Made by a program: the position numbers and the translations under genes
The notes under the pieces: generated by a model
Databases searched by the model: none
Told to the model about the DNA's origin: nothing
What the model saw: only the letters and a program-made list of their open reading frames with translations
Part shown: positions 1 to 64,000 of the stretch, in pieces
Position numbering within the stretch: the stretch's first letter is position 1
Layout: each line of letters starts with the position of its first letter
Source of the DNA: an uncultured Verrucomicrobiae bacterium
Lineage (GTDB): Bacteria; Verrucomicrobiota; Verrucomicrobiia; Limisphaerales; UBA11358
Direction: 5' to 3'
Assembly (NCBI GenBank): GCA_963802515.1
Contig: CAWDIX010000002.1
Coordinates: forward strand, 566,857-630,856
Length of the DNA: 64,000 nt

Positions 1-975
1 GCTTCCAGATTTCGGGTTTGCACCCAGTTCTTCCAATGCCGCGAGGCCCGCCGCCATGGCGAGCGGATTGCCACTCAACGTTCCGGCTTGATAGACCGGC
101 CCGATCGGCGCGAGCAAATCCATGATGTCGGCGCGCCCGCCGAACGCGCCCACCGGCAAGCCGCCGCCAATGACTTTGCCGAACGTGGACAAATCCGGCG
201 TAATGTTAAAGCGTTCCTGCGCGCCGCCGGGCGCAAGCCGGAAACCCGTCATCACTTCGTCGAAAATCAGCAGCGCGCCGTTGGCCCTGGTAATTTCGCG
301 GAGAAATTCCAGATAACCCGGTTTCGGCAAATAAAGTCCCGCGTTGCCCGGGACCGGCTCGACGATAATCCCGGCGATTTGCTTTTTGTTCGCGCCGAAA
401 GCGGCCTTCACTGCGTCCACGTCGTTGAAGGGCAAAACGATGGTGTGCTGCGTGAACGCGGCAGGGACGCCCGCGCTGTCGGGATTGCCAAACGTGAGCG
501 CGCCGGAGCCGGCCTTCACGAGCAACGAATCCGCGTGGCCATGATAGCAGCCATCGAACTTGATGATCTTGTCGCGTTTGGTGAATCCGCGCGCGAGCCG
601 AATGGCGCTCATGCACGCCTCCGTCCCCGAATTGCACATACGAACCTTCTGCACACTGGACACGAGCGAACAAATCAACTTCGCCATCGTCACCTCGTAC
701 GGATTCGGGATGCCGAAGCTGGTGCCACTCTCAGCAGCGGCTTTGACAGCGGCGATGATTTTCGGATGGGCATGGCCGAGAATCGCCGGCCCCCAGGTGC
801 AGACGTAATCGATGTATTCATTGCCATCCACGTCCCACACGTGTGCACCCTTCGCCTTGTTGACGAAGAACGGCTGGCCGCCGACGGCACGGAAAGCGCG
901 CACCGGCGAGTTCACGCCGCCGGGCATGTATTTCAATGCCTCGGCGAACAGCTTTTTAGATTTGTCACAAATCAT
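1..975 (-). CDS. hemL: glutamate-1-semialdehyde 2,1-aminomutase, N-terminal 325 codons (3' end lies beyond window start)
   Basis: Minus-strand reading from the ATG at complement 973-975 gives [33 protein letters not shown]...[18 protein letters not shown]...[16 protein letters not shown]...[16 protein letters not shown]. This is the HemL/class-III aminotransferase pattern. It is missing from the ORF track only because no stop falls inside the window. Confidence 0.9.
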
Positions 976-1047
976 CTATTGCAAATTATTGGGAAAAGAT
1001 TAAAGGTTCAGGAGGTTAACTGCGAGAACTTTGAGTTTTCAAAACCG

Positions 1048-2580
1048 ATGAGGAAGGCACAATCAAAAATCAGCTTTTGCTGTGTGATGACGTGTCTTGC
1101 TCTGGGCTTAAGCGCGCCGTCCGCCAGTGCTTTTGCGTTGCTCGGTCCGGTCCAGCCGTGGATGCAAACGACCAATGGAGTTATTTTTCCAGGTGACATT
1201 GGCGGGCCGATGTGCATCAGCAATGAATATCGCTGGAATGTGCCGGTGGTGACTTACGGCTTCGACCAATCGTTTTTGGATTACTTCGGAACAAACGGCG
1301 TGGCGGCGGTTGAGAGCGCGATTCAAATCCTCAATGATCTGCCACCTGCTTCGCAGATTGTATTGACAAATTATCCACTCGAATCACGAAACCTCAATTA
1401 TGCCGCCCAAGCCCAATCATTTTACGATTTGAAATCACAAACACTTTCCTTGCTTTTGGAACATCTCGGTTTGGCACAACCTACGCGATATATTTATGTG
1501 CTGCGGCAATGGAATCCTGTTTTAACAGACCCTTCAAATGAAAATTTATTGGTTAGCGTGTTTGAAGGAACAAACATTTCAAACTACGTTGTTGCACGAA
1601 ATTTTGACCCGCAAAATTTGAATGCCAGTCCTTACGTCAACGATACTCTTTATTCGGGGTATATCGCCTATGAAGGCAACCACAATATCATAATCCCATT
1701 TCAAGTTGATACTTTTGCTATCGCTTACAATGCCGTTGCTGATGGCGACTTGGGCGCAGGCGTATTGTATCGTGGAATGACTCGTGATGATGTTGGCGGT
1801 TTGGCTTATTTGCTTTCCACAAACAACATCAATTACGAAACGCTGCTGCCCGGCGTTTATAATGTTTGCACAAACGCGGACCCGGTTGTGAACGGCGCGT
1901 GGCGCCCGGGCGTTGATAAAATCACATTTGTTCCGCAGCCAGTGGATTTACTAACCGGCGCATTCCTGCCAATGACCAATCAATTCTCGGACACTTACAT
2001 CACGAACGGCAATCTCATGCAACAGCAATTGGCACGTGTGACTTCGCAGCCGGATTTTCTTTTTTCGGTTGCGGACACTGGCAAGGGTGATTTTACGACG
2101 CCGTGGTTCGTGCGCACCGGAACAACAAATTGGATTAACAACGCGGCATTGAATGGGAATCCGGCCGGCGCCGGGCCGGGCATCATTCAGCCGCCGGTTC
2201 AGATTATTTTCAACAAATTGGGGCAGTCTTTTGGGTCCGGCAATTATTCGGACGAGGTTGCCTTTGGCACGCCACAATTTTGGGGTTCTTTTGACGCTTC
2301 CACCAATCCACCGGTCGTTTATCCAGTGCCGCCGCAAACCGGAACCAATCAAATGACCCTTCGCATGTGGCTGGAGATGGGAACGTATCCGAGCTGGACA
2401 ACGACAAGTTTTGAATGGAACCCCATCAGCGTATCGGGCGCGCAATTCCTTTTTCAAACTTCGACCGATCTGACCGACTGGGTCACGCTCTTCACAAATT
2501 TGAACAACGGCACCATCACTACTTGCTTCGTCAACAATCCCGCCAGCGCCCATCGCTTCTATCGCCTCGTTCCACAGTAA
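1048..2580 (+). CDS. secreted hypothetical protein
   Basis: The in-frame ATG at 1048 inside track ORF 88..2580 starts MRKAQSKISFCCVMTCLALGLSAPSASAFA, a signal peptide. The upstream part of that ORF is antisense to hemL. The gene is AT-richer than its flanks and Asn/Thr-rich, has no motif I recognise, and ends HRFYRLVPQ. Confidence 0.6.
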   Translation: MRKAQSKISFCCVMTCLALGLSAPSASAFALLGPVQPWMQTTNGVIFPGDIGGPMCISNEYRWNVPVVTYGFDQSFLDYFGTNGVAAVESAIQILNDLPPASQIVLTNYPLESRNLNYAAQAQSFYDLKSQTLSLLLEHLGLAQPTRYIYVLRQWNPVLTDPSNENLLVSVFEGTNISNYVVARNFDPQNLNASPYVNDTLYSGYIAYEGNHNIIIPFQVDTFAIAYNAVADGDLGAGVLYRGMTRDDVGGLAYLLSTNNINYETLLPGVYNVCTNADPVVNGAWRPGVDKITFVPQPVDLLTGAFLPMTNQFSDTYITNGNLMQQQLARVTSQPDFLFSVADTGKGDFTTPWFVRTGTTNWINNAALNGNPAGAGPGIIQPPVQIIFNKLGQSFGSGNYSDEVAFGTPQFWGSFDASTNPPVVYPVPPQTGTNQMTLRMWLEMGTYPSWTTTSFEWNPISVSGAQFLFQTSTDLTDWVTLFTNLNNGTITTCFVNNPASAHRFYRLVPQ

Positions 2581-2589
2581 CGTTTGGTA

Positions 2590-3114
2590 TCACCGACGAT
2601 TCGGGAAAAACGTTTCCGCCAACGAACCTTTTTCGGTACGGATGACCATGCCAGTACCGATGTTGTGCCGCGCAAACCAGCCGTCCCTGGTTTCCAAAAC
2701 GTATTGGATGTTGTCGCTGGCGGCGACCACCGAGTTGGTGTCGTTCTGCTCCAGGTGATGGATTTCCTCGATGACGCCGTCGGGCCCGATGTAGGCGGCG
2801 GAAAGTGATTCCGGGCAGTTCTTCATCCAGAATGAGGCGCGTTGCGGAACGGGCAGGACAAAAATCATCGCGTCGGTCTCCAGGATATTCGTGCGGAACA
2901 TCATGCCGGTTCGCTCCTGCTCCTGGTTCAGCGCCATCTCGGCGTCCAATTGCTCCGCGCCAAGATAAATCCGGATGGTTGGCAGTTTCGGCTGCGCGTG
3001 GATTGGCAACGAATCGTCAAGGGACGACGGTGGAGCGCTGGTTTCGCCGGATTTCTTGCAGCCGGCCAGGAGCGTCGCGGTTAAAAGCAACGCAATGAAT
3101 CCTGTCAGTTTCAT
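2590..3114 (-). CDS. DUF192-family lipoprotein
   Basis: The internal ATG at 3114 gives MKLTGFIALLLTATLLAGCKK (lipobox). It is followed by LDAEMALNQEQERTGMMFR...MIFV...FWMKNCPESLSAAYIGPDG, a DUF192-like pattern. Confidence 0.75.
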   Translation of the reverse strand: MKLTGFIALLLTATLLAGCKKSGETSAPPSSLDDSLPIHAQPKLPTIRIYLGAEQLDAEMALNQEQERTGMMFRTNILETDAMIFVLPVPQRASFWMKNCPESLSAAYIGPDGVIEEIHHLEQNDTNSVVAASDNIQYVLETRDGWFARHNIGTGMVIRTEKGSLAETFFPNRR

Positions 3115-3236
3115 GGGGCAAGGGTGCGAAAAGCGGCCGCGCTTTTCAATCAATCGTTTGATGGGAATCGCGCCGGGGGTGCTGTGTCCAGGCCGGCACC
3201 GTGACCGGCGAAAGGAATGCCGCGGCGTCTCAACCC

Positions 3237-5249
3237 TCAAGCGGTTTGCGCTGACAAGGCCCGGTCCGGCGCGGGCGCGCGGTCGTGCCTGCCTTCAAGC
3301 GAGGCGTCCAGGCATTTCCGGACTGTCTGCGCCAATTGGAGGGGCAAATAAGGTTTGGCGAGAAAAGAGGTGTTGTGTTCGCTGGAATCTTCTCCCATCA
3401 ATTCGGAACTGTAACCGCTGGTGTAGATCACTTTGAGTCCGGGCTTTTGTTTTCTTAATCTCGCCGCCAGGTCGTTCCCCGTCATGCCGCCGGGCATGAT
3501 CATATCGGTCAGGAGCAAATCCACCCGGCCATTTTGTTCATCCCAAACGCGCAGGGCTTCCGCCCCGGACGAAGCGGCCAAAACGCGGTAACGGTAGCCC
3601 TGGAGAACGTTTCGCACCAGTTCCAGCAGGCCGGTTTCATCCTCGACAATCAGAATGGTTTCTTCGCCTCCCCTTGCCGGTTTGGGTTCGGCGGGCGGCG
3701 CTTCGGTTGCATGGTTGGCTTTGCTGGCCACCGGCAGAAAGACCTTGAAGTTGCTGCCGACCCCAATCTCGCTTTGTACTTCAATCCAGCCCTGATGTTG
3801 TTTGACCATGCCGTAAATGGTGGCCAAACCAAGTCCTGTCCCCTTCCCCACCTCCTTGGTTGTAAAAAACGGTTCGAAAAGCCGCTGCAATACCTTGTGA
3901 TCCATGCCGCAGCCGGTGTCCGTGACCGTCAAACAAACGAACCAGCCCGGCCGGGCTTCGGGACGTTGCCGCACATGGCTGGCCCCGATTTCAACGGCGG
4001 AAGTGGCAATGCGGAGTTTGCCGCCTTTGGGCATGGCGTCGCGCGAATTGACGGCCAGGTTCATGATAATCTGTTCGATCATGCCGGTGTCCGCTTCGAT
4101 GTGTGGCAGGTTGGGCTGGTAAGAGGTCTCCAGCACGATGTCTTCGCCAAGCATCTGCGGGAGCATGTTTCCCAAATTCTGCAGCACCGTGTTCAAATCG
4201 AAAATTTTGGAGCGGAAGATCTGCTTGCGACTGAAGGTGAGCAATTGCCGGACGAAACTGGCCGCGCGTTCCGACGCCGCGGAAATTTGCTTCAATGATC
4301 TTACCGAGGTTGACTCCGGCGGCGTGACATTGAGCAACAGCCCCGCGTGACCCTGAATAACGGTCAAAATGTTGTTGATGTCATGCGCCACGCCGGCGGC
4401 CAACTGGCCCACCGACTCCATTTTTTGCGATTGTCGCAATTGGGCTTCCAGCGTCAGCCGTTCGGTGATGTCCTCGACCGTGGCCACCATGCCGTCAATT
4501 TTGCCGGTGGCGTCGAAGAGGGGCGTGGCGTTGGTCGAAAGCAAAGTGTGACGACCATTGGGGCGACCGATCGTAAAGCGGACGTCGTGCGCCACCTGGC
4601 CGGAATCGAGGACTTGTTTTAATGGTGAGGATTGTTCAACCAATGGATTGCCTTCCAGGTCGGTCGAGTGCCAATCCAGAACCCTGCCTGTTCTTTGGGC
4701 GATTGCTTCCCTGGTCAGGCCCAGCACTTCCTCGGCCCGATGGTTGGCAAAAGTGATTTTTCCAGCCTGGTCGGTGACGACGATGCCGACGGGGCTGGTT
4801 TCCATGATGCGACTGATGAGATCGCGGTCACGGCGGAGGCGTTCCTTGGCGCGTTGGCCTTCGATGGCATAGCGGATGGCGCGTTCCAGTTTGTCGGCGT
4901 CCAACTGGCCCTTGATCAGGTACTCGGCGGCACCGGCCTTTGTGGCTTCGAGATCAATCTCATGATCGCCCTGGCCGGTAAGCAGAATCATCGGTGGCCG
5001 TCCGCTGAACGACTGCGATTCGCGCAACAACTCAAGTCCGGTCCGCTCGCCCAGGCGATAATCCAACAGACAAATGTCGTGCTCGCGACGCTGGAGCGCC
5101 GCCAAAGCGGCTTCGTAATTGTCAATCCACTCCAGCCGATAAGGGGGATTCCCGATTTGAGAAACGAGATCGCGCGTGATGATATAGTCATCCTCATCAT
5201 CATCCACCAACAGCACTCTGACGGCGGGGTCGGACATAAGACGGATCAC
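3237..5249 (-). CDS. hybrid sensor histidine kinase/response regulator (REC-PAS-HisKA-HATPase-REC)
   Basis: N-terminal receiver: VRVLLVDDDEDDY...ICLLDYRLG. H-box: GVAHDINNILTVIQG. ATPase G-boxes: DTGCGM...GTGLGLATIYG. C-terminal receiver: ILIVEDE...LLLTDMIMPGGMTG. The track start is a GTG at 5249; an ATG alternative lies at 5237. Confidence 0.9.
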   Translation of the reverse strand: MIRLMSDPAVRVLLVDDDEDDYIITRDLVSQIGNPPYRLEWIDNYEAALAALQRREHDICLLDYRLGERTGLELLRESQSFSGRPPMILLTGQGDHEIDLEATKAGAAEYLIKGQLDADKLERAIRYAIEGQRAKERLRRDRDLISRIMETSPVGIVVTDQAGKITFANHRAEEVLGLTREAIAQRTGRVLDWHSTDLEGNPLVEQSSPLKQVLDSGQVAHDVRFTIGRPNGRHTLLSTNATPLFDATGKIDGMVATVEDITERLTLEAQLRQSQKMESVGQLAAGVAHDINNILTVIQGHAGLLLNVTPPESTSVRSLKQISAASERAASFVRQLLTFSRKQIFRSKIFDLNTVLQNLGNMLPQMLGEDIVLETSYQPNLPHIEADTGMIEQIIMNLAVNSRDAMPKGGKLRIATSAVEIGASHVRQRPEARPGWFVCLTVTDTGCGMDHKVLQRLFEPFFTTKEVGKGTGLGLATIYGMVKQHQGWIEVQSEIGVGSNFKVFLPVASKANHATEAPPAEPKPARGGEETILIVEDETGLLELVRNVLQGYRYRVLAASSGAEALRVWDEQNGRVDLLLTDMIMPGGMTGNDLAARLRKQKPGLKVIYTSGYSSELMGEDSSEHNTSFLAKPYLPLQLAQTVRKCLDASLEGRHDRAPAPDRALSAQTA

Positions 5250-5701
5250 ACTCCATCCTGCGGGAGTTTGACGACCTCGAACCAGTATTGGCCAAGAACC
5301 TTGATCAATTCCACCAGCGACTTGAAGGTCACGGGTTTGGTGACGTAGGAATTCACACCCAGATCGTAGCTGCGCAGAATATCCTCTTCGGCCTTTGAAG
5401 TGGTCAGGACAACGATGGGAATCCGGCGCAGGACGGGGTCCGCCTTGATTTCCTTGAGCGCTTCGCGTCCATCTTTGCGGGGCATGTTCAAGTCGAGCAG
5501 AATCAGGCCCGGCAAAGGATCGCCGTTCAAATTGCTGTAGCGGCCGCGCCGGCGCAAGTAGTCCATTAATTCCTCACCGTCCTCCACGCAATCGAGTTCG
5601 TTGGCCAGGCGGTTTTCCATAAACGCATCACGCGTCAACTGCCGATCGTCCGGATCGTCGTCCGCCAAAAGAATTGTAATCATTTTCCCTTCCTTTTTCA
5701 T
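5246..5701 (-). CDS. single-domain response regulator (CheY-like)
   Basis: ITILLADDDPDDRQL...LILLDLNMPRKDGREALKEIK...PIVVLTTS. The stop overlaps the downstream kinase start. An alternative ATG lies at 5683. Confidence 0.9.
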   Translation of the reverse strand: MKKEGKMITILLADDDPDDRQLTRDAFMENRLANELDCVEDGEELMDYLRRRGRYSNLNGDPLPGLILLDLNMPRKDGREALKEIKADPVLRRIPIVVLTTSKAEEDILRSYDLGVNSYVTKPVTFKSLVELIKVLGQYWFEVVKLPQDGV

Positions 5702-5708
5702 GGTATCC

Positions 5709-8700
5709 TCATTCGTTTTGTTCGTTGTTGTTCAATTCTTTGGGATGGGTCACTGGCAACGTCACAATAAACGTAGCCCCCGATCCCGGTTTGCTCTTCG
5801 CGGTGATGTCACCACGGTGAAACACGGCAATTTTCCGGGCAATTGCCAGCCCCATGCCCGTGCCTTCGTATTCGTTCCGGCTGTGCAACCGCTGAAACAC
5901 ATTGAAGATCCGGTCCAGATATTTTTCGTCGAATCCAATGCCATTGTCGCTGACCGTCAAACGGCAAAGTTTCTTCGCCATGCCGGTGCCGCCCTCCGGT
6001 GTCGGACCGGCAATGATTTCCGCCGCGACTTTGACCACGGGCGGCGCCTCGGGACGGCGGAATTTGAGCGCGTTGCCGATCAAGTTTTGCAGCAACTGAC
6101 GCATCTGCAGCGCCTCGGCGTCAATCACCGGAAGCGTTTCCACTTCGACACGGCCCTTGACCTGTTCAATCCGCCCCTCCAAATCGGCCAAAACTTCACG
6201 GGCCACTTCGGCCAGGTCAACCTGGACGAACGGACGGGCCTTGGTCGTGACGCGCGAAAAAGACAGCAAATCGTTAATCAGCGTTTGCATGCGCGAGGCG
6301 GCCTTTTGCATCCGCTCCAGATAATCACACGATTCCTTGTCAAGCTTCCCGGCGCCCTGATCCTTGAGCCGTTCGCCGAAAACCACAATTTTTCGCAACG
6401 GTTCCTGCAAATCATGCGAGGCGACATAGGCAAAATCCTGCAACTCCCGGTTGCTGCGTTCAAGCTGGGCCGTGAACTGGCGCAATTTCTCCTCACTGTT
6501 CCGCAGGGCATCTTCCGCCCGCTTGCGTGCCGTGATGTCACTGCCAATACCCACCAGCCCGGTAATTTTGCCGCTCTGATCGCGCAGCGGCAGTTTGCTG
6601 GTCAGCAGCCAGTGTTTCCGGCCTTTTTCGTCGAAGAAAAACTCCTCCCGTTTGAGCACCGGGTAACCCTGAATCACCTTCTGGTCATCAGCCCAGAATT
6701 TCTCGGCGATGTCCTTGGGGAACAGATCGAAATCCGTTTTGCCGATCGCCTCGGCCTCGGTTTTGCAGCGCAGATTTTTCAGGTCAGCTGGGTTGGCCAG
6801 TGTTTTCCGGCAGGCGGCGTCCTTGGCGTAAATGGAATCCGGCAGGTTGTCAATCAAGGTGCGCAATAGAAGGCGCTCCCGGGCCAGGGCCCCTTCCGTC
6901 TCTTTGATCGCCGTCACGTCCTTGGAAACGCCAAATGTGCCGACGATGTTTCCGTCCCTGTCACGCCATGGCATCTTTGTCGAGAGCCACCAAACGCCCG
7001 TGCCGTCGGGCAGTTTCACTCTTTGGAGTTTGCCCACGATCGGCCGGCCGGTGCGAATAATTTCCTGCTCGTCGTCATACGCGGCGCGCGCGTGCGCCTC
7101 CGGGTAAGTGTCGAAATCCGTTTTCCCGATCAACCATTCGCCGAAAGCCTTAACGCCTGCCAGATGGGCTGGCCACTCGCTGGCATCGGCGGCCGGATGG
7201 GCGGCGCGATAGCTGCAGCGGACGGTTTGGAATGTAGATTCCACCTTCGATCTGCTCGCTCGCACGAGGTGGGATTGGCAATCTTTGAAATAGATGTCGT
7301 CCGGAATGGTATCCAAAAGCGTATGAAACAGTTCCTTTTCGTATGCCAGTTTGGCTTCCACCCGCTTGGATTCGGTGATGTCCCGTCCGATACCCACGAG
7401 ACCGGTGATTTTTCCATTTTGATCGCGCAGCGGCAGCTTGCTGGTCAGCAGCCAGTGCTCCTGGCCTGCTTCGTCCAGGAATTTTTCCTCCCGGTTGAGC
7501 ACCGGCTGGCCGTGGATCACCTTCTGGTCGTCGGCCCAGAATTTTTCGGCGTCGTCCTTCGAAAAGAGATCAAAATCGCTCTTCCCAATGGCCTCGGCCT
7601 CGGTTTTGCAGCGGACGTTCTTCAAGTCGGCCAAATTAACCAGTGTCTTCCGGCCCTCGGTGTCCTTGATGTAAACGGCATCCGGCAGGTTGTCAATCAG
7701 GGTGCGCAGGAGGCGGCGTTCCTGGGCCAGTGCCTCCTCCGCGTGTTTCTGCTGCGTGATGTCCCGGTTGATGCCCGCGACGCCAATCACCTTGCCCGCC
7801 GCGTCCCGCAGCGGCACCTTGGTCACCGAAGCCCAGGTGACTTCGCCGCCGGGCTGGGTCTGCGCTTCGATCTTGTTGATCAAAGGCTGGCCCGTCTGGA
7901 TGATCTTTTGCTCGTCCTGGAAAAACTCCTGGGCTTTGTCCGGCGGAAAAAAATCAAAGTCCGTTTTGCCGACGGCTTGTTCCGGGTCCGCCACCCCGAT
8001 GCGCTTGGCGAGCGCCTGGCTGAGCTTGAGAAACCGCGATTGGCTGTCCTTGAAATAAATCCGGTCGGGAACGTTGTCCAGCATCGCCTGCAATAGCTGT
8101 TGGGCCCTGACCAGGGCTTCTTCCGCTCGCTCCCGTTCGGCGATTTGTTGTTGCAGCGCCACATTCCTCTCGGAAAGCTCGGCGGTGCGCTCGGCCACCC
8201 GTTTTTCCAGTTCGTCGCGTGACTGGCGCAGCGCCTCTTCCGTCCGTTTTTGCTCCGTAATGTCCCGGTTGATGCCCGCGATGCCGGCCACTTTGCCCGC
8301 CTTGTCCCGCAGGGGCACCTTGGTGGTGGAGGTCCAGGCGATTTCGCCGTTGGGCAGGATCTGGCGCTCGGTCTTGTTGACCAGCGCCTCGCCGGTGCGG
8401 ATAATCCGCTGCTCATCCTGGTAAAATTCCTCGGCCTTTTCCCTGGGATTGAAATCAAAGTCCGTCTTGCCAACGGCTTCTTCGGGGTCTTTCACGCCCA
8501 GCCGGTTGGCGAGCGTTTTGCTGAGCTTCAAAAACCGGGACTGGGTGTCCTTGAAATAAATCCGGTCGGGGACATTGTCCAGGATCGCCTGCAACAGCAG
8601 GTGGGCGCCGGCCATCGCCTCCTCCGTTCGCTTCAGTTCCGTGATGTCCCGGCTGATACCCATCAAGCCCACCACGGCCTGTTGCTTGTCCCGCAGTGGC

Positions 8701-9155
8701 ACTTTTGTGGTTTGCAGCCAGCGCGTTTCGTTGGTCCGTGGATTCACCGCCTTTTCTTCCCGATTCAGTGGCTGGCCTGATTCCATCACCGCACGTTCGT
8801 CATTGTAATACTGCCTGGCCAATTCCGCCGGGAAGATGTCGAGGTCCGTTTTGCCAATCACCTCGTCCTGGGTGGTTGCGCCCATGGCCCGCACGTGTGC
8901 CGGATTGTTGACCAAAAACCGGCTCTGCCGATCTTTGATAAAAATGCGATCGGGCAGGCTGTCAATCAGCGTCCGTAGTAAATCGTAATCCTGCCTGAGT
9001 CGCGCATTTTCCCGGGTAAGCCGTTGGTTCTCTTGCGCCAGCGACTCGCCTGGTTCCGCGGATTTCGAGCCATCCAAACACTTCACGGGACGGTCGTCCG
9101 GCGGAGCGGGGACGACTTCAGCCAATGGCGGTTCATTGTAACCAATTGTTTTCAT
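5709..9155 (-). CDS. multi-PAS sensor histidine kinase (six PAS-like modules, HisKA, HATPase)
   Basis: The module pattern (L)LxxL(I/L)DxxPDxIYxKD...GKTDFD(L/F)F...TSKxPLRDxxGKxxG...RDIT recurs six times. H-box: ASHDLQEPLRKI. ATPase: DNGIGF...GTGMGLAIARKI. Confidence 0.9.
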   Translation of the reverse strand: MKTIGYNEPPLAEVVPAPPDDRPVKCLDGSKSAEPGESLAQENQRLTRENARLRQDYDLLRTLIDSLPDRIFIKDRQSRFLVNNPAHVRAMGATTQDEVIGKTDLDIFPAELARQYYNDERAVMESGQPLNREEKAVNPRTNETRWLQTTKVPLRDKQQAVVGLMGISRDITELKRTEEAMAGAHLLLQAILDNVPDRIYFKDTQSRFLKLSKTLANRLGVKDPEEAVGKTDFDFNPREKAEEFYQDEQRIIRTGEALVNKTERQILPNGEIAWTSTTKVPLRDKAGKVAGIAGINRDITEQKRTEEALRQSRDELEKRVAERTAELSERNVALQQQIAERERAEEALVRAQQLLQAMLDNVPDRIYFKDSQSRFLKLSQALAKRIGVADPEQAVGKTDFDFFPPDKAQEFFQDEQKIIQTGQPLINKIEAQTQPGGEVTWASVTKVPLRDAAGKVIGVAGINRDITQQKHAEEALAQERRLLRTLIDNLPDAVYIKDTEGRKTLVNLADLKNVRCKTEAEAIGKSDFDLFSKDDAEKFWADDQKVIHGQPVLNREEKFLDEAGQEHWLLTSKLPLRDQNGKITGLVGIGRDITESKRVEAKLAYEKELFHTLLDTIPDDIYFKDCQSHLVRASRSKVESTFQTVRCSYRAAHPAADASEWPAHLAGVKAFGEWLIGKTDFDTYPEAHARAAYDDEQEIIRTGRPIVGKLQRVKLPDGTGVWWLSTKMPWRDRDGNIVGTFGVSKDVTAIKETEGALARERLLLRTLIDNLPDSIYAKDAACRKTLANPADLKNLRCKTEAEAIGKTDFDLFPKDIAEKFWADDQKVIQGYPVLKREEFFFDEKGRKHWLLTSKLPLRDQSGKITGLVGIGSDITARKRAEDALRNSEEKLRQFTAQLERSNRELQDFAYVASHDLQEPLRKIVVFGERLKDQGAGKLDKESCDYLERMQKAASRMQTLINDLLSFSRVTTKARPFVQVDLAEVAREVLADLEGRIEQVKGRVEVETLPVIDAEALQMRQLLQNLIGNALKFRRPEAPPVVKVAAEIIAGPTPEGGTGMAKKLCRLTVSDNGIGFDEKYLDRIFNVFQRLHSRNEYEGTGMGLAIARKIAVFHRGDITAKSKPGSGATFIVTLPVTHPKELNNNEQNE
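6540..8615. repeat. intragenic duplicated PAS-module DNA (two pairs, each about 340-360 bp)
   Basis: About 6540-6880 aligns with about 7383-7722, and about 7752-8105 aligns with about 8253-8610, at roughly 80 percent identity by eye. Example: gtccttgaaataaatccggtcgggaacgttgtccag versus gtccttgaaataaatccggtcggggacattgtccag. Confidence 0.8.
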
Positions 9156-9482
9156 ACCCAGACCAGAACCCGAGCACGCGAGACAACTCAGGATTAGTCA
9201 AACACAGCAGTTTGAATGCCTTTTCCAAGCCAATCTATTTGCTACTCGTTCGTCTTGGAAAACCAGCTCTTTGCCATTAAACGGGACATGACAAAGGGGT
9301 AACGATACAAGTCCGGATCGGCAGGACTATGCACAAAACCTGACGGCACAGGAGCTTTTGCCAACATTGCTGCCTTGTGCGGAAGTTGAAACATTTCCCG
9401 TCAACCGCTGAAAACTCCGGCGGACGGGAAGCGGACGGGGGCCTTGCGTGGCGGGTGCGTTGCCGTTAATGTCCCTTCGGCT

Positions 9483-9559
9483 GCGCCCGTAGCTCAGATG
9501 GATAGAGCATCTGCCTTCTAAGCAGAGGGTCCCGCGTTCGACTCGCGGCGGGCGCGCCA
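9483..9559 (+). tRNA. tRNA-Arg (anticodon TCT), CCA encoded
   Basis: Hand fold: acceptor GCGCCCG/CGGGCGC, D arm GCTC-AGATGGATA-GAGC, anticodon arm TCTGC-CTTCTAA-GCAGA, T arm CCGCG-TTCGACT-CGCGG, discriminator G, CCA. Confidence 0.93.
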
Positions 9560-9928
9560 CGGTTGACGCAAAAGCGTTTCCCTTTGCAGGAGGCAAAGCG
9601 ACAAGCCCAAACTTTTTCGGCTCTGAAAAACAAACCGGAGACTTCACTTTTTCCTGCAACCGCGACCTGTCGCCGCCGCCGGGGATGAATTGAGCAAAAA
9701 AATCCGTCGCGCTTGTCGCGCCGTAGCTTGGAGAAGGCGGACGCCGGCTGGCTTCACCCCATGGCACGCCGAGCCGCAGAAAATCTTTGGTGTTCATAAC
9801 AACCAATAACCGTCAGCCAATAATCATCCGGCCGATTTGGAATCCCAACGGGATTCCATCATTCAGCCCAAGGTTGCGCCACAGGCGCTACCTTGGGTAC
9901 CTTACGCACCGTTTGCCTCGGCGCGGCA

Positions 9929-9961
9929 GCCTTCGCTCACTCCAAAGTCGCGAGCGAAGGC
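9929..9961 (-). other. 10-bp-stem hairpin abutting the 3' CCA of the tRNA-like pair
   Basis: gccttcgctc (9929-9938) pairs with gagcgaaggc (9952-9961) across a 13-nt loop. No U-tract follows, so it may be a processing or termination structure, or a repeat-family member. Confidence 0.4.
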
Positions 9962-10036
9962 TGGTGCCCACGGTCGGAGTTGCACCGACACAGTGCGCGT
10001 TTTAAGTGCGCTGCCTCTGCATCGGGCTACGTGGGC
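9962..10036 (-). tRNA. non-canonical tRNA-like gene, anticodon TAA, class-I (short variable arm), GTGC T-loop, CCA encoded
   Basis: Hand fold of the reverse complement: GCCCACG-TA-GCC(C)-GATGCAG-(A)GGC-A-GCGCA-CTTAAAA-CGCGC-ACTGT-GTCGG-TGCAACT-CCGAC-CGTGGGC-A-CCA. All stems pair except one A.C in the anticodon stem. Confidence 0.5.
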
Positions 10037-10041
10037 GAAAT

Positions 10042-10119
10042 TGGTAGCGCGTGAAGGATTTGCACCTTCAACACCTTCCCGTTCTGAGCGGGACGCCTCT
10101 GCTATTGGGCTAACGCGCC
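10042..10119 (-). tRNA. non-canonical tRNA-like gene, anticodon CAG, class-I (7-nt variable region), GTGC T-loop, CCA encoded
   Basis: Hand fold of the reverse complement: GGCGCGT-TA-GCC(C)-AATAGCAG-(A)GGC-G-TCCCG-CTCAGAA-CGGGA-AGGTGTT-GAAGG-TGCAAAT-CCTTC-ACGCGCT-A-CCA. There is a G1.U72 wobble; all other stem pairs are Watson-Crick. Confidence 0.5.
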
Positions 10120-10266
10120 GATATACTGGCGCATCCGGCAGGACTCCCACCTGCAATTCGAGCAACTCGATCAAAGATTGAAAGGCATTAAGTTGCACTG
10201 TTTAATAAAGATCGTCATACTTCCGGCGTAGCAGCGGCGTTTTGTGATTAACATTCGACCTCATTC

Positions 10267-11286
10267 ATGGGCTTATCCAATGCGCCATCGGAGACCGGTT
10301 CCGATCGGGTTAAAGCGGAATTTCCTTCAGTTCCGCTTTCGTGGTTTTATTTGTGTTCCAGTGGTGAACTGAATCGCGGGCCAACGAGCGTGGAACTTTG
10401 CGGCCACACCTATGTCGGTTACCGAACCCGGTCTGGACGAGCGATTGTTTTATCGGGGCGGTGCTCGCATCTTGGCGCGCAACTGTGTAACGGAGCCGTG
10501 AAGGGCGAACGGCTGGTTTGTCCCTTGCATGGTTGGGAATATGGCCCGGACGGCGTCTGCGAACAAATTCCGGCGGCGGAAACGATCCCGGGTTTTGCCC
10601 GGCAAGCGAGTTATCCCGTTGAGGAGCGAGGTGGTCAGGTTTTTTTCTTCAATCGTCAGCCAGCCCGGTTTGCCCTGCCCTTTTTTGACGGATGGTCACC
10701 GGATCAGCTATTGTCCGCCAGGTCGTTTGAACTGATTGCCGAAACGCCCTGGTATTTCATTGGCGCGAACGGATTTGACATCCAGCATTTCCGGATGGCG
10801 CACGATCGAACGTTGATTGGCCAACCCGAGGTGAGTAACCCATCGCCTTTTGCCCGGCGGGTGGTGGCGCACTTTGAGGTTTCCGGTGATTCTTATCAGG
10901 ATCGACTGACTCGTTGGATTGCCGGGGCGCGAGTTACAATGGATATCACCGTGTGGTGCGGCGGTTTGATCCTGGTACGCGCTGAATTCCCGCGCACAAT
11001 GAGTTTTGGAATCTTCAATGTTCTGCCCATTGACGCCAACCGGACTCGTGGCCGGGTGATTGTCTGGGTGCAGCGCAGTAAAAATGCGCCCGGGCGCGCA
11101 TTTTTCGATCCGCTCAATGCCGCCATTCGCCGAATGTTCATTCGAACATTTCTGCGTTCAGACTTGCCGCGCATCGCCGGTTTGCGTTATCAACCCGGAA
11201 ATCTGATTGCCGCCGACGGAGTTATGGCGGAATATTTTGCGTGGCTGGAAAATGTTTCCAGACCACTACCCATGGAGAACACATGA
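10267..11286 (+). CDS. Rieske [2Fe-2S] non-heme iron oxygenase
   Basis: Rieske motif CSHLGAQL...CPLHGWEY. A downstream mononuclear-iron motif DIQHFRMAH fits D-x2-H-x4-H. Confidence 0.85.
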   Translation: MGLSNAPSETGSDRVKAEFPSVPLSWFYLCSSGELNRGPTSVELCGHTYVGYRTRSGRAIVLSGRCSHLGAQLCNGAVKGERLVCPLHGWEYGPDGVCEQIPAAETIPGFARQASYPVEERGGQVFFFNRQPARFALPFFDGWSPDQLLSARSFELIAETPWYFIGANGFDIQHFRMAHDRTLIGQPEVSNPSPFARRVVAHFEVSGDSYQDRLTRWIAGARVTMDITVWCGGLILVRAEFPRTMSFGIFNVLPIDANRTRGRVIVWVQRSKNAPGRAFFDPLNAAIRRMFIRTFLRSDLPRIAGLRYQPGNLIAADGVMAEYFAWLENVSRPLPMENT

Positions 11287-11894
11287 AAAAGCTTCTGGTC
11301 ATTATTGTTACGCTTGCCTCTTTTGCGCTCACAGCGGAGGCTCAAGTCAACCCACCGCCGATGGATACCGCCACCGAGCAAGCCATCACTAAATTGCGCG
11401 AAGGATTGGTGGACAGCTTCAATCACGGGGACATTGACCGGCTCCTGACTTACCTCGACACAAACACGGTTGTAACCTGGCAAAATGGAGAGGTTTGCGA
11501 AGGAGCCGGAGCAGTGAAGGCGTATTACGAACGCATGATGAAAGGGGAACATCCGGTGGTCAGCAAAGTCACCGCCGATCCAATAGTTCTCGGGCGTCAT
11601 TTCCAAGGAGACTGGGCGGTTTCGTGGGGAAATTTAAACGACCACTTTGTCTTGACCGACGGACGCGAATTGCCGTTGAACAGCCGGTTCACCGCGACCA
11701 TCGCGCGACGGGGTGACCGTTGGCTCGTGACGGCCTTTCATGTGTCGGTCAACGCTTTCGACAATCCGGTCCTGTCTTTGGCTGTAAAAAAGACATCTAT
11801 GTTTGCCAGCATCATCGGTCTGGTGGCCGGTTTTCTTACCGGTGTGATGGTAATGCGTTTGTTGCGGCGCCCCAAGGACAGCAGCAGAGCATGA
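11283..11894 (+). CDS. NTF2/SnoaL-like (DUF4440-like) protein with signal peptide and C-terminal TM helix
   Basis: The ATG at 11283 overlaps the Rieske stop (ATGA). Signal peptide: MKKLLVIIVTLASFALTAEA. NTF2-like core: ...DIDRLLTYLD...RRGDRWLVTAFHVS. The tail is hydrophobic: IIGLVAGFLTGVMVM. Confidence 0.65.
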   Translation: MKKLLVIIVTLASFALTAEAQVNPPPMDTATEQAITKLREGLVDSFNHGDIDRLLTYLDTNTVVTWQNGEVCEGAGAVKAYYERMMKGEHPVVSKVTADPIVLGRHFQGDWAVSWGNLNDHFVLTDGRELPLNSRFTATIARRGDRWLVTAFHVSVNAFDNPVLSLAVKKTSMFASIIGLVAGFLTGVMVMRLLRRPKDSSRA

Positions 11895-12913
11895 TCAGCC
11901 GGCCCGAAGTGATTTCCGCAGAAGACAAGGATTTGCTGGCACAGGCGGGGGCGTGGGAGCAATGTCCCGTTTTAGAAGATTGCACACCACTTAAACTGGC
12001 GGCGGTCGCGCGCAAACACGGGCTTGAATTCGCCACCGCCGTGCTTTACGACCGGGTCCTGCGTAAGGTGGCGCATCGGACGTTTTTTCAGGGGGTGCAA
12101 TCCGGCGACACCTGCGCGCCCCTTGCGCCAACACTGGTCGGCATCGTTCCTGGAGCCTTCTATTTGGAGCACAGAAACACCGGTGCGGACGGAGCGCGTC
12201 TGGCCTCCATCATCGAATCGATGAATTGTCCCGTCGAACGGGTGCCCGTTGAAAGCTTCGGCTCGTTGGGCAGAAATGCTTTGCGAATTGCGGATTGGCT
12301 CATGCAACACAAACAACAGCGAGTCGTATTGATCAGCCTGAGCAAGGGAAGCGCGGATATGAAGGTTGCGCTGGCGTTGCCCGACGCCATTGAACTTTTC
12401 GGCAATGTGGCTGCCTGGATCAGTTTGAGTGGATTGCCGCAAGGAACCCCGTTGGTAACCTGGCTTCGCCGCCAGCGGTTGCGGCAACCGGGTGTGCGCC
12501 TGTTGCTCTGGCTACGCGGCCAACGGTATTCAGTCGTGGAGGAGTTGCGGCCGGAATCCGATGGGCCGCTGGCAGCATGGCCGGTGCTGCCGCCGAACTT
12601 GCGGGTCATTCATATGGTCAGTTTTCCCCTGCGCCGGCACCTCGCACATCCCTGGGCGGCGCGCGCCTACGAGCGTGTCGCCCCTTGGGGGCCTAACGAC
12701 GGTGGCGGTTTCCTTTTGGCAGATGTGACTCGTCTTCCCGGCACGGTATTTCCAGTGTGGGGGGCTGACCATTATCTTCAGCCCGCATGGGATTCAACGG
12801 AACTCTTGCGCAGGGTGCTGGTTGAATCAATGGCGCCGCATGCCGAGTTATGCCAGGCTAACCAATCCGCAGCCCAGCCGATCACACCTCCCGCCAACAG
12901 ATCGAGCGCGTAG
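11891..12913 (+). CDS. alpha/beta-hydrolase-like protein (putative esterase/lipase)
   Basis: The ATG at 11891 overlaps the previous stop (ATGA). Candidate nucleophile elbow VVLISLSKGS; later NDGGG and GADHY are possible Asp/His triad members. The assignment is tentative. Confidence 0.55.
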   Translation: MISRPEVISAEDKDLLAQAGAWEQCPVLEDCTPLKLAAVARKHGLEFATAVLYDRVLRKVAHRTFFQGVQSGDTCAPLAPTLVGIVPGAFYLEHRNTGADGARLASIIESMNCPVERVPVESFGSLGRNALRIADWLMQHKQQRVVLISLSKGSADMKVALALPDAIELFGNVAAWISLSGLPQGTPLVTWLRRQRLRQPGVRLLLWLRGQRYSVVEELRPESDGPLAAWPVLPPNLRVIHMVSFPLRRHLAHPWAARAYERVAPWGPNDGGGFLLADVTRLPGTVFPVWGADHYLQPAWDSTELLRRVLVESMAPHAELCQANQSAAQPITPPANRSSA

Positions 12914-13485
12914 TGCTGTTTCGTGGCGAGGGTGGCAAAAAGAATTAGAATCGCCCAAACCAAGAGGAGGGCCGACATCCCGGCGTTCATCTGCCGCCCC
13001 AATAAACGCCGGCACAGGAGGAGCGTGTAAATGAGAAACCCCGCATGTAACGATGGGAAAGCGTTCAGCGGACCATCCACCCGGGTTATGAAAATCAAGG
13101 TGGCGTTTTCTCCCAGGTTTGCCGGCCGAGGCGACGCAACTGGAAAAAGGGCGAAGATCACAAAGCTCAAACCCGAGAGCACCACAAAACCGGCTGTATA
13201 ACGGCGCAACTCCGCCCGCGAGGCCATTAACCAGGGGATGATTCCTGTGATCAGGAAATTGGATTCATATATCCATGCCCAGGGATATGGCCGGAATCCC
13301 GCCCATCGGTCCAGGCACGTCATTGGCAGAGTATGAATCGGAAGCAGCGCGTGTCGTGAAAGAAGAAGATAACCACCCCAAAACCAAACACTCAAAACCA
13401 CAGTCAACACCAGTTTAACCGGCCAGAGCGTCTGCAGGCGCTGCAAACCGCGGACGCCACGTTCAACGGATGACGCGTCCGGCAT
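12778..13485 (-). CDS. PAP2-superfamily membrane protein (sphingomyelin-synthase/PAP2_C-like)
   Basis: Polytopic protein with FPSLHAGF and KQHYALDLLAGGVIGW motifs. The ATG at 13485 is preferred over the track start at 13524. The 3' end overlaps the convergent gene by 136 nt. Confidence 0.7.
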   Translation of the reverse strand: MPDASSVERGVRGLQRLQTLWPVKLVLTVVLSVWFWGGYLLLSRHALLPIHTLPMTCLDRWAGFRPYPWAWIYESNFLITGIIPWLMASRAELRRYTAGFVVLSGLSFVIFALFPVASPRPANLGENATLIFITRVDGPLNAFPSLHAGFLIYTLLLCRRLLGRQMNAGMSALLLVWAILILFATLATKQHYALDLLAGGVIGWAADWLAWHNSACGAIDSTSTLRKSSVESHAG

Positions 13486-14425
13486 ATTGATTCTCGATGT
13501 GCTCCTTTGCCTTACGCGGGCCACGCCACATTTTGAAATAAGACCAGAGCAAGAAACCGCGCTTTTCGGTTTGGGTCGCGTTGCCGAGCACCGGCAAATG
13601 AATCCACGGCACGGTGGGATGTTCGTGATGCACCCGGTGCCAGTTGTGATTCAGCCACAGACGATCAATGGGTTCCCACAATCTGAGATTGCGTGCGCCG
13701 CGCGTCACATGCCGTTCGGTGCCGTAATGATGCACGTATTGCATGGCCGACCACGTCAGACCGAAACCGAAATACATCACCGCGTAGTTCAGCAGCGGAA
13801 TGTGAAAGAAGCAGATAATCAACGTGTGCAGGCCGATTACCGCGAGGCATTCTAGTTGAATCAGCCGACGATAGGATGGGTTGAGAGATTCCATGAATGC
13901 ATGGGACGGCCGGTCGAAATCCCAGTACTTTTTATTGGCAGCAAACGGGAAAAACAGAAACACAACGTTGCCCAAAACCACCACGATCCAATAACCGCCA
14001 GTCAGAATTCCGTAAAGGACCAAATATCGCCATAAGCGGTGGTCTCCATCAAAATAGAGGTCGAAGGCTTCGTCATCCGAACGGTTGCGAAAATGATGTC
14101 CCAGATGCCCTTGCCGGATCAGATGGAAGGGTGCCGGGAAAAATAAGGCCATTAATGCGCCAGCCGCGTCGTTCCAGCGCCGGCTCGGGAAGAGCATGGC
14201 GTGTTCCGCCTCGTGAATGATTGAATACACGGAATTCATCACGATGCCGAAGACGAGCGCCAGACAGGCCAGACTCCAGGGCTGGTGCATGCGTGCGGCA
14301 GCGTAACAGCAGAGAGCAATGGCGGTGAGCTGTGCGGCCATGAACACCAGGTTCATCCCCACGGGAATGTCCATGGGGCTGGACGTTGGCTCAATGACCG
14401 GCGCACTTGGAAGTCTGGTCGGCAC
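13463..14425 (-). CDS. membrane fatty-acid-desaturase-family protein
   Basis: Three His boxes (HEAEH, HLGHHFRN, HNWHRVHHEH) in a polytopic protein. Confidence 0.85.
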   Translation of the reverse strand: MPTRLPSAPVIEPTSSPMDIPVGMNLVFMAAQLTAIALCCYAAARMHQPWSLACLALVFGIVMNSVYSIIHEAEHAMLFPSRRWNDAAGALMALFFPAPFHLIRQGHLGHHFRNRSDDEAFDLYFDGDHRLWRYLVLYGILTGGYWIVVVLGNVVFLFFPFAANKKYWDFDRPSHAFMESLNPSYRRLIQLECLAVIGLHTLIICFFHIPLLNYAVMYFGFGLTWSAMQYVHHYGTERHVTRGARNLRLWEPIDRLWLNHNWHRVHHEHPTVPWIHLPVLGNATQTEKRGFLLWSYFKMWRGPRKAKEHIENQYAGRVIR

Positions 14426-14599
14426 AACGCCGAATTATGGCAAATGACGTCCGACCCCACAATTTCAAAAATTCGGGGCCACATTAAAAAAATCGTGGAC
14501 CCATTGAAATTTTCAACCCGACCCCGCCGCCATTCCGCTTGAAGCTGCGGGAGTTGAGGTCTATATCTTGTTTGCAGAAACAGGCAGCGACAGAAATCC

Positions 14600-15988
14600 A
14601 TGTCCGACCGAAAAATTAAAATCGTTTTGGTTTCTCCGAAAGGGCCGCTCTACCGGCATCGCGGGGGTATCTGGAAGAAGTCACTGCGCTATCAACCGTT
14701 GACCTTGACGACGCTCGCGGCACTCGTGCCGCCGGAGCTCGCGGTTGATTTGGAGCTTTTCGATGAGGGCATCACCGATGTGCCGGTGGATTTGGAAGCG
14801 GACCTCGTCGGACTGACCGTCATCACCGGCACGGCCAGGCGCGCGTATGAGTTGGCCGATCTTTTTCGGCAACGCGGCATCACGGTCGTTCTCGGCGGCC
14901 CGCACGTGACCTTGATTCCCGAAGATGCGCAACCGCACGCGAACGCCATCGTGGTGGGGTATGCGGAGGATTCCTGGCCGCAACTGATACGAGATTTTGC
15001 GAACGGTGAATTACAGCCGCGCTATGACCAGGCGCCGGGCTTGGATCTGGCCAATCGTCCATTTGCGCGGCGCGAACTCCTGCCGGGCAGTCGCTATCTG
15101 ACCAACAACGTTTTTGAGGCCACGCGCGGTTGTATTCACAACTGCGATTTTTGTGTCGTCCCAACCGCCTGGGGGCGCAAGCCATATCTAAAACCGGTGG
15201 CCGATGTCGTGGCTGACATTCGTCAGCACGGCGCTCGCAAGCTCATATTCGTTGACTTAAACATCATCGCCGATCTTGAATATGCTCGGCAGTTGTTTCT
15301 CGCGCTGGTTCCCTTGCGGGTGCAGTGGTATGGGCTGGCCACGGTGCTGCTCGCCGATGATTTGGAACTGCTCAAACTGGCCGCGCGCAGCGGTTGCAAA
15401 GGTTTGCTGATGGGCTTGGAATCCATCTCGCAGCAAAACTTGCGACAGAATCACAAGGGCTTCAACTCCCCGGAAAACTTTGTTCGTGTTGTTGAGCGCC
15501 TGCACGAGCACGGCATCGCGTTGCAAGGCTGCTTCGTATTCGGCCTGGATCAGGATGAACCCGATGTCTTTCTGAAAACCGCTGAATTCGCGGTCGCCGC
15601 CAGGATTGATTTGCCGCGCTATGCGGTCGTCACGCCGTTTCCGAACACCGGGCTTTACAAACGTCTCGAAGCTGAAGGCCGGATTCTCACGAAGAACTGG
15701 GAGCTGTACGACGGACAGCATGTCGTTTTTAAGCCGGCGAAAATGAGCATCGAAGAACTGCAAACAGGAATCGAAAACGCGTGGAAATTCACCTACAGCC
15801 TGTGCTCGATTGTCAAACGCATTCGCCATTCGCCGGCCCCCTGGCCCGTCAAGCTCGGCACGAATCTCGGATACCGGTTTTACGCGCACAACCTGGGCCG
15901 TTTTTACAACTGCGACTGGATCATCGGCCGGGCAAAAGCAAATCCCGTGAATTTCCAACCCGCCCAGCCATCGGTGGAGGCGGTTTGA
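14600..15988 (+). CDS. B12-binding-domain radical SAM protein (COG1032-type, DUF4070-like tail)
   Basis: N-terminal Rossmann-like segment: KIVLVSP...DLVGLTVITGTA...VVLGGPHVT. Radical SAM motif: RGCIHNCDFCVV. C-terminal: LYDGQHVVFKPAKMS. Confidence 0.9.
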   Translation: MSDRKIKIVLVSPKGPLYRHRGGIWKKSLRYQPLTLTTLAALVPPELAVDLELFDEGITDVPVDLEADLVGLTVITGTARRAYELADLFRQRGITVVLGGPHVTLIPEDAQPHANAIVVGYAEDSWPQLIRDFANGELQPRYDQAPGLDLANRPFARRELLPGSRYLTNNVFEATRGCIHNCDFCVVPTAWGRKPYLKPVADVVADIRQHGARKLIFVDLNIIADLEYARQLFLALVPLRVQWYGLATVLLADDLELLKLAARSGCKGLLMGLESISQQNLRQNHKGFNSPENFVRVVERLHEHGIALQGCFVFGLDQDEPDVFLKTAEFAVAARIDLPRYAVVTPFPNTGLYKRLEAEGRILTKNWELYDGQHVVFKPAKMSIEELQTGIENAWKFTYSLCSIVKRIRHSPAPWPVKLGTNLGYRFYAHNLGRFYNCDWIIGRAKANPVNFQPAQPSVEAV

Positions 15989-15994
15989 AAAGTC

Positions 15995-17350
15995 ATGCGC
16001 CTCACCCTTGTCCATCCCTGTGTTGGCCGGAAGCCGGGACAAAAATACATTCGCACGTGGCAAATGGAAGCGTTGCCCGCCGCCACCCTCGCCGGGCTGA
16101 CGCCGAGCGATGTCGAAGTGCGGTTCTATGACGACCGCTTGGAACAAATTCCGTTTGACGAACCGACCGATCTGGTCGCCATCAGCGTCGAAACCTATAC
16201 GGCGAAGCGCGCTTACCAGATTGCCACGGAATTTCGCAAACGCCGCGTGCCCGTGGTCATGGGCGGTTTTCATGCAACACTTTGCCCGGACGAAGTTGCG
16301 CTGTACGCTGAATCTGTTGTTTGCGGTGAGGCCGAATTGCTCTGGCCTCGGGTAATTGATGACGCGCGGCATGGGCGATTGGAGAAGTTTTATCGTCAGT
16401 CCGCCAGGCCTTCGCTGGCCGGATTAAAACCCGACCGGTCCATTTTTCGAGGCAAAAGCTATCTGCCCATCGGGTTGGTCGAGGCCGGACGCGGGTGCCA
16501 TTTCAAATGCGACTTCTGCGCCGTGCAAACCGTCTTCAACGCCACACAAACCCGCCGGCCTGTTGACAAAATCATCGCGGAAATCGGGCCGCTGAAACAC
16601 ACGCGGAAACTTTTCTTTTTCGTAGATGACAACATCACATCGAATCTCGAACAGGCGAAGGAATTCTTCCGCGCCCTGATTCCGCTAAAAGTTCGGTGGG
16701 TCAGCCAGTCCTCCATCAACGCGGCCCACGACGAGGAATTTCTGGATTTACTCAAGCGCAGCGGCTGCCAGGGCGTCCTTATCGGCTTTGAGAGCCTGAA
16801 CCAGGCAAATCTCAAGGACATGAACAAGGCCTTCAACACCATGTGCGGCGGATTCGAAAAGGCTCTGGCGAACCTTCATCGCCATCGCATTCGCGTCTAT
16901 GGCACGTTCATTTTCGGCTACGACCGTGATACGCCGGAAATATTTGCCCGGACCGTTGCCTTTGCCAAGGAACACGCACTTTACATCGCAGCCTTCAATC
17001 ATCTCACGCCGTTTCCCGGTACGCCGCTGTACGCCCGACTTCAAGCCGAAGGCCGTCTGCTCTACGAGCGATGGTGGCTGGACAACCGGTACAGCTACAA
17101 TCGCATTCCATTTCAGCCGCGCGGTATGACGCCTGATGCACTCCAGCAGAACTGCCTGGCCTCGCGTCGGGAATTTTATTCATGGCGCAGCATTGCCAGT
17201 CGCAGTCTGGCGCCGGTGAACCGGAGCGACTGGTTTATGTGGCGAAATTTTTACACGATCAACGCGCTTCATCGAAATGATGTTAGCCTGCGCGATCACT
17301 ACCCGCTCGGAGACGAATCATGGCAAGGACCATTCTTGAACGCGAACTGA
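15995..17350 (+). CDS. B12-binding-domain radical SAM protein (paralogue of the preceding gene)
   Basis: Same architecture as the preceding gene: DLVAISVETYTA...VVMGGFHAT, then RGCHFKCDFCAV. It starts 7 nt after the previous stop. Confidence 0.9.
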   Translation: MRLTLVHPCVGRKPGQKYIRTWQMEALPAATLAGLTPSDVEVRFYDDRLEQIPFDEPTDLVAISVETYTAKRAYQIATEFRKRRVPVVMGGFHATLCPDEVALYAESVVCGEAELLWPRVIDDARHGRLEKFYRQSARPSLAGLKPDRSIFRGKSYLPIGLVEAGRGCHFKCDFCAVQTVFNATQTRRPVDKIIAEIGPLKHTRKLFFFVDDNITSNLEQAKEFFRALIPLKVRWVSQSSINAAHDEEFLDLLKRSGCQGVLIGFESLNQANLKDMNKAFNTMCGGFEKALANLHRHRIRVYGTFIFGYDRDTPEIFARTVAFAKEHALYIAAFNHLTPFPGTPLYARLQAEGRLLYERWWLDNRYSYNRIPFQPRGMTPDALQQNCLASRREFYSWRSIASRSLAPVNRSDWFMWRNFYTINALHRNDVSLRDHYPLGDESWQGPFLNAN

Positions 17351-18453
17351 CGGTTGCCCGTTCCGGTGACACCTCTTTCAGCGTCGCCAACGAAGGCGAC
17401 GACCCTGATATTCGCCGCCTGCTGCGCGAAAACCCGATGCCCGGCAAAACCTCGATTTCCCTTGAGCGCGAGCCGGACTTTTTTGCCGACGCCGGTTTGC
17501 CGGATGAAACCAAACAAACGATTGTTGCCCGCAGCCGGGGACAGGTAATCGGCATGGGCAGTTGCACATTTCGCCGGCGGTTTGTGAACGGTGAGCCTCG
17601 GCGTGTGGGTTATCTGGGAGGGTTGCGGCTTGGTAAATCCCACGCCGGGCGTTTCGACTTTTTGCGGCGCGGTTACGGGTTTTTTCACGAACTCCAGGCC
17701 GATGCGCCCGCGGATTTTTATTTTACGAGCATCGCCGCCGATAATGAACCGGCACGACATTTTCTGGAACGCGGTTTGCGAGGAATGCCCCGCTACGAAT
17801 TCATTGGCGAATTTGTGACCTTGCTTTTGCCAACCATAGGCGCGGCGCGTTGGGATTTGGCAACCCGGCAACCAAATTGGGAGCGGCCCAAGCTGGCTGT
17901 AAAAGTAAACGAATTCAATCGGGATTATCAATTCGCTCCGTGCTGGTCGGCTGATGAACTGGCCGCGCTCGAATCACTGGGCTTGCGGACCGGGGATTTT
18001 CTTGTCAAGGAGCAGGAAGGAAGAATCGCGGCTTGCGCCGCGCTGTGGGACCAACGTTCGTTTAAGCAAACCGTTGTTCGTGACTATGCCCCGGCGTTAA
18101 AACGGGCACGAACACTGGTTAATTTTGCATCCAAGCTGGCTGGAAAGCCAATTTTGCCAGCCATCGGAGCGACACTTGCCTGCGCCACGGTTTCACATCT
18201 GGTAGTTGGCCGTGAAGCGTCAGTTGCGCTGGCCGAATGTCTGGCCGCGCTTCAAAGCCGGGCAGCTAAACGGAACGTAGAATTTATTTCGCTCGGCTTT
18301 GCTGCGAATGATCCGCGTCTCGCCACGGTCCGCGCGCGTTTCAAAAGTCGGGAGTATCGCAGCCGTCTTTATGTCGTGCGCTGGCCGGATGTGGGCGGCG
18401 CCTTAAATCAACTCGATGGCCGTGTATTGCAGCCGGAGCTTGCCCTGCTATGA
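17320..18453 (+). CDS. two-domain GNAT-fold-like protein, function unknown
   Basis: The ATG at 17320 overlaps the radical SAM gene by 31 nt. The segments IVARSRGQVIGMGSCTF...VGYLGGLRLGKSHAGRFDFLRRGYG resemble GNAT strand-helix motif A. At 377 aa it is compatible with a tandem acyltransferase fold. The call is tentative. Confidence 0.55.
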   Translation: MARTILERELTVARSGDTSFSVANEGDDPDIRRLLRENPMPGKTSISLEREPDFFADAGLPDETKQTIVARSRGQVIGMGSCTFRRRFVNGEPRRVGYLGGLRLGKSHAGRFDFLRRGYGFFHELQADAPADFYFTSIAADNEPARHFLERGLRGMPRYEFIGEFVTLLLPTIGAARWDLATRQPNWERPKLAVKVNEFNRDYQFAPCWSADELAALESLGLRTGDFLVKEQEGRIAACAALWDQRSFKQTVVRDYAPALKRARTLVNFASKLAGKPILPAIGATLACATVSHLVVGREASVALAECLAALQSRAAKRNVEFISLGFAANDPRLATVRARFKSREYRSRLYVVRWPDVGGALNQLDGRVLQPELALL

Positions 18454-19193
18454 ACCTGCCCATGCCAATTTACTCCGGGACCATCCCGCGCGGCGACCTC
18501 ACGCCAGCGCAGGTCGGAGAAATGTTCGAGTTGTTTGCCGGGCATTTCGACGGCGTGACGAAAGCACAATTCACACGCGACCTGGCAGAAAAGCACCGGG
18601 TCATTTTACTTTTGCGCGGCAATCGGCTCGTGGGCTTCTCAACCCTGTTGGCTTACACCGCCACGTTCGAGGGTGAATCGCTCAATGTGATTTATTCCGG
18701 CGACACCATCGTTGCGCCGGAGGCGTGGGGCACCATGGCGTTACCACGGGCATGGATTGCCGCCGTCAACGAGTGGCGTGAGGAATTGCCGGAAGGCCGC
18801 TGCTTCTGGCTGCTGCTCACGTCGGGTTTCCGAACGTACCGGTTCCTGCCGGTGTTCTGGCGCGAATTCTTTCCACGCTACGACAAACCATTGCCGATTC
18901 AAACGCGGCGCCTGCTGAACCAATTGTCGCAGGAGCGTTTCGGTTCGCAATTCGATTTGTCGGCAGGCATCGTCAGATTCAGTTCGCCCCAGCGACTGCG
19001 TTCGAATTTGCGGGATATTCCAAACGGGCGGGAGCGCGATTCGCACATCGCTTTTTTCCTCGCAACCAATCCCGGTCACGTCCGGGGCGATGAATTGGTA
19101 TGCCTTACCGAACTTTGTGACGAAAATTTGACGCGCGCCGGCAGGCGGATGATTGAACCCCGATACCATGAAACTCTCTGCGGTCATTGCTAA
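18450..19193 (+). CDS. GNAT-like acyltransferase-fold protein, function unknown
   Basis: ATGA overlap with the previous stop. LLRGNRLVGFSTL...GDTIVAPEAWGTMALPRAWI resembles GNAT motif A. The call is tentative. Confidence 0.55.
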   Translation: MNLPMPIYSGTIPRGDLTPAQVGEMFELFAGHFDGVTKAQFTRDLAEKHRVILLLRGNRLVGFSTLLAYTATFEGESLNVIYSGDTIVAPEAWGTMALPRAWIAAVNEWREELPEGRCFWLLLTSGFRTYRFLPVFWREFFPRYDKPLPIQTRRLLNQLSQERFGSQFDLSAGIVRFSSPQRLRSNLRDIPNGRERDSHIAFFLATNPGHVRGDELVCLTELCDENLTRAGRRMIEPRYHETLCGHC

Positions 19194-20793
19194 CTCGTTG
19201 TGGGCGGCCTCTACCGTTCCGGCGTTGATGCGGTTTCGCCGGGCATTGAACCGGCCGGCTGATACGCAATTGCAATTGCTGCGCGATTATCTGGCGCGAA
19301 ATGCCGACTCCGCTTACGGCGAGGCTCATGGCTTCGGTAGTATCCATTCCTACGACGATTTTGCCCGGTGCATTCCGCTTACGGATTACGATGACCTCGC
19401 GCCATGGATTGAGCGCGTCCGCAAGGGGGAGCAAAATGTGCTGACCAGCGATGTGGTAACGCGTTTGATTCCGACCAGTGGCTCGACCGGCGCACGAAAA
19501 CTCATTCCCTTCACCACAAGTTTGCAGCGTGAATTCAACCGCGCCATCGGGCCTTGGGTTGCGGATATTTACCGGCAGCATCCATTCGCGATGGCAGGTC
19601 CGGCATATTGGTCAATTTCGCCGGCCCTCCAGTCCCGGAGTGCCGCATCGTCGGCCCTGCCCATTGGCTTTGAAGATGACGCAGCCTATGTCGGCGGCCG
19701 AAGCAAACGACTCGTGGAGTCGGTGATGGCCGTGCCCTCCGAACTGCAGTTGGTTGCCGACATCGATCAATTTCGGTATCTGACCTTGCTTTGCCTGCTG
19801 CGACAACGCGGCTTGTGCCTGATTTCCGTCTGGCATCCATCGTTCTGGTCGCTCTTGCTGGATGCTCTGCCGGATTGCTGGGAATATTTATTGGGTGACA
19901 TTCAGAAAGGCAACTGTCGATTTTCGGATTCGTTGCCAGTAACGGTTTTGCGCGCATTGAAACTGCGCCCGATGCCAAAACGTGCCGGGCAGTTGGAAAA
20001 TGCTGGCCCATCTAAACCCGACTCCATTTGGCCTTCATTAAAAATCATCAGTTGTTGGGGGGACGGAAATGCCGAATTTGCAATCACTGACCTGCAACGT
20101 CGCTTTCCAAACACACCGGTTCAGCGCAAAGGCTTGATCGCCACCGAAGCTATTGTGTCCATTCCTTTTCTCGATTCGCGACCGCTCGCCGTGTGTTCTC
20201 ACTTTTTTGAATTCATTGATAGCACAGGTGGGATTCACCTCGCTCACGAATTGAAAAAGGACGAAACGTATGAAATCGCCGTAACCACAGGCGGAGGGCT
20301 TTGGCGCTACCGTTTGCGCGACGAGGTTCAAGTGACAGGATTCTCAGGACAAACGCCGTCGCTGCGGTTCCTTGGCCGAAAGGGACAGGTTTCGGATCGT
20401 TTTGGGGAGAAACTTTCTGAGATTTTCGTTGTGAAAGTGGTCCAGGAGCTTTTGTTAAATGTGTCCGCTCCGCCTTGTTTCGTATTGCTTGCACCCGACG
20501 AAAATCATTCAGGGTGTTGTTATACCCTCTATGTTGAGGGCGAGGTTCAACGAGACCTTGCGGCGCCTTTGGATGATTTATTGATGAGGAACCCGCATTA
20601 CGCCTGGTGCAGAAAGCTCGGCCAGTTGCAACCGCCACGGCTCTTTCGCATGAAGGCTGGCGGCAACAAGACTTTCATTGCCCACGAAATCTCCGAGGGC
20701 AAACGAGCCGGAGATATCAAACCATGTGCGCTTTCTCTTCAGGCCGGATGGTCACAGCGTTTCGCAGGAGATTATATTCAACCACCGTCATAG
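19168..20793 (+). CDS. GH3-family adenylate-forming amido synthetase-like protein
   Basis: LIPTSGSTGARKLIPFT (the ANL/GH3 P-loop-like motif), with length and N-terminal pattern typical of bacterial GH3 proteins. The track start at 19153 is a TTG; the ATG at 19168 is preferred. Confidence 0.8.
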   Translation: MKLSAVIANSLWAASTVPALMRFRRALNRPADTQLQLLRDYLARNADSAYGEAHGFGSIHSYDDFARCIPLTDYDDLAPWIERVRKGEQNVLTSDVVTRLIPTSGSTGARKLIPFTTSLQREFNRAIGPWVADIYRQHPFAMAGPAYWSISPALQSRSAASSALPIGFEDDAAYVGGRSKRLVESVMAVPSELQLVADIDQFRYLTLLCLLRQRGLCLISVWHPSFWSLLLDALPDCWEYLLGDIQKGNCRFSDSLPVTVLRALKLRPMPKRAGQLENAGPSKPDSIWPSLKIISCWGDGNAEFAITDLQRRFPNTPVQRKGLIATEAIVSIPFLDSRPLAVCSHFFEFIDSTGGIHLAHELKKDETYEIAVTTGGGLWRYRLRDEVQVTGFSGQTPSLRFLGRKGQVSDRFGEKLSEIFVVKVVQELLLNVSAPPCFVLLAPDENHSGCCYTLYVEGEVQRDLAAPLDDLLMRNPHYAWCRKLGQLQPPRLFRMKAGGNKTFIAHEISEGKRAGDIKPCALSLQAGWSQRFAGDYIQPPS

Positions 20794-21062
20794 GCCGCAG
20801 CCTGCGACCACATCGGCGACGCTGAAGTGCTGCAAATCCTGAACAATTTACCAACGCCAAAAGCGTCTCAAAAGCGCCCACTCCCTCACGCCGCGCGGAG
20901 CTGCACGTTCCACATCTGTTGACTTCGCCGGGAAACATGCATATTTCCCGGTGAAATTGACCTCGTGACCGTCTTCAACCCAGAGGATCACGCGTTCGAT
21001 TCGCGCCCGGCGCCTCACTCTTCCATTTACGATTGGCGATTGGCGATTTACGATTGTCCGTC

Positions 21063-21950
21063 ATGCTGACACTGGAACAACTGGCTGAACTGCTGGCGAA
21101 AAATCGCGCCGCCGCGACCGCGCGCGTGAAAGAATTTTCCATCGGCGACCGATCGTTCGCTTTTAATGCGCAGCCGGCCATTATGGGTGTCGTCAATCTG
21201 TCGCCCGATTCCTGGTACCGCGAAAGCGTCTGCCTGACAGTCGAAGCGGCGGTCCAGCGCGGCAGGGTTTTGATCGCGCAAGGCGCGGACATCGTGGACG
21301 TCGGCGCGGAGTCCACCCTCGCCCACGCCGCGCGCGTGGAGGATGCCGCTCAAAACAGCAAACTGGTTCCCGTCATCAGGGAATTGCGCCAAGGCAGCAT
21401 CCTGGTCTCGGTCGAATCCTATTCATTCGCCGTCACCCGCGCGTGTTTTGAGGCGGGCGCGAACATCCTGAATCTCACGGGCACGGACGGCAGCGATGAA
21501 TTGTATCGCCTCGTGGCCGCCCATGACGCGGCGGTGATTATTTGTTACGTTCAGGGCAAAAACGTCCGCGAAGTCGGCGATTTCGATTTCAGCGCCGATC
21601 CGATCGAAATGATGCGGGAATATTTTGCGCGACAAATTGAGATTGCGCAGCGCCACGGCGTGGAGAGAATTGTTCTGGATCCCGGCCTCGGCTTTTACTA
21701 CCGCAACTTGCAGGACAGCGGCATCCGCGTGCGGCATCAAATGACCGTTTTCCTGAACACGTTCCGTCTGCGGACACTCGGTTTCCCGATCTGCCATGCC
21801 CTGCCCCATGCGTTTGAGTTTTTCCGCGATGAAGTCCGTTGCGCCGAGCCGTTTTTTGCCGTGCTGGCCGCGCTGGGCAAAACGGACCTGTTCCGCACCC
21901 ACGAAGTTCCGCGCATCAAAGCCGTGCTGGACACGATGAAGGCGTTTTAA
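21063..21950 (+). CDS. pterin-binding (dihydropteroate synthase-like) domain protein
   Basis: IMGVVNLSPDSWYRES...AQGADIVDVGAESTL...LDPGLGF matches the DHPS/pterin-binding barrel pattern. The track start at 21033 is a TTG inside a short tandem repeat; the ATG at 21063 is preferred. Confidence 0.7.
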   Translation: MLTLEQLAELLAKNRAAATARVKEFSIGDRSFAFNAQPAIMGVVNLSPDSWYRESVCLTVEAAVQRGRVLIAQGADIVDVGAESTLAHAARVEDAAQNSKLVPVIRELRQGSILVSVESYSFAVTRACFEAGANILNLTGTDGSDELYRLVAAHDAAVIICYVQGKNVREVGDFDFSADPIEMMREYFARQIEIAQRHGVERIVLDPGLGFYYRNLQDSGIRVRHQMTVFLNTFRLRTLGFPICHALPHAFEFFRDEVRCAEPFFAVLAALGKTDLFRTHEVPRIKAVLDTMKAF

Positions 21951-21952
21951 TC

Positions 21953-22023
21953 CGTAGCGGCGTCTCCGCAGAGCACCGCACTCGAAAAAGAATTCAGCGT
22001 GGCGCTGTCGAACCGCCGCTACG
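21953..22023. repeat. palindromic element, family P2 (CGTAGCGGCG ... CGCCGCTACG)
   Basis: The arms cgtagcggcgtctccgcagagcaccgc and gtggcgctgtcgaaccgccgctacg flank an AT-rich centre. The element is related to the one at 52274-52347. Its right arm encodes the last codons and the stop of the minus-strand methyltransferase gene. Confidence 0.7.
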
Positions 22024-22998
22024 ATGCACAAGGAAAACGCCCTCCTCTTCGGATTTGGCAACCCACTGCCCGCACACTTCCAAACCGTGCCGGGCGAGGG
22101 CCACCTGAACCCGCTCCGGCGTGTAACGGTACGAAAAGAAAAGCCGGATGACTTCGCCACGCCGAAATCCAAAATCCTCGCCGTCAACCTCAATCCGGCG
22201 CGCACGGACGAAATGAAACCCCGCTGCTATGCATTTCAGGCCGCTGGTTGTGTCCGTTTCGATTTTGAAACGCAACGCGCCGTCGCCGCACTCGACGCCC
22301 AGATCGAGCAGAAAGGTCATCAGCCAGTCGCGCGTGAGCGGGTTGTCGTATTGCGGCAAGACCTTTTCCACCCCGGCGGCGTAATTTTTGGCCGGCGCCA
22401 GGTTCGCGCTGAACAACAGAAAATCCTTTGGACGAACCAGCGATGCCAGTTTCGGCAAAATCTGCTTCGGCTCAAAGTTTGGAATCATGCCGAAAAAAGT
22501 GACGATGCGTAGGGCGTGGGCCGTGACGCGGGAATCGAGGACAGCGCGCAAGTCATCCGTTGTGGCCAGGTCACAGACGAAGGGAAAACAATGCCTCTCC
22601 GGCACGACTGCCAGGGCGGTCTGCCGTGCAGTCAAAACCATCGCCGAGCTGACATCGCACGGCGTATAGAAAACTTCCCTGCCGCGCGACCGCAACGATT
22701 TCAACAGGCGCGCATCCTTTTGTCCGCCGCCACAACCGAGACCGATGACATGGACGCTCTGTTTTTTGACCCGGGCGGTAGCCGCCGCGAAACCTTTTTC
22801 ATACACCGCCTGACAATCCGCGTCATTCCGTGCCGGCGAGTAAGCCTGGTGCAGCGCCAGCCATTTTTGCGTTTGCCTGACGCTGTCGTAATGAAACTTG
22901 TGGTTCACCCGCCGCGTGCGGAGCGATTCCAGCAAATCGCGGCGAACCGCATCAGGAAACTGGCTGGGGTGAATTGTGACTGTGGCCATATCGGACAT
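21994..22998 (-). CDS. EgtD-like (Methyltransf_33-type) SAM-dependent methyltransferase
   Basis: KFHYDSVRQTQKWLAL...VIGLGCGGGQKDARLL...YTPCDVSSAMV...FFGMIPNFEP parallels the EgtD pattern as I recall it. The track start at 23013 is a GTG; the ATG at 22998 is preferred. Confidence 0.65.
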   Translation of the reverse strand: MSDMATVTIHPSQFPDAVRRDLLESLRTRRVNHKFHYDSVRQTQKWLALHQAYSPARNDADCQAVYEKGFAAATARVKKQSVHVIGLGCGGGQKDARLLKSLRSRGREVFYTPCDVSSAMVLTARQTALAVVPERHCFPFVCDLATTDDLRAVLDSRVTAHALRIVTFFGMIPNFEPKQILPKLASLVRPKDFLLFSANLAPAKNYAAGVEKVLPQYDNPLTRDWLMTFLLDLGVECGDGALRFKIETDTTSGLKCIAAGFHFVRARRIEVDGEDFGFRRGEVIRLFFSYRYTPERVQVALARHGLEVCGQWVAKSEEEGVFLVHRSGGSTAPR

Positions 22999-23021
22999 TG
23001 GGAGTTTCCTCACGGTGGCGA

Positions 23022-23471
23022 CTACGGTTTAATTTGCGGGAAAATTTGATAGAGCAACAGATAAACCACCACGCCGGTCACCGAAACATACATCCACAAC
23101 GGCCAGGTCCAGCGGGCGATTTGTTTGTGAAGCTCGAATCGCTGCAGCCGCGCGCGGTTCAGCGTCACCAGAATCATCGGCACGATGACAACCGCCAGCA
23201 CGGTGTGGGTCAGCAGAATCGCCAGGTAAATCGGGCGGAACCACGCCGGATCCAAAAACCGCGTCGGTCCTTGATGCAAAACAGCGGCGAGATAGCCGTG
23301 GTAAGTCAGGTAACATGCCAGGAAAATAATCGAGGTCACAAACGCCGCCATCATGCAGTTGCGGTGCGCAATTTTGTTCTTTCGACGAATAAAAACGAAG
23401 CCGGCGGTCAGGAAGACCGCGCTCAGGCCATTGAGCGAGGCGTTGACGGCGGGCAGACTGTGGAGGCTCAT
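23022..23471 (-). CDS. DUF420 (CtaM-like) membrane protein
   Basis: The ATG at 23471 forms an ATGA overlap with the SCO stop. LPAVNASLNGLSAVFLTAGFVFIRRKNKIAHRNCMMAAF is a typical DUF420 start, followed by four TM segments. Confidence 0.8.
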   Translation of the reverse strand: MSLHSLPAVNASLNGLSAVFLTAGFVFIRRKNKIAHRNCMMAAFVTSIIFLACYLTYHGYLAAVLHQGPTRFLDPAWFRPIYLAILLTHTVLAVVIVPMILVTLNRARLQRFELHKQIARWTWPLWMYVSVTGVVVYLLLYQIFPQIKP

Positions 23472-24124
23472 CGCTCGCGCTCCAATTGGCGCACGGTGAC
23501 GACGATGCGCGCCCGGACATTGCCCCATTCGATGCCATCGCCTTCAGTTTCAAAAATGGCGCGCAAGCGCGCGTGTTTGTCCACGGCGACAAAAATCGTG
23601 GTGTGGATGAACAAATCGGCGGAATTTGTCTGGTCTTCGGGTTTCACCGGAACGGCGCCAAGTTTCAAACTGCTGCCCGCCAGGCCGGCGATTTCCGCCT
23701 TGGTCCCGGTCAAAAATTTCCAGCGATTGAAGTTCGCGCCGAAACGTTCGCCGTACTTTTTCATCACCGGCGGCGTGTCATAATCGGGATCGGTGGTGAG
23801 CGTCACCAGTTTCGCCCGGTTCGCCGGCGGCAGCTCGTCCTGCAATGATTTCATCTGCGCCGTCATGATCGGGCACGGCCCGGCGCAACGGGTGAAGATG
23901 ATGTCGGCGATCCAGACGTGATTGGTCAAATCGGCGAGCGTAACGGTCTGGCCGTCCTGATTGGTGAGCGTAAAGTCGGCAACGTGGCCGAGCATGGGCA
24001 ACGGGCGCCGTTGCGTGCCGCTCAGTTCCGACAGCGAGAGCACATAGGCGACGCACAGCAGGGCGAGAAACAGCAGAATGCCGATCCAAAGCGTCCGCGG
24101 GAGCCGTTGAGAAACATCGTCCAT
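23468..24124 (-). CDS. SCO1/SenC-family copper chaperone (thioredoxin fold)
   Basis: TM anchor, then IIFTRCAGPCPIMT (CxxxC) and ...IHTTIFVAVD. The ATG at 24124 is preferred over the TTG at 24163. Confidence 0.85.
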   Translation of the reverse strand: MDDVSQRLPRTLWIGILLFLALLCVAYVLSLSELSGTQRRPLPMLGHVADFTLTNQDGQTVTLADLTNHVWIADIIFTRCAGPCPIMTAQMKSLQDELPPANRAKLVTLTTDPDYDTPPVMKKYGERFGANFNRWKFLTGTKAEIAGLAGSSLKLGAVPVKPEDQTNSADLFIHTTIFVAVDKHARLRAIFETEGDGIEWGNVRARIVVTVRQLERER

Positions 24125-24165
24125 GCCCGGTGCAATTTGGTCACACGCACACCGGCGCGTCAAAT

Positions 24166-24933
24166 TTATTCAAAACTGGTGGCCGCGCCGCTCTTGGACT
24201 TCAGCCATTTGTCGAAATCCGCCTGGCTTTCGACGGTCAGAAAGCCGCCCGACATGGCGGAATGCCCGTTGCCACAAAGCTGCGCGCAGTTGACCTGATA
24301 GCGGCCGATTTTCGTGGGCGTGAACCAGCAAGGAATCCGCAGACCGGGAATCGCGTCCTGACAGACGCGCATGGCCACGACCTTGAAGGAATGGATCACG
24401 TCCTTGGAACTGACATAGACGATGACGGGTTTATTGACCGGAACATGGATATCATTGACCGTTTGGAGGTCGTCCTTGCCTTTCGGGTCGGACGGGTCCA
24501 CGCCAAAAACGTTTGTGTCGCTGATAAATTTCATGTCCTGCTTTCCGAAAACACCGTCCGGACCGGCGTAGCGGATGTTCCAGTTGAATTGCTGGGCCAT
24601 CACGTAGATGACCGTGGAGTCCTTTGCGTCCGGGAAATGGTCCACGGCCCTGGCCCAGACCGGAATGGCCACTCCCACCAGCAGCACGGCTTCGGCAACG
24701 ACGACGCCCAGTTCAATATAGTTGGACGCATGATTTTTGACGCCGTGGTAATTGGCCTTGGGATTGCGCGCGGCGCGGAACCGCCAGACCGCGTAACCGA
24801 AATAAATCAGCCAGCCGATAAACAACGCTATCATCAGCCAATGGACATAAACAATCAGGGCATCAACCGCCTCGCCGTTTTTGGAGGCCAGCTCGGGCAT
24901 GCCGAGGACATGATTGGCAAACCACTCGGTCAT
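24166..24933 (-). CDS. coxB: cytochrome c oxidase subunit II
   Basis: Two N-terminal TM helices, then a cupredoxin domain with CuA motif HSF...CAQLCGNGHSAM. The ATG at 24933 forms an ATGA overlap with the upstream small ORF. Confidence 0.9.
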   Translation of the reverse strand: MTEWFANHVLGMPELASKNGEAVDALIVYVHWLMIALFIGWLIYFGYAVWRFRAARNPKANYHGVKNHASNYIELGVVVAEAVLLVGVAIPVWARAVDHFPDAKDSTVIYVMAQQFNWNIRYAGPDGVFGKQDMKFISDTNVFGVDPSDPKGKDDLQTVNDIHVPVNKPVIVYVSSKDVIHSFKVVAMRVCQDAIPGLRIPCWFTPTKIGRYQVNCAQLCGNGHSAMSGGFLTVESQADFDKWLKSKSGAATSFE

Positions 24934-25187
24934 ACGCCGGAGGGATTTTTCGGGGCCGGATTGTTGTCGTTTTGCGCCTTCTCGCCCCGGACGACGTGGA
25001 CGAAGAACAGCGCGATACACGTCAACACGGTCAAGATGACACCGAGCAGGGTAAAGATGCCCCAGTTCATGCCGATGGCCAGGGGCGAATCGGACTTGCC
25101 GTAGCACGCCGCGCAGGCGAACAACGGCGAAGGCGCAAGCGCCGCCAGCACGACAGTGGCAACCATTGTTTTGCGGAATGTTTTCAT
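24930..25187 (-). CDS. small membrane protein (signal peptide, CAAC motif, one TM)
   Basis: The ATG at 25187 gives MKTFRKTMVATVVLAALAPSPLFACAACYGKSD...IFTLLGVILTVLTCIALFF. It is translationally coupled to coxB. The upstream part of the track ORF is translation of a repeat. Confidence 0.5.
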   Translation of the reverse strand: MKTFRKTMVATVVLAALAPSPLFACAACYGKSDSPLAIGMNWGIFTLLGVILTVLTCIALFFVHVVRGEKAQNDNNPAPKNPSGV

Positions 25188-25206
25188 AGGTAACAATGCC
25201 TTTTGA

Positions 25207-25255
25207 GTTTGGAGTTCCGCGTTTACGCGGTCCGCCTGAAGGCGGGACTCCAAAC
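25207..25255. repeat. palindromic element, family P1 (outer stem GTTTGGAGT/ACTCCAAAC enclosing two GC hairpins)
   Basis: gtttggagt-tccgcgtttacgcgg-tccgcctgaaggcggg-actccaaac. It is intergenic, inside the oxidase gene string. Confidence 0.85.
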
Positions 25256-25262
25256 TGTCATT

Positions 25263-25448
25263 TCATAGGTAGCTGATTTTTTTCAGTTTCTTCAAAAAAT
25301 AAATTCCATAGACAATGACCAGGATGCCGGCAGTGATTCCGAGCGTTCCGAACAACGGCCGTCCCACGGCAAATCCCCACGCCGCGCAGCCGAACGACAG
25401 CGTCGTCAGCAGCGTCACGAAAATGAGATGGAAGGCCTTCAGCGACAT
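25263..25448 (-). CDS. small two-TM membrane protein
   Basis: 61 aa: MSLKAFHLIFVTLLTTLSFGCAAWGF...ITAGILVIVYGIYFL. It starts 2 nt after the upstream stop. Its position in the oxidase operon supports it weakly. Confidence 0.45.
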   Translation of the reverse strand: MSLKAFHLIFVTLLTTLSFGCAAWGFAVGRPLFGTLGITAGILVIVYGIYFLKKLKKISYL

Positions 25449-25449
25449 A

Positions 25450-25824
25450 TCAATGGGTTGTGCCCGTCGGAAAATCCTGCATGGCGTAAATCGTCAGCCA
25501 CATCAGGGCCGCGGCGAAAAACACGGTGAAACTGAGCACGGTGTAAATCATTTTCTTTTCCGAAATCAAGTGCATGAGAAAGCCGGCCACGACGAAGGCG
25601 TTGCAGCAGGCGACCGCCAGAATCAGCCCCACCTTCACCGGCCAACTGAAGCGCTCCTGCGGCAGATACGACGCCCAAATCATCAACGACACGGCGCAGA
25701 GGACCGCTATGAAAACGTAAACGCAGGTGCGGATGTAAGTTTTCAACTCAACCGGATGTTCGCGCAACACCGATTCACCCGTGAATGGCGCGTTGTGCTG
25801 ATTGGCCGTTTTCATTTCGCTCAT
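25450..25824 (-). CDS. cytochrome oxidase subunit IV-like membrane protein
   Basis: 124 aa with three TM segments, immediately downstream of subunit III. The pattern HPVELKTYIRTCVYVFIAVL resembles prokaryotic COX4. Confidence 0.65.
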   Translation of the reverse strand: MSEMKTANQHNAPFTGESVLREHPVELKTYIRTCVYVFIAVLCAVSLMIWASYLPQERFSWPVKVGLILAVACCNAFVVAGFLMHLISEKKMIYTVLSFTVFFAAALMWLTIYAMQDFPTGTTH

Positions 25825-25833
25825 AAAGTATTT

Positions 25834-26601
25834 TCAGGTCAAATATAAGACCGGAAACAAAAAGATCCAGACCAGGTCCACGAAATGCCAGAACAGGCCG
25901 GAAACCTCGACGCGATTGGTGAACTGTTCGGGGTTGGTCTTCCAGAGCCGCCGGCCCGGCCCCCACAGGTAGCCGATGACGATGCTGCCGCCGAGGATGT
26001 GCAGCGCGTGCAGGCCGGTGAGTGTGAAGTAAAGCGCCAGATACGTGTTGTGCCACGGACCGTAATTTTCCATGGACTTGATTTGCGAGCGCGGGATTTT
26101 GATTTCGTCGCGCGGGATGTTCTGCTGCGCGCGCAAATCGTAAAGCTGGCTCTCGTCGTTCACGTAGCGGCCCTCGATTGTCACGGAGTCGGCGTCGCTG
26201 GCAATCATGTGCCCGTCGGCAATGCGGCCGTCGGTGAGCTTGATTTCGTAGTGAATCCACTTGTCGTGGTACTCGTAGCCTTTGATGCACAAAAACGACA
26301 GCGCCAGCAACAGCGTGCAGGCGTGGAAAAACTTGAATTTGCCGAAGTCGCGGACTTTGCAGGCCGCCCACGCGAGCAGTGTCGTGATGGCCGAAAGCGC
26401 GAGGATGATGGTATTGGCGGTGCCGAGGCGGACGTTGAGCCAGCCGTGCGGCCATTGGTCGGCGCCGACACGCAACAGCACGTAGCCGGAAAACAAGGCG
26501 CCGAAGAGCATGACTTCAGACGCCAGAAACAGCCAGATGCCCATCTTGGCATTGTAAACGCCCGTGTCGGGCCGCGCATGAATAGCGTAGGGTATTTCCA
26601 T
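25834..26601 (-). CDS. coxC: cytochrome c oxidase subunit III (with a hydrophilic insertion of about 60 aa)
   Basis: WLFLASEVMLFGALFSGY...YFTLTGLHALHILGG...SGLFWHFVDLVWIFLFPVLYL. The segment EIKLTDGRIADGHMIASDADSVTIEGRYVNDE... lies between the conserved blocks. Confidence 0.88.
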   Translation of the reverse strand: MEIPYAIHARPDTGVYNAKMGIWLFLASEVMLFGALFSGYVLLRVGADQWPHGWLNVRLGTANTIILALSAITTLLAWAACKVRDFGKFKFFHACTLLLALSFLCIKGYEYHDKWIHYEIKLTDGRIADGHMIASDADSVTIEGRYVNDESQLYDLRAQQNIPRDEIKIPRSQIKSMENYGPWHNTYLALYFTLTGLHALHILGGSIVIGYLWGPGRRLWKTNPEQFTNRVEVSGLFWHFVDLVWIFLFPVLYLT

Positions 26602-26610
26602 GAAAAAGGT

Positions 26611-28483
26611 CTAATGGGCGGCTGGCACGGGTGAAATTTTTGGCGCAGTCACGGGTACGTCCGGTTCGTTTTGCGGTGTAAAATCCGTGTCGTGGCCGGG
26701 CACGCTGTATTCGTAAGGACCGCGCCAGATGTGCGGCGGCTCGGCAAAATTGCCATGCGGCGGCGGCGTGGGCGTCTGCCATTCAAGCGTGGTCGAGTGC
26801 CACGGATTCGTGCCGACCTTTTCGCCATGCTTGATGCTCCAGAATAAATTGAGGATGAACGGAATTTGCGCGATGCCCAACGCCACCGCCGCCCAGAGAA
26901 TCCAGGTGTGCAGTTCCATGATGGAACCGGGCAGCGTGTCAATCGCCCCCGGCACGCGCGCGGCGGAATAATTCGCGCCGCCATCAGCCATGCGCCGCAG
27001 CATGCCTTTCATGCCCTGCGCGAACATCGGCATGAAGACGAGATTCATGAACACGAACGAGCACCAGAAATGCACGCGGCCCCAGAACTCGTTCATCTTC
27101 CGCCCGGTCATTTTCGGAAACCAATAATAAATTCCGGCGAACAATCCAAAAATCGTGCCCGGCGCGACGACATAGTGGAAGTGCGCGATGACATAATAGG
27201 TGTCGTGCAGGTAAACGTCGCTCGCGTTGAACCCGAGCGGCAGACCGGTCAGCCCGCCGATGCCGAACATGGGCAGGAACGCCAGCGCAAAGAGCATCGG
27301 CGTGTTGAACCGGATCGAACCGCCCCACAACGAAATGAAGAGGCACGTCAGAATGATGACCGACGGTATCGAAATGATCATCGTCGTCGCCTGGAAGAAC
27401 GCGGAAATCTTCGTGCCCATGCCCGTCAGATACATGTGGTGCGCCCAGACGATGAACGACAGGAAACCGATCGCCAGCACCGAATAGACGAGCGATTTGT
27501 AACCCCAGATCGGTTTGCGCGTGTTGTTGGCGATGATTTCGCAGACGGTGCCCATCGCCGGCAGGATCAGGACATAGACTTCCGGGTGGCCGAGGAACCA
27601 GAACAAATGCTGCCACAACAACGGACTGCCGCCGCCGCTGATATGCGCCAGTTTGCCGCCCACCGCCAGACCCGTCGGCAGGAAGAAACTCGTGTGCGCC
27701 AGATTGTCCATCAACTGCATGATGCCGGCGGCTTCCAGCGGTGGAAACGCCAGCAACAGCAGGAACGCCGTCACAAATTGCGCCCAGACGAAAAACGGCA
27801 TCCGCATCCACGTCATGCCCGGGGCGCGCAGTTGGATGATGGTGGCGATGAAATTCACCGCACCGAGCAGTGACGACGTGATGAGCAGCACCATGCCGAT
27901 AATCCAGAACGCCTGCCCGTGCGTCGGAATTGTCGTGGCCAGCGGCGAATAGGAGGTCCAGCCCGCCTGCGCGGCGCCGCCCGGGAATGAAGAAACTCAC
28001 CAGCATGACGACGCCACCCAGAAAATATGCCTGATAACTTGCCATGTTGACGCGCGGAAACGCCATGTCCGGCGCGCCAATCATCAGCGGCACGACATAG
28101 TTGCCAAACGCGGCGAACGCCAGCGGCACGATCGCCAGAAAGACCATGATCGTCCCGTGCATCGCGCCGAAGGAATTATAAAGGTCGGGTGAAATCGCGC
28201 CTCCCGCAGCGACCTGGCCAAGCACTTTTTCGAGCAACGGGCCGATGAACGGCACCGGCTGCCCGGGATGCGCAATCTGCCAGCGCATCAGCAGCATCAG
28301 GAAAAATCCAAACAGCATGAAACACAGCGCCGTGAAGCCGTATTGAATGCCGATGATTTTGTGGTCGGTGGAAAAGACATAGCCGCGCCAGAAGCCGGGG
28401 TCGTGATGGGCATGTTCCGCATCGTGTCCGTGCTGCTCCCCAGGCTCACGGTACGGAGGAAATTGTTCAACCGTTGCGTCCAT
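26611..28483 (-). pseudogene. coxA: cytochrome c oxidase subunit I interrupted by a 1-nt frameshift near 27976-27990 (pseudogene or sequence error)
   Basis: Track ORF 26984..28483 carries the N-terminus up to ...MLVSFFIPG. The other frame continues GGAAQAGWTSYSPLATT...MVLLITSSLLGAVNFIATI... through to the stop at 26611. The two frames join in the run cccgggcggcgcc. Confidence 0.85.
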
Positions 28484-28571
28484 GTTATTTTGCTACAGCC
28501 ATGTGAACGGCAGTTTCGGAATCACTCATTGGGATTTCTCTGGTCATCCGGATTTGGGAATTCCTCATTTT

Positions 28572-29477
28572 CTATTTTACCTTGTCCCAAACCATCAACG
28601 ACAGCAACAACGGCAGATAAAGGATGGACGCCAAAAAGAGCAGCCGCGCGCGCCCCGGCGTGAGTTGCCGTGAAAATTGGATCGCACACCACAGATAACC
28701 CGCGCCCAACACCAACGCGCCGATGAGATAAACCGGCCCGGCCAGTTTGAAAACAAACGGCGACAGGCTGACCGCCAGCACCGCCAGCGTATGGCTCACG
28801 GCTTGTTCCCCGGTGCGGCGCCCGGCCGGTTCGACCACCGGCAGCATCTTGAAACCGGCGCGCGCGTATTCGTCCCGGTAAATCCACGCGATGGCCATGA
28901 AATGGGGAATTTGCCAGAACGCCACAATCGCGAACAATGCCCAACCTTCGACACTCAATTCACCGCGGGCCGCCGTCCAACCCATCAACGCCGGCAACGC
29001 GCCGGGCACCGCGCCAACGTTCGTGTTGAGCCACGTTACACGTTTCAGCGGTGTGTAGACGAACAAATAGCTGACCAACGTGACCGCGCCGATGACGCTG
29101 GTGAGCGGGTTCACCGCCAGCGCGAGATAAATCAGGCCAGCCGTCGCGCACGTGCCGCCAAAAAGCATTACCGTCGCGGGCTGCAAACGGCCCGACGGCA
29201 GGGGGCGGTCCTGCGTGCGGCGCATCTTCGCGTCGTATTCGCGCTCCAGCAACTGGTTCAACGCCGCCGCGCCGGAGGCCACGAGCGCCGTGGCGGCCAG
29301 CATGTGGAACATCAGGGTGAAATCCATCGCGCCGCGCCAGCCGAGGTAAAATCCGGCGAGCGTCGTCAGCAGCACCAAGGTGGTCAGCCGCGCCTTGACC
29401 AGATCGGCAACGACCGCCGTCCGGCTTTTTTCCGCGACCGGGGCCGCGCTTAAAATTCCAGCCGAGATTTCTTTCAT
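28572..29477 (-). CDS. ctaB: protoheme IX farnesyltransferase (heme O synthase)
   Basis: The ATG at 29477 gives MKEISAG...KARLTTLVLLTTLAGFYLG...DAKMRRTQDRPLPSGRL...WQIPHFMAIAW, the UbiA-family CyoE/CtaB pattern. Confidence 0.9.
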   Translation of the reverse strand: MKEISAGILSAAPVAEKSRTAVVADLVKARLTTLVLLTTLAGFYLGWRGAMDFTLMFHMLAATALVASGAAALNQLLEREYDAKMRRTQDRPLPSGRLQPATVMLFGGTCATAGLIYLALAVNPLTSVIGAVTLVSYLFVYTPLKRVTWLNTNVGAVPGALPALMGWTAARGELSVEGWALFAIVAFWQIPHFMAIAWIYRDEYARAGFKMLPVVEPAGRRTGEQAVSHTLAVLAVSLSPFVFKLAGPVYLIGALVLGAGYLWCAIQFSRQLTPGRARLLFLASILYLPLLLSLMVWDKVK

Positions 29478-29478
29478 T

Positions 29479-30582
29479 TCATTTGTTTGCGGCCAAAGCC
29501 GGTTGGACTCCGAATGCGCCGGGGATGGCGCCGGCAGGTTCAGTGCGGGACAGCGGTTCAAAACGATGGCAAGCCGCGGCACACCACAAGGCGCCAGTCA
29601 CGAGCGAAAGCGCCCCGACCAGCACATGCGCCGTCGCCACGTCGGCGGCCTTGTTCGACCAGATGGTCCACGCGCCAAGCGCAATTTGCCCTGCAATCAA
29701 CGCCAGCCAAAACACCGCCAGCCGTGTCAAAGGGTCCTTTTTACCAAGGCGCCGCCAGGCCCGCTGCGCACTCACGGCGACACCGATAAAAATGGCCACG
29801 GCGACCATCCGGTGCATCATTTGCAGAACGATTTGAAAGGCCGTAATCGGGTTTTCGGAAATGACCTCGATGCGGTCGGCGTTATAGCGCGCCACGGCAG
29901 CCGCGCTCGTGTCCGGCCAGATTTTTCCGTACGCCGCCGGAAAATCGGGAATCGCCAGGCCGGCGTGCTGGTGCCGCATCGTTGCGCCCAGAATCAGTTG
30001 CCCGAAAATCAAAATGGTGGTGAACAGAACGAGTCCGCGCAACAGAGTGCCGGCCTCCGGCACAGCGTGTTGGCCCGCCAAATTCTCTTCGCGCCGCGCC
30101 GGAGGCTGGCGCTCCATTTTATGCCACCAACGGCTGGTGAACAGGCCCAGGCCACAAATCAAAACAAAGAACAATTGCGCGAGCGCACCGTGAACGATGC
30201 CGAGTTTGTCCATGTCGAGCGTCACGCGCAGCCCTCCGAGCACACCCTGGAGCGCGACCAGCACAAACGCGAGCACGCCGAGCCAGCGCATCCAGCGGCG
30301 CGCATCCTTGCGCCAAAGCCAGACGGCGAGCACGGTTGTTAAAAGACCGATGCCGGAAGCGAGCAGACGATGGGTGTGTTCGTAAAAAATGCCGCCCACC
30401 CATTTTGAAACCGGAAACAGAAACATATTGTAACCGTAGGTGTTCGGCCAGTCGGGCACCGACATGCCGGCTTCGTGGCTGGTCACCATGCCGCCCGAGC
30501 CGAGCAGCAAAAACGTCGCGGCGGCGGTCACCACGATAAACCGGTGCAGCCACGAATTGTCATTTTGCGCATTGGCGTTCAT
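29479..30582 (-). CDS. ctaA: heme A synthase (COX15/CtaA family)
   Basis: The ATG at 30582 gives MNANAQ...GGMVTSHEAGMSVPDWPNTYGYNMF...EHTHRLLAS...MMHRMVAVAI. The protein is polytopic. Confidence 0.85.
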   Translation of the reverse strand: MNANAQNDNSWLHRFIVVTAAATFLLLGSGGMVTSHEAGMSVPDWPNTYGYNMFLFPVSKWVGGIFYEHTHRLLASGIGLLTTVLAVWLWRKDARRWMRWLGVLAFVLVALQGVLGGLRVTLDMDKLGIVHGALAQLFFVLICGLGLFTSRWWHKMERQPPARREENLAGQHAVPEAGTLLRGLVLFTTILIFGQLILGATMRHQHAGLAIPDFPAAYGKIWPDTSAAAVARYNADRIEVISENPITAFQIVLQMMHRMVAVAIFIGVAVSAQRAWRRLGKKDPLTRLAVFWLALIAGQIALGAWTIWSNKAADVATAHVLVGALSLVTGALWCAAACHRFEPLSRTEPAGAIPGAFGVQPALAANK

Positions 30583-30644
30583 ATTAAATATTCCGCAGCG
30601 TCGAGCCGGCGGCTCGATGTCGGCGCACAACCCCGGCGCTGCAA

Positions 30645-31355
30645 TTATTTGACTTCAAACGTGAAATTCACGGTCACGTCGCTGTCCTTGACCTCCACGT
30701 CCTGCGTCTGTGGGCCGAGTTTGCGGTGGTCGGCTTCCACGGTGTATTTGCCCGGCGGGACGTTTTTGATGATGAATTTGCCGTCGGCGCCGCTCACGCA
30801 ATAGTAAGGACTGTCAATGACACTCACCCACGCGAACATCCACGGATGGACGTCGCATTTGAATCTCAAAAACATCTCCGGTTTCGGAAACGAGTAGGTC
30901 AAATCCGCGCCGCCAGGCATCTGGGCGTCGTTGTGCTCATCATTGCCGGCCACGGTGGGCGTGCAATGGACGTTGTGAATGCAGTTGTCGGAATTTTTGA
31001 CGACCAGCTTCTGTCCCGTCTGGATTGCCATGATTTGGGGTTCATACAAGCAGCCCTTCTGGTCGAGCACGGCGGGAGGCGCGCTCGCGCCGGTGGATTT
31101 GCCGGTGACGCCCTTCAATGATACCACCACGTCGGCCAGTTCGCCCTTCGGCCCGACGACGTAGAAATGCGTCGTGGGCGTCGTCTTGTGCATCGCCGCA
31201 CAATCCGGATTGTCCATGAGAGGCGTGATGGGGATTTCCGGCGGTGGCGTGCCTTTGAGAGTGACAGTGCCGATGATGTCCGCCGCGCGCGCGGCCGGCG
31301 CGAGGGCCAACAGCGCGATCAACAGCAGAACCCGAGAAGCGTTTACGTTTTTCAT
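30645..31355 (-). CDS. secreted cupredoxin-like copper protein with C-terminal carboxypeptidase-regulatory-like domain
   Basis: Signal peptide: MKNVNASRVLLLIALLALAPAARA. Candidate type-1 Cu ligands: HNVH ... KCDVHPWM. C-terminal: GKFIIKNVPPGKYTVEA. Confidence 0.7.
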   Translation of the reverse strand: MKNVNASRVLLLIALLALAPAARAADIIGTVTLKGTPPPEIPITPLMDNPDCAAMHKTTPTTHFYVVGPKGELADVVVSLKGVTGKSTGASAPPAVLDQKGCLYEPQIMAIQTGQKLVVKNSDNCIHNVHCTPTVAGNDEHNDAQMPGGADLTYSFPKPEMFLRFKCDVHPWMFAWVSVIDSPYYCVSGADGKFIIKNVPPGKYTVEADHRKLGPQTQDVEVKDSDVTVNFTFEVK

Positions 31356-31601
31356 TTTTCGTGAATTCAACAAAGCGGATGCAGTTTATCATCCACACTA
31401 ATCTACGGCAAGCCCGTTGTGAAAAATTTCACAAGCGCTCATTGTCTTCCTCTTTTGTTTGACGGCGGCTAATCGCCGGCGTTCAAATCAGCCCACTTGC
31501 GGGTCCAGCTCGCGAAGGGGAAAAGCCGCCATTCTCCTCCCCTTTCATACGTTGATGGCGAATTTCAGACTGAAGGAACGGGGCGCAGGATTGTGAATCC
31601 C

Positions 31602-31820
31602 TCAAGACTTTCGCATCACCCGGAAGACAGTAATGCCGGCAAAAAGTCCGACCTGGCCGAGCAAGGTCCCGAGCAAACCCCAGTGAAAATAGAACAAGGT
31701 CGCCAGGGAAATCACGAGGGACAAGCCGCACCAGAGCAGGCGGGATTCGTTCTCGATTTCCGCCGCGCGGAAATAGAAGGCCGCGAACAGGGCCATCAGC
31801 AATATTGAAAGATAGGGCAT
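31602..31820 (-). CDS. small two-TM membrane protein (hypothetical)
   Basis: The ATG at 31820 gives MPYLSILLMALFAAFYF...LSLVISLATLFYF...VGLFAGITVF. There is no homology evidence. Confidence 0.4.
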   Translation of the reverse strand: MPYLSILLMALFAAFYFRAAEIENESRLLWCGLSLVISLATLFYFHWGLLGTLLGQVGLFAGITVFRVMRKS

Positions 31821-31830
31821 CGCCCGGGGT

Positions 31831-32334
31831 TCACGCCGCGTTCCCCCCATCCAGTTTTTTCATCACCCGCGCCATCGCCAGCGCGGCCTGCGCCGCCTCG
31901 GTGCCGCGGTTGTGCCTGGGATTCAGGCAGCGAACGCGCGCCTGCTCTTCGTTTTCCAGCAGCAGCACTTCGTGAATGATGGGGATTTCGTGCGCGAGCT
32001 GGATTTCCGTGAGCGCGCGGCTCACGGCCTCGCCGATGTGCGCGGCGTGGACCGTCTCACCGCGCAGGATCACGCCCAGACAGATAATGGCTGAAAGTCG
32101 GGATGCGAGATCCGTGCTGCGGGCTGCATTTTTCGCGAGCCGGGCGGCGACCACGGGAATTTCATACGCGCCCGGCACGCGGACGATCTGGATTCTGGAA
32201 ACGTCGGCGCGCCACAACTCCGCCTTGGCCGCGCGTAACATCGAGTCCACGTAATGAGCGTTGTAGCGCGACGCGACGATGGCAAATGAGCCATTGCCCG
32301 TCCCCGTTTTCTGTTCTGGATTTTTGCGCAACAT
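31831..32334 (-). CDS. ribH: 6,7-dimethyl-8-ribityllumazine synthase
   Basis: FAIVASRYNAHYVDSMLRAAKAEL...IVRVPGAYEIPVVAARLA...ICLGVILRGETVHAAHI...RHNRGTEAAQAAL. Confidence 0.9.
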   Translation of the reverse strand: MLRKNPEQKTGTGNGSFAIVASRYNAHYVDSMLRAAKAELWRADVSRIQIVRVPGAYEIPVVAARLAKNAARSTDLASRLSAIICLGVILRGETVHAAHIGEAVSRALTEIQLAHEIPIIHEVLLLENEEQARVRCLNPRHNRGTEAAQAALAMARVMKKLDGGNAA

Positions 32335-32452
32335 GGCTTTCTCAGCCGCAGATTATCAGAATGACCCGGAATTTTCCAAGTCAATCCGCCTGCCGGTTGT
32401 GGCCGGATTCGAACGGTGGGGCGCGGTTGAATGTGAAACCTGGGACCGCGAG

Positions 32453-33733
32453 TTATTTTTTGGAACCGTCCACCGGATGCCATTTGCCGTCGTAAGTGGC
32501 GACCACGACGATATCATCGCCCATGGCGGCATGCTGCCCATCTGCCGCGGGCGGTGAAATCCTGGGGGACAGTTGTTCCGGCGGCGCAGGTTTGGAAACC
32601 GTCGCAGTCCTCGCGGGAGCCGGATGGGGCGCGGTCATCAAAACAGTTTCTTCGTCGCTGGCGCGCGCGGCCTCCATCAACAGGTTTTCCCAGCCGGTTT
32701 GCACCGTGCGCCGCGTAGGCGCCTGAAACTGTTTCACCTGAAATTCGCCGCCTTTGAGCGACAGCAGGCGGTAAACCGCCGGTTCGCCGGTGAGCGTCCC
32801 GACGGCGGCATGGGTGATGGCTCCGGACTCAATGTAAAGCTGGCCCTGCGTCTGTGCATCGCGGATTTCCAGGATTGAAGAATGGCGCCCGATGCATTCC
32901 ATCTGGATGACCTCCTGCAAGCCGACCTGCCGCAACGCGCCGCTGAAACCCTCGCCGGGTCCCCACGACACCAGATCATTCAGCAGGTTGAAAACCACCT
33001 TGATGCCGTCGGCGGAAACGGGTTTCTCGATGAACAGTTCCGCGCCGCTGGATAGGCAGGCCGCACGGTTGCTTTCCGTGGCGCGACCGGTCATCACCGC
33101 CACTTTGACGCCCGGATAACGCCGGACGATGATGCCGAGCAACTGGATGCCGTCCACCATGGGAATTCCGATGTCCAGCACGACAAGATCCATCGGCGCT
33201 TCCTGCAGGACGGCCAGCGCCCGGTCCGCGGTCGTGGCGGAATAAATTTTCCACGTCTGGTTGGACAAAACGGAACACAACTCGCCGAACGTCTCCAGCA
33301 GCGCCATGCTGTCGTCCACGAACAACACACGATGTTTTATGGCTGCTTCGGCGGCAGCGGCCGGCGGACCGGCTGGCGGCGCGGCCGCCGATACGGATTT
33401 GGGCGATGCGCCTGAAATGAGCATTTTGGTGACTGACGGTGCGCCCGGCGAAGCTTCAAAACGCAATTCCACTTCACCTACGAGCAGCGTCTCACCGGTT
33501 TTCAGGACGGCCTCGGTGATTTTCTTTGTCCCGACAAATGTGCCGTTGGTGGAAAGCAGGTCGCGCACGACCAGTTCTCCGTCCTTCAACCGCACCTCGC
33601 AGTGCCGGGCGGAAATCGAGGATTCGACAATCTGGAAGGTGTTGCTGTCCGCACGCCCGATCGTCGTCCAGGCCCCATCCAATTCGTGGGACAGCCCGGT
33701 CAACCCCTTGTTAATGACGACGAGTTTAGCCAT
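32453..33733 (-). CDS. FHA domain - receiver domain - DUF4388-like protein
   Basis: FHA: TIGRADSNTFQIVESSISARHCEV...LLSTNGTFV. REC: RVLFVDDS...DLVVLDIGIPMVDGIQLL. C-terminal: FSGALRQVGLQEVIQMECIG. Confidence 0.8.
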   Translation of the reverse strand: MAKLVVINKGLTGLSHELDGAWTTIGRADSNTFQIVESSISARHCEVRLKDGELVVRDLLSTNGTFVGTKKITEAVLKTGETLLVGEVELRFEASPGAPSVTKMLISGASPKSVSAAAPPAGPPAAAAEAAIKHRVLFVDDSMALLETFGELCSVLSNQTWKIYSATTADRALAVLQEAPMDLVVLDIGIPMVDGIQLLGIIVRRYPGVKVAVMTGRATESNRAACLSSGAELFIEKPVSADGIKVVFNLLNDLVSWGPGEGFSGALRQVGLQEVIQMECIGRHSSILEIRDAQTQGQLYIESGAITHAAVGTLTGEPAVYRLLSLKGGEFQVKQFQAPTRRTVQTGWENLLMEAARASDEETVLMTAPHPAPARTATVSKPAPPEQLSPRISPPAADGQHAAMGDDIVVVATYDGKWHPVDGSKK

Positions 33734-33917
33734 GTGATTAATGCTTCGCAGTCTGAATCAACCGCCACGCACGGGCAAATAAAAAGTCAGTGATTGGGAG
33801 GGTTGCCTTGTCGGCGGCCTAAACTCTCCAGGGACGACGACACGCGGTCTTTCCCAAAAATTAACGTGTCGTGCCGCGGGCGCGGGCCGCTTTGATGGTT
33901 TTGAGGATTGGAAAATT

Positions 33918-34193
33918 TCAGCGTTTGCCGCGCAAATAGTTTTGCACCTCGTCGTGGCCGCCGGCGAAGTCAAAGGACAAAACGCCTTTCTCCGCGGCAA
34001 AAATCAGCCGCCAATCCAGATTCGTGCGGCATTCGTAAAGGTGCCTGCCAAGTTTTCGGATCGAAAGCCCCGTGTGCAGATGGGGATTTCCAAAACCCTC
34101 GACCACCCGCTGGAGGGTGGCGGAAACTTCGGCTTCGCGTCCGGCTTCCCGTACAATTTTTTTGAACCGCTTGGACAGTTCAACGGAAATCAT
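33918..34193 (-). CDS. RelE/ParE-superfamily type II toxin
   Basis: 91 aa: GNPHLHTGLSIRKLGRHLYECRTNLDWRLIFAAE...FAGGHDEV. It overlaps the upstream antitoxin-like gene by 14 nt. Confidence 0.7.
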   Translation of the reverse strand: MISVELSKRFKKIVREAGREAEVSATLQRVVEGFGNPHLHTGLSIRKLGRHLYECRTNLDWRLIFAAEKGVLSFDFAGGHDEVQNYLRGKR

Positions 34194-34452
34194 CCGCGCC
34201 TCCGGTGAACCGCGTCATTTCTCCGCCCTTCCGCGCCGCTTTGATTTCCGACCTGATGCGCTTTTCGGCCCTGGCCATCTCTGCCGGCGGCAGGCCGTAC
34301 TCTTGCAGCGCATAATCGGCGGACGTTACTTCCACCGGACGCAGCGCGACGATTTTGCCTTCAAAAACAAAACCAACGTCCTCGCCTTCGGTCGCCTTCT
34401 TGAGCCAATAACCCAGTCGTCCGCGGCCTTGCGTGATAGTCAGAGTCTTCAT
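34180..34452 (-). CDS. Phd/YefM-like antitoxin (tentative)
   Basis: The ATG at 34452 gives MKTLTITQGRGRLGYWLKKATEGEDVGFVFEGKIVALRPV. It is small, has a charged C-terminus, and its position and overlap are typical of a TA pair. Confidence 0.6.
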   Translation of the reverse strand: MKTLTITQGRGRLGYWLKKATEGEDVGFVFEGKIVALRPVEVTSADYALQEYGLPPAEMARAEKRIRSEIKAARKGGEMTRFTGGADDFR

Positions 34453-34612
34453 ACGCTCATTATACGCCACGCGCCTCTGACTTCAAGAAAATTGTTGCCG
34501 CGCCGGTTTTCAGGGACGGCGACACGCCGTCCCTCCCGAAAGACAATGGGCCGCGACGATAGCCAATGCGTAATGGCGCAGATTTCAAAAACAAAATCCG
34601 CGCAATCCGCGG

Positions 34613-35812
34613 TTAAAGCAAATGCCCCATCTTCTGCCGCTTGGTTTTCAAATACCGTTCGTTGTGCGGATTGGGTTTCACACGAATCGGCACCTGCTCG
34701 ACAATCTTCAATCCGTAACCCTCCAGTCCAACGACTTTTTTCGGATTGTTCGTCAGCAGCCGGATGGTTTTCAGGCCGAGGTCCACGAGGATTTGCGCCC
34801 CGAGTCCGTATTCGCGCAAATCCATTTCGTAACCCAGTTTCTGGTTCGCCTCGACGGTGTCGTAGCCCTGCTCCTGCAATTTGTAGGCCTTGATCTTTGC
34901 CGGCAGGCCGATGCCCCTGCCCTCCTGCCGCATATAAACAATCACACCGCGGCCGGCCTCGGCAATCTGCCGCATGGCCTGATGCAGTTGCGGGCCGCAA
35001 TCGCAGCGGCGCGAGCCGAACACGTCGCCGGTCAGACATTCGCTGTGGACCCGCACGAGGATTTTATCGCGTCCAGCCACGTCACCGTGAACCAGCGCCA
35101 GATGATGCTGCCCGTCCGGCCGCGAATGATACATAACCAGGTCAAAATCTCCGTAATCCGTCGGCAGGTTCACGGTCTCAACGCGCTCGACCAGTTTTTC
35201 ACGCGTGCGCCGGTATTCGATCAAGTCGGCGATGGTGCAGATTTTCAGGCGATGTTTCCGTCCGAATTTTCGCAATTCCGGCAGGCGCGCCATCGAGCCG
35301 TCGTCGTTCATGATTTCGCAAAGCACGCCGATGGGGCGCCGCCCGGCGAGTTGCGAGAGGTCCACCGCCGCTTCGGTGTGACCGGCGCGCTGCAGCACGC
35401 CGCCGGGACGCGCGCGCAATGGAAAAACGTGGCCGGGTTGGACCAGGTCCTCGGGCACGGCGGTGGGGGACGCCATGATTTGAATGGTTTTGGCGCGGTC
35501 GGCGGCGCTGATGCCGGTGGTGATGCCGCGGGCGGCGTCCACGCTCACCTGAAAATCGGTGCGAAAACTCTCGCGGTTCTGGTGCACCATGCGATCAATG
35601 CCGAGTTGTTGCAGCCGCCCGGCGGTCGCCGGCACGCAAATCAGTCCGCGCCCGAACCGGGCCATGAAATTGACGGCGGCGGGTGTGATGTGCTGGCCCG
35701 CCATGATGAGGTCGCCCTCGTTCTCGCGGTCTTCATCGTCCACGACAATGACCATTTTTCCCAGGCGGATGTCCCCGATGACGGATTCGATGCTGTCAAA
35801 AGCTTTTTTCAT
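34613..35812 (-). CDS. ribBA: bifunctional 3,4-dihydroxy-2-butanone-4-phosphate synthase / GTP cyclohydrolase II
   Basis: The ATG at 35812 gives MKKAFDSIESVIGDIRLGKMVIVVDDEDRENEGDL...GHTEAAVDL...VRVHSECLTGDVFGSRRCDCGPQL...YMRQEGRGIGL. Confidence 0.93.
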   Translation of the reverse strand: MKKAFDSIESVIGDIRLGKMVIVVDDEDRENEGDLIMAGQHITPAAVNFMARFGRGLICVPATAGRLQQLGIDRMVHQNRESFRTDFQVSVDAARGITTGISAADRAKTIQIMASPTAVPEDLVQPGHVFPLRARPGGVLQRAGHTEAAVDLSQLAGRRPIGVLCEIMNDDGSMARLPELRKFGRKHRLKICTIADLIEYRRTREKLVERVETVNLPTDYGDFDLVMYHSRPDGQHHLALVHGDVAGRDKILVRVHSECLTGDVFGSRRCDCGPQLHQAMRQIAEAGRGVIVYMRQEGRGIGLPAKIKAYKLQEQGYDTVEANQKLGYEMDLREYGLGAQILVDLGLKTIRLLTNNPKKVVGLEGYGLKIVEQVPIRVKPNPHNERYLKTKRQKMGHLL

Positions 35813-36113
35813 TCGGCGAATACAGCGTAATCGCCCCATGCGCAAACGCCAGCCGATTCGGGCAGTGTCCCGATTCGACAGTCGTAGTGCCGGCGCTGTG
35901 CGCTGATTTCGGGCCACAGGCTCGACGCTACAGTAAATTCGGACCGTACCCCGATTCGGCAGCGGTATGGCTGGAGCGGGCGCGGAGCTGTGTTCCAAAT
36001 CCAAAAAACCGCAAATTCAATCCACTTTTTTGTTGGTCGCGGCGGGCTATCGGTTTAATATCGGCGCGTTCATTCATTCAAGTTGCCGAAGGCAGGGGAA
36101 AATTGGTTTTGAT

Positions 36114-36875
36114 ATGCCAGCGAATAATTCGACCAAAAAAACCGGCAGCGCGAAAAGTTCCGTTGCATGGGACTCCACGCCGATCTCGGAACAGAGCATG
36201 CGGCGGCTCGACCGGCTCGCCAGCCTCGGATTGCTTTCGGCGGGCATGGCGCACGAAATCAAGAACAGTCTGGTTGCCGTCAACACCTTCGTCGGCCAGT
36301 TGCTGCAAAACGGCGGGGACCAGGAGTTTTCAGAAACCGTCCGGCGCGAATTGCGGCGGATCGACACGCTGGTGAGCCAGATGCTGCGGTTCGCCGCGCC
36401 GGGCCGGAATGAATTCGCCGCCGTGCACGTGCATGATTTGCTGGACCATTCCCTGCGGCTGGTTGAACACCAGCTCAAAGGCAAATTTATTTCGCTCAAC
36501 CGCCGTTACACCGCCGCGCCGGACACCGTCAGCGGAGACGAATACCAGTTGCAGCAGGCGTTCATGAATTTGTTGTTCAACGCCATCGAAGCCACGGGCA
36601 TGAACGGCACGCTGACCGTGAGCACGGACATTGCCGGGGAGAAGCCGGCCGAACGGCGCATGCGCATTCATGTTCAAGACACCGGCCTGGGCATTGCGCC
36701 GGAAAATCTTCCCCACCTGTTCGAGCCGTTTTTCACCACCAAGAAAAACGGCACGGGTTTGGGACTGGCCATCTGCCAGCGCATCGTTAACGAACACGAC
36801 GGCGACATCTCCGCGCAAAGCGAAGTCAAAAAAGGCGCGACGTTCTGCATCTCGCTGCCGGCGCTCTCACAATAG
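36114..36875 (+). CDS. cytoplasmic histidine kinase without sensor domain (HisKA-HATPase)
   Basis: The ATG at 36114 is followed by LASLGLLSAGMAHEIKNSL (H-box), NLLFNAIEA, QDTGLGI and GTGLGLAICQRIV. Confidence 0.85.
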   Translation: MPANNSTKKTGSAKSSVAWDSTPISEQSMRRLDRLASLGLLSAGMAHEIKNSLVAVNTFVGQLLQNGGDQEFSETVRRELRRIDTLVSQMLRFAAPGRNEFAAVHVHDLLDHSLRLVEHQLKGKFISLNRRYTAAPDTVSGDEYQLQQAFMNLLFNAIEATGMNGTLTVSTDIAGEKPAERRMRIHVQDTGLGIAPENLPHLFEPFFTTKKNGTGLGLAICQRIVNEHDGDISAQSEVKKGATFCISLPALSQ

Positions 36876-36916
36876 TCCGCCAAATTGAGGCAAGGCCAGG
36901 CACTGGCTTTCTGCCA

Positions 36917-37471
36917 TCACTTTGGCAGCGTATTGGTTTCAGTTTTGGGTGAGAGACGAATTAGAATTGGCGGCGTTGTCATTGTAGCGTGTTGATTATT
37001 CGTTGGCTGTTCGCTTAATGGGAACCAACCCACGGCGCTGACACTGTAAATCCCTGCATTTGTAATGGCATATGCTGCTACTAAATCAAAGTCGAAAACC
37101 CTGAATTCGTGGCTTTGAAGTGAAATGAGATAGTTGGATAGTATGGCACCATCCGACTTAAATCTGCACTCAGGTTTTTCTCCTGTTATAGACTCAATGA
37201 TTGAGAATCTACCAAAACCACAACTACAAGGGTTGTCAGCACTGCAATGAAGTATGTGTTCATTTTTTGTAATGTTGGATACAACTATGCTGGCAGATAT
37301 ATTGTCTCCAACCATCAGGTTTGTTTCCGGAATAACCAAGCGTAAATTTAGCCAAGACCAATTTGTATCGGTCTCGATTGCTACGGACGATTGCAATGTA
37401 GCCATAAATAACAGCATTACAGCTAACACTGCGCCGATACTCCGACCTGTTTCAAGTAGTGTGCTTTTCAT
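36917..37471 (-). CDS. hypothetical N-terminally anchored/secreted protein
   Basis: 184 aa in the AT-richer island, 12 nt downstream of the giant gene. It has a hydrophobic N-terminus (IGAVLAVMLLFMATL) and looks beta-rich. I recognise no motif. Confidence 0.5.
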   Translation of the reverse strand: MKSTLLETGRSIGAVLAVMLLFMATLQSSVAIETDTNWSWLNLRLVIPETNLMVGDNISASIVVSNITKNEHILHCSADNPCSCGFGRFSIIESITGEKPECRFKSDGAILSNYLISLQSHEFRVFDFDLVAAYAITNAGIYSVSAVGWFPLSEQPTNNQHATMTTPPILIRLSPKTETNTLPK

Positions 37472-37483
37472 AACATTGTTTCT

Positions 37484-40400
37484 TTACGGAATTGGATAAG
37501 TTGCATGGTACTGCCATTGTGACCTTATATTTATGACATTGTTGGTCCATTCAGGATGACTAAAACAATCCACTCCTACCGCCGCTTGCTGATTCGTGAA
37601 AGGCATAACTCCATGGAACAAAGGCGGCGAATTGGTGTTATCCCTTTGCGCTCGGCCATACCAATTCCAAGTCGCTAATTTTAACGGTACTGCTTTTCCG
37701 CCGGCAGGCGTGAACATCAGGAAGTCTTCAAAACTGTCGCGTCGCCATAGAAATGTGATGATACTGGTCAGTGCATGCGCCGGTGAATCAGTCCTATACC
37801 CGTTGGTTTTTGAATATGATGTCCAAGTTATGGGGAATTGGACATCATAGCCTGTTCCATTGATATACGACCCAAGAGAAATTCCATCTTGTTCGAGATT
37901 CTCCTTCCAATCGATGGTGACGATTTGATAGAATTGGATGTCATAGTCGTTGGTATAGCCTTTCAAGTCTGTCACTTGAAATGAAAAATACATTCCCACA
38001 TCATTTGTTGTGAAGCCTTTGCCAGTCCGCAAGTGATACAAACCGGCATAGGTTTGTTCCGGCTCATTATAATTCGTATCCACCGCCACAGAATCTTTCG
38101 GCGTCAATATCCACGTCACTTCCGGCCTGATTACCTGAAACCATGCCTGCTCTGTGACTGGTTTTCCATCCACCGTTGCCGAGCATTGAACGCGCATCAG
38201 GCCGTTGTTCGCCCAATAAAAAATCACATTGGAATTGATGATTGGAAAATTCGTGTAAAGTATCGCCGATGAGGCGGTGGCGACATAATCCGAAAACGTA
38301 ATTCCCGGCACTATCCACTGGAAATTCGTGAGCAATCCATTGTTTAGCAGGGCATTTGTCACATTCAATTGGCAGGTCAGATTCATCTGTTGCCCCACAA
38401 TTACTTTGTTCGTCTGCGCCGACAAATTCGTGCCTGTGTTGGCGTCCAAGATTTGCAGCGTCACCTTGGTTACCAACATTCTATTAAAAGAGATCTTTTG
38501 CAACGGTCTCTTGGGCGTTACCTCCGGAGTTGCGCCTTCGGGTGCTGAAACGAGTGCTAGACTCCACACCGACCCGTCGTCGTTGGTCACATCCGTCATG
38601 GTCGTTCCCCGGACTTCCAGCAAATTTCCTGGCACTTGCAAACTGCTGTCTTCGTCCAAGACTTGCGCGCTCACCAGATACAACGCGCTCTGTCCAGGCA
38701 CCGCCGGCCCCGAAGGCACAATCATCACGCGGGCATGGGCATCTTCACTCGAACTGCCCAGACCATATTGTTTTTGATAGTAACGAGCTGGGGGTTTTTG
38801 AGGATCATAGACGTAATACCAATAAGGAGGATAATAGAAGTTTTGCGCGACATTTTTGATTTCCCATGCCGGGGAATATCCGTTGTAACCACCGGCCAGG
38901 ATGGTCGGCGGACTGCTGCTGACAGGCTGGCAATCGCCATTAAGACCCGCGTATATCGTGCGATCCACGCCCCCGGATTGATAGAGCCAGTCCACGGTTT
39001 CATCTGTCGTGCCCGGCCTTGGTCCGTCGAGACAACCATAATACCAGGTAAGGTCAGAGTGGTAGTGGCGCGTATAGCTCATCAAACTGATAACGGGCGA
39101 TTGGGCTTGGTTCAAGGTTTGTGAACCGAGCGGATTGTTGCTCAAATCACTTAATTCCAAGTCAAAGCTGGCCATGCCCGTGGGACTCACTGGCACATCG
39201 CTCGCATTCCAAGTGCCATCGCCATTTACCGTCGCTGAAATGCCGTTGACGGTCACGTTCACATTGGAATCGCTCACCGTTCCGGTCACGTTGACAAGGC
39301 TTCGGTTCAATTGATCATCCGAAATCGGATCCATCGTCACCGTCACCACGCTTTTAATCAAGGTCAGATTCGTGGTCGTTGCATTGCCCGCCGCGTCCGT
39401 GGCCGTCAGGCTTACAGTGTTCGTCCCGTCAGCCAGCGGCAAATTATTGACCCAAGCCAGCCCGCTGCGTTCAACCAACCCTTGAACGATGTTGGTATCG
39501 CCATTCATTGAAGCAACGATGGTTGCCGTCGCATCGTCCAGTTGCGCTTGAATTGTAACATTGCTGCCGCTGATGCAGGTGCCATCCGGCGGCCAAAGGA
39601 TGCTCAAGGCCGGTGGCGTGGTGTCATCGGAATAATCCAGCGTGAAGCTGATGTTGGTGGTGGTTGAATTGCCCACCGCGTCCGTCGCGTGAAGGGTGAT
39701 GGTGTTCAAACCGTTGGTCAGGCGAATGTCGTAGCATTGAAAAACGTTCGTCGTAAAGTCGAGCACATTGGTGTCGAAAAACGCCGGGTTCCAAGATCCT
39801 TCCTGGTTGGTGACCACACCCACGGCATTGCTCACGTCGTAGGTCAATGTGTTCAACGCTTTGCTCACGAAACCCTGCAATTGAATCATCGGCGTGGAAA
39901 CCGTGCTGGAAATCGGATTGGTTATGACGAACGTCGGAGCAACAGTGTGAAACAAGGTCAGCTGTGCTGCCAACCATGTCTGCTGGGCATCGGATGGGAA
40001 CCCTCTCAAACCCACGCGCACGGAATAAACACCATCCCCGGCGTTTAATGAAACCGTGATGTTGGTTCCCGCGTAAGGTTGCCAACTGGCGTCGGCCTGA
40101 TTGGTATTGTTGACCAACACCGCCATATAAAAGGGCGTGCCGCCGAAAATGGTGACCATGCCATTGACGATGTTGGTGTTCACTTCATTCGGAAATTGCA
40201 GCGAGAAAAGGATCGGGTTCGGGTCGATGCCATTCTGATAATCTTCCAGCAATGTGCTGACGCCAAAGCCATCCGGATCGGTGTCCGATAAATCCACCGT
40301 GTGAAAGTATTTCCAAAACCACCATTCCGGCGTTTCATTGCCGCCCGAAGTGATACCCGTCCAGTCACGCGCCCAAATAAACAGGTTTGTCCTGCCCGAC

Positions 40401-41146
40401 TCTGAAACTGTGAACGGCATCACATCCTGATTCGTGCCGGGAAATACTTCCGTTTCATTGTCCCAATTGGATGCCAATAAATCCTGCTTGCTCCAGACCT
40501 CGTAAACGTAATCCGTGCCATGATGTAGATTCAAATATGCCAGCCCGTTTGCGACGTTGGTGATTTCCAGCCACAGGCCGTTGGTGTCAAAAGTGTAGCT
40601 GCTGCCGGCAAAATCCTGGCTGTCCATTTCCAAACCCATCGCCCTGGCCAGTGTATGCATTGCCGCGTTTGCCTGCGCTTCCTGAACCTGGCTGATCAAA
40701 TCCAGCACCATATTCCCCTCCACTTGGAGGAGGGTGGCAGAGTTTATGCCGCGCTGAACCTGGCGTGCGGTCGGTTGCGGCACGGCACCGCCGGTCGCGT
40801 CCACGAGGAACTGTCCTTCAAAACCCAATGAGAAAATCGGAGTGCTCGCCGGATCGTGTTCAGTTTGGAGAAAGGGCAATGGGGCTGGTGGTTGTGCGCC
40901 GGAAATGACCCAAAACGTCCCGAATCTCGGTATTTGATCCGGCGATGCCAGTGACAAACCCTGCGCCTCCGCCGTTATCTGCACCACCGAATCGGGCTGG
41001 CCGTCTGGCAAGGTGGCGTTGCCGGAGACGGATTGAGCCTGTGCGGTGGCGACCTGGGCATGAATGAAACCCGACCCCGACAACGCAATGAGTCCATAAA
41101 TGATTAGCAACCCGGCTAAAGTGGTTCTTAAGTTTTTCATGGCCAT
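37484..41146 (-). CDS. 1220-aa secreted protein with Ig-like repeats, function unknown
   Basis: Signal peptide: MAMKNLRTTLAGLLIIYGLIALSGSGFIHAQ. Central repeats of the bacterial Ig-like type: ...TITLHATDAVGNSTTTNISFTLDY..., ...TVSLTATDAAGNATTTNLTLIK.... The ORF is uninterrupted in AT-richer DNA. The C-terminal half has no motif I recognise. Confidence 0.75.
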   Translation of the reverse strand: MAMKNLRTTLAGLLIIYGLIALSGSGFIHAQVATAQAQSVSGNATLPDGQPDSVVQITAEAQGLSLASPDQIPRFGTFWVISGAQPPAPLPFLQTEHDPASTPIFSLGFEGQFLVDATGGAVPQPTARQVQRGINSATLLQVEGNMVLDLISQVQEAQANAAMHTLARAMGLEMDSQDFAGSSYTFDTNGLWLEITNVANGLAYLNLHHGTDYVYEVWSKQDLLASNWDNETEVFPGTNQDVMPFTVSESGRTNLFIWARDWTGITSGGNETPEWWFWKYFHTVDLSDTDPDGFGVSTLLEDYQNGIDPNPILFSLQFPNEVNTNIVNGMVTIFGGTPFYMAVLVNNTNQADASWQPYAGTNITVSLNAGDGVYSVRVGLRGFPSDAQQTWLAAQLTLFHTVAPTFVITNPISSTVSTPMIQLQGFVSKALNTLTYDVSNAVGVVTNQEGSWNPAFFDTNVLDFTTNVFQCYDIRLTNGLNTITLHATDAVGNSTTTNISFTLDYSDDTTPPALSILWPPDGTCISGSNVTIQAQLDDATATIVASMNGDTNIVQGLVERSGLAWVNNLPLADGTNTVSLTATDAAGNATTTNLTLIKSVVTVTMDPISDDQLNRSLVNVTGTVSDSNVNVTVNGISATVNGDGTWNASDVPVSPTGMASFDLELSDLSNNPLGSQTLNQAQSPVISLMSYTRHYHSDLTWYYGCLDGPRPGTTDETVDWLYQSGGVDRTIYAGLNGDCQPVSSSPPTILAGGYNGYSPAWEIKNVAQNFYYPPYWYYVYDPQKPPARYYQKQYGLGSSSEDAHARVMIVPSGPAVPGQSALYLVSAQVLDEDSSLQVPGNLLEVRGTTMTDVTNDDGSVWSLALVSAPEGATPEVTPKRPLQKISFNRMLVTKVTLQILDANTGTNLSAQTNKVIVGQQMNLTCQLNVTNALLNNGLLTNFQWIVPGITFSDYVATASSAILYTNFPIINSNVIFYWANNGLMRVQCSATVDGKPVTEQAWFQVIRPEVTWILTPKDSVAVDTNYNEPEQTYAGLYHLRTGKGFTTNDVGMYFSFQVTDLKGYTNDYDIQFYQIVTIDWKENLEQDGISLGSYINGTGYDVQFPITWTSYSKTNGYRTDSPAHALTSIITFLWRRDSFEDFLMFTPAGGKAVPLKLATWNWYGRAQRDNTNSPPLFHGVMPFTNQQAAVGVDCFSHPEWTNNVINIRSQWQYHATYPIP

Positions 41147-41260
41147 CTTCCTGAATAGCTTCAGCGTTTCTAACGGTAACGCCTGCGCAAGGCAAGAAGA
41201 AAAATACCAGCATGTTGCTGGTGTAGTAAGCGCAGCCTGCCCGCCTATTTTTTATGGGTT

Positions 41261-41512
41261 GTGGCGATCCTCAAGAAGAAACGAAAGCCGATTCTGCGAC
41301 ACCGGAAGCTCATCGGTGATGCTATTCGGCTTTATCGCAAGAAAAGTGGTTTCACTCAGGAGAAACTGGCAGAGTTGGTGGATTTAAATCCAAAATATCT
41401 TGGGGAAGTAGAGCGCGGCGAAAAAATTATATCCATCGAGGCTTTGCTGCGCATTGCAAAGGCAGTGAAAACCCCCATTCGCGAATTCTTTTGTGACATT
41501 GGCCCGTTTTGA
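41261..41512 (+). CDS. XRE-family helix-turn-helix transcriptional regulator
   Basis: IRLYRKKSGFTQEKLAELVDLNPKYLGEVERGEKIISIEALLRIAKAV. It has a GTG start and is divergent from the giant gene. Confidence 0.8.
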   Translation: MAILKKKRKPILRHRKLIGDAIRLYRKKSGFTQEKLAELVDLNPKYLGEVERGEKIISIEALLRIAKAVKTPIREFFCDIGPF

Positions 41513-41515
41513 ATT

Positions 41516-43813
41516 CTATTCCCCGACGAGGTGATACGGGCTGACGGCGTCGTCGCCAACGTGCATCTTCGGCGAGGCCTTGAGCGAGAAGCTGAAAGCG
41601 ATGGTGAAATCCTCCGGACCGGTGCCGTTGTCCACCACGCGGAAAGTCAGGGCGCTCGTCCAACTCCGGAAATCGCGGTAAAGCGTGTAAAATTGTTCCT
41701 GCAGGCGGCCGTTCTGCGCGTTGATATTGTCGGTGGCGCGAAAACCCCAGTTGTCGTTCAGGCGGTAAAACCAGGTGCTGGTGATGAAATTGTCGCCGCC
41801 CACGTCGTTGCCCAGCAGACCGCTGCGCAAATACCAGTGGCCGAGGCCCCAACTCCATCGTTCATTCGGCGTAAAGGTGAGTTGATGAAACGCGAGATTC
41901 AGGTGGCTGTCGTTGATGTCGTATCGCACCTGCGATTCCAGCGTGAGCCACGAACGCGGCCGGAACGCGAGCGCGGAATAAAGGTCGTTGAACGTTTTTT
42001 GCGGGCCCACCGAGGTCAAACCGTTTTGCAGCGCGTTGGTGCGCGTGTCGGGTTTGAGCCGCCAGTCCAGCATCACGTTCCAATCCAGCAAAGTGTCGAG
42101 CTGCCCGTCGCGCATGGTTTGCAGCGTGTTCCGCAAGCCGAAACGGATGACATTCTGGCTGTCAACGGAATCAATGTTGTTGTAATCGGGGGACTGAATC
42201 GGAAGTATCTCCAGGCCCGGCAATTCGGAATCGAATTGCGGCACTTGCGACGGCGGGGTGCTCGGGTCGGGAACGAAAACATAATTCATCGACGGCTCGA
42301 TGATGTGGCGCAGGCCGTCAATCTGAAGGAATGAATTGGTCGCGCCCGCCCACAGGCGCGAGGCTTTGAAGGATGTTTCAACCCCGGTGTTGAAGACTTT
42401 GCGGAAGATTTCGTCGTTCGTGCCGCCGGGGCCGGTCGCCTGGCTATAATACGTGAGGCGACCGCCGAGGCGCGGCGTGACGTTCAGCCAGTTGAAAAAT
42501 TTCTGCGGCAGGAGCACTTGCTGATACGTGTCGGCGCGCGCGGCGGAAAAATCGGCGAACGGACCATTGGTATTGACGTACAGCTGTTCGTTCGTGCCGG
42601 CAAAGACGTGCCGATAGTAACCCGCCGAACTTTCGCTTTCGTAATAAAGCGGCGTGTCAAACACCTGCTGGCGGAACCCGGTGAGCTTCACGTCCGGCAG
42701 CCGCTCGACCTGGTCGAAGAAATTGTTGATGCGCGGCGTGGTTTCGGCGTCCAGGCTCCAGTTCTCCCAGTATTTATTGACCTCGGTAAAGGTGTTCGGC
42801 TGCGGGTTATCGCTGTAATCACCTTCAAAAAAGTCGTGCAACACCAGCGGGTCGCTCTGGTAATTCACCAGCGCCTTCACGTTCAAATTGGTGTACGGCG
42901 TCGCCTGCCAGGCAAAATAAAAACGCTGCCGGTTCTGGGGGAGTATCCCCAGATTGGCGAAACTGGTGACGGGGCCGTTTGTGCTTACACTGGTGTTGGG
43001 ATTCTGGTCGTGGGTGTAATAATATTTGAACGCGAAGTCGCCCCAGCGGCCCATCTGCAAATTCAAATCCGGCCCCGCCCCCACGCCGCGGCGTTCACGG
43101 TAGTCCAGATGGATTTTGCCGTCCATGTTATCACCCAGATACCACGTGTAAGAATTCAGCAGATACGCACCGTAGGCGCTGCGGTAGCCGGGGGCAAAAT
43201 TGAAATTGTTTGCGCGCGCGCCGAGGTTGCGCTTGTAATACGGAAAGTAAAACGCCGGCACACCGTCCACATATAACACCGCGTTCCACATCTCGACATA
43301 TTTGCCGGGCACAATTCGCACCCGGCTGGCGCGCACACGCGTTGCCGGGTTGCTCACGTCATCGGTCGTGATAAAAATGTGGCGCGCGGTGTAGGTGTGA
43401 TTGGTGAGGTCGCCCGCCAATTCCCGGCCGGCGGCGTACACGGGCGGTTTGCCGGTGCGGAAATCCTCGCTTTGCATCTGGTGCGTCTTGAAATTGTAGC
43501 GGATGTGCTCGCCGACCCAGATCTGGTCGCCCGACTCGATGCGCACGTGCCCGTCGGCCTCGACGTCGCCGGTCTGCTCGTTCAACGTCGCGCTGTCCGC
43601 CGAGAGCGTCGCGTCGCCGTATTTCACGTAGATGCCGTTGGTGCCGCGTGCCAGACCCGACGTCAGGTCGTACATAAAGCCGCCTTCGGGCGTGCCCGGG
43701 ATGATCTTGTTGAGCGCCCGGATTTCCCACGACTCTTCCGGTTGTGCAGAGGAAACGAAGGGGAAAACCGCGACAAAAAAAATCAACGGGGCAATGGCGG
43801 GCAATTTTCTCAT
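41516..43813 (-). CDS. lptD: LPS-assembly outer-membrane protein LptD (OstA)
   Basis: Signal peptide, then an OstA-N pattern (ATLNEQTGDVEADGHVRIESGDQIWVGEHIRYNFKT) and a long aromatic/Gly-rich beta-barrel C-terminal region. Confidence 0.85.
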   Translation of the reverse strand: MRKLPAIAPLIFFVAVFPFVSSAQPEESWEIRALNKIIPGTPEGGFMYDLTSGLARGTNGIYVKYGDATLSADSATLNEQTGDVEADGHVRIESGDQIWVGEHIRYNFKTHQMQSEDFRTGKPPVYAAGRELAGDLTNHTYTARHIFITTDDVSNPATRVRASRVRIVPGKYVEMWNAVLYVDGVPAFYFPYYKRNLGARANNFNFAPGYRSAYGAYLLNSYTWYLGDNMDGKIHLDYRERRGVGAGPDLNLQMGRWGDFAFKYYYTHDQNPNTSVSTNGPVTSFANLGILPQNRQRFYFAWQATPYTNLNVKALVNYQSDPLVLHDFFEGDYSDNPQPNTFTEVNKYWENWSLDAETTPRINNFFDQVERLPDVKLTGFRQQVFDTPLYYESESSAGYYRHVFAGTNEQLYVNTNGPFADFSAARADTYQQVLLPQKFFNWLNVTPRLGGRLTYYSQATGPGGTNDEIFRKVFNTGVETSFKASRLWAGATNSFLQIDGLRHIIEPSMNYVFVPDPSTPPSQVPQFDSELPGLEILPIQSPDYNNIDSVDSQNVIRFGLRNTLQTMRDGQLDTLLDWNVMLDWRLKPDTRTNALQNGLTSVGPQKTFNDLYSALAFRPRSWLTLESQVRYDINDSHLNLAFHQLTFTPNERWSWGLGHWYLRSGLLGNDVGGDNFITSTWFYRLNDNWGFRATDNINAQNGRLQEQFYTLYRDFRSWTSALTFRVVDNGTGPEDFTIAFSFSLKASPKMHVGDDAVSPYHLVGE

Positions 43814-43930
43814 CGGGCGCGGCTAATAGAACAGAATAAACCGCGACTGCCAAGCGGATTTGATTCCTCCCCGCCCTGCAGGAGACGACGTCAGGAGTCT
43901 CGTTATTCAAAAAGCAACGAGCTTCGTCTC

Positions 43931-44290
43931 CTACCCTGAATCCTTCGGCAGGAACGCGAACGCCACTGCCGCCAGGATGCACACGAATGCCGCGACGTAA
44001 TTCCAGCGGATTTTTTCGTGCAGATACAGCATGGCGAAAACCACGAACACCGACAGGGTAATGATCTCCTGGATGATTTTGAGTTGCGCGGCGGAATAAA
44101 CCGAGTTGCCCCAACGATTGGCGGGCACTTGCAGGCAATACTCGAAAAAAGCGATGCCCCAGCTCACAAGGATGACCAGCAACAACGGTTTGTTCTTGAA
44201 CTTCAAATGGCCATACCACGCGATGGTCATGAAAATGTTCGAGCCGGTCAGCAGCACGATGGGCAGCCAGCGGGATTCAGTAATATTCAT
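43931..44290 (-). CDS. DMT-superfamily small membrane protein (DUF486)
   Basis: The ATG at 44290 gives MNITESRWLPIVLLTGSNIFMTIAWYGHLKF...FFEYCLQVPANRWG...AQLKIIQEIITL. Confidence 0.8.
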   Translation of the reverse strand: MNITESRWLPIVLLTGSNIFMTIAWYGHLKFKNKPLLLVILVSWGIAFFEYCLQVPANRWGNSVYSAAQLKIIQEIITLSVFVVFAMLYLHEKIRWNYVAAFVCILAAVAFAFLPKDSG

Positions 44291-44461
44291 TGCGCAAAAA
44301 TGAATTCGCCCGGCCAGGGTGTCAAACGAGAACGCGGAAATTTTCCCGGCAAGCGGGTCCAACAATTTCTCTCGCAAGGCGCGTTCGAATCGGGCGCACG
44401 CCGAAGTCGGTGGACAAAAACGGGTTTCCCGGCTTACTGTTCCCGGAATTCAAGCCGCAAA

Positions 44462-46921
44462 ATGAAATTGAATTTATCCGGATGTCTGGCGTTGGGCACA
44501 GTCCTGTTGCTGTCACGGGCCGGTTCCGCCGCGGAATTGCCGGACCACGGGTCAGCGCCCGGGAGCACAGTCATATCCGCCCGGACGGTAGAGGGCTTCG
44601 ATTTTGACTGGCGTTTCAGCCTTTGCGATTTTCCCACCGCCGCCATGCCGGCCTTTGACGATTCGGGCTGGCGCCAGGTAGATGTGCCCCACGATTGGAG
44701 CATCGCCGGGCCATTCAGCGCCGATTATGCCAGCGGCAACGGTTACGCGCCCGGCGGCATCGGCTGGTATCGCAAGCATTTTAAACTCGATCCGGCCCAA
44801 AAAGGCAGGCACGTCACCATTGAGTTCGACGGTGTTTATGATTTCTCCGAGGTCTGGATCAACGGCGTGTTTGTCGGCGCGCGGCCTTACGGCTACTCCA
44901 GCTTTGCGTATGACCTGACGCCTTATTTGAAGTTAGGCCTGGACGAAAACGTCATCGCGGTGCGCGTGGACCATTCGCGGTTCGCCGACTCGCGCTGGTA
45001 CACGGGCTCGGGCATCTACCGGCACGTGCGGCTGGTCGTGACCGGCCCGCTGCACATCGCCCATTGGGGCACTTATGTCACCACACCGATAGTTAAAGCC
45101 GATGAAGCCATCGTCCGAGTCGAAACCGCGGTCGAAAACGATTTAACTCAGGCAAAATCCTTTTCGCTGCAATCGGACATTCTTGGACCGGATGGCCGTG
45201 TCGTGGCGGGTTCGACCACAACAAAAACCACGGAGAGCGGAACGTCGCAGACTGTGATCCAAAAGTTCAAAGTCAGAAATCCGCAATTGTGGTCGCCGGA
45301 TTCCCCGACGCTCTACACGCTCCGCAGCCGGTTGATGGCCGGCGACGCAGTGGCTGACGAAACGACCACGGCCTTCGGTATCCGAACGGCCCGGTTTGAT
45401 CCTGACAAAGGATTTCTGCTCAATGGCCGGCCGCTGAGGCTCAAAGGCGTTTGCATTCATCATGACGCCGGCTGTCTCGGCGCGGCAGTGCCGGACAAGG
45501 TGCTGGAGCGGCGTCTGCGCCTGTTGAAAGACCTCGGCGTCAATGCCATCCGGACCAGCCATAATCCGCCGGCGCCGGAGCTGCTGGCCTTTTGCGATCG
45601 GCTGGGTTTGCTGGTTATGGACGAGGCCTTCGACGAATTCACGCCGTCCAAGAACAAATGGGTCCGTGGCCGGAACGTCGGGTTGCCGAGCCATTTTGGT
45701 TACGCCGAGGTGTTCAACCAGTGGTCGGTCACCGACATTCAGGACATGGTCCGCCGGGACCGGAACCATCCGTGCGTGATTCTCTGGAGCATTGGCAACG
45801 AGATTGATTACGCGAACGACCCGTTCACGGACCCGGTGCTGGGCGCCGAGTTTCAACCCGGAAATCCCCCGGCGCAGGACCTGGTCAAGTGCGCCACGCC
45901 GCTGATTGCCGCCGTGCATTCGCTGGACCGCACGCGTCCGGTGACCGCCGCGCTGGCGAATTTGCCCATGTCCGAAGCCGCCGGATTTCCTGAATTATTG
46001 GACGCCGTCGGCTACAACTATCAGGAATCGCGCTACGCCGCCGATCATAAAAAATTCCCCGAACGCATCATCTTCGGCAGTGAAAACCACCAGGCCTACG
46101 ACGCCTGGCTGGCGGTGCGGACGAACGATTACGTGGCCGGCCAGTTTCTTTGGACGGGCATTGATTATCTGGGCGAAGCCGGGGAATGGCCGAATCGCGC
46201 CAGCGGCGCCGGGTTGCTGGACCTGTGCGGATTCAAGAAACCGCTCGCCTGGTTCCGGCAAAGCCTCTGGAGCGACAAGCCGATGGTTTATCTCTGCGTC
46301 GCCGGTGGGAACCGCGCATTTGGCCGGCGCGGATTCGGTTTTGCCCCGATAGAAAGCTGGAACTGGCCGTCGAACGCCACGGTCTCCGTCCTTTGCTATG
46401 CGAATTGCCCCGAAGTCACGCTGACGCTCAATGACCGGGTCATCGGGACCAAGCATCTTTCGGACGCCATGAACGGCGCGTTGCGCTGGACAATTCCTTA
46501 CGAACCGGGCGTGCTCAAAGCCGTGGGCCGCGTCAACGGCAACGAAACTTGCAAATACGTGTTGAAGACGGCGGGGCCGGCCCGACGGATTGAATTGATA
46601 CCCGACGCGACCCGCCTCCAGGCCGACGGCAAGGACATCTGCCATCTGGAGTTTCAAGTCGTGGATGCCCAAGGCGTTCGCCTGCCGGACGCCAGCCCGG
46701 AAGTGACGTTTCAATTGACCGGTCCCGCAACTCTGCTTGGCATTGAGAATGGCGACCTGAACAGTCCGGAGCCGTATCAAGGCCCTGCTCGCAAAGCCTT
46801 TCATGGCCGTGGATTGGCCATTTTGGAATCCACGACTACCACCGGCAAAGTCGTGATCAAGGCCACTGCACCGGAACTTGAACCCGCCACCGTTGAATTG
46901 GAAACTGTGACCGGCAATTAG
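44462..46921 (+). CDS. glycoside hydrolase family 2 (beta-galactosidase/glucuronidase-like), secreted
   Basis: The ATG at 44462 gives the signal peptide MKLNLSGCLALGTVLLLSRAGSA. Then DDSGWRQVDVPHDWSI, WYRKHF, FDGVYDFSEVWINGVFVG, IRTSHNPP and WSIGNEI (acid/base region). Confidence 0.88.
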   Translation: MKLNLSGCLALGTVLLLSRAGSAAELPDHGSAPGSTVISARTVEGFDFDWRFSLCDFPTAAMPAFDDSGWRQVDVPHDWSIAGPFSADYASGNGYAPGGIGWYRKHFKLDPAQKGRHVTIEFDGVYDFSEVWINGVFVGARPYGYSSFAYDLTPYLKLGLDENVIAVRVDHSRFADSRWYTGSGIYRHVRLVVTGPLHIAHWGTYVTTPIVKADEAIVRVETAVENDLTQAKSFSLQSDILGPDGRVVAGSTTTKTTESGTSQTVIQKFKVRNPQLWSPDSPTLYTLRSRLMAGDAVADETTTAFGIRTARFDPDKGFLLNGRPLRLKGVCIHHDAGCLGAAVPDKVLERRLRLLKDLGVNAIRTSHNPPAPELLAFCDRLGLLVMDEAFDEFTPSKNKWVRGRNVGLPSHFGYAEVFNQWSVTDIQDMVRRDRNHPCVILWSIGNEIDYANDPFTDPVLGAEFQPGNPPAQDLVKCATPLIAAVHSLDRTRPVTAALANLPMSEAAGFPELLDAVGYNYQESRYAADHKKFPERIIFGSENHQAYDAWLAVRTNDYVAGQFLWTGIDYLGEAGEWPNRASGAGLLDLCGFKKPLAWFRQSLWSDKPMVYLCVAGGNRAFGRRGFGFAPIESWNWPSNATVSVLCYANCPEVTLTLNDRVIGTKHLSDAMNGALRWTIPYEPGVLKAVGRVNGNETCKYVLKTAGPARRIELIPDATRLQADGKDICHLEFQVVDAQGVRLPDASPEVTFQLTGPATLLGIENGDLNSPEPYQGPARKAFHGRGLAILESTTTTGKVVIKATAPELEPATVELETVTGN

Positions 46922-47047
46922 GACCGGTCTCGGATTTCCGCAACAATGCGAGGTCATCAAATTGAGTGGGGCGGCGTTTCAAAAACGGGCCTCCGTCGAA
47001 TGATTTTCTGTCACCCGAACATCCTTTTCAGGAACGTGTAGAGTGAT

Positions 47048-48538
47048 ATGATGACCATCAAGACCATGCCTGCAACGGAACAAAACGATGCCGAACTGGT
47101 GGCCGAAAGCCTGGACGGAAGCCGGGACGCTTTCCGCCGGATCGTTGAACGGTATCAAACCTTGATTTGCTCCCTGTCCTACAGCGCCACCGGCAACGTG
47201 AGCCGGAGCGAGGACATGGCCCAGGAAACATTCATCGCCGCGTGGAAACAGCTCCGCGCCTTGCGCGAGCCCGCCAAACTCCGGGCCTGGTTGTGCGGCA
47301 TCGCCCGCCATCGGATCCAAAAAAGCTTCGAGCGCGACGGACGCGAGCCGGCGCATAACGCCGCGCCTTTGGATGACGCGCACGATTCACCCGCCGTCGA
47401 AGCCCTCCCGTCCGAGCAAGCCATCACCCGCGAGGAAGAAGCCATTTTGTGGCGGTCGCTGGAAAAAATCCCCGAACTGTACCGCGAACCGCTCATCCTG
47501 TTTTACCGCGAACATCAATCCATCGAACACGTGGCGGTGGCCTTGGATTTGACCGAAGACGCCGTGAAACAACGGCTGTCGCGCGGGCGCAAACTGTTGC
47601 AGGACGAGGTGCAGACGTTTGTGGAAGGGGCCTTGCGCCGGACGGCACCCGGCCAGGCGTTTTCGGGCGCGGTGCTCGCGATGCTGCCGCTGGCCGCAGG
47701 CTCGGCGGCGACGGCCAGTGTGGGCGCGGGAGTGAAAGGTACCGCGGCGGCCAAATCGGGTTTCCTGGCCGCCTGGCTCCTGCCGTTGGCGCCGATTCTG
47801 GGAATCGCCGCCGGCGCCGGCGCACAATGCCTGATTGCCCGCTCCACGACCACCGATCGGAAAGAACAGGCCCAACAAAGCGCGGTGGTCATCGCATTCT
47901 GGGTCGTTTACCTGGGATTGGCCGCGTTGGGCGAATTCGCCATGCAGACTTTGGCGGTCCATTTTGGCTGGAACGATCGGACCCGATTTGTGACGGAAAT
48001 CGGTTTCTGGTGGCTGTTCGTCGTCGTCTCGATCGCCTTCATCAGTGTGGCCGTGCAATGGGCTACCGCCGCCCGCCGGGCGCGCGTTGACGCCGGTGAG
48101 CTTCCGCCGCCATCGACGACACCGTTGCCGCCGGGGAAACTCGCACTGGTGGTGGCCGGCACCTTTCTGCTGTTTGCCTGGGCGCCCCGGATGATGTGGG
48201 AGGCTCATGATGTCTGGGCCACCGGCTTTGCCGTCGGCACCATGCTCATGCTGGCGCTGTGGTCTTTCATCCGGCTGCGCGGCAAATCGGCCGCCGAGGT
48301 CGGGCCGGCGCTCGGTCGGCATATTAATCTGTTTGGGTTGATGATTCTGGCAATCTTCAACCTGCGCGCCAATGTTTGGGTCGCGCAGGCGTACGGCGTC
48401 AGCGTGGCCGAAGCGCACCACCTCCAACCCATCTGGATCATTCCCGTCCTCACCCTGGCCCTGATCGCCTGGACGGCCCTGATCCTCAATCTCACCAAAC
48501 CCAAACGCGGAGCTTTAACCGCGGATGGACGCGGTTGA
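47048..48538 (+). CDS. ECF sigma factor fused to a polytopic C-terminal membrane domain of about 300 aa
   Basis: Region 2: FRRIVERYQTLICSL...DMAQETFIAAWKQL. Region 4: YREPLILFYREHQSIEHVAVALDLTEDAVKQRLSRGRKLL. About eight hydrophobic segments follow. Confidence 0.85.
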   Translation: MMTIKTMPATEQNDAELVAESLDGSRDAFRRIVERYQTLICSLSYSATGNVSRSEDMAQETFIAAWKQLRALREPAKLRAWLCGIARHRIQKSFERDGREPAHNAAPLDDAHDSPAVEALPSEQAITREEEAILWRSLEKIPELYREPLILFYREHQSIEHVAVALDLTEDAVKQRLSRGRKLLQDEVQTFVEGALRRTAPGQAFSGAVLAMLPLAAGSAATASVGAGVKGTAAAKSGFLAAWLLPLAPILGIAAGAGAQCLIARSTTTDRKEQAQQSAVVIAFWVVYLGLAALGEFAMQTLAVHFGWNDRTRFVTEIGFWWLFVVVSIAFISVAVQWATAARRARVDAGELPPPSTTPLPPGKLALVVAGTFLLFAWAPRMMWEAHDVWATGFAVGTMLMLALWSFIRLRGKSAAEVGPALGRHINLFGLMILAIFNLRANVWVAQAYGVSVAEAHHLQPIWIIPVLTLALIAWTALILNLTKPKRGALTADGRG

Positions 48539-48652
48539 ACACGGATTCATTTCCACAGAAGAAAAAAGGTAACAAAGGTTGAAAACGACCTGCCGCGTGA
48601 GCCATGGTTTTTACGCGACTTCATTCCCTTCGTTTGCTTCTGTGATCTATGC

Positions 48653-49471
48653 TCACCCGCGCTGCCGATTCGCTTCGTAAAGAAAAATCCCCGTGGCGAC
48701 GGCCACGTTCAGGGAATTCATGTGACTCGGCATCGGGATTTCCACCATGTCGTCGCACTCCGCCAGCACGGCTGCTGTCAGGCCCGGTCCTTCGGCGCCG
48801 AACACCAGGCAACAGTCACCCCGCAAATCCACGGCAGACAGCTTTTTTGCCCCGGGCCGGGGATGCGCCGCCAGACATCGCACGCCCTGCGCTCGCAACG
48901 ACGTCAGTTTCTCCACCAGGTCATCCACGTGGATCAACGGTTGTTCGAAAGTGGTGCCCATGGAACCGGAAACCGCGCGGCGCTGGAACGGACTGCCGCA
49001 CGTCTCGCCCACAATCAGAAAATGCACGCCAAAAGCCGCGCAGTTCCGGACCACCGCACCCAGATTCTCCGCGCTGGCAATGCCCTCGACGGCGGCGAGC
49101 AGCATCGGACGCGGTGAATTTTTCAGGAGCGTTTCGAAATCCTGCTGCGGCGGGATTTTGGCCACGGCCAGCGCGCCCTGATGCAACTGGTAGCCGGTGA
49201 TGGTTTCCAGCAGCTTCCGTTCGCCGACATAGACGCAAATCTCCGGTTCCGGCCGTGCGCGCAACAACGGTTCGAGTTGCTCCAGCCACGCGGGCGTGAG
49301 CAACGCGGACACGACGGTGTACCGGCTCGCCAGCAACCGCTTGACCACCTTGATATTGGTGGCCACCAACACGCCGGCCCGCTCGTGTTCCTCGACCCGG
49401 CGGAGGGTGCAATACAAAGCCAGCTCCGGCGAATTGAGAGATTGGATCGGTTGGATGCGCAAATTCGCCAC
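48653..49471 (-). CDS. SpoU/TrmH-family RNA 2'-O-methyltransferase
   Basis: ENLGAVVRNCAAFGV...CLVFGAEGPGLT...EIPMPSHMNSLNVAVATGIFLYE. GTG start. Confidence 0.85.
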   Translation of the reverse strand: MANLRIQPIQSLNSPELALYCTLRRVEEHERAGVLVATNIKVVKRLLASRYTVVSALLTPAWLEQLEPLLRARPEPEICVYVGERKLLETITGYQLHQGALAVAKIPPQQDFETLLKNSPRPMLLAAVEGIASAENLGAVVRNCAAFGVHFLIVGETCGSPFQRRAVSGSMGTTFEQPLIHVDDLVEKLTSLRAQGVRCLAAHPRPGAKKLSAVDLRGDCCLVFGAEGPGLTAAVLAECDDMVEIPMPSHMNSLNVAVATGIFLYEANRQRG

Positions 49472-49539
49472 ACCGGGATTAAAGCCCGCAACCGCGGCAA
49501 TGAAAAGCGTGAAGGCGCGGAACCTCTGACACAGATTCC

Positions 49540-49700
49540 ACGAATTATCACCAATTCAACTGCGCTGAAGGCGCTACGGAATTTAGCCCAGGGTTGGAAC
49601 GCAGTGACTACCCTGGGTAATCGCGCCACAAAATAATTCCTTCTCCCATCGGATGGGAGAAGGTGGTCCCGCAGTGCGGGATCGGATGAGGGTCGTCACC
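49540..49700. repeat. left copy of a composite multi-hairpin repeat of about 150 bp
   Basis: Contains the hairpins gcgctgaaggcgc, cccagggttggaacgcagtgactaccctggg, cttctcccatcggatgggagaag and cccgcagtgcggg. It aligns at roughly 75 percent by eye with the reverse complement of 51741-51888. Confidence 0.8.
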
Positions 49701-49781
49701 ATAAATGCGCAGTGGAGACGCGTTTGTTCAACAAACATCTTGACGATTCTCTGGCTGCGCGCCAAAGACTCAGGGACACAA

Positions 49782-50855
49782 ATGGCCATGAAGTGGAACC
49801 GCGTCGGCTTGAGCCTGCCGTTGATGATTTTGTTGTCCTTGATCATCGAGGTCTCCTGCCTGCCTGCGTTTGCATTTGAGGACGGTTACCTCCCGCTCTC
49901 CAAAGCCGAAATCGCAACATCGTTTCCCCTGAAATTCCACGGCACGTTAGGTCCCGAACACATTATCAAAACGCTGCCAGCCGGTCCATCTGGGCTCACA
50001 GTTTCAACAAATCAAAACGGAGACCTCGTATTCACCGGAAACGACAAGCTACAGAAGAAATGGACAATCGCAATTTGCAGTGAAGGATTGAGTATTCCAT
50101 ATTACGTTTTCACTTCGGACCTCGACCACAACGGAACACTCGATCTTATCCTGGTTTGTGGAACCGGCGGCTGCGGCTTGGCCCCATCGTCACACATTCT
50201 ATGCTTCCTTTTCGATGCGAGCGGACGGCCAGTCCCCTTCACCGTCGATGGCTATTTCGACTACGATGAGCATGGCATTCGTGATTTGGTGGACTTTGAC
50301 GGAGATGGAAAAGCCGATCTCGTTTACATGAACTACGATGACGGCTATTGGATCACCAGTCTCTACCAAGCAAGAAATGGACACTGGCAAAAACTCCAAG
50401 GGCGTTGTGGGAGCCAGATTTTTCCCATCCACACTCGGTTTACCAACCGTGACAACCACACCCCAGTCACCCCAAAGAGTGGACGCCACCCCTTCGCTCC
50501 AGACCTATCAAACGCAGATTCTGCAACTCACGGCCGTCTTCTTGGTTACCGATGGGCCAACGTTAATCAGTCAGAAGATATTCAACTCAAAATAAAAACC
50601 TCCCGCGACGAAACAGTAATTTGCAAGCCTGTTTCGTGGTATTCGACATTTAGTGTCGTCTTGGACGAGCCCAACGGCCGCCAGATTGTATCGCTCTCGG
50701 CAAACGAAAAGTCAGTGAGAACACTTCTCAACAAAATCGTTGCGGCAAACTGCACAGTCGCCCTTTTCGGCCAAAGGCGCCCCAACTCTCCAAGCCCTGA
50801 ACTCCTCTGGGCCGTTCCACAGTCAAAGGACACTCAAATCTCGCCACCCAGGTAA
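49782..50855 (+). CDS. secreted FG-GAP/VCBS-like repeat protein (hypothetical)
   Basis: The ATG at 49782 gives MAMKWNRVGLSLPLMILLSLIIEVSCLPAFA. Calcium-loop-like repeats: DLDHNGTLDLILV and DFDGDGKADLVYM. AT-richer than the flanks. Confidence 0.6.
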   Translation: MAMKWNRVGLSLPLMILLSLIIEVSCLPAFAFEDGYLPLSKAEIATSFPLKFHGTLGPEHIIKTLPAGPSGLTVSTNQNGDLVFTGNDKLQKKWTIAICSEGLSIPYYVFTSDLDHNGTLDLILVCGTGGCGLAPSSHILCFLFDASGRPVPFTVDGYFDYDEHGIRDLVDFDGDGKADLVYMNYDDGYWITSLYQARNGHWQKLQGRCGSQIFPIHTRFTNRDNHTPVTPKSGRHPFAPDLSNADSATHGRLLGYRWANVNQSEDIQLKIKTSRDETVICKPVSWYSTFSVVLDEPNGRQIVSLSANEKSVRTLLNKIVAANCTVALFGQRRPNSPSPELLWAVPQSKDTQISPPR

Positions 50856-50913
50856 ACAGGCCAACAATTACAAAAATGTGTCAGTCCCGGCTATTGTAGA
50901 ATTTCCCTCGACC

Positions 50914-51591
50914 TCAGGCCGCGTGCGAGCCGTCGCAGAAGGGCTTGTTGTTCGAGGCGCCGCAGCGGCACAACGTCACTCGATTCCGAACCTCATAGGC
51001 TTTGCCATCGGCGGAAATCACCGGGATGCCGCCTTTAACCCAGATCGGGCCGCTCACCTTCTTGTCCGTGTCCTCGATCAACCCGAGCGACGGTTCAAAT
51101 TTCGGTTCGATGGCTTTGCCCGTTTTCTTGTCCCATACCACCAGCCGGCCAGCCGGACAATGCGCAGCCTCAAACTCTGTCAGACGCCGGGCTTCGGGAT
51201 CGTCGGATTGTTTGACCAGGTTCCAGATCCTCCCTTTCGGGTCGCAGAACCGGGCAAAGGCGCAAAGGCCCTCGGCGTCAGTCAGATTCAGAGTCGGCCC
51301 TTCGATGGTCTTGGCCTGCTTCAAGTAAGGCTGGTGGCTGGCGGTCTCGGTCCCGTCAAACTTAACCTTCTGGTGGCTGCCATCGCAGAACGGTTTGTTG
51401 CCGGAGTGACCGCATCGGCACAGCGCATATTGTTGCGGCGACGGATGCTTCTTGCCTTCCCGATAATCGAGCGAATCGCCCTCGGCATTGGTGACAATCC
51501 ATTGCTCGCTGAGCGGCAAGCCGCCGGTGACAAGGTAGGGACCGTCCCTGGTGACTTCGATTTTCGCGTTCGGCTGTTCGTTCATTTTCAT
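50914..51591 (-). CDS. CDGSH-type iron-sulfur domain protein (two CDGSH motifs)
   Basis: CRCGHSGNKPFCDGSH and CRCGASNNKPFCDGSH. The ATG at 51591 is preferred (MKMNEQPNAKIEVTRDGPYLV). Confidence 0.8.
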   Translation of the reverse strand: MKMNEQPNAKIEVTRDGPYLVTGGLPLSEQWIVTNAEGDSLDYREGKKHPSPQQYALCRCGHSGNKPFCDGSHQKVKFDGTETASHQPYLKQAKTIEGPTLNLTDAEGLCAFARFCDPKGRIWNLVKQSDDPEARRLTEFEAAHCPAGRLVVWDKKTGKAIEPKFEPSLGLIEDTDKKVSGPIWVKGGIPVISADGKAYEVRNRVTLCRCGASNNKPFCDGSHAA

Positions 51592-51740
51592 GGCAAATCT
51601 CTTTCTTTGCAGGAGACGAGGCCTGCCGGGTCGCAGCTTCGACGCGAACACCGGTGACGATTCTCTATTCTTTTGGAACTCTCAACACCCAATCAACCTC
51701 GATGGACCGCACCTGTCAATCCCGACTTGGTGGAAACCTG

Positions 51741-51888
51741 GGTTGTCACCTCATCCGGCCTCCGGCCACCTTCTCCCCAGAGCGGAGAAGGAATTTTATG
51801 TGGACGCTCACCCGGGGTAGTCGCGCTGCTTCAACCCCGGGCTAATTTCCTTTACGCCTTCAGCGTATTTTAATTCGTTCTAATTCGT
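51741..51888. repeat. right (inverted) copy of the composite multi-hairpin repeat
   Basis: Its reverse complement reads acgaattagaacgaattaaaatacgctgaaggcgtaaaggaaattagcccggggttgaagcagcgcgactaccccgggtgagcg...ttccttctccgctctggggagaaggtgg..., collinear with 49540-49700. Confidence 0.8.
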
Positions 51889-52002
51889 GTCAGCTTTTAC
51901 TGCGTCTTTGCGTCTCTGCGTTGAAATTTTTCGCGTGGTTCGTGTATTTCGTGGTTTCAGCCGGAAACCGGTGCCCGTCTCTCAACCCTCAACCCTCAAC
52001 TC

Positions 52003-53922
52003 TCAACTACCGCTCGGTAACGCCGCTGCCTTGATTGCGGTCAGTTCTTCCCATCGGGCATAGAGCTTTGCGAGGGTTTCCTTTGCGGCGGCGAGGTCGG
52101 CCACCAGCTGGTTCGTTTGCGTGGCGTGGGTGCGATGAAAATCCGGCGAGGCGAACAGCCCTTCGATACGGGCAATTTCCGCGTCCACAGCGTGTATCTT
52201 CGCTTCCATCCCTTCCAGTTCGCGCGCTTCCGCGAATGAGAGTTTGCGGGGCTTTGCGGGTTTCGCTGCCTTCGTAGCGGCGACTCGGGAGAGCGCCGCT
52301 GTTTTATTAAAAGCTAAGATGGCGGCGCTCTGCCGAGTCGCCGCTACAACCTGCCGTTGTTTTTTCTCCAGGTAATAATCGTAGTCGCCGACGCTGTGGT
52401 GGATTTTTTCGTCGCCTTCAAAAGCGAGGATGTCGGTGCAAACGCGGTTGAGAAAATAGCGGTCGTGGCTTACGACGCACACCACGCCGGGGAACGCAAT
52501 CAGCGCCTCCTCCAGCACCCGCAACGTCGGCAGGTCCAAATCATTCGTCGGCTCGTCGAGGATGAGGAAGTTGCCGCCGTTTTTCAGGATGCGCGCGAGC
52601 AACAGCCGGCTGCGTTCCCCGCCGGAAATCTTTTTGACCTGCGTCAGGATGCGTTCGTCAGCGAACAGGAAGCGCTTCAGGTACGAGCGCACGGAGATTT
52701 TCGATTCGCCCCAGATGACAAACTCCGTGCCGTCGGACGCCTCTTCCAGCACCGTGTGCTCGTCGTTCAATTGCAGGCGGCTCTGGTCCACGTAATTGAA
52801 CTTCGTAAGCTGGCCAGCCTTCACCGTGCCTTCCGTCGGTGCGACCTCGCCGAGGATGATTTTCAACAGCGTGGTTTTGCCCAGGCCGTTCCGGCCGCAG
52901 ACGCCCACGCGTTTGCCATTCTCGAAGGTGAAATTGAATCCGCGAAACAAGGTGCGCCCGCCGAGGTCCATGCCCACATTGGCCAACTCCACCGTGCGAT
53001 TGCCCAGTTGCGGCGGCGGCGGGATGACCAGTTCCATGTCCTCCTCAATCACCGGCCCGTCCTGGGCCGCGGTTTCGTAGTAACGCTCGAAACGGTCCTT
53101 CTGTTTGCTGCGTTGGGCGCGCGGGCCTTGCCGCACCCACGCCAGTTCCTTTTTCAGAAACATCTGCCGCTTGTGCTCGATCACCGCGTCAGCGGCCTGG
53201 CGCTCGGCCTTGTCGAGCAGGTAATCGGTGTAATTGCCGTCGTGCCACCAGAACCGTCCGTCGCTCAACTCGACGATGCGGCCCACCACGCGGTCGAGGA
53301 AATAGCGGTCGTGCGTCACCACGATGAACGTGCCGCTGAAGTTTTCGAGAAATTCCGCGACCCACTCGATGGATTCCGGGTCGAGATGGTTCGTCGGCTC
53401 GTCGAGCATCAGGCAATCCGGGCGCGAAACAATGGCCCGCGCCAGCGCCACGCGCCGTTTCTCGCCGCCGGAAAGCGTTTCGATGCGGCGCGCGCCGTCC
53501 GGACAATTCAGGTGCGAGAGCGCCGTCTCGATGCGTTGATCGAGCGTCCAGCCTTCGAGCGATTGGATGCGATGTTCCAGTTCCTCATGCCGTTTCGAGT
53601 CATGCGGCAACGCTTCAAATTCCGCGATGAGGTCGAGCACGTGTTTCGCTCCTGCGCGCACATTGCCGCGCACGTCGAGCGCCGGATCGAGCGTGAAATC
53701 CTGCGAAAGATAACTCACCACCAGGTCCCGCCGCCGCGTGACGGTGCCCGAATCCGGCGATTGCAGTCCGGCGAGGATTTTCAGGAACGTCGTTTTGCCG
53801 CTGCCGTTGCGACCGACCAGCCCGATGCGTTGTCCCTCGTCAACCGCAAGTGTCGCACGGTCGAGCACCACGCGGTCGCCGTAGCGCACGGTCAATTCGG
53901 TGGCGTTGAGGATGGTGGACAT
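52003..53922 (-). CDS. ABC-F family ATPase (Uup/EttA-like, two ABC domains, C-terminal coiled coil)
   Basis: The ATG at 53922 is followed by GLVGRNGSGKTTFLK and GVCGRNGLGKTTLLK (Walker A twice), and LSGGEKRRVALA and ISGGERSRLLLA (signatures). There is no TM domain. Confidence 0.92.
   Translation of the reverse strand: MSTILNATELTVRYGDRVVLDRATLAVDEGQRIGLVGRNGSGKTTFLKILAGLQSPDSGTVTRRRDLVVSYLSQDFTLDPALDVRGNVRAGAKHVLDLIAEFEALPHDSKRHEELEHRIQSLEGWTLDQRIETALSHLNCPDGARRIETLSGGEKRRVALARAIVSRPDCLMLDEPTNHLDPESIEWVAEFLENFSGTFIVVTHDRYFLDRVVGRIVELSDGRFWWHDGNYTDYLLDKAERQAADAVIEHKRQMFLKKELAWVRQGPRAQRSKQKDRFERYYETAAQDGPVIEEDMELVIPPPPQLGNRTVELANVGMDLGGRTLFRGFNFTFENGKRVGVCGRNGLGKTTLLKIILGEVAPTEGTVKAGQLTKFNYVDQSRLQLNDEHTVLEEASDGTEFVIWGESKISVRSYLKRFLFADERILTQVKKISGGERSRLLLARILKNGGNFLILDEPTNDLDLPTLRVLEEALIAFPGVVCVVSHDRYFLNRVCTDILAFEGDEKIHHSVGDYDYYLEKKQRQVVAATRQSAAILAFNKTAALSRVAATKAAKPAKPRKLSFAEARELEGMEAKIHAVDAEIARIEGLFASPDFHRTHATQTNQLVADLAAAKETLAKLYARWEELTAIKAAALPSGS
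52274..52347. repeat. 26-bp-arm palindromic element (family P2) inside the ABC-F coding sequence
   Basis: gtagcggcgactcgggagagcgccgc - 22-nt AT-rich loop - gcggcgctctgccgagtcgccgctac (one mismatch between arms). On the minus strand it is translated in frame as ...VVAATRQSAAILAFNKTAALSRVAAT... Confidence 0.85.
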
Positions 53923-54069
53923 GTCAGAACGTGAACAATAGCAGAGAATCGGGCGGGAACAAGCCGTGAGGCGTAGTTGAGAGGTTTGCTCCAACCAAAC
54001 CCAACGGCGCGTGATCGGAGGCAAAGTGCGTTTGGTTTGGACGTGGCGGAGGGGCGGCTCAAAAAAACT

Positions 54070-54097
54070 GGTAACCATTCGCTTCCAACACGTCAGG
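54070..54097 (+). promoter_or_regulatory. ECF-type promoter candidate GGTAACC-N14-CGTCAGG upstream of the sigma gene
   Basis: GGTAACC at 54070-54076 and CGTCAGG at 54091-54097, 30 nt before the ATG at 54127. The same bipartite motif recurs at 54890-54917. Confidence 0.5.
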
Positions 54098-54126
54098 CAC
54101 CTGTGGCATGATTTGTCCAGATTCCG

Positions 54127-54879
54127 ATGACCGCTGAGCCGACACCACCGACGCCCTGTCACCCATTGCAGGGGGCGCCGGGCGAGGATTTTCGGACGAC
54201 GCGCTGGACACAGGTCAGCCGGGCGAAAGCCGACTCGCCGGAGGGTCGCCGCGCCCTGGCCGAATTATGCAACGCCTACTACGAACCGGTGGCCGCATTC
54301 CTCCGCTACGAGTTGCGCGACGCGGATGCCGCGCGCGAACTCGCGCACGACTTCTTCGCCCACATGCTGGCGGGCGGGGCCATCGCCCGCGCCGAGCAGG
54401 AGCGCGGCCGGTTCCGTTCCTACCTGCTCGGTGCGGTGAAGCATTTTCTCTCGCATCAACGCGAGGCGCTGCAGCGGCTTAAACGCGGCGGCGGCGTGGA
54501 AACCATTTCGCTGAATGAAACCGAAGCCCGTTCAGTGCCGGATGCCGGCGTGTTGTCGCCCGACGCCGCCTTTGACCGGCAATGGGCGCTGACGGTGGTG
54601 GCACACGCGCTGGAAGCGCTCCGATGCGAATGCGTCGCTGAAGGGCGCGCGGATTTCTTCGAACTGGTCAAACCGTGGCTCACCGGCGACGCCGCGCGCG
54701 GCGACCAGGCGGCGCTGGCGGCCGGTCGCGGCATGAACGCGAACGCGCTGAAGGTCGCAGTGCATCGCTTGAAGCGGCGTTTCCGCCAGTTGCTGAAGGC
54801 GGAAGTTGCCGGCACACTCGACGACCCCGGCCTGGTCGAGGCCGAGATGCGCGCTCTGTTCGCCGCCCTGGGAAGTTGA
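54127..54879 (+). CDS. ECF sigma factor of the kinase-associated type
   Basis: TTRWTQVSRAKADSPEGRRALAELCNAYYEPVAAFLRY...LAHDFFAHML, with region 4-like ALKVAVHRLKRRFRQLL. It lies directly upstream of a Ser/Thr kinase gene. Confidence 0.85.
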   Translation: MTAEPTPPTPCHPLQGAPGEDFRTTRWTQVSRAKADSPEGRRALAELCNAYYEPVAAFLRYELRDADAARELAHDFFAHMLAGGAIARAEQERGRFRSYLLGAVKHFLSHQREALQRLKRGGGVETISLNETEARSVPDAGVLSPDAAFDRQWALTVVAHALEALRCECVAEGRADFFELVKPWLTGDAARGDQAALAAGRGMNANALKVAVHRLKRRFRQLLKAEVAGTLDDPGLVEAEMRALFAALGS

Positions 54880-54889
54880 GAAAAATGTC

Positions 54890-54917
54890 GGTAACCAAAC
54901 CACGTCGCCACGTCAGG
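54890..54917 (+). promoter_or_regulatory. second copy of GGTAACC-N14-CGTCAGG, 8 nt upstream of the kinase ATG
   Basis: GGTAACC at 54890-54896 and CGTCAGG at 54911-54917, with the kinase ATG at 54925. This would give a nearly leaderless transcript. Confidence 0.45.
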
Positions 54918-54924
54918 ACACAGT

Positions 54925-57900
54925 ATGAGCGAGACAAAGGCATCTTCGAATTCCTGTCCCAAATGCGGTGCGGTACTGCCTTCGGCCGCCACGGCCGGCC
55001 TGTGCCCGCGCTGCCTGATGGCCGAGGCGATGGCGCCGACGCAAGTTGACGCGGAACCGGCCGCGGCGCGGCAAACGCTTGCGCCGGCCGAACTCGCGCC
55101 ATTTTTTCCACAGCTGGAAATCCTCGAATGCCTCGGCCGCGGCGGCATGGGCGTGGTGTACAAGGCCCGGCAAAAAACCTTGAACCGTTTCGTCGCGCTG
55201 AAGCTGCTGGCGCCGGAGCGCGTGCGCGACACGCAGTTTGCCGAGCGCTTCACGCGCGAGGCGCAGGCGCTGGCCGCGCTGAGCCATCCGAACATCGTCA
55301 CCATTTACGACTTCGGCCAGGCAGGCGGGTTCTATTTCCTGCTCATGGAATTCGTGGACGGCGTGAATCTGCGCCAGCTCTTGCGCATGCGAAAGTTCAC
55401 GCCGGAAGAGGCGCTGGCCATCGTGCCGCCGCTGTGCGACGCGCTGCAACTGGCCCATGACCGTGGCATTGTCCACCGCGACATCAAGCCAGAGAACCTG
55501 CTGCTCGACAAAGACGGCCGCGTGAAGGTCGCCGATTTTGGCATCGCCAAAATGCTGGGGGCGGTGGACGCCGGCCGGGGCAGCGGAGCCTCTGCGCCGG
55601 GAACCACCACGCAAACCGCCGTGGGCACGCCCGGCTACAGCGCGCCCGAACAGAAGACCGATCCGCAGCGCGTGGACAGCCGGGCCGACATTTATTCGCT
55701 CGGCGTCGTTTTTTACGAAATGCTCACCGGCGAACTGCCCGGCAAACGCATCGAACCGCCATCGGCCCACATGGGCGGGATTCAAATTGACGTGCGTCTG
55801 GATGAAATCGTCCTGCGTGCCCTGGAGCGGGAACCGGAACGCCGTTACCAGACCGCCGGCGAACTCAAGACGGTCATCGAAACCGTGGTCGCTGAGACCC
55901 TGAAGCACGCCGGCGTCGGGAGCTTCGCGCCGGGGACCGGGCCCCGGGGAACAGCCGTGCTGTCGGCGCCACGCTGGTCACGCGCCGCCATTGCGGGTGC
56001 AGTGGGAATCGGATGCTTCCTGGTCGTGATGTTGTTGTGGATCATGGATTGGCCCGTATCCAGCGACCCCAGCTTCGGCCACACACTCCCCCAAATCCTG
56101 TTTCTCGACGCCGTGCTGCCCGCCGGCCTGATGGCTGTGCTGGCCGGCACGATTCTGGGGTGGATCGCCGTGGCCCGTATCCGCCGTTCGGCGGGCCGGA
56201 TCCGCGGCCTGAGATTGGCGGCTTTCGACGGGCTGTTCCTGCCGTTGCTGACGGTGGATTTCTTTATGCTGATCGTATGGGCTGTCGCGGTCAAAGCGTT
56301 GGCGGCCCACCGGGGTTTGGGCGGCTCGATGTTCCAAAACCTTTCGGACTTCGCGGCTTTCACGCTGCTGCTGGGACTGGTGGCCGGGTGGGTGGACTAT
56401 CTGATAATCCGGCCGGTCTGGCGAGCGATCAGCCGGAGCGCCGGCGGCGTCGCGCCAGACTCAGGCGCGCACACAGAGCGCAACCTGCGCTGGCTGGCTG
56501 TGGCGCTGGGTTTGATGGTTATTATCCTGCTGCCGGCTTACATGATGTTGAATGAAACCAGCCGCAAGGCCCGCTACGGCTGGGCCGCCGAAGCGGGAAT
56601 AGAGCTGAATTACCAGGTATTCGAAGCGGACGCGGCTCTGGTGGACCAACGGGTACCCTTTGACGTGCGTGAGCCGGGCAACGCGCTTTCCAGCGCCGGA
56701 ACCTACACCTTGGCGCCGACGTACACCGCGGTGGCTCAAATGGCGGAAATCGACGGCGCCATCCTGAGCGCCCTGCAGCAACCTGCCGCCACCAATTCCG
56801 GCCTCCTGGTCAATGCCACCAAAAAGGGAGAAAGCCTCTATCAGTGGAGATCGGACGCCTGGAGCTACAAGACCGATCAGGCCAGCGGCAAAGGGCAAGG
56901 CTTTTGCGGCATGGGCCGCGACCGGCAGTCGGTCAGATTCCGGATACGCTACCAGGTCAGCCATATTGTTGGCGGCAATGCGCGGCACCCGGTCACCGCG
57001 GAGATCTCCTACGATGGCCCAACGCCGCCCATGGGAAAAGCGCGCGCCTTCTTCATCCCATTCGGCCGCGACCAGCAGGCCAAATATCTGGTTATCGTGT
57101 TTACAGCCAAAGCGGCTTCCAAGGGCACGGCCTCGGAACCACCGCCGGCAGGCCCGGTGGAGTTGAAATGGAAAGCGCCAGCAGGTCCCGCCGACAGCCG
57201 AGTCATTGTCGAAGGCAAGGGATGGGGAGGTTTCAACGTTGGGGCCACGCGCGAGGAACTTATCAAAGCCCTCGGCCAGCCCGACAACGATTCGGATAAT
57301 CACTGGATGAAGTGGGACCAGATCCACGTGGATTGCCTCGTCGATGATGCCCGCGGCGCCTTCGAACTGCGGTTCGACGAAGGCTTTCCGGGACTTACCA
57401 CTGCGGGGATTGGGATTGGCTCTCACCTCAAAGACGCCCTGGCCGCCTACGGCGAACCGAGTTCGCAGAAGAACGTCGGAAGCGCGAAGAAAGCGCTCTG
57501 GTTCTCCAAAGGCATCCTGATCTGGTTTCACGAGGATAGGGCGGCGCAGATCGTCGTGTTTCCGAAAACAGAACAACAGTCCTCCATCGTCACGCCGCCG
57601 ACAGGCCCGGTGGAGTTGAAATTAAAATGGCCGCCGGTGGGCGAGCGCGTGGTGTTCGACGTGGAAATAAAACGAAACGGCGAGTATCTCTACCCGGGCC
57701 AGCCCGATCGCCAGCAGGAGGACCTTACCCTGGCAAAGAAATATGGGTTGACGGTGTTGCAGGCAACCCCCGGAGGCGGACATGAAGTGGAACTGGAGTT
57801 CCTCAGCATCCGGGATCGGATTGCCCTGGGAGGCCACACGATGCTGGATTACGATTCGACCCAAAAATCATCGGCGTCCAGGACGAACTCGCTGACCGAT

Positions 57901-58827
57901 TTATTTGGAAAAGTTGTCGGCTCCAAAATCCGGTATTTCCTGAATGCCAGCAACGAGGTCGAGCGAATGGAAGGCGTTGATGAACTGGAGCAACGGCTTT
58001 CGTCCGGCCTGTCGGCGAAAGCTTCCGCATTTTCCAGGATTCAGTTTAACGAAGGGAATCTCAAGCAGCTGATGAGCGGGCTGCACCTTTACCTGCCTTC
58101 CAAGGCGGTGCAACCGGGCGACACCTGGCCGGTTCAGACGGAGATGGCCATGGGCCCCCTCGGTACGGCGAGCATTGATCACACGGTTACTTTTCGAAAT
58201 TGGGAACAGCACTGGAAGCGCAACTGCGCCCGCCTGGAGTTTCAGGGAACCATGAAAACCAAACCCGGTCCTAATTCAAATCCGGCGGGTACATCCGCTT
58301 CCACCCTCGAGGGCACCGGTTCGGGTGTGGCCTGGTTCGACCCGGAACTGGGGATGGTCATTGAGACTGCCGCGAACACTGACATGAAAATGGTCATAAA
58401 CAATATGCCCAATCAGAGTGGAAACCCGGACGCCTCCGGACTGCCGCCAGGCACGATTTACCAAACGCACGATGCCGACAATGCGACCCTTCTCCAGCAC
58501 TATGTCCTCGAAGCGCCAGCCGCGAGCGCCGGCATCGGCATCATTTTCGACATGGGCGGAAAAAACATCACTATTGGCGGCATCGTTCCGGACTCGCCTG
58601 CCGCCGCTCAAGAGGACATCCATGTCGGTGACCGGATCATCGCCGTGGCCCAAGACACCGGGCCGGCGCTGCCGGTTCACGGCGGGCAGCTCGCACAGGC
58701 GATCGCTTTGATTCGAGGTTCCGCGGGCACCACGGTCCGTCTGACGCTTGTTTCTGCTGGAGAAGACGACTCCCACGCCCGGGTTGTCAGTTTGGTGCGT
58801 ACGGAACTGAAAGCGCCGCCTCCCTGA
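54925..58827 (+). CDS. Ser/Thr protein kinase with N-terminal Zn-ribbon-like CxxC pairs, TM segments, large extracytoplasmic region and C-terminal PDZ domain
   Basis: CPKCG...CPRCL, then LGRGGMGVVYKA...VALKLL, HRDIKPENLLL, DFGIAK and GTPGYSAPE. Hydrophobic segments lie around aa 350-520. C-terminal PDZ-like: GIGIIFDMGGKNITIGGIVPDSPAAAQEDIHVGDRIIAV. Confidence 0.9.
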   Translation: MSETKASSNSCPKCGAVLPSAATAGLCPRCLMAEAMAPTQVDAEPAAARQTLAPAELAPFFPQLEILECLGRGGMGVVYKARQKTLNRFVALKLLAPERVRDTQFAERFTREAQALAALSHPNIVTIYDFGQAGGFYFLLMEFVDGVNLRQLLRMRKFTPEEALAIVPPLCDALQLAHDRGIVHRDIKPENLLLDKDGRVKVADFGIAKMLGAVDAGRGSGASAPGTTTQTAVGTPGYSAPEQKTDPQRVDSRADIYSLGVVFYEMLTGELPGKRIEPPSAHMGGIQIDVRLDEIVLRALEREPERRYQTAGELKTVIETVVAETLKHAGVGSFAPGTGPRGTAVLSAPRWSRAAIAGAVGIGCFLVVMLLWIMDWPVSSDPSFGHTLPQILFLDAVLPAGLMAVLAGTILGWIAVARIRRSAGRIRGLRLAAFDGLFLPLLTVDFFMLIVWAVAVKALAAHRGLGGSMFQNLSDFAAFTLLLGLVAGWVDYLIIRPVWRAISRSAGGVAPDSGAHTERNLRWLAVALGLMVIILLPAYMMLNETSRKARYGWAAEAGIELNYQVFEADAALVDQRVPFDVREPGNALSSAGTYTLAPTYTAVAQMAEIDGAILSALQQPAATNSGLLVNATKKGESLYQWRSDAWSYKTDQASGKGQGFCGMGRDRQSVRFRIRYQVSHIVGGNARHPVTAEISYDGPTPPMGKARAFFIPFGRDQQAKYLVIVFTAKAASKGTASEPPPAGPVELKWKAPAGPADSRVIVEGKGWGGFNVGATREELIKALGQPDNDSDNHWMKWDQIHVDCLVDDARGAFELRFDEGFPGLTTAGIGIGSHLKDALAAYGEPSSQKNVGSAKKALWFSKGILIWFHEDRAAQIVVFPKTEQQSSIVTPPTGPVELKLKWPPVGERVVFDVEIKRNGEYLYPGQPDRQQEDLTLAKKYGLTVLQATPGGGHEVELEFLSIRDRIALGGHTMLDYDSTQKSSASRTNSLTDLFGKVVGSKIRYFLNASNEVERMEGVDELEQRLSSGLSAKASAFSRIQFNEGNLKQLMSGLHLYLPSKAVQPGDTWPVQTEMAMGPLGTASIDHTVTFRNWEQHWKRNCARLEFQGTMKTKPGPNSNPAGTSASTLEGTGSGVAWFDPELGMVIETAANTDMKMVINNMPNQSGNPDASGLPPGTIYQTHDADNATLLQHYVLEAPAASAGIGIIFDMGGKNITIGGIVPDSPAAAQEDIHVGDRIIAVAQDTGPALPVHGGQLAQAIALIRGSAGTTVRLTLVSAGEDDSHARVVSLVRTELKAPPP

Positions 58828-58948
58828 TTGGCACACGATAACTTGGACAGCAAAGAGTCAGTCCCGGCTAGTCCACTGGTGTGGCCAATCCCGGGCTGAA
58901 TGATTTCAATCCCGTTGGGATTGCCGGAAAGCAACGGCTCCAAATAAA

Positions 58949-60613
58949 TCATTCCCGCGCCGTCTGCACCGGCAGCGCGGAGAGCGGCACGCGGCCGTTG
59001 GTTTTGGTGAAATATTCCGCCGACCATTCGTCGGCAAACAGCACGACGGGATTTTTGCCGGTGTCGTAGGCGACCCGCGCACCGGTCGGCAGCGACAGGG
59101 CGTCGAGATCATCTTCCTTCATGTCCACCGGCAGCCAGCGGACGACGGTCCACGGGGCGGATTCGAGGCGCGAGACCGCACCGTATTCGTGTTCGAGCCG
59201 GAATTGCACCACCTCGAACTGCAACGGGCCGACGGCGGCGAGCAAAGGCGTTTTGACCGACGAATTGCGAAGGTAAAGTGCCTGAATAACTCCTTCCTGC
59301 ATCAACTGGTCCAGGCCCTGGCGGAATTGCTTGAACTTCGCCGTGTTCGGATTGTGCAGATAGCTGAAGGCCTCGGGCGTGAAGCGCGGGATTTCCTTGT
59401 AAACGATTTTGGGATCGGTCGTGAGGGTATCGCCGATGCCGAAACTGTCGTGACCGACGAGGCCGATGACGTCGCCCGGCCAGGCTTCGTCCACGATTTC
59501 GCGTTCATTGCCGAAAAGTTTGTGGGAGCTGGAGAGGCGCACCTTCTTTTCCGACCGCGAATGATGCACCGTCATGTCGCGTTCGAACTTGCCCGAACAG
59601 ACACGAACGAACGCGATGCGGTCGCGATGCCGCGGGTCCATGTTCGCCTGAATCTTGAAGATGAAACCGGAGAAGGCGGGGTGTTCGGGACTGATAAAGT
59701 TTGGAGTTCCGCCTTCAGGCGGATTTGAATTTGCACGTTTTCCATTCGCCGGGCCGCCTGAAGGCGGAACTCTGAACCTGCCGCGCGGTCCGGGCGCGTG
59801 TTTCAGGAACCCGTCGAGCAAAAGCTGGACGCCGAAATTATTGAGGGCGCTGCCGAAGAACACCGGGGTCGTTCTTTCCGCAAGCACGGCGACGTCATCC
59901 CACTCGTGCCCGGCGTGTTCGAGCATTTCAAGTTCCTCGACCGTCCGGCGAAAGGTTTCGTCATCAAGTTGACCGCGCACGGCGGGATCATCCAGTCCGC
60001 CGACCTGCACCGGGGCGCGATACTGGCCGCCCGTCGTGCGTTCGAAGAGATGCATCAGCTTCGTCTGCCGGTCATACACGCCCTGAAACTCGAAGCCGTT
60101 GCCGATGGGCCAGTTCACCGGGAAAGCGCCGATGCCGAGCACGCGTTCCAGTTCATCGAGTAGCGCGAGCGGGTCCTTCATCGGGCGGTCGCACTTGTTC
60201 ATGAAGGTGAAGATGGGCACGCCGCGCTGGCGGCAAACCTCGAACAGTTTGCGTGTCTGCGGTTCGATGCCCTTGGCCGAGTCAATCACCATCACCACCG
60301 AATCCACGGCGGTGAGCACCCGGTAGGTGTCTTCGGAAAAATCCTTGTGGCCCGGCGTGTCGAGCAGGTTGAGACGGTAACCGCTGTAATCGAATTGAAG
60401 GACCGTGGAACTGATCGAAATGCCGCGTTTTTTCTCCAGCTCCATCCAGTCGGACGTGGTGGCGGCCTGGTTCCGGCGCGCGGTGACCGAGCCGGCGAGC
60501 TGCACCGCGCCGCCATACAGCAACAGCTTTTCCGTCAGCGTGGTTTTGCCCGCGTCCGGATGCGAGATGATGGCGAACGTGCGCCGTTTCTGGATTTCTT
60601 CCGCAATGCTCAC
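58949..60613 (-). CDS. prfC: peptide chain release factor 3 (carrying an in-frame repeat insertion)
   Basis: RRTFAIISHPDAGKTTLTEKLL...DTPGHKDFSEDT...FMNKCDR...FIFKIQANMDPRHRDRIAFVRV. The GTG at 60613 is preferred over the TTG at 60652. Confidence 0.92.
   Translation of the reverse strand: MSIAEEIQKRRTFAIISHPDAGKTTLTEKLLLYGGAVQLAGSVTARRNQAATTSDWMELEKKRGISISSTVLQFDYSGYRLNLLDTPGHKDFSEDTYRVLTAVDSVVMVIDSAKGIEPQTRKLFEVCRQRGVPIFTFMNKCDRPMKDPLALLDELERVLGIGAFPVNWPIGNGFEFQGVYDRQTKLMHLFERTTGGQYRAPVQVGGLDDPAVRGQLDDETFRRTVEELEMLEHAGHEWDDVAVLAERTTPVFFGSALNNFGVQLLLDGFLKHAPGPRGRFRVPPSGGPANGKRANSNPPEGGTPNFISPEHPAFSGFIFKIQANMDPRHRDRIAFVRVCSGKFERDMTVHHSRSEKKVRLSSSHKLFGNEREIVDEAWPGDVIGLVGHDSFGIGDTLTTDPKIVYKEIPRFTPEAFSYLHNPNTAKFKQFRQGLDQLMQEGVIQALYLRNSSVKTPLLAAVGPLQFEVVQFRLEHEYGAVSRLESAPWTVVRWLPVDMKEDDLDALSLPTGARVAYDTGKNPVVLFADEWSAEYFTKTNGRVPLSALPVQTARE
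59699..59777. repeat. family P1 palindromic element inside prfC
   Basis: gtttggagttccgccttcaggcgga ... gccgcctgaaggcggaactctgaac. On the minus strand it is translated in frame as ...[27 protein letters not shown]... Confidence 0.85.
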
Positions 60614-60766
60614 AAGAGCCGTAAACGATAACAGAGAATCAGGCCGGAACAAGGTTTGGATTTTGGCGATCGAACTTCATTTTAACCACGGATAACACGG
60701 ATGAACGCGGATTCAGTTCAACGAAACATGCAATTATAGCGGTTTAACTAAAACCGTGGCCGTCGG

Positions 60767-60840
60767 AGGAGCGCGGGCTTCAGCCCGCTTCGACGTGAAT
60801 TTCATGGAGGACAATGAAGCGGCGTGAACGCCGCGCTCCT
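60767..60840. repeat. intergenic palindromic element (outer stem AGGAGCGCG/CGCGCTCCT, two inner GC hairpins)
   Basis: aggagcgcgggcttcagcccgc ... gcggcgtgaacgccgcgctcct. It has the same two-hairpin-in-a-stem architecture as family P1. Confidence 0.75.
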
Positions 60841-60989
60841 GAAAAACGGCTACAGTATTTCACAATTTGCTCTAGTATTTAAGTCGACACCTGACCCTGA
60901 CCCTCTTCCCGATCGAGGCGGAGAGGGAACAGCGTTAGTGTGGTTCGTGTATTTTGCGGTTCAACTCGGCTTCTCCGCGACGCTGCGGT

Positions 60990-63641
60990 TTATATCTTCT
61001 CAAACACCAATTCGTCCCCTTTGGCGTTGACCTTGATTTTGTCCCCCGGCTTGAACTCGCCTTCGAGCAGGCGCATCGAAAGCGGGTTGAGGATTCGTTC
61101 CTGCACGGCGCGTTTGAGCGGGCGGGCGCCGAATTGCGGGTCGTATCCTTCCTTCGCCAGCAGCTTCTTCGCCGCGGCGTCCACGTCGAGCGTGAGATTT
61201 TGTTGCGCCAGCCGTTCCTTGAGTCTTCCCAGTTGGATGTCCACGATGCGCTCAATTTCGCTTTCGTCGAGGCTCTGGAAAATGATGACGTCGTCCACCC
61301 GGTTCAGGAATTCCGGCCGGAAATGCCGTTTCAACTCGGCCATAATGCGGTCGTGCAATTCGTTCGGAGTTCCGCCTTTAGGCGGTTTGTCCGAACCACG
61401 ACGACCCGATTCCGCCTGAAGGCGGGACTCCAAACTTTCTTGAATCAGGTGCGAGCCGAGGTTGCTGGTCATGATGACGATGGTGTTCTTGAAATCCACC
61501 GTCCTCCCCTGCCCGTCGGTGAGCCGGCCATCATCCAACACCTGCAACAGCACGTTGAACACGTCGTGATGCGCCTTCTCAATTTCGTCGAACAACACCA
61601 CCGAATATGGCCGGCGGCGCACCGCCTCGCTCAACTGCCCGCCTTCCTCGTAACCGACATAGCCCGGCGGCGCGCCAATGAGCCGCGCGACGGTGTGTTT
61701 CTCCATGTATTCGCTCATATCAATGCGAATCATCGCGTTTTCGTCGTCGAACAAAAATTCCGCCAGCGCGCGGGCGGTCTCGGTCTTGCCGACGCCGGTC
61801 GGGCCGAGAAAGATGAACGAGCCGATGGGCCGGTTCGGGTCCTGCAATCCGCTCCGCGCCCGGCGCACGGCGTCGGACACGGCCTTGATGGCTTCTTTCT
61901 GGCCGACCACGCGCTGCGCGAGCCGTTCCTCCATCTTCACCAGCTTTTGCCGCTCGCCCTCGAGCATCCGCGAAACCGGGATGTGCGTCCATGACGCCAC
62001 AACCTTGGCAATATCCTCGTCCGTGACTTCCTGGCGGAGCAAGCTGCTCCTGCCACCTGCAGGCGAGACGCCTGCACCACTACTTTCCAGCTTCACGAGT
62101 TTCTTTTCCAAATCGGGAATCTTGCCGTATTGAATTTCCGCCGACTTCGTCAAATCGCCTTTGCGTTGCGCCTGTTCCAGTTCGAGTTTTGCCTGCTCGA
62201 GTTGCGATTGCACCACACTCACGGCATTGACGGCGGCCTTTTCATTCTGCCATTGGGCGGTGAGCGCCTTGGACTTGTCCTTGAGATTGGCAGTTTCCTT
62301 GTCAATCAGCTTGAGCCGTTCCTTGCTGGCAGCGTCCTTTTCCTTGGCCAACGACGTGCGCTCGATTTCCAATTGCAAAATCTGCCGGTCCAACTGGTCG
62401 AGTTCAGTCGGCTTGGAATCCAGTTCCATTTTGATGCGCGACGCCGCCTCGTCCACGAGGTCAATCGCCTTGTCCGGGAGGAACCGGTCGGTGATGTAGC
62501 GATGGGACAACATCGCCGCCGCCACGAGCGCCGAATCCTGAATCCGCACGCCATGATGAACTTCGTATCGCTCCTTCAACCCGCGTAAAATTGCGATGGT
62601 CGCTTCGACGGTCGGCTCCTCCACCTTGACCGGCTGGAAACGGCGTTCGAGCGCCGGGTCTTTCTCGATGTGCTTGCGGTATTCGTCGAGCGTCGTCGCG
62701 CCCACGCAACGGAGTTCGCCGCGCGCGAGTTGCGGCTTCATGATATTGGCCGCGTCCGTCGCGCCTTCCGCCGCGCCAGCACCGACGATGGTGTGCAACT
62801 CGTCAATGAACAGAATGATTTTGCCTTCGCTGGCGACGATTTCCTTGAGAAACGCCTTGAGCCGGTCCTCGAATTCACCGCGATATTTGGCGCCGGCAAT
62901 CATCGCGCTCAGATCCATTGCCACCAGCCGCTTGTTCTTGAGCGATTCCGGCACGTCACCGCTCACGATGCGCCGCGCCAGGCCTTCGGCGATGGCGGTC
63001 TTGCCCACGCCGGGTTCACCGATCAACACCGGATTGTTTTTCGTGCGGCGCGTAAGCACCTGCATGACGCGGCGGATTTCCTCGTCACGGCCGATGACCG
63101 GGTCAATCTTGCCCTGCCGCGCCAGCGCGGTAAGGTCGCGGCCGTATTTGTCGAGCGCCTGAAATTTGGCTTCGGGATTTTCGTCGGTCACGCGCTGGTT
63201 GCCGCGCAATTCGGCGAGCGCCTTCAGTACGGCATCACGTTTCAAGCCGTGCCTGGCGAAAATCTTTTTCAGCGCCGAACCGCCGCCGTCCAGCAGGCCA
63301 AGCAGCAGATGTTCAGTACTGACATAATCGTCCTTGAGCTTGGTCGCCTCGGATTGCGCGGCATCGAGCGCCTTCTGCAAATCGCGGCCGGCGTAGGCAT
63401 CGCCGGCGCCCTGGACCTTGTGCCGGCGGGCGAGTTCGGCTTCCAACTCCGGTTTCAGCTTCGCGACCGGCACGCCGATGCGTTCGAGCAGGTCGGGGAT
63501 GAGGCTCTCGGTCTGCCCGATGAGCGCGAGCGCGAGATGTTCGCCGTCGAGTTCCTGATGCGAATGCTCGCGGGCGATGCGTTGCGCCTCCTGCAAGGCT
63601 TCCTGTGATTTGAGAGTAAGTTTCTCCGGTTGCATAACCAT
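60990..63641 (-). CDS. clpB: ATP-dependent chaperone/disaggregase ClpB (carrying an in-frame repeat insertion)
   Basis: [15 protein letters not shown] and [15 protein letters not shown] (two Walker A motifs), coiled-coil middle domain, [20 protein letters not shown]. The second ATG at 63635 may be the true start. Confidence 0.95.
61366..61435. repeat. family P1 palindromic element inside clpB
   Basis: ggagttccgcctttaggcgg - tttgtccgaaccacgacgacccgatt - ccgcctgaaggcgggactccaaac. On the minus strand it is translated in frame as ...[23 protein letters not shown]... Confidence 0.85.
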
Positions 63642-63714
63642 CCATTAAACCGACTTTGCATTCCGTCAAGCCGGCAAAATGCCGTGCGAAGGAAAAAAAG
63701 CAAGGGCCAGATTC

Positions 63715-64000
63715 TTAGATTCCAGCGCGATCTTGAGCCACAATTTTGTAATTTGGATCTCCATAACTATCCCAATCACTGTATCCACGCTGAATCCGTG
63801 GATGACTTGGCAACGGATACCGAGCGATTAACAAATCTACCACCGTGCGGTCATAACGTTCATGATTTGCCCATAGCCAGTGCGACGCATAAGTGGCAAA
63901 GCTTGGTGCTTGTGGATTCCTGTGGAAGTGAGCCTCGATGACCATGAGCAATCCCCGCGCTCGCTCACCAGGAGTGTTGCTGCTTTCGTAAAGATTCCAG
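63715..64000 (-). CDS. hypothetical protein, C-terminal 95 codons (5' end beyond window)
   Basis: The open frame runs from the window edge to the stop at 63715: WNLYESSNTPGERARGLLMVIEAHFHRNPQAPSFATYASHWLWANHERYDR... AT-richer DNA. I recognise no motif. Confidence 0.4.
   Translation of the reverse strand, partial: WNLYESSNTPGERARGLLMVIEAHFHRNPQAPSFATYASHWLWANHERYDRTVVDLLIARYPLPSHPRIQRGYSDWDSYGDPNYKIVAQDRAGI

Follow-up and report, generated by a model that had tools for sequence, protein, structure and literature searches.

Two short-arm leucine tRNA genes in a Verrucomicrobiae contig as a probable relic of a transferred tRNA array

The tRNA-Leu pair and the remnants around it

The window, by which the whole 64-kb stretch of DNA that was analysed is meant, contains two leucine tRNA genes that are genuine, if unusual. 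They are most probably (with a probability of about 0.8) part of a relic of some 530 bp, on the minus strand at 9630-10156, of a long tRNA gene array (L-array), a spare tRNA set with linked RNA-repair genes that was acquired by horizontal transfer. L-arrays spread by horizontal transfer, encode supernumerary tRNAs, have HNH and rtcB genes nearby and are found in Verrucomicrobia (PMC8421152). The relic would retain 30 nt of a tRNA-Arg(UCG), two intact class-I Leu genes, an array-type palindrome and the leader of rtcB with its initial ~56 codons; its location beside a cluster of Rieske, radical-SAM and GNAT genes would be accidental. The features concerned are the following.

10127-10156, minus strand: 3' remnant of an array-type tRNA-Arg(UCG), which matches tRNA-Arg(TCG) genes of arrays at their 3' ends, for example in locus L007
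10042-10119, minus strand: tRNA-Leu(CAG) (ARAGORN; Rfam tRNA model, 50.1 bits; family model R1, 76.2 bits)
9962-10036, minus strand: tRNA-Leu(UAA) (ARAGORN; Rfam tRNA model, 44.3 bits; family model R1, 81.6 bits)
9929-9961, no strand assigned: perfect palindromic hairpin of 10 bp, found by folding, which abuts the CCA of tRNA-Leu(UAA)
9798-9898, minus strand: conserved leader of array-linked rtcB genes (97% identity over 59 nt to L048, alignment A1)
9630-9797, minus strand: rtcB N-terminal stub of ~56 codons with a 10-codon insertion (BLASTP against the L025 protein, 54% identity, E 1e-17)
9483-9559, plus strand: housekeeping-type tRNA-Arg(UCU) (ARAGORN; Rfam, 66.2 bits)

An earlier note, made from the sequence, had folded two minus-strand cloverleafs by hand. 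ARAGORN, Rfam and a sequence parse bear them out: each gene has a 7-bp acceptor stem, A73 and an encoded CCA, and the Rfam tRNA model (RF00005) scores both above its gathering score of 29. ARAGORN places a spacer of 5 nt between the genes. Their anticodon loops are CUCAGAA in the CAG copy, where A37 and not G37 follows the anticodon, and CUUAAAA in the UAA copy. The leucine anticodons and short variable loops that the note had pointed out (7 nt, AGGUGUU, in the CAG copy and 5 nt in the UAA copy) were confirmed by ARAGORN and the parse. The parse likewise recovered its UGC in the T-loops, with G55 in both UGCAAAU (CAG copy) and UGCAACU (UAA copy). The CAG copy has G1.U72 at the start of the acceptor and CAAUAGCAGA as its D-loop. 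Other details have to be amended. The D arm is GCC...GGC in both genes, and the identity of this stem contradicts the statement that the two sequences differ in every stem; moreover, a 3-bp D stem is the usual tRNA-Leu design and not a deviation. The D-loop GC, previously read as G18-C19, corresponds in the family alignment to G19-C20, preceded by A18 in the CAG copy and by nothing in the UAA copy.

The truncated tRNA fragment upstream of the pair is real, but it ends at 10156 and not, as first described, at 10154. It comprises the last 30 nt of a tRNA-Arg(UCG) gene, namely the end of the variable loop, the T arm, the 3' strand of the acceptor and CCA. The BLAST alignment of the window to array locus L073 begins at 10156, inside the tRNA-Arg(TCG) of that locus (1386-1462), reaches 9959 with 92% identity over 200 nt and stops just past Leu(TAA). 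Judging from this alignment, the tRNA-Arg remnant is the 5' break point of an array fragment. Since the Arg(UCG) remnant and the two Leu genes are all that aligns to the array, and the rtcB stub comes next, the pair would be an orphaned piece of such an island of array genes.

The hairpin already noticed against the last CCA is a genuine, perfect palindrome; it occurs once within the window, and related GCCUUCGC...GCGAAGGC palindromes lie in spacers of other arrays (L005, L041, L042, L072). The rtcB leader carries two perfect hairpins (ACCCAAGGU...ACCUUGGGC and GGAAUCCCGUUGGGAUUCC). The stub that follows is also matched by tblastn from L025, L051 and L048, and the L025 protein is an RtcB according to Pfam (PF01139, E 3e-26). 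Past ~56 codons the similarity of its translation to RtcB is gone, so that, as far as these comparisons can tell, the stub is a pseudogene fragment and the remainder of the gene is missing. The window has no HNH gene; of the array-linked genes, only the rtcB leader and stub are left. The tRNA-Arg that had been seen to adjoin the pair is an ordinary tRNA-Arg(UCU). Its elbow is canonical (D-loop GG and T-loop UUCGA, TTCGACT), which shows that the host has canonical-elbow tRNAs as well. No att-like direct repeat of its 3' end, by which an integrase-mediated insertion could have been shown, was found in 9000-22000.

A sporadic tRNA-Leu family with an altered elbow

A search pattern was built from the D arm and T-loop common to the pair. 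Among 185,579 species genomes it matches 78 genomic stretches, nearly all from Verrucomicrobiota apart from a few bins assigned to other phyla, and it also matches 7 viral contigs. Among the matches listed, the pattern falls inside short-arm tRNA-Leu genes. Several copies are present within some genomes (L033/L056, L075/L077), and the distribution of the family is sporadic and transfer-like. ARAGORN recovers 215 tRNA-Leu genes of at most 80 nt from the matched loci, with all five Leu anticodons. They mostly belong to dense arrays, in which as many as 21 tRNAs share 8 kb, with the recurrent order Cys-Thr-Arg(TCG)-Leu(CAG)-Leu(TAA)-Leu(CAA)-Ile(TAT)..., with which the order in the window (3' end of Arg(TCG), Leu(CAG), Leu(TAA)) agrees. 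The arrays also hold class-swapped tRNAs, namely long-arm Ile(UAU) and Thr. When 16 array loci were compared with Rfam, the best 150 matches were all tRNA, none of them a Y RNA, 84 lower-scoring matches being found besides. Verrucomicrobial arrays are often linked to HNH, Ro60 and RtcB genes: of 85 loci, 44 have an HNH gene, 26 a Ro60/TROVE gene and 22 an RtcB gene.

The family model R1 gives members of the family 71-93 bits and other tRNAs at most 66. Both window genes belong to the family by this measure, and they are the only two copies that R1 finds in the 64 kb, the next match scoring 12.7 bits. The suggestion that the pair could be a dispersed tRNA-derived repeat does not agree with these two copies, nor with the compensated changes described below. 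Searches with the pair in collections of cultured phages and plasmids returned one weak BLAST match each; the phage match is an ordinary long-arm tRNA-Leu. The match in Arthrobacter is a stand-alone class-I Leu(UAA) with a canonical elbow; its 83.2 bits on R1 indicate that Actinobacteria, too, have the scaffold.

Covariation gives strong support to the family cloverleaf: 97.8% of the alignment cells are paired, 20 of the 21 pairs have changes on both sides, and none of 500 shuffles equals this result. The pairs of the T stem, in particular, vary with compensation across the family. The variable loop is 5 nt long in 206 of the 215 genes, A73 is found in 212 and CCA is encoded in 158, and the aligned members display A14 (148/150), A15:U48 (146/150) and U54:A58 (150/150). 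The family would be derived from normal bacterial tRNA-Leu by loss of the long arm, while keeping the 3-bp D stem, U8:A14, A15:U48, U54:A58 and A73.

The elbow is peculiar beyond leucine. G55 replaces U55 in 605 of 769 parsed tRNAs, and the array tRNAs that have it cover almost all amino-acid specificities. The D-loop GG is present in 152 of 160 tRNAs with U55 but in just 18 of the 605 with G55; the odd elbow therefore covaries, G55 accompanying the loss of GG. At the tertiary 19:56 pair, 137 sequences have G:C and 11 have C:G. In this lineage the G18.U55 contact would have given way to A18 (or no residue) facing G55, and the 19:56 pair would have been kept. A scaffold recurring in 215 genes, its compensated pairs and its covarying elbow sustain the earlier opinion that the oddities shared by the two genes are selected and not decayed. 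Verrucomicrobial arrays, and some Leu genes of viral contigs, carry an alternative tRNA elbow. No description of a G55 (U55G) T-loop elbow was met in the literature searched, whose coverage is incomplete, and the variant may be undescribed.

Comparable systems and competing explanations

Three phyla, Cyanobacteria, Actinobacteria and Verrucomicrobiota, have short-arm tRNA-Leu genes in long tRNA arrays. The assertion that bacterial tRNA-Leu always has a long arm is at odds with the cases in PMC6614811, PMC6582537 and the Anabaena operon. The latter, the trn operon of plasmid delta of Anabaena/Nostoc sp. PCC 7120, resembles the Verrucomicrobial arrays in being a dense, one-strand, horizontally transferred array with an adjacent HNH gene and a functional link to rtcB, and in vivo aminoacylation was seen for 23 of the 26 tRNAs it encodes (PMC8421152; Santamaria-Gomez et al. 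2021). It occupies the last 6 kb of the plasmid, and bases 1-50000 are devoid of tRNAs. Four of its genes are short-arm Leu, three of which score 65.6-72 bits on R1. As only three operon genes went undetected in the aminoacylation study, at least one of these four is charged. Their D arm is the same as that of the window pair (GUAGCCCAAUUGGCAGAGGC), but their elbow is canonical (GG/UUC) where the pair has G55. The Anabaena array is also complete, plasmid-borne and inducible, whereas the window holds a two-gene fragment with truncated flanks.

The presence of short-arm Leu genes in transferred arrays of Mycobacterium has already been published. Clusters of Mycobacterium mucogenicum/phocaicum with HNH, Ile(TAT) and Arg(TCG) have a short-loop tRNA-Leu beside the normal long-arm isoacceptor, their tRNAs are termed 'structurally different' from housekeeping ones, and Ile(TAT), Arg(TCG) and Ile(GAT) are expressed by northern blot (PMC6582537; Behra et al. 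2019). The host is actinobacterial and a Ro60/RtcB linkage is not reported in the text consulted, whereas Verrucomicrobial arrays often have one. In Streptomyces coelicolor, the only LeuRS of the host charges a type I tRNA-Leu(CAA) with leucine, and this charging is hardly affected by deleting G18/G19 or U55/C56; U8:A14 is an identity element, leucylation falling to 14% with A14U, and other bacterial LeuRS tested are reported not to charge class-I tRNA-Leu (PMC6614811; Fan et al. 2019). Its 5-nt variable loop is ACAGC, compared with ACAGU/CCAGU here. Nevertheless, it is a stand-alone housekeeping isoacceptor outside any array, with canonical G18G19/U55C56, and A73, so constant in the present family, is reported not to be an identity element for its LeuRS.

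If the pair is transcribed, RNase P and 3' processing would excise the two tRNAs, which the host LeuRS would charge with leucine and the ribosome would use as extra decoders of CUG and UUA/UUG, like the array-encoded tRNAs in Anabaena. The LeuRS identity set, together with the five Leu anticodons on one scaffold, argues at the sequence level for an ordinary leucine identity. The pair would be supernumerary to a complete housekeeping set, for which the canonical-elbow tRNA-Arg(UCU) of the window offers indirect support, and normal long-arm tRNA-Leu genes would be encoded elsewhere in the 4.64-Mb source genome.

Several other interpretations have to be considered. Staphylococcus non-proteinogenic tRNA-Gly species are donors for Fem peptidyl transferases and have a genomic and functional link to FemXAB. 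They too have a replaced GT-Psi-C (GUGC) and lack the D-loop GG, and the earlier note had proposed, as one of three possible roles, that the pair serve outside the ribosome as donors of amino acids to Fem/GNAT-type transferases encoded in the adjacent cluster. This cluster, which includes Rieske, radical-SAM and GNAT genes and a GH3 adenylating enzyme, begins 148 bp from the pair. Yet the distance of about 150 bp given for a neighbourhood with two GNAT proteins holds for its first gene, which encodes a Rieske protein, and not for the two GNAT genes (17320-19193), which are 7-9 kb away and have weak Pfam matches (E 1e-4 and 2e-6); no FemAB-type domain was detected by Pfam in the cluster. Furthermore, when ORFs of at least 150 aa from the 78 genomic loci were compared with window 10267-21000, none matched; the neighbours of the family in 85 other loci are further tRNA genes, HNH, Ro60 and RtcB, and the G55 elbow is not restricted to one specificity. 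The resemblance to the Staphylococcus molecules is one of sequence only: those have a glycine anticodon and identity, whereas the pair has leucine anticodons on a scaffold with the leucine identity set, and no Fem-type gene is present. The fragment boundaries, moreover, show that truncation created the juxtaposition. A donor role is barely credible. The pair would be debris of a mobile tRNA array, and no link to the neighbouring biosynthetic genes should be drawn.

It is hardly more plausible that the pair are recoding tRNAs, charged with another amino acid and reassigning CUG and UUA/UUG. A class-I architecture is atypical for leucine, A37 replaces G37 after the CAG anticodon and the same arrays hold the class-swapped Ile(UAU) and Thr, all of which speaks for this reading. 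Nevertheless, a single scaffold bears the five Leu anticodons and no others, which fits an anticodon-blind synthetase, as bacterial LeuRS is. The elements recognized by LeuRS (A73, U8:A14, A15:U48 and the 3-bp D stem) are conserved, S. coelicolor leucylates a type I tRNA-Leu with a similar variable loop, and in Anabaena the tRNAs of the array, which were also tested on polysomes, undergo aminoacylation in vivo. A 'tRNA-Phe(aaa)' called by ARAGORN in L050 was considered as an example of recoding and rejected, as it is a mis-registered Leu(UAA).

Alternatively, short-arm G55 tRNA-Leu could be the normal and only leucine tRNAs of the lineage, the pair being part of a housekeeping set. All five anticodons do exist in short form, and the 78 fetched genomic loci contain just two long-arm tRNA-Leu genes, both in a Planctomycetota bin. 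Nevertheless, a phylum-wide trait should be found in far more than 78 stretches among 185,579 species genomes. The multiple copies in some genomes, the linkage to HNH homing endonucleases and the occurrence in viral contigs also speak against it, and the literature calls such arrays supernumerary. The window has a truncated fragment bearing two anticodons only, and stand-alone tRNAs of the window and of two array loci have canonical elbows: the Arg(UCU) of the window and, in L016 and L033, a Gly(CCC) encoded on the other strand. A housekeeping role is thus very improbable.

A scenario that is less remote, albeit still unlikely, is that Verrucomicrobial arrays encode a structurally parallel tRNA set (A18 or no residue with G55 throughout, in place of the universal G18.Psi55 contact, class-I Leu, long-arm Ile(UAU)/Thr) that forms, with Ro60, RtcB and HNH, a translation-rescue island from which the window genes were retained as working tRNAs. 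Such tRNAs would escape a toxin directed at the T-loop or elbow, or would need no Psi55/m5U54/Gm18 enzymes. If the elbow does represent a way round a toxin that targets tRNA, or round a need for modification, it would offer a testable handle on why bacteria and phages have spare tRNA sets.

Condition of the two genes

An array relic need not be active, and there is a substantial, if lesser, chance that the pair are dead relics, untranscribed or unchargeable, which persist only because the fragment is young. Both flanks bear truncation scars, the Arg(UCG) and rtcB stubs. The upstream array is lost at the pair, presumably together with its promoter, and a scan of 9200-10500, weak and possibly unsuited to Verrucomicrobial promoters, returned no sigma-70-like site for the minus strand. 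The UAA copy has G at position 14, which makes it the sole C-G-A copy in a family where 201 of 215 members have C13-A14-A15; the identity set A73, U8:A14, A15:U48 and U54:A58 is complete in the CAG copy. The latter has a 7-nt variable loop, a length seen in 2 of 215 family genes, the norm being 5 nt. The replacement of A14 by G and the 2-nt insertion in the variable loop are considered unique changes, and the conserved positions that they affect have a bearing on leucylation; one or both genes may therefore be impaired or already dead. The rtcB leader, although presumably useless, is still 97% identical to that of L048, so that intactness may reflect youth only.

The evidence that contradicts decay comes from the tRNAs themselves. 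All 21 stem pairs are intact in each gene, and the sole stem difference from L073, in the D stem, is a compensated one (U:A to C:G). The R1 scores of both copies are well within the family range, some 5 bits under those of their closest orthologues in L073, and the encoded CCA and tRNA-sized spacers are still in place. The A31.C39 mismatch of the UAA copy is a family trait; this mismatch and G1.U72 were considered as signs of decay and rejected, since both are common to the orthologues.

Two leucine tRNA genes as a piece of a tRNA array

Two tandem minus-strand cloverleaf tRNA genes with leucine anticodons had been recognized in the earlier note, and they are confirmed by ARAGORN, by the Rfam tRNA model (gathering score 29) and by the sequence itself. 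Listed with an ordinary tRNA gene nearby, they are:

9483-9559, plus strand: tRNA-Arg(tct), ordinary (ARAGORN; Rfam tRNA model, 66.2 bits)
9962-10036, minus strand: tRNA-Leu(taa) (ARAGORN; Rfam tRNA model, 44.3 bits)
10042-10119, minus strand: tRNA-Leu(cag) (ARAGORN; Rfam tRNA model, 50.1 bits)

As parsed from the sequence, both Leu genes encode CCA and have A73 and an acceptor stem of 7 bp. Their anticodon loops (CUCAGAA and CUUAAAA) have the textbook form, the D stem is GCC/GGC, and the variable loop measures 7 nt in the CAG copy and 5 nt in the UAA copy. The T-loops (UGCAAAU and UGCAACU) have G instead of U at position 55 (G55). The hairpin described at 9929-9961 is also present.

The pair is a true oddity with an ordinary explanation, as it is an orphaned piece of a mobile tRNA array. 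Window 10156-9959 (minus strand) is 92% identical over 200 nt (BLAST) to L073, one of the array loci gathered in this follow-up. The match ends directly past the tRNA-Leu(TAA) of L073, which goes on with Leu(CAA), and it begins within the tRNA-Arg(TCG), 30 nt short of the gene end; therefore, the 5'-truncated T-arm/acceptor/CCA piece noticed upstream of the pair is real and represents the stump of an array tRNA-Arg(UCG). Downstream of the pair lie an array-type palindrome, an rtcB-type leader (97% identity to the leader preceding rtcB-like ORFs in locus L048) and the 5' end (~56 codons) of an RtcB gene (54% identity, E 1e-17, to a protein of locus L025 that is RtcB according to Pfam), beyond which all similarity is gone from the reading frame. 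Stump, pair, palindrome, leader and rtcB start thus make 9630-10156 a ~530-bp remnant of a tRNA-array/RNA-repair island. It lies ~70 bp away from the housekeeping tRNA-Arg(UCU), and a search for att-like repeats around it found none. The rtcB leader and the first ~30 codons (MNTKDFLRLGVPLGEATRRATDFVAQFILGGG) occur in three tandem copies downstream of the L048 array (L048:368-1198, minus strand) and in a single copy in the window (9671-9898); they may represent a module prone to recombination or else a small ORF under regulation.

The short-arm tRNA-Leu family and its elbow

A pattern made of features common to both genes (TAGCCCNNT..GCAGAGGC..GGTGCAA) was searched in a one-genome-per-species collection, where it matched 78 stretches, and in viral contigs, where it matched 7. 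The 78 stretches come almost all from Verrucomicrobiota MAGs or isolates, a few bins being assigned to other phyla, and the matches listed all lie inside short tRNA-Leu genes. Across the loci there are 215 such genes, representing all five leucine anticodons. The majority belong to dense one-strand arrays (up to 21 tRNA genes in 8 kb) with the recurring order Cys-Thr(CGT)-Arg(TCG)-Leu(CAG)-Leu(TAA)-Leu(CAA)-Ile(TAT)-Arg(CCT)-Gly-Val-Glu-Thr-Leu(GAG)-Gln. Genes for HNH endonucleases, Ro60/TROVE and RtcB are linked to 44, 26 and 22 of the 85 loci, respectively. Ro60 genes (TROVE + vWA) lie inside or adjoining the arrays at L007:2352-4517, L073:1935-3626, L076:4354-6084 and 23 further loci; as far as the incompletely covered literature shows, this linkage is possibly undescribed.

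The variable loop is 5 nt long in 206 of the 215 family genes, A73 is present in 212 and CCA is encoded in 158. The family D arm (UAGCCCAAUUAGCAGAGGC) presumably corresponds at every base to the D arm of E. coli tRNA-Leu, and the family alignment has A14 in 148/150 sequences, A15:U48 in 146/150 and U54:A58 in 150/150. The introduction of PMC6614811 names A73, A14, A15:U48, U54:A58 and the 3-bp D stem as identity elements of E. coli LeuRS; the 3-bp D stem, previously counted as a deviation, is none. Given that this identity set and the D arm are retained, the family descends from normal tRNA-Leu and has lost the long arm.

The family cloverleaf is under selection: in the 150-sequence alignment, 97.8% of the cells hold standard pairs and 20 of 21 pairs change on both sides, while none of 500 shuffled controls was as good and slid controls dropped to 35-43% paired. 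The elbow covaries along with the stems. At 19:56, 137 sequences have G:C and 11 have C:G; positions 18 and 55 hold A and G in 74 sequences, a gap and G in 54, and G and U in 20; and, of all tRNAs parsed from the loci, 152 of the 160 with U55 have a D-loop GG, against only 18 of the 605 with G55. The D-loop GC noted in place of G18G19 therefore fits (A18)-G19-C20 better, the G19:C56 pair being retained, and is not the swapped kissing pair first suggested. In bacterial arrays G55 is not specific to leucine (408 of 499 non-Leu tRNAs carry it), and in several viral contigs it is confined to class-I (short variable loop) Leu genes. No description of the G55/A18 elbow was found in the literature, of which our coverage is incomplete.

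Verrucomicrobial arrays also contain long-arm tRNA-Ile(UAU) (89-92 nt in 17/20 genes; for instance L009:713-804, L017:1507-1598 and L014:2185-2275) and some long-arm tRNA-Thr(CGU/UGU) (9 genes, 86-88 nt; for instance L005:7164-7251 and L007:1632-1717). The usual classes thus appear swapped by predicted structure, Leu being class I and these Ile and Thr class II (long variable arm). Suppressor-type tRNAs lie within the arrays of a viral contig (CUA, amber; L085:6967-7039) and of L011 (5458-5529; 72 nt, UCA, called SeC by ARAGORN).

Known counterparts and state of the pair

Class-I Leu genes in transferred arrays are already known, though little noticed, and what stays of interest is the array family (alternative elbow, class-swapped Ile(UAU)/Thr, Ro60/RtcB linkage), not in the window locus. 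L-arrays (long tRNA gene arrays) spread horizontally, carry supernumerary tRNAs, occur in Verrucomicrobia among other phyla and lie in neighbourhoods where genes for HNH endonucleases and rtcB are enriched (PMC8421152). Translational stress induces the Anabaena array, and in vivo aminoacylation was seen for 23 of its 26 tRNAs (PMC8421152). All four of its tRNA-Leu genes are short-arm; since only three operon genes went undetected, at least one short-arm tRNA-Leu is charged in vivo. Three of the four match the family covariance model (65.6-72 bits) and have the family D arm, but the Anabaena Leu genes retain a canonical GG/UUC elbow, whereas the window pair has G55. A transferred Mycobacterium cluster (Behra et al., PMC6582537) carries HNH, Ile(TAT) and Arg(TCG) together with a tRNA-Leu whose variable loop is short and which exists alongside the normal one; the three cluster tRNAs probed by northern blot, Leu not being among them, are expressed. 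In Streptomyces, a bacterial LeuRS charges a type I tRNA-Leu, and deletion of G18/G19 or U55/C56 barely affects charging of this substrate (Fan et al., PMC6614811). A stand-alone class-I tRNA-Leu(UAA) on a 1.35-Mb replicon of Arthrobacter sp. StoSoilB13 (L086:5002-5076; 83.2 bits with the family model) combines the family D arm with a canonical GG/UUC elbow; Actinobacteria therefore have the short-arm scaffold outside arrays as well.

The window pair has all its stems intact. Neither the A31.C39 mismatch nor G1.U72 is a sign of decay, since orthologues have both, and the sole stem difference from L073, a D-stem U:A to C:G change, is compensated. The copies score 81.6 (UAA) and 76.2 (CAG) bits with the family model (family range ~71-93, other tRNAs at most 66), ~5 bits under their L073 orthologues. 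Either copy departs from the family at a conserved position in its own way. The UAA copy is the only one in the family in which A14 is replaced by G; in S. coelicolor type I tRNA-Leu, A14U cuts leucylation to 14%, and efficient charging needs a variable loop of at least 5 nt (PMC6614811). In the CAG copy the variable loop has 7 nt, a length found in 2/215 family genes. The array upstream of the pair is missing, and a scan for a sigma-70-like promoter, which is weak evidence, found none. Present-day function of the pair is conceivable, though we lean slightly against it.

Proposed functions and neighbouring genes

Three further readings had been put forward. The role of aminoacyl donor for Fem/GNAT proteins is not borne out, as the adjacent cluster has no Fem-type domain and only weak GNAT matches 7-9 kb off. 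Recoding tRNAs are unlikely, since the LeuRS identity set is retained and a single scaffold serves for all five Leu anticodons. A dispersed tRNA-derived repeat is excluded within the window by a search with the family model. No ORF of at least 150 aa from the 78 genomic array loci matched window 10267-21000; the position of the pair beside a biosynthetic cluster is a product of island truncation, and the cluster has no relation to the tRNAs.

This cluster (10267-20793) encodes on the plus strand a Rieske protein, a SnoaL/DUF4440 protein, an unknown 397-aa protein, two B12-binding radical SAM enzymes, two GNAT-like proteins and a GH3-family adenylating enzyme, and on the minus strand PAP2 and a fatty-acid desaturase. 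It resembles a cluster for the tailoring of lipids or small molecules. Further on, the CoxA protein groups, at 90% identity or more, with a protein of a Verrucomicrobiota MAG. Cytochrome oxidase subunit I (26611-28483, minus strand) seems split into overlapping ORFs (26611-27894, 427 aa; 26984-28483, 499 aa), while its cluster mates measure 594-629 aa; this could reflect a frameshift, a sequencing error or programmed frameshifting.

Follow-up and report, generated by a model that had tools for sequence, protein, structure and literature searches.

In-frame GTAG REP dimer in a verrucomicrobial uup gene and the maintenance of complementarity between its arms

A 64-kb stretch of DNA from an uncultured Verrucomicrobiae bacterium (here called the window) carries an ABC-F ATPase gene whose coding sequence contains a long palindrome. 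What is this element, how did it come to lie inside a gene, and why are its two arms still complementary? A reading made without database searches (the sequence-only reading) had described it, at positions 52274-52347, as a pair of 26-nt arms, mismatched at one of the 26 pairs and separated by an AT-rich spacer of 22 nt. This layout is exact, and an inverted-repeat search ranks the element first in the whole window. The host protein is of the Uup type (the source name of its homologues is 'ABC subfamily F protein uup'), and the palindrome is translated within it (Table 1). As to the place in the protein, the earlier assignment was to a 'C-terminal linker or coiled-coil'; the linker is correct but the coiled coil is not, since the ABC_tran_CTD domain (residues 560-628) lies downstream of the element. 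AlphaFold2 gives pLDDT values below 50 for residues 513-557, a range that includes the entire peptide encoded by the element. In terms of this model, the element is located in a low-confidence, probably flexible linker ahead of the coiled-coil domain.

Table 1. Positions of the uup gene, its REP dimer and the second copy of the dimer within the window.
Feature	Position	Strand	Description
ABC-F (Uup-type) ATPase gene hosting the dimer	52003..53922	-	639 aa; Pfam ABC_tran (two copies), ABC_tran_Xtn, ABC_tran_CTD
REP-encoded peptide, Uup codons 526-550	52273..52347	-	VAATRQSAAILAFNKTAALSRVAAT; in-frame translation
REP unit 1 of uup	52274..52299	+	GTAGCGGCGACTCGGGAGAGCGCCGC; GTAG head at 52274, 5' to 3' on the + strand
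Dimer spacer, between the unit tails	52300..52321	no strand	22 nt, AT-rich
Arm 2 as read along the window	52322..52347		GCGGCGCTCTGCCGAGTCGCCGCTAC
REP unit 2 of uup	52322..52347	-	GTAGCGGCGACTCGGCAGAGCGCCGC; read on the - strand, with the GTAG head at 52347
REP unit 1 of the second copy	21954..21979	+	GTAGCGGCGTCTCCGCAGAGCACCGC; 2/26 mismatches against the consensus
REP unit 2 of the second copy, decayed	21997..22022	-	GTAGCGGCGGTTCGACAGCGCCACGC; 6 mismatches against the consensus

Each uup arm is a self-folding 26-nt REP unit, and since both arms are GTAG-tagged REP stem-loops, the whole element is a tail-to-tail REP dimer. The unit has the layout GTA-[GCGGCG]-T-[CTC]-GNNA-[GAG]-[CGCCGC] (family consensus GTAGCGGCGTCTCGGCAGAGCGCCGC), which gives a stem of 6+3 bp, a single bulge and a GNNA loop; the first stem base is at the same time G4 of the GTAG head. 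Unit 1 of uup departs from the consensus at two positions and keeps all nine of its intra-unit stem pairs, unit 2 departs from it at one position, and the sole difference between the two units is at unit position 16, within the GNNA tetraloop. Between them, the spacer is read on the minus strand as ILAFNKT plus the first base of the following codon.

The hairpin that this dimer would form in the mRNA is predicted to be very stable, as the sequence-only reading had proposed. An influence on translation or on the stability of the mRNA, raised in the same reading, is no more than possible. The mRNA-sense RNA fold of the palindrome has a free energy of -58.6 kcal/mol, compared with -31.0 ± 3.3 kcal/mol for shuffled sequences (z = -8.5), and none of 200 shuffles folds as well. 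A single long hairpin (-53.9 kcal/mol) is predicted to be favored over two separate hairpins (-32.5 kcal/mol); folded alone, each unit is predicted to reach about -16 kcal/mol. The element was not flagged in an intrinsic-terminator scan of both strands and has no terminator-like U-run tail (the sequence 3' of the hairpin in the mRNA sense is GAAGGCAGCG); scanning for terminators and promoters together gave nothing at this position. A search of the whole window against Rfam 15 left the element without a match, only three tRNAs reaching the gathering threshold.

The units belong to a dispersed repeat family, as had been suspected. A census of a species-genome collection yielded at least 119 regions with a REP unit, almost all in Verrucomicrobiota MAGs and on several contigs per genome. 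The scan pattern specified 19 of the 26 positions (it set positions 1, 2, 4 and 5 and allowed only A or G at position 3), so the family consensus is partly set by the search pattern. With this proviso, the GTAG head is found in the 205 type-A units among the matches listed as G1 in 202, T2 in 204, A3 in 183 (G in 18) and G4 in 201; RAYT-flanking units recovered independently of the scan pattern carry it too. In the same 205 units among the matches listed, the nine intra-unit pairs are 93-100% paired and covary: pair 6-24 is GC in 181, CG in 10 and TA in 4 units, pair 9-21 is GC in 195, TA in 5 and AT in 5, and pair 11-20 is CG in 184 and GC in 11. Variation is found mostly at the bulge (position 10) and in the tetraloop (positions 15-16). 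Among the matches listed, 86 dimers were called, and about 68 are real after removal of 17 self-overlap artefacts. All of these are tail-to-tail, with spacers that differ in sequence and range from 11 to 58 nt, most commonly 21-22 nt. The unit also occurs singly across many Verrucomicrobiota genomes. As a separate observation, the REP sequence is a sensitive taxonomic marker, which flags MAGs with non-verrucomicrobial labels.

REP systems typically have more than 100 dispersed copies per genome. In relatives we counted at least eight hit blocks in one genome (CAINDV01) and at least seven in another (JBBRWD01), with local densities of 4-5 dimers in 2-20 kb. The window holds two dimers in its 64 kb, one of them decayed; about 210 kb around uup, from ten loci of relatives, contained only two borderline units with six mismatches each. 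A dimer covariance model built from the orthologues detected, outside uup, only the second copy of the window in 356 kb of related DNA; a marginal match in one relative (L085, 12861-12949) was rejected, as it belongs to a different palindrome family. The uup gene is absent from all of the at least 119 census regions listed, and a RAYT gene was not found within the 64-kb window. On these stretches the lineage of the window is REP-poor, and the cognate RAYT is seen in relatives; that this genome has one, or a high copy number, is at most a possibility.

The second copy had been pointed out earlier as a related element at 21953-22023. It was recovered by the covariance model, built from uup orthologues only, with 38 bits and E = 1.7e-5 (the match spans 21948-22029). 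Its arms are only 74% complementary, and its second unit overlaps the last ~9 codons of a minus-strand Methyltransf_33 gene (21994-23013; the Pfam domain covers residues 24-329 of the 339-residue product). The second copy is a decayed REP dimer between two convergent genes.

The REP unit directly flanks a gene for a RAYT-type tyrosine transposase in four genomes (L093, L129, L210 and L211/L212). The ORF in L093 has the HUH and Tyr motifs, has homologues with the source name RayT and matches NCBIfam REP_Tyr_transpos with E = 2e-14 and 53.6 bits, below the curated cut-off of 80; its match to Pfam Y1_Tnp is not significant (E = 0.29), and phmmer found no match among PDB chains. Its identification as a RAYT therefore comes from NCBIfam, the sequence motifs, the source names and the flanking REPs. 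REPs of this family flank this ORF as well as a truncated copy of it in L129. In L210 and L211/L212, which were chosen by the RAYT protein alone, units with 0-3 mismatches lie on either side of the gene.

That the family tolerates coding DNA, as the sequence-only reading had supposed, is borne out by in-frame copies in further genes. In uvrA, about 36 extra residues relative to PDB entry 2r6f span the REP segment; another copy lies in a Ser/Thr kinase domain, another in a PSCyt1/PSCyt2 linker and another inside the RAYT gene itself. Four intragenic cases only were checked by homology. Among the matches listed, a stop-free stretch of 150 aa or more runs across 52 of the 125 census elements, most such stretches probably being spurious ORFs in GC-rich DNA; this heuristic was too unspecific to give the intragenic fraction and was dropped.

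The uup copy itself is old. A segment of equal length is kept in 113 of the 120 closest Uup homologues (82-94% identity), and 11-13 orthologue DNAs have the hairpin at identical codon positions (in the metagenome search for relatives, generic ABC motifs dominate and 14 of 80 loci are close relatives). The homologues that lack the segment carry another linker, 'REEFK', which is shorter. Since a clean empty site was not found among the homologues compared, we infer the insertion from membership of the REP family rather than from direct observation. Judging from these orthologues, the uup copy is ancestral to a large clade and is not a recent insertion. It had been put forward that the proposal of a repeat family would fall if the segment were ancestral protein sequence, with no palindrome elsewhere, or if other family members were absent: the segment is indeed ancestral, whereas other members of the family exist.

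We therefore consider it very probable that the uup palindrome is a GTAG REP dimer of a RAYT-linked family, which was inserted in frame in an ancestral linker and has been inherited since. A dimer with a 22-nt spacer would have entered, in the ancestor of the clade, the DNA for the Uup linker that joins the second ABC domain to the C-terminal coiled coil. Read in this frame, the unit is free of stop codons, so the insert would only have added 25 Ala/Ser-rich residues to Uup, most likely with a near-neutral effect on the protein. Vertical inheritance would have followed, with some recombination between lineages, and the pairing may have been kept either by selection on the DNA or RNA hairpin or by arm-to-arm template switching.

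The reading frame sets the third codon positions of one arm opposite the third codon positions of the other, and a synonymous substitution on one side can therefore be answered by a synonymous one opposite. These positions have indeed stayed complementary: 81.7% of third-position pairs are paired, compared with 65.1 ± 3.3% in shuffles (none of 2000 as high), and pairwise identity at the same positions is only 0.55. Across 13 orthologues, 85.5% of cells are paired; with the partner strand shifted out of register, the figure is 27-48%. Nine pairs have changed on both sides. Complementarity is held as well at unit positions 3 and 15, which pair only between arms. The excess conservation of the arms that had been expected was not observed, synonymous codon identity being 0.62 and 0.56 in the arms and 0.63 gene-wide; by these comparisons, the segment changes at the same rate as the remaining gene but keeps its self-complementarity. 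A count of many independent compensatory events was rejected, since the distribution of two arm haplotypes disagrees with the gene tree; the events are few, and recombination has spread them.

It is possible, if somewhat doubtful, that this upkeep involves no selection at all, one arm being copied onto the other by template switching (quasipalindrome correction) or by gene conversion from other REPs. Template switching creates and maintains hairpins and homogenizes the arms of inverted repeats in coding DNA (PMC8794818, PMC8604942), dispersed units of other genomes (L142, L202) have exactly the sequence of the variant arm of one orthologue (L001; GTAGCCGCGTCTCGTGAGAGCGCGGC), and the discordance of the arm haplotypes fits this explanation. 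Nevertheless, the decay of the intergenic copy in the window is not obviously predicted by a purely mutational mechanism.

We regard it as unlikely that, in addition to its REP origin, the hairpin was co-opted as a functional cis-element of uup at the mRNA or DNA level and is kept by selection; as such it might slow ribosomes, set mRNA half-life or serve as a processing or binding site. The complementarity at fast-evolving synonymous positions and at the two positions that pair only between arms would accord with such a role, as would the stability of the long hairpin over separate ones and the survival of the uup copy where other family members are nearly absent. However, synonymous identity in the arms is no higher than in the whole gene, the hairpin has decayed or been lost in orthologues with an intact gene (L008, L012, L005, L013 and L090), units of identical sequence occur outside uup, in unrelated genes as well as between genes, and the element has neither an Rfam match nor a terminator-like tail.

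Selection on the encoded peptide, for example on a helical linker of defined length to which the palindrome would be incidental, is quite improbable. Amino-acid identity is higher in the arms (0.78 and 0.75) than in the spacer and the following linker (both 0.65), and the motif R-SAA-x4-NK is still present in the hairpin-less orthologues L005 and L006. Yet coordinated synonymous changes at third positions are inexplicable at the protein level, facing stem bases show paired non-synonymous swaps (T...V, ACT/GTC, versus S...D, TCT/GAC), and the structure model is of low confidence here. Finally, that the palindrome arose locally in an Ala-rich linker, by chance or template switching and with no mobile family, or else by recent insertion of an active element, is scarcely credible: Ala-rich DNA does tend to be quasi-palindromic since GCN codons are self-complementary, but the arms agree with the dispersed, RAYT-flanking consensus in 24-25 of their 26 positions, a match this close has a probability of about 1e-7 of arising by chance in 64 kb (computed from 26-mer mismatch counts), and orthologous copies in genes only ~80% identical at the DNA level exclude a recent insertion.

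As an old, inherited REP dimer, the uup element resembles several known systems. In E. coli, REP/BIME elements with TnpA-REP (RayT) are likewise GTAG-headed imperfect palindromes in inverted pairs with variable linkers, accompanied by a single domesticated HUH/Y1 transposase flanked by REPs; they are, however, essentially extragenic, number in the hundreds and are unrelated in sequence to the present unit, and the RAYT found here is distant from E. coli TnpA-REP, given the PDB and NCBIfam results above. REPIN units, according to Bertels & Rainey (2011), reportedly have a conserved spacer and replicate as a whole. The present dimers share with REPINs the two inverted REPs that form one long hairpin, the link to a RAYT and long vertical persistence, but their spacers vary in length (11-58 nt) and sequence, so that they are inverted doublets and not REPINs. 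Rickettsia palindromic elements (RPEs) are also in-frame palindromic repeats that are translated and conserved between species. This likeness is a functional one only (translated in-frame palindromes): RPEs probably have another sequence, from the CGTC-tagged family or from no tagged family, and differ in host phylum and unit length, RPE-1 inserts being longer than the present insert in the descriptions covered. To our knowledge, RPEs are restricted to Rickettsia and are not known to be accompanied by a RAYT of this type.

The nearest precedent is provided by the GTAG families of Di Nocera et al. (2013; BMC Genomics 14:522, PMC3733652). In the parts of that paper covered here, intragenic GTAG REP dimers encoding 20-30 aa are described as most frequent in the verrucomicrobium Opitutus terrae, uvrA copies included, and variable spacers are reported in tail-to-tail dimers. 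The present family agrees with those families (O. terrae GTAG-17 to -20), as far as these parts describe them, in the GTAG head, the GC-rich stem of 6-9 bp and the short loop, in the occurrence of singles and of tail-to-tail dimers with variable spacers, in REPs flanking a RAYT, and in dimers lying in frame, with 20-30 aa encoded, in Verrucomicrobia, with uvrA among the hosts. The unit sequence differs from that of O. terrae, and the peptides do not match the inserts listed in those parts (VGPALAAG, GTGVPPV, VAGV...); the host clade is Limisphaerales/Pedosphaera-like here and Opitutus there. The name 'uup' is absent from the main text of that paper, the supplement having been covered for 'ABC' and O. 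terrae names only, and in the parts covered no orthologous copy was found to be kept across a large clade. The uup dimer thus adds to the intragenic GTAG REP dimers described in Verrucomicrobia in 2013.

The identity of the host gene allows one further speculation. In E. coli, the DNA intermediates on which Uup acts are branched ones and those of template switching (PMC7145654, PMC7470958); ribosomes that have stalled are relieved by ABC-F proteins (PMC11381351). There is a slight chance that the uup dimer is no passive passenger but a retained self-referential control element, a 26-bp hairpin or cruciform within the linker-coding DNA of the gene that would couple the expression or integrity of uup to the process that Uup controls; if so, REP dimers in genome-maintenance and translation genes (uvrA, uup) may be preferentially kept for such feedback.

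With these results, an unexplained palindrome in a gene becomes something well defined, namely a dimer of REP units from a RAYT-linked family of the little-studied Verrucomicrobia. For annotation, the REP peptide (VAASRQSAA...AALSR.AAT) and the inserts in uvrA, the kinase and other genes should not be taken as protein motifs. Because the frame pairs third positions with third positions, maintenance of the hairpin can be separated from selection on the protein, and the uup dimer thereby offers a clean natural experiment on the upkeep of a hairpin at the nucleic-acid level.

The palindrome at 52274-52347 consists of two 26-nt arms, GTAGCGGCGACTCGGGAGAGCGCCGC and GCGGCGCTCTGCCGAGTCGCCGCTAC, which differ by one mismatch and enclose a 22-nt AT-rich spacer, as the sequence-only reading had described; an inverted-repeat search returned it as the strongest inverted repeat of the 64-kb window. 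None of 200 shuffles folded as well as the palindrome in the mRNA sense (-58.6 kcal/mol; shuffles -31.0 +/- 3.3; z = -8.5), in agreement with the very stable RNA hairpin that had been predicted. The element is translated in frame within uup (whose homologues are named 'ABC subfamily F protein uup' by their sources) as residues 526-550, VAATRQSAAILAFNKTAALSRVAAT. Its assignment to the C-terminal linker of an ABC-F gene was thus correct, but the alternative placement in the coiled coil was not, since ABC_tran_CTD starts at residue 560 and residues 526-550 form the linker immediately ahead of that domain. In an AlphaFold2 model with 39 homologues as input, pLDDT is below 50 at residues 513-557, flanked by a confidently modelled ABC2 domain and C-terminal helices. 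On the + strand, antisense to uup, a T-run (TTGTTTTTTCT, 52357-52366) follows the hairpin at a distance of 10 nt; it complements the conserved Lys codons of LEKKQ and was not flagged by a terminator scan.

Each arm folds as a stem-loop of its own, GTA-[GCGGCG]-T-[CTC]-GNNA-[GAG]-[CGCCGC], a GTAG-tagged REP unit; RNA energies are -53.9 kcal/mol for the long hairpin of the uup dimer versus -32.5 for two separate unit hairpins. When a species-genome collection was scanned with the arm-derived pattern GTRGCNGCGNCTCNNNAGAGCNCNGC, at least 119 regions matched. Nearly all of the matches listed were in Verrucomicrobiota MAGs, often on several contigs of one genome; these copies share the arms and not the spacer, and none of the regions contains a uup gene. 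In the 205 units among these matches, the nine intra-unit pairs form in 93-100% of cases and show covariation (pair 6-24: GC 181, CG 10, TA 4; pair 9-21: GC 195, TA 5, AT 5; pair 11-20: CG 184, GC 11), and the variable bases are position 10, in the bulge, and the central two of the tetraloop. A palindromic subtype B, GTAGCGGCTTTCGGCAGAAAGCCGC, forms heterodimers. All 86 dimers called among the matches listed are tail-to-tail with GTAG heads outward, although 17 are self-overlap artefacts of subtype B; genuine spacers span 11-58 nt, most commonly 21-22, and single units are also numerous. By these measures the uup element is an ordinary dimer of the family, with units that differ from the consensus by one and two mismatches; the lone mismatch between its arms falls in the tetraloop. 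Together with in-frame copies in other genes, the census upholds the proposal of a repeat family that also occupies coding DNA, and there is good support for identifying the palindrome as a REP dimer from a RAYT-linked GTAG family.

The REP also occurs in MAGs labelled Bifidobacteriaceae/Bifidobacterium (L104, L106, L124, L128, L139, L150, L160, L165, L177, L191, L196), Acidoferrum or Acidiferrales (L097, L125), Hydrogenedentota (L102) and Limnocylindrales (L142, L205), which suggests that these bins are mislabelled or contaminated and that the family has not truly spread there. An arrangement differing from the dimers was seen at L161:5851-7500, where a longer repeat occurs as three direct copies (spacing 683 and 864 nt); each copy opens with a REP unit, after which 84 nt or more are identical between copies.

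The link to a REP-associated tyrosine transposase (RAYT) comes from census locus L093: a motif search across the fetched loci picked out an ORF there that carries MPDHLH (HUH) and YLLDNP (Tyr) motifs. It matches NCBIfam REP_Tyr_transpos (E = 2e-14) at 53.6 bits, short of the curated cut-off of 80, with no significant match to Pfam Y1_Tnp and none to PDB sequences; many of its roughly 2000 homologues in the protein database carry the JGI name 'REP element-mobilizing transposase RayT'. REP dimers of the uup-element family flank this gene, and REPs likewise flank a truncated copy in L129. Within the L093 gene, a REP unit (GTAGCGGCTCTCGGCAGAGAGCCGC, L093:1905-1930) adds about 11 residues in frame; the protein has 206 aa, compared with about 195 in many homologues, and the L129 copy is without the insert. 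For an unbiased test, two more genomes were chosen solely by their RAYT homologues. Each has units at 0-3 mismatches from the consensus immediately ahead of the RAYT start codon and spanning its stop codon, the TAG stop being the TAG of the downstream dimer's GTAG head (L210:10588-10591, GCG TAG CGG; L211:10588-10591, ACG TAG CGG).

Di Nocera et al. 2013 (PMC3733652) defined GTAG- and CGTC-tagged REP super-families, with REP-flanked RAYT genes and tail-to-tail dimers tending toward variable spacers. Among the GTAG families treated there, intragenic REPs are commonest in the verrucomicrobium Opitutus terrae, where intragenic dimers encode 20-30 aa and affect both uvrA genes. The insert peptides in its supplement are unlike those of the uup-element family, which therefore represents a separate family of this type; in the paper's alignment, the RAYT of R. 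baltica has the motifs ..LMPDH.H..WMG and NP.RAGL in common with that of L093. Intragenic GTAG REP dimers are thus already known in Verrucomicrobia, and ours is a further family. Three more proteins have Pfam domains both before and after the element in one reading frame (see the table), and the L111 UvrA has about 36 extra residues precisely at the dimer relative to the solved structure 2r6f.

Features of the window and in-frame REP elements at other loci
Feature	Location	Strand	Description
uup	52003-53922	-	host gene, 639 aa; ABC_tran x2, ABC_tran_Xtn, ABC_tran_CTD (residues 560-628)
Second REP dimer	21954-22022	units + and -	between Pterin_bind and Methyltransf_33 genes
Pterin_bind gene	21033-21950	+	neighbour of second dimer
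Methyltransf_33 gene	21994-23013	-	convergent with Pterin_bind gene
Other GC-rich inverted repeats	59699-59777, 25206-25256, 60767-60840, 30045-30114		sequences unrelated
tRNA gene	9483-9556	+	Rfam
tRNA gene	9965-10036	-	Rfam
tRNA gene	10045-10119	-	Rfam
In-frame REP element	L111		UvrA fragment
In-frame REP element	L123, residues 314-338		Ser/Thr kinase-WD40 protein; inside Pkinase match 69-369
In-frame REP element	L197		PSCyt1/PSCyt2/PSD1 protein

A covariance model of the dimer, built from 13 uup orthologues only, independently recovered the relative that had been noted at the 3' end of the methyltransferase gene (21948-22029; 38 bits, E = 1.7e-5) and nothing further convincing over 356 kb beyond it and uup. 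This second dimer overlaps the last ~9 codons of the Methyltransf_33 gene, and a place between convergent genes is the classic REP position. Its units depart from the consensus at 2 and 6 positions and it folds weakly (z = -2.35); unlike the uup copy, it is decaying. In ~270 kb sampled from the window lineage, only this decayed copy and two borderline 6-mismatch units were found besides uup, and no RAYT was seen; the lineage appears REP-poor, which may make the uup copy a relic of long standing. The other inverted repeats of the window, such as GTTTGGAGTTCCGCC...GGCGGAACTCCAAAC and AGGAGCGCGGGCTTCAGCCCGCTTC..., are unrelated, which implies a genome with several palindromic repeat families. A relative of the AGGAGCGCGGGCTTCAGCCCGCTTC-type element occurs at L085:12861-12949, and Rfam matched only the three tRNA genes in the whole window.

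The best 120 Uup homologues are 82-94% identical, with all named sources being Verrucomicrobiia or Limisphaerales MAGs. The aligned segment has the same length in 113, typically VAA[ST]R[QE]SAAI..NKSAALSR.AAT, and seven have a shorter 'REEFK' linker. In orthologue DNA from metagenomes and assemblies, the hairpin sits over the corresponding codons in L001, L004 and L081-L089, has partly decayed in L002, L003 and L007, has been disrupted or lost in L008 and L012 and in L005, L009 and L010, which are more distant, and does not occur in the 'REEFK' forms L013 and L090. The uup copy is therefore no recent insertion; the segment dates back to an ancestor of a large clade. Ancestral protein sequence with no palindrome elsewhere had been named as the case against a repeat; the segment is ancestral, yet at least 119 other regions match. 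A REP dimer would have been inserted in frame into uup in an ancestor.

The arms are not frozen, since across 11 full-length orthologues their nucleotide identity (0.82 and 0.75; whole gene 0.80) and synonymous-codon identity (0.62 and 0.56; gene-wide 0.63) resemble those of the rest of uup. Nevertheless, the palindrome is maintained at the nucleic-acid level. Across the 13 orthologues, 85.5% of stem cells are paired, against 27-48% with the partner strand slid 1-3 columns, and in nine pairs both partners have changed. In this reading frame the third codon positions of the two arms face each other, and the eight third-position pairs are 81.7% paired, compared with 65.1 +/- 3.3% in shuffles (0/2000 as high), at a pairwise identity of only 0.55; first- and second-position pairs showed no excess over shuffles. 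Unit positions 3 and 15 have partners only in the opposite arm and likewise stay paired, and therefore the long hairpin or arm-to-arm copying matters, not unit hairpins alone. The paired changes form two arm haplotypes whose distribution is discordant with the gene tree, itself stable along the gene; recombination has therefore spread a small number of events. When the window, L081 and L083 are compared with L001, L086, L087 and L089, the linker segment (dimer, spacer and following K-A-x-K repeats) occurs as two haplotypes that disagree with the gene tree. L083 combines a window-type uup gene with an L001-type linker, which suggests that lineages have recombined at the uup linker.

Three candidate causes could keep the arms paired. 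Gene conversion from other REPs may contribute, given that one haplotype arm is identical to dispersed units of other genomes, and template switching is a documented non-selective route to keeping hairpins paired (PMC8794818, PMC8604942). Selection on the pairing is the third candidate; selection on the protein is unable to yield the synonymous-site pattern. A regulatory role of the hairpin is conceivable, and the moderate interest of the uup copy lies in its age and its clean synonymous-site signal.

Follow-up and report, generated by a model that had tools for sequence, protein, structure and literature searches.

In a soil verrucomicrobium, two genes form a signalling unit: the gene for a divergent ECF-type sigma factor is followed by the gene for a membrane Ser/Thr kinase, and the bipartite motif GGTAACC-N14-CGTCAGG stands in front of each of them. 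Does the sigma factor drive both genes, and how might the kinase act on it? We analysed a window of 64,000 nt of contig CAWDIX010000002.1 from an uncultured Verrucomicrobiae bacterium, and compared it with 80 related loci from species-representative genomes of different Verrucomicrobiota species (sigma identity 47-95%). Because the paired-motif layout is kept across dozens of species, the sigma factor very probably switches on its own gene and the kinase gene. We consider it likely that the two genes form a self-contained module, with paired promoters read by the sigma factor (P1 and P2) and control of the sigma factor by the kinase. Sequence comparison is the basis for the conservation, position and co-variation of the motif, the linkage of sigma and kinase genes, the ECF-type nature of the sigma factor, and the selection on the stop codon of a small upstream open reading frame (ORF). 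The features are collected in Table 1; the genes flanking the module in the window are unrelated housekeeping genes (ABC-F, RF3, ClpB).

Table 1. Coordinates of module features within the window
Feature	Position (nt)	Strand	Remarks
A-run before copy 1	54061-54067		
Motif copy 1 (P1)	54070-54097	+	GGTAACCATTCGCTTCCAACACGTCAGG; exact match, maximum PWM score
Copy 1, -35-like box	54070-54076	+	GGTAACC
Copy 1, -10-like box	54091-54097	+	CGTCAGG; 14-nt spacer between boxes
Upstream ORF, 9 codons	54108-54137	+	MICPDSDDR-stop; conserved; +1 frame relative to sigma
Divergent ECF-type sigma factor, 250 aa	54127-54879	+	F-x-T-T-R-W invariant near N-terminus
A-run before copy 2	54881-54885		
Motif copy 2 (P2)	54890-54917	+	GGTAACCAAACCACGTCGCCACGTCAGG; exact match; inside the 45-nt sigma-kinase spacer
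Copy 2, -35-like box	54890-54896	+	GGTAACC
Copy 2, -10-like box	54911-54917	+	CGTCAGG; 14-nt spacer between boxes
AGGA in copy 2 -10 region	54915-54918		6 nt before kinase ATG
Hanks-type Ser/Thr kinase, 1300 aa	54925-58827	+	
Zinc-ribbon-like region	54955-55014		kinase residues 11-30; CxxC-x12-CxxC
Kinase domain	55117-55881		residues 65-319; Pfam Pkinase 4.6e-50
About 5 TM segments	55975-56559		residues 351-545; hydrophobic segments
DUF6263	57790-58359		residues 956-1145; Pfam 4.5e-10
PDZ	58531-58749		residues 1203-1275; Pfam 1.2e-5

Two exact motif copies in the window

The original prediction, of a motif occurring twice with the same half-sites and spacing, is borne out by two exact copies. 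The distances to the genes that it gave were all reproduced from the ORF coordinates: the sigma ATG begins 30 nt past copy 1, and the kinase ATG begins 8 nt past copy 2 within a sigma-kinase spacer of 45 nt. With up to two mismatches the window contains three matches (0.37 expected from shuffles), only two of them exact, and by arithmetic an exact match to 14 specified bases should turn up about 5e-4 times in 128,000 positions. A weight matrix (PWM) derived from homologous sites at other loci gives both copies the maximum score, 25.8 bits, and the next best site in the window 13.2 bits, which is shuffle background.

Nor is the motif frequent at random positions of the window and the related loci, an outcome that had been named as speaking against a promoter role. 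When the window and 760 kb of related loci were scanned with the PWM, matches of at least 20 bits lay at the two module positions only, and no further strong site was found except for a third, weaker copy in one locus (L013), before a membrane-anchored paralogue of the kinase's sensor domain. A metagenome scan for the exact motif is uninformative on the regulon, because 118 of the 122 sites lay in unrelated surroundings, as expected by chance for a search of that size. A recent sequence duplication was ruled out as the source of the two copies, since their spacers differ, sharing a mean of 5.6 of 14 positions across loci.

The boxes have the AAC...CGTC shape typical of ECF promoters, as had been pointed out. 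An AAC-type -35 and a CGT-type -10 upstream of the sigma factor's own gene, a feature of ECF-family promoters, are thus present, with a predicted promoter role. GTAACC-type -35 boxes have been reported for ECF16 and ECF127 (bioRxiv 10.1101/2019.12.11.873521, supplement).

Conservation and co-variation of the paired sites

Among the 80 related loci, a homologous site is found upstream of the sigma gene in 56 and before the kinase gene in 63, and both are kept in 51. All good sites have a spacer of N14, though 13-16 nt were permitted in the search. From the CGTC to the sigma ATG downstream of it the distance is 32 nt in 36 loci and 31 nt in 6; to the kinase ATG it is 11 nt in 42 loci and 10 nt in 14. 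Information content across the 80 loci peaks at the two boxes only, with unconserved flanks. Copy 2 stays 10-11 nt before the kinase ATG despite repeat-element insertions between the genes (L050, L077), and still does so in L051, where an inserted PIN-toxin cassette splits them. In L042 the kinase is missing and the kinase-side site is degenerate.

Where sigma identity is 58% or more, almost every locus has a kinase with HRDxKP and an N-terminal CxxC..CxxC 43-48 nt downstream, and a sub-clade without the CxxC pairs keeps the arrangement. The upstream region and spacer of a distant kinase-linked relative (L084, 39% identity) share no motif; the paired sites are therefore confined to the clade with identities of about 58% or more. 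The window's neighbour genes are shared by only 2 of the 73 loci with a called sigma ORF, and no other regulator gene was found to be conserved in the neighbourhoods of the related loci.

The two copies within a locus vary together. They are identical at 641 of 714 box positions, compared with 608 +/- 4 in 10,000 locus shuffles, none of which reached the observed value, in a test that ignores kinship. The -35 box also varies with the sigma region-4.2 helix, with four helix types and four -35 variants: ALKVA(V/I)H goes with GTAACC, ALKMAxx with GT(T/G)ACC, SLKSxxH with GCA(A/C)C, and AFR(V/M)Axx with GTAAGC. This association ignores phylogeny, and the four classes may represent only about four independent events. 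Some distant loci have unlike copies, for example L052 and L059, with GTAACC or GTCACC upstream and GTAAGC downstream. Conservation in more than 50 species, the insertions and both co-variations give strong comparative backing to the predicted ECF-type promoter before the sigma gene and its second copy before the kinase gene.

A sigma factor of divergent ECF type by homology and fold, outside ECF43

The window sigma falls below the curated cutoff of every sigma model, with 16.3 bits for Pfam Sigma70_ECF (PF07638; cutoff 21.1), 14.6 bits for PF04542 (cutoff 24) and 18.3 bits for TIGR02937 (cutoff 42.9). Relatives at 38-40% identity, which match it with E-values of 1e-41 to 1e-52, pass the TIGR02937 cutoff over positions 2-164/165. 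Its AlphaFold model (pLDDT 77.7) shows two helical bundles with a disordered linker (residues 125-140) between them, a predicted two-domain helical fold like that of solved ECF sigmas. In a Foldseek search of the PDB, ECF sigmas made up six of the seven best matches (AlgU, SigL, SigK, SigE and SigW among them), with probabilities up to 0.99, weak E-values (0.07-0.5) and TM-scores that are low because of the domain arrangement. An hhalign comparison with an approximate E. coli RpoE sequence aligned only the region-4.2 helix-turn-helix (probability 0.3), and a family-profile sequence search of solved structures found no sigma factor. By sequence, the protein belongs to the ECF family through transitive homology only; together with the fold match of the model, this marks it as a divergent ECF-type sigma factor. 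The ECF assignment made originally thus stands by way of the relatives at about 40% identity and the fold, whereas the protein's own HMM scores are sub-threshold.

The region 4.2 helix of the window sigma is NANALKVAVHRLK and region 2.2 reads D-A-A-R-E-L-A-H-D-F-F. Aligned to distant relatives that keep the canonical (E/D)-A-E-D-L-T-Q, residues A68-A69-R70-E71 occupy the DAED positions, where the window sigma has no Ser or Thr; R70 is nearly invariant in the clade. Membership in ECF43 was rejected, as the conserved arginine stands where ECF43 has its phospho-threonine. For the same reason the phospho-activation described in Vibrio (ECF43), which the original prediction had brought up as a studied case, is not literally applicable.

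A conserved kinase core with exchanged sensor regions

The kinase motifs GxGxxG (GRGGMG), VALK, HRDIKPEN, DFG and APE (SAPE) are readable in the translation, and the characteristics of Hanks-type kinases (P-loop, catalytic Lys, HRD loop, DFG, APE) are all present. The elaborate architecture foreseen for this protein was recovered, with the CxxC pairs, about 5 TM segments, a C-terminal region of about 750 aa and the PDZ domain, to which DUF6263 is added. Conservation across all related loci extends from residue 1 to about residue 325, and what follows is exchanged even between close relatives.

An upstream ORF overlaps the sigma start codon

The present analysis adds a new feature, a conserved upstream ORF. 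It begins 13 nt past the copy 1 CGTC and runs across the sigma start, ending 8 nt into the sigma ORF. Its ATG is found in 30 of 36 loci (the other six have ATA in three, AGG in two and ACG in one), and 28 of the 30 ATG-keeping loci have exactly 9 codons. The TGA stop requires a T at the wobble position of sigma codon 3, and T occupies this position in 38 of 40 four-fold codons, compared with a background of 9.1% in the same genes. This comparison indicates that the stop codon is under selection, and the ORF is probably translated. The sigma start codon itself lacks a Shine-Dalgarno sequence.

ECF promoters usually start about 6-9 nt past CGT(C). By this geometry, with 10-11 nt between CGTC and ATG in 56 loci, transcription from P2 would begin 0-4 nt ahead of the kinase AUG, and the resulting kinase mRNA would have no leader or almost none. 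Transcription from P1 would begin a few nt ahead of the upstream ORF. Some of these elements could have other roles. The conserved TGGCATGAT past copy 1 could instead be the extended -10 of a housekeeping promoter, the AGGA before the kinase ATG could be a Shine-Dalgarno sequence on read-through transcripts, and ribosome binding could account in part for the AGG of the -10 box.

Proposed mechanism and alternatives

We propose that RNA polymerase bearing the sigma factor would read GGTAACC as the -35 box (region 4.2) and CGTCAGG as the -10 box (region 2), 14 nt apart, so that both sites would be active promoters read by the adjacent sigma factor. P1 would provide positive autoregulation, and P2 would yield transcripts of the kinase alone in addition to those reading through from P1. 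Between the sigma and kinase genes no terminator was found, terminator-like matches around both genes being at chance level, and no candidate sigma-70-type promoter around them passed the scan. Activation would raise the levels of sensor and regulator together, because P1 and P2 would both respond to the activated sigma factor. The kinase most likely controls the sigma factor by phosphorylation at a site other than the region 2.2 site of ECF43, and we infer that phosphorylation is the activating step. The cytoplasmic zinc ribbon and kinase domain are the constant part of the system, and the membrane and outer sensor part is swapped between species. Translation of the sigma factor may be coupled to, or gated by, the upstream ORF, because this ORF overlaps a start codon without a Shine-Dalgarno sequence.

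The sites might be read by another DNA-binding protein, either a different ECF sigma of the genome or a transcription factor, since ECF promoters of different groups look alike (AAC...CGTC) and the assignment to the adjacent sigma comes from comparing sequences; the unlike copies in some distant loci also fit this possibility. However, the sites travel with the module through differing genomic contexts, the -35 variant follows the helix type of the adjacent sigma, and no other regulator gene is conserved nearby. The half-sites are moreover asymmetric like a -35/-10 pair, unlike repeats for a dimeric factor, and we consider a foreign reader of the sites highly improbable. Nearly as improbable is that copy 2 is the translation-initiation region of the kinase on a bicistronic mRNA, with AGGA as its Shine-Dalgarno sequence, and that copy 1 resembles it as a shared RNA-level signal before an AUG (of the kinase and of the upstream ORF). 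The position of AGGA 6 nt before the kinase ATG, the short fixed distance to an ATG past both copies (10-11 nt and 13 nt) and the lack of a terminator between the genes, by which the kinase would be made from read-through anyway, are consistent with such a role. It leaves unexplained, however, why CGTC is conserved with GGTAACC exactly 14 nt upstream in both copies, and why GGTAACC co-varies with the DNA-binding helix of the sigma factor; copy 1, in addition, has only AGG, 10 nt from the ATG. An RNA-level explanation of the conservation was rejected, as no RNA structure was found: folding energies were no better than those of shuffles (z-scores above 0), and there was no credible Rfam match.

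A different question is the sign of the kinase's action. The promoters might work as proposed while the kinase is mainly negative and anti-sigma-like, its zinc-ribbon region holding the sigma factor until a signal arrives, so that P2 would provide negative feedback. Classical ECF operons co-express a sigma factor with its inhibitor, and some anti-sigma domains bind zinc; the conserved cysteine-rich module ahead of the kinase domain is reminiscent of these, and the phospho-acceptor of ECF43 is absent. We nevertheless regard this role as unlikely: the catalytic motifs of the kinase are all intact and conserved, so phosphotransfer apparently matters, and the sub-clade lacking CxxC pairs has the same arrangement. 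In the accessible accounts of the two studied ECF-kinase pairs, moreover, the kinase activates the sigma factor (PMC13147305, PMC8999054).

A more far-reaching scheme is conceivable, which we put forward tentatively and hold to be rather unlikely. Both promoters would launch transcripts that start practically at an AUG, that of the upstream ORF or that of the kinase, leaderless translation would distinguish them from basal read-through, the upstream ORF would gate the sigma factor and, because of the conserved arginine at the ECF43 phospho-threonine position, kinase control would be of a non-ECF43 kind. Together, these would make up a sigma/kinase switch of a new class, found throughout the Verrucomicrobiota and fitted with interchangeable sensors.

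Control of sigma factors by Ser/Thr kinases has only lately become established as a mode of signalling; just two examples have been studied, both from Proteobacteria, and the target promoter is known for few of the kinase-linked groups. The clade described here offers a sharply defined predicted promoter, twice per locus and phylum-wide in poorly studied soil bacteria, and the system is therefore directly testable. The natural co-variation of helix and -35 box is a ready-made specificity map, and the swapping of sensor domains while kinase core and sigma factor stay constant suggests one output rewired to many inputs. Three features, namely an arginine at the phospho-site of ECF43, a predicted promoter for the kinase alone and a small overlapping ORF, suggest layers of control undescribed for such pairs.

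Comparison with known systems

In classical ECF sigma/anti-sigma operons (sigma-W/RsiW, sigma-E/RseA), an AAC-type -35 and a CGT(C)-type -10 lie directly upstream of the sigma gene. The window module resembles them in having such a predicted promoter there and a regulator downstream that would be co-transcribed. It differs in that the partner is a kinase and not an anti-sigma factor, a second copy of the predicted promoter lies between the genes, and a conserved small ORF overlaps the sigma start.

An ECF sigma gene followed by a Ser/Thr kinase gene had been called a recognised arrangement, and this agrees with both the ECF43 pairs and the planctomycete kinase-linked groups ECF59, ECF61, ECF62 and ECF217, which are the ECFSTK groups of Jogler et al. 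2012. By their published descriptions, the planctomycete groups belong to the same superphylum (PVC) and have the kinase at +1; multi-TM kinases occur among them (six segments in ECF59s1, five or more in ECF61), as does a zinc finger in the ECF62 kinases. The same descriptions differ from the window module in that the groups are listed as 100% Planctomycetes. Their predicted promoters are given as 'not conserved' or only as 'TC in -35', which has been read as no autoregulation, whereas few features of the locus here are as conserved as the predicted promoter.

The studied ECF43 pairs are EcfP-PknT of Vibrio parahaemolyticus and EcfK-PknS of Xanthomonas citri (PMC13147305, PMC8999054). As far as the accessible descriptions go, they share with the window module an ECF-type sigma without an anti-sigma gene, a membrane Hanks-type Ser/Thr kinase gene directly downstream (at +1), a match to Pfam Sigma70_ECF (here sub-threshold) rather than to the usual r2/r4 models, and an altered acidic DAED motif in region 2.2 (PMC13147305, PMC8999054). 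The accessible literature on ECF43 pairs contains no mention of a second promoter before the kinase. By its published description, the ECF43 group is listed as 100% Proteobacteria, whereas the host here is a verrucomicrobium, and its predicted promoter is GTC-Xn-CAG instead of GGTAACC-N14-CGTCAGG. The ECF43 kinases are built with a single TM helix and extracytoplasmic TPR repeats, in contrast to the roughly five TM segments, CxxC pair, DUF6263 and PDZ domain found here without TPR. Finally, ECF43 sigmas are described as carrying Ser/Thr at the DAED positions (consensus QTTA), where phosphorylation renders them active, whereas the sigma factor of the window has A-A-R-E with its nearly invariant arginine.

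Two exact copies of a bipartite motif precede the sigma and kinase genes

The window contains exactly two copies of GGTAACC-N14-CGTCAGG, both on the plus strand, one in front of the sigma gene (copy 1, P1) and one in front of the kinase gene (copy 2, P2), which confirms the duplicated motif of the original prediction. GGTAACC resembles a -35 box and CGTCAGG a -10 box. With two mismatches allowed, a single extra match is found in the window (0.37 expected). Scored with a weight matrix derived from homologous sites in other loci, both copies reach the maximum of 25.8 bits, and no other site in the 64 kb exceeds 13.2 bits, a score that shuffled sequence also reaches. The two N14 spacers are unrelated, and therefore a recent duplication was rejected as the origin of the two copies. 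The heptamer GGTAACC by itself occurs 9 times in the window versus 3.0 ± 1.6 expected, a count reached by 0 of 100 shuffles; the seven remaining occurrences (6662, 10417, 12454, 38468, 49884, 50544 and 60376) have no CGTC at the proper distance.

Features of the sigma-kinase module and its surroundings (window coordinates)
Feature	Position	Strand	Remarks
Divergent ABC-F ATPase	52003-53922	-	upstream of module
Copy 1, GGTAACC-N14-CGTCAGG	54070-54097	+	exact 28-nt match; ends 29 nt before sigma ATG
Upstream ORF, MICPDSDDR*	54108-54137	+	overlaps sigma start; conserved ATG, length and TGA stop
Sigma ORF	54127-54879	+
Copy 2, GGTAACC-N14-CGTCAGG	54890-54917	+	exact; within 45-nt sigma-kinase spacer; ends 7 nt before kinase ATG
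Kinase ORF	54925-58827	+
Release factor RF3	58949-60652	-	convergent, downstream of module
ClpB	60990-63641	-	convergent, downstream of module

The sigma-kinase module is a stand-alone two-gene unit amid housekeeping genes, in a verrucomicrobium of the Limisphaerales/Pedosphaera type. Its genomic context varies among related loci, and the ABC-F and RF3 neighbours are common to only two of them (L002 and L004). The kinase clearly belongs to the Hanks-type Ser/Thr kinases (Pkinase E 4.6e-50), and its set of catalytic motifs is complete. CxxC-x12-CxxC lies at its N-terminus, and residues 351-545 include five hydrophobic stretches. DUF6263 and a PDZ domain are part of the ~750 aa at the C-terminus, a region that the positive-inside rule, applied to the loops, predicts to lie outside the cell.

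The sigma protein scores under the curated cutoff in every sigma model, and no solved sigma was found by sequence with the family profile. Relatives at 38-40% identity (E 1e-41 to 1e-52 to the window protein) pass the NCBI sigma70-ECF model over the full length of the model. The AlphaFold model (pLDDT 77.7) consists of two helical domains; the PDB structures that match it best are the ECF sigmas AlgU, SigL, SigK, SigE and SigW, with weak E-values. In an alignment to E. coli RpoE, the region-4.2 helix-turn-helix is the sole aligned segment. Taken together, the relatives' model scores (a transitive homology), the predicted fold and region 4.2 support the label of ECF-type sigma. The superfamily is very large, with 14,162 clusters at 50% identity (E <= 1e-3).

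Site conservation and co-variation with the sigma

A scan of species-representative genomes yielded 80 loci with sigma identities of 47-95%. Cultured carriers are Chthoniobacter flavus Ellin428 (L053), Prosthecobacter fluviatilis (L072) and Brevifollis gellanilyticus (L063), and the module is also found in the complete genomes OY760937.1, OZ260084.1 and CAWJTA010000001.1. The site is present upstream of sigma in 56 and before the kinase in 63 of the 80 loci, with both sites in 51. In nearly all loci of at least 58% sigma identity, the next gene, 43-48 nt after sigma, encodes a Ser/Thr kinase. Every good site has a 14-nt spacer, though 13-16 nt were permitted. The geometry relative to the start codons is similarly constant: CGTC precedes the sigma ATG by 32 nt in 36 loci and by 31 nt in 6, and the kinase ATG by 11 nt in 42 loci and by 10 nt in 14. 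Information content is high in the two boxes only and near zero across the 25 nt upstream; motif conservation is therefore not just a consequence of recent common ancestry. The related loci, 760 kb in all, match the motif strongly at the two canonical positions only, and in a metagenome scan with the exact motif nearly all matches were attributable to chance. An explanation of the conservation at the RNA level was rejected, as folding is no better than in shuffles and Rfam gave no match.

The two copies of one locus resemble each other more than copies of different loci do, with 641 of 714 box positions identical versus 608 ± 4 in 10,000 shuffles, none of which reached 641. The -35 box also changes with the region-4.2 helix of the sigma. 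ALKVA(V/I)H is paired with GTAACC (~40 loci, of which four have one-base variants), ALKMAxx with GT(T/G)ACC (5/5 loci), SLKSxxH with GCA(A/C)C (~8 loci), and AFR(V/M)Axx with GTAAGC or near variants (5 loci, of which L053 fits poorly). Both comparisons ignore phylogeny and possibly have only a handful of events behind them; the co-variation is the pattern that would be expected if the adjacent sigma reads these boxes. Motif conservation, geometry and co-variation across loci thus support the proposed interpretation as ECF-type promoters before sigma and kinase, probably read by the adjacent sigma.

Five loci (L052, L059, L060, L062 and L067) form a Verrucomicrobiaceae sub-clade with an AFR(V/M)A region-4.2 helix in the sigma and kinases without the N-terminal CxxC pairs. 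The site before the kinase in L052, L059 and L060 is TGTAAGC-N14-CATCAGA. This sub-clade may represent a paralogous system of distinct specificity. Two modules occur in some genomes; L052 and L056, for instance, share a contig.

Insertions, loss and a third copy

Several loci differ downstream of the sigma gene (coordinates of the respective locus). In L050 (6763-7016) and L077 (6763-7123), repeat-like elements of ~210 and ~280 nt with inverted repeats separate copy 2 from the sigma stop; that of L050 has an apparent target duplication, AAGAAACTTGG. In L051 (6745-7594), a small ORF and a PIN-domain toxin gene occupy this position, and the last sigma codons are duplicated after the insertion. 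Despite these insertions, copy 2 is still found 10-11 nt before the kinase ATG in all three loci. L042 has no kinase, and its copy 2 has decayed to CGTAACC...TGTCAGG. L013 (9745-10422) has a third, weaker copy, GGTAACC-N14-CGGCAGG, after the kinase gene, with GTGAGCGAG... at the usual distance, and then a membrane-anchored protein of 213 aa, whose 3keto-disac_hyd (DUF1080-type) domain is also that of the sensor region of the L013 kinase. Here the promoter and start region appear to have been duplicated along with the sensor domain. The insertion, loss and third-copy loci thus tie copy 2 to the expression of its downstream gene rather than to the sigma gene's end.

The kinases themselves are conserved from residue 1 to ~325 (41-87% identity between the kinase ORFs of L001-L072 and that of the window). 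Beyond ~325, the membrane and sensor parts are completely different even between species with 90-95% sigma identity, and the full-length kinases of related loci have between 500 and ~2000 aa. A constant core is thus joined to many sensors.

A short ORF between copy 1 and the sigma gene

Copy 1 is followed by a conserved block, GTGGCATGAT, with an ATG 13 nt after CGTC. With the kinase ATG behind copy 2, each copy thus has an ATG a short and constant distance downstream. Of 36 loci, 30 keep the ATG after copy 1 (the others have ATA in 3, AGG in 2 and ACG in 1), and in 28 of these 30 the ORF that it opens is exactly 9 codons long. Codon 4 of this upstream ORF encodes Pro (CCN) in 30/36 loci and varies synonymously. 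The TGA stop overlaps sigma codons 3-4 and requires that the wobble base of sigma codon 3 be T; this holds for 38 of 40 four-fold codons there (GCT, ACT, TCT, CCT), compared with 9.1% at four-fold sites elsewhere in the same genes, and sigma codon 4 is GAN in all. No Shine-Dalgarno sequence is recognisable before the sigma ATG. We infer that the upstream ORF is translated, and that its translation would be coupled to, or gate, that of sigma.

The same stretch also fits a competing reading, in which TGGCATGAT (54104-54112) would serve a housekeeping sigma as extended -10 element (TGnCATGAT) and could give basal transcription of the module. The TG is kept in 29/36 loci, and nearly all have A2 and T6 of the hexamer. 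This reading leaves the conserved stop codon unexplained.

Proposed mechanism

In the most likely scheme, RNA polymerase with the adjacent sigma would initiate at both P1 and P2. No terminator was found between the sigma and kinase genes, and therefore the kinase would also be made from P1 read-through, besides P2. On the read-through transcript, AGGA, which is part of the -10 box and 6 nt from the kinase ATG, could act as ribosome-binding site. ECF promoters usually initiate ~6-9 nt after CGT(C), a distance that would leave 0-4 nt ahead of the kinase AUG in P2 transcripts. The nearly leaderless kinase mRNA of the original prediction would thus be consistent with the geometry of the site.

Comparison with known ECF-kinase systems

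Kinase-linked ECF groups comprise ECF43 (Proteobacteria), ECF59, ECF61, ECF62 and ECF217 (Planctomycetes), ECF267 and ECF283. None is given for Verrucomicrobia in the published group descriptions, and most are without a conserved promoter. The planctomycete groups were compared with the module through these descriptions. A relative at 39% identity (L084, 5001-10159 of its locus) has a canonical AEDLTQ in region 2.2 and is followed 77 nt downstream by a 1434-aa Ser/Thr kinase; kinase linkage therefore reaches beyond the clade with the paired motif and an arginine substitution in this region.

ECF43 sigmas have a threonine instead of the acidic DAED motif in region 2.2 and regain binding to core polymerase when this threonine is phosphorylated (PMC13147305, PMC8999054). 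Aligned with distant relatives that keep (E/D)AEDLTQ, the clade studied here has A-A-R-E at the DAED positions, so that, in contrast to ECF43, the position of the phospho-threonine is a nearly invariant arginine. Phosphorylation of the sigma, if activating, must therefore act elsewhere. The conserved sigma residues T24, T25, S37, S98, T156 and T230 are candidate phosphosites, of which T25 is conserved in kinase-less relatives too. By analogy, the module would work like an ECF-kinase pair, yet from its region 2.2 it is not a member of ECF43.
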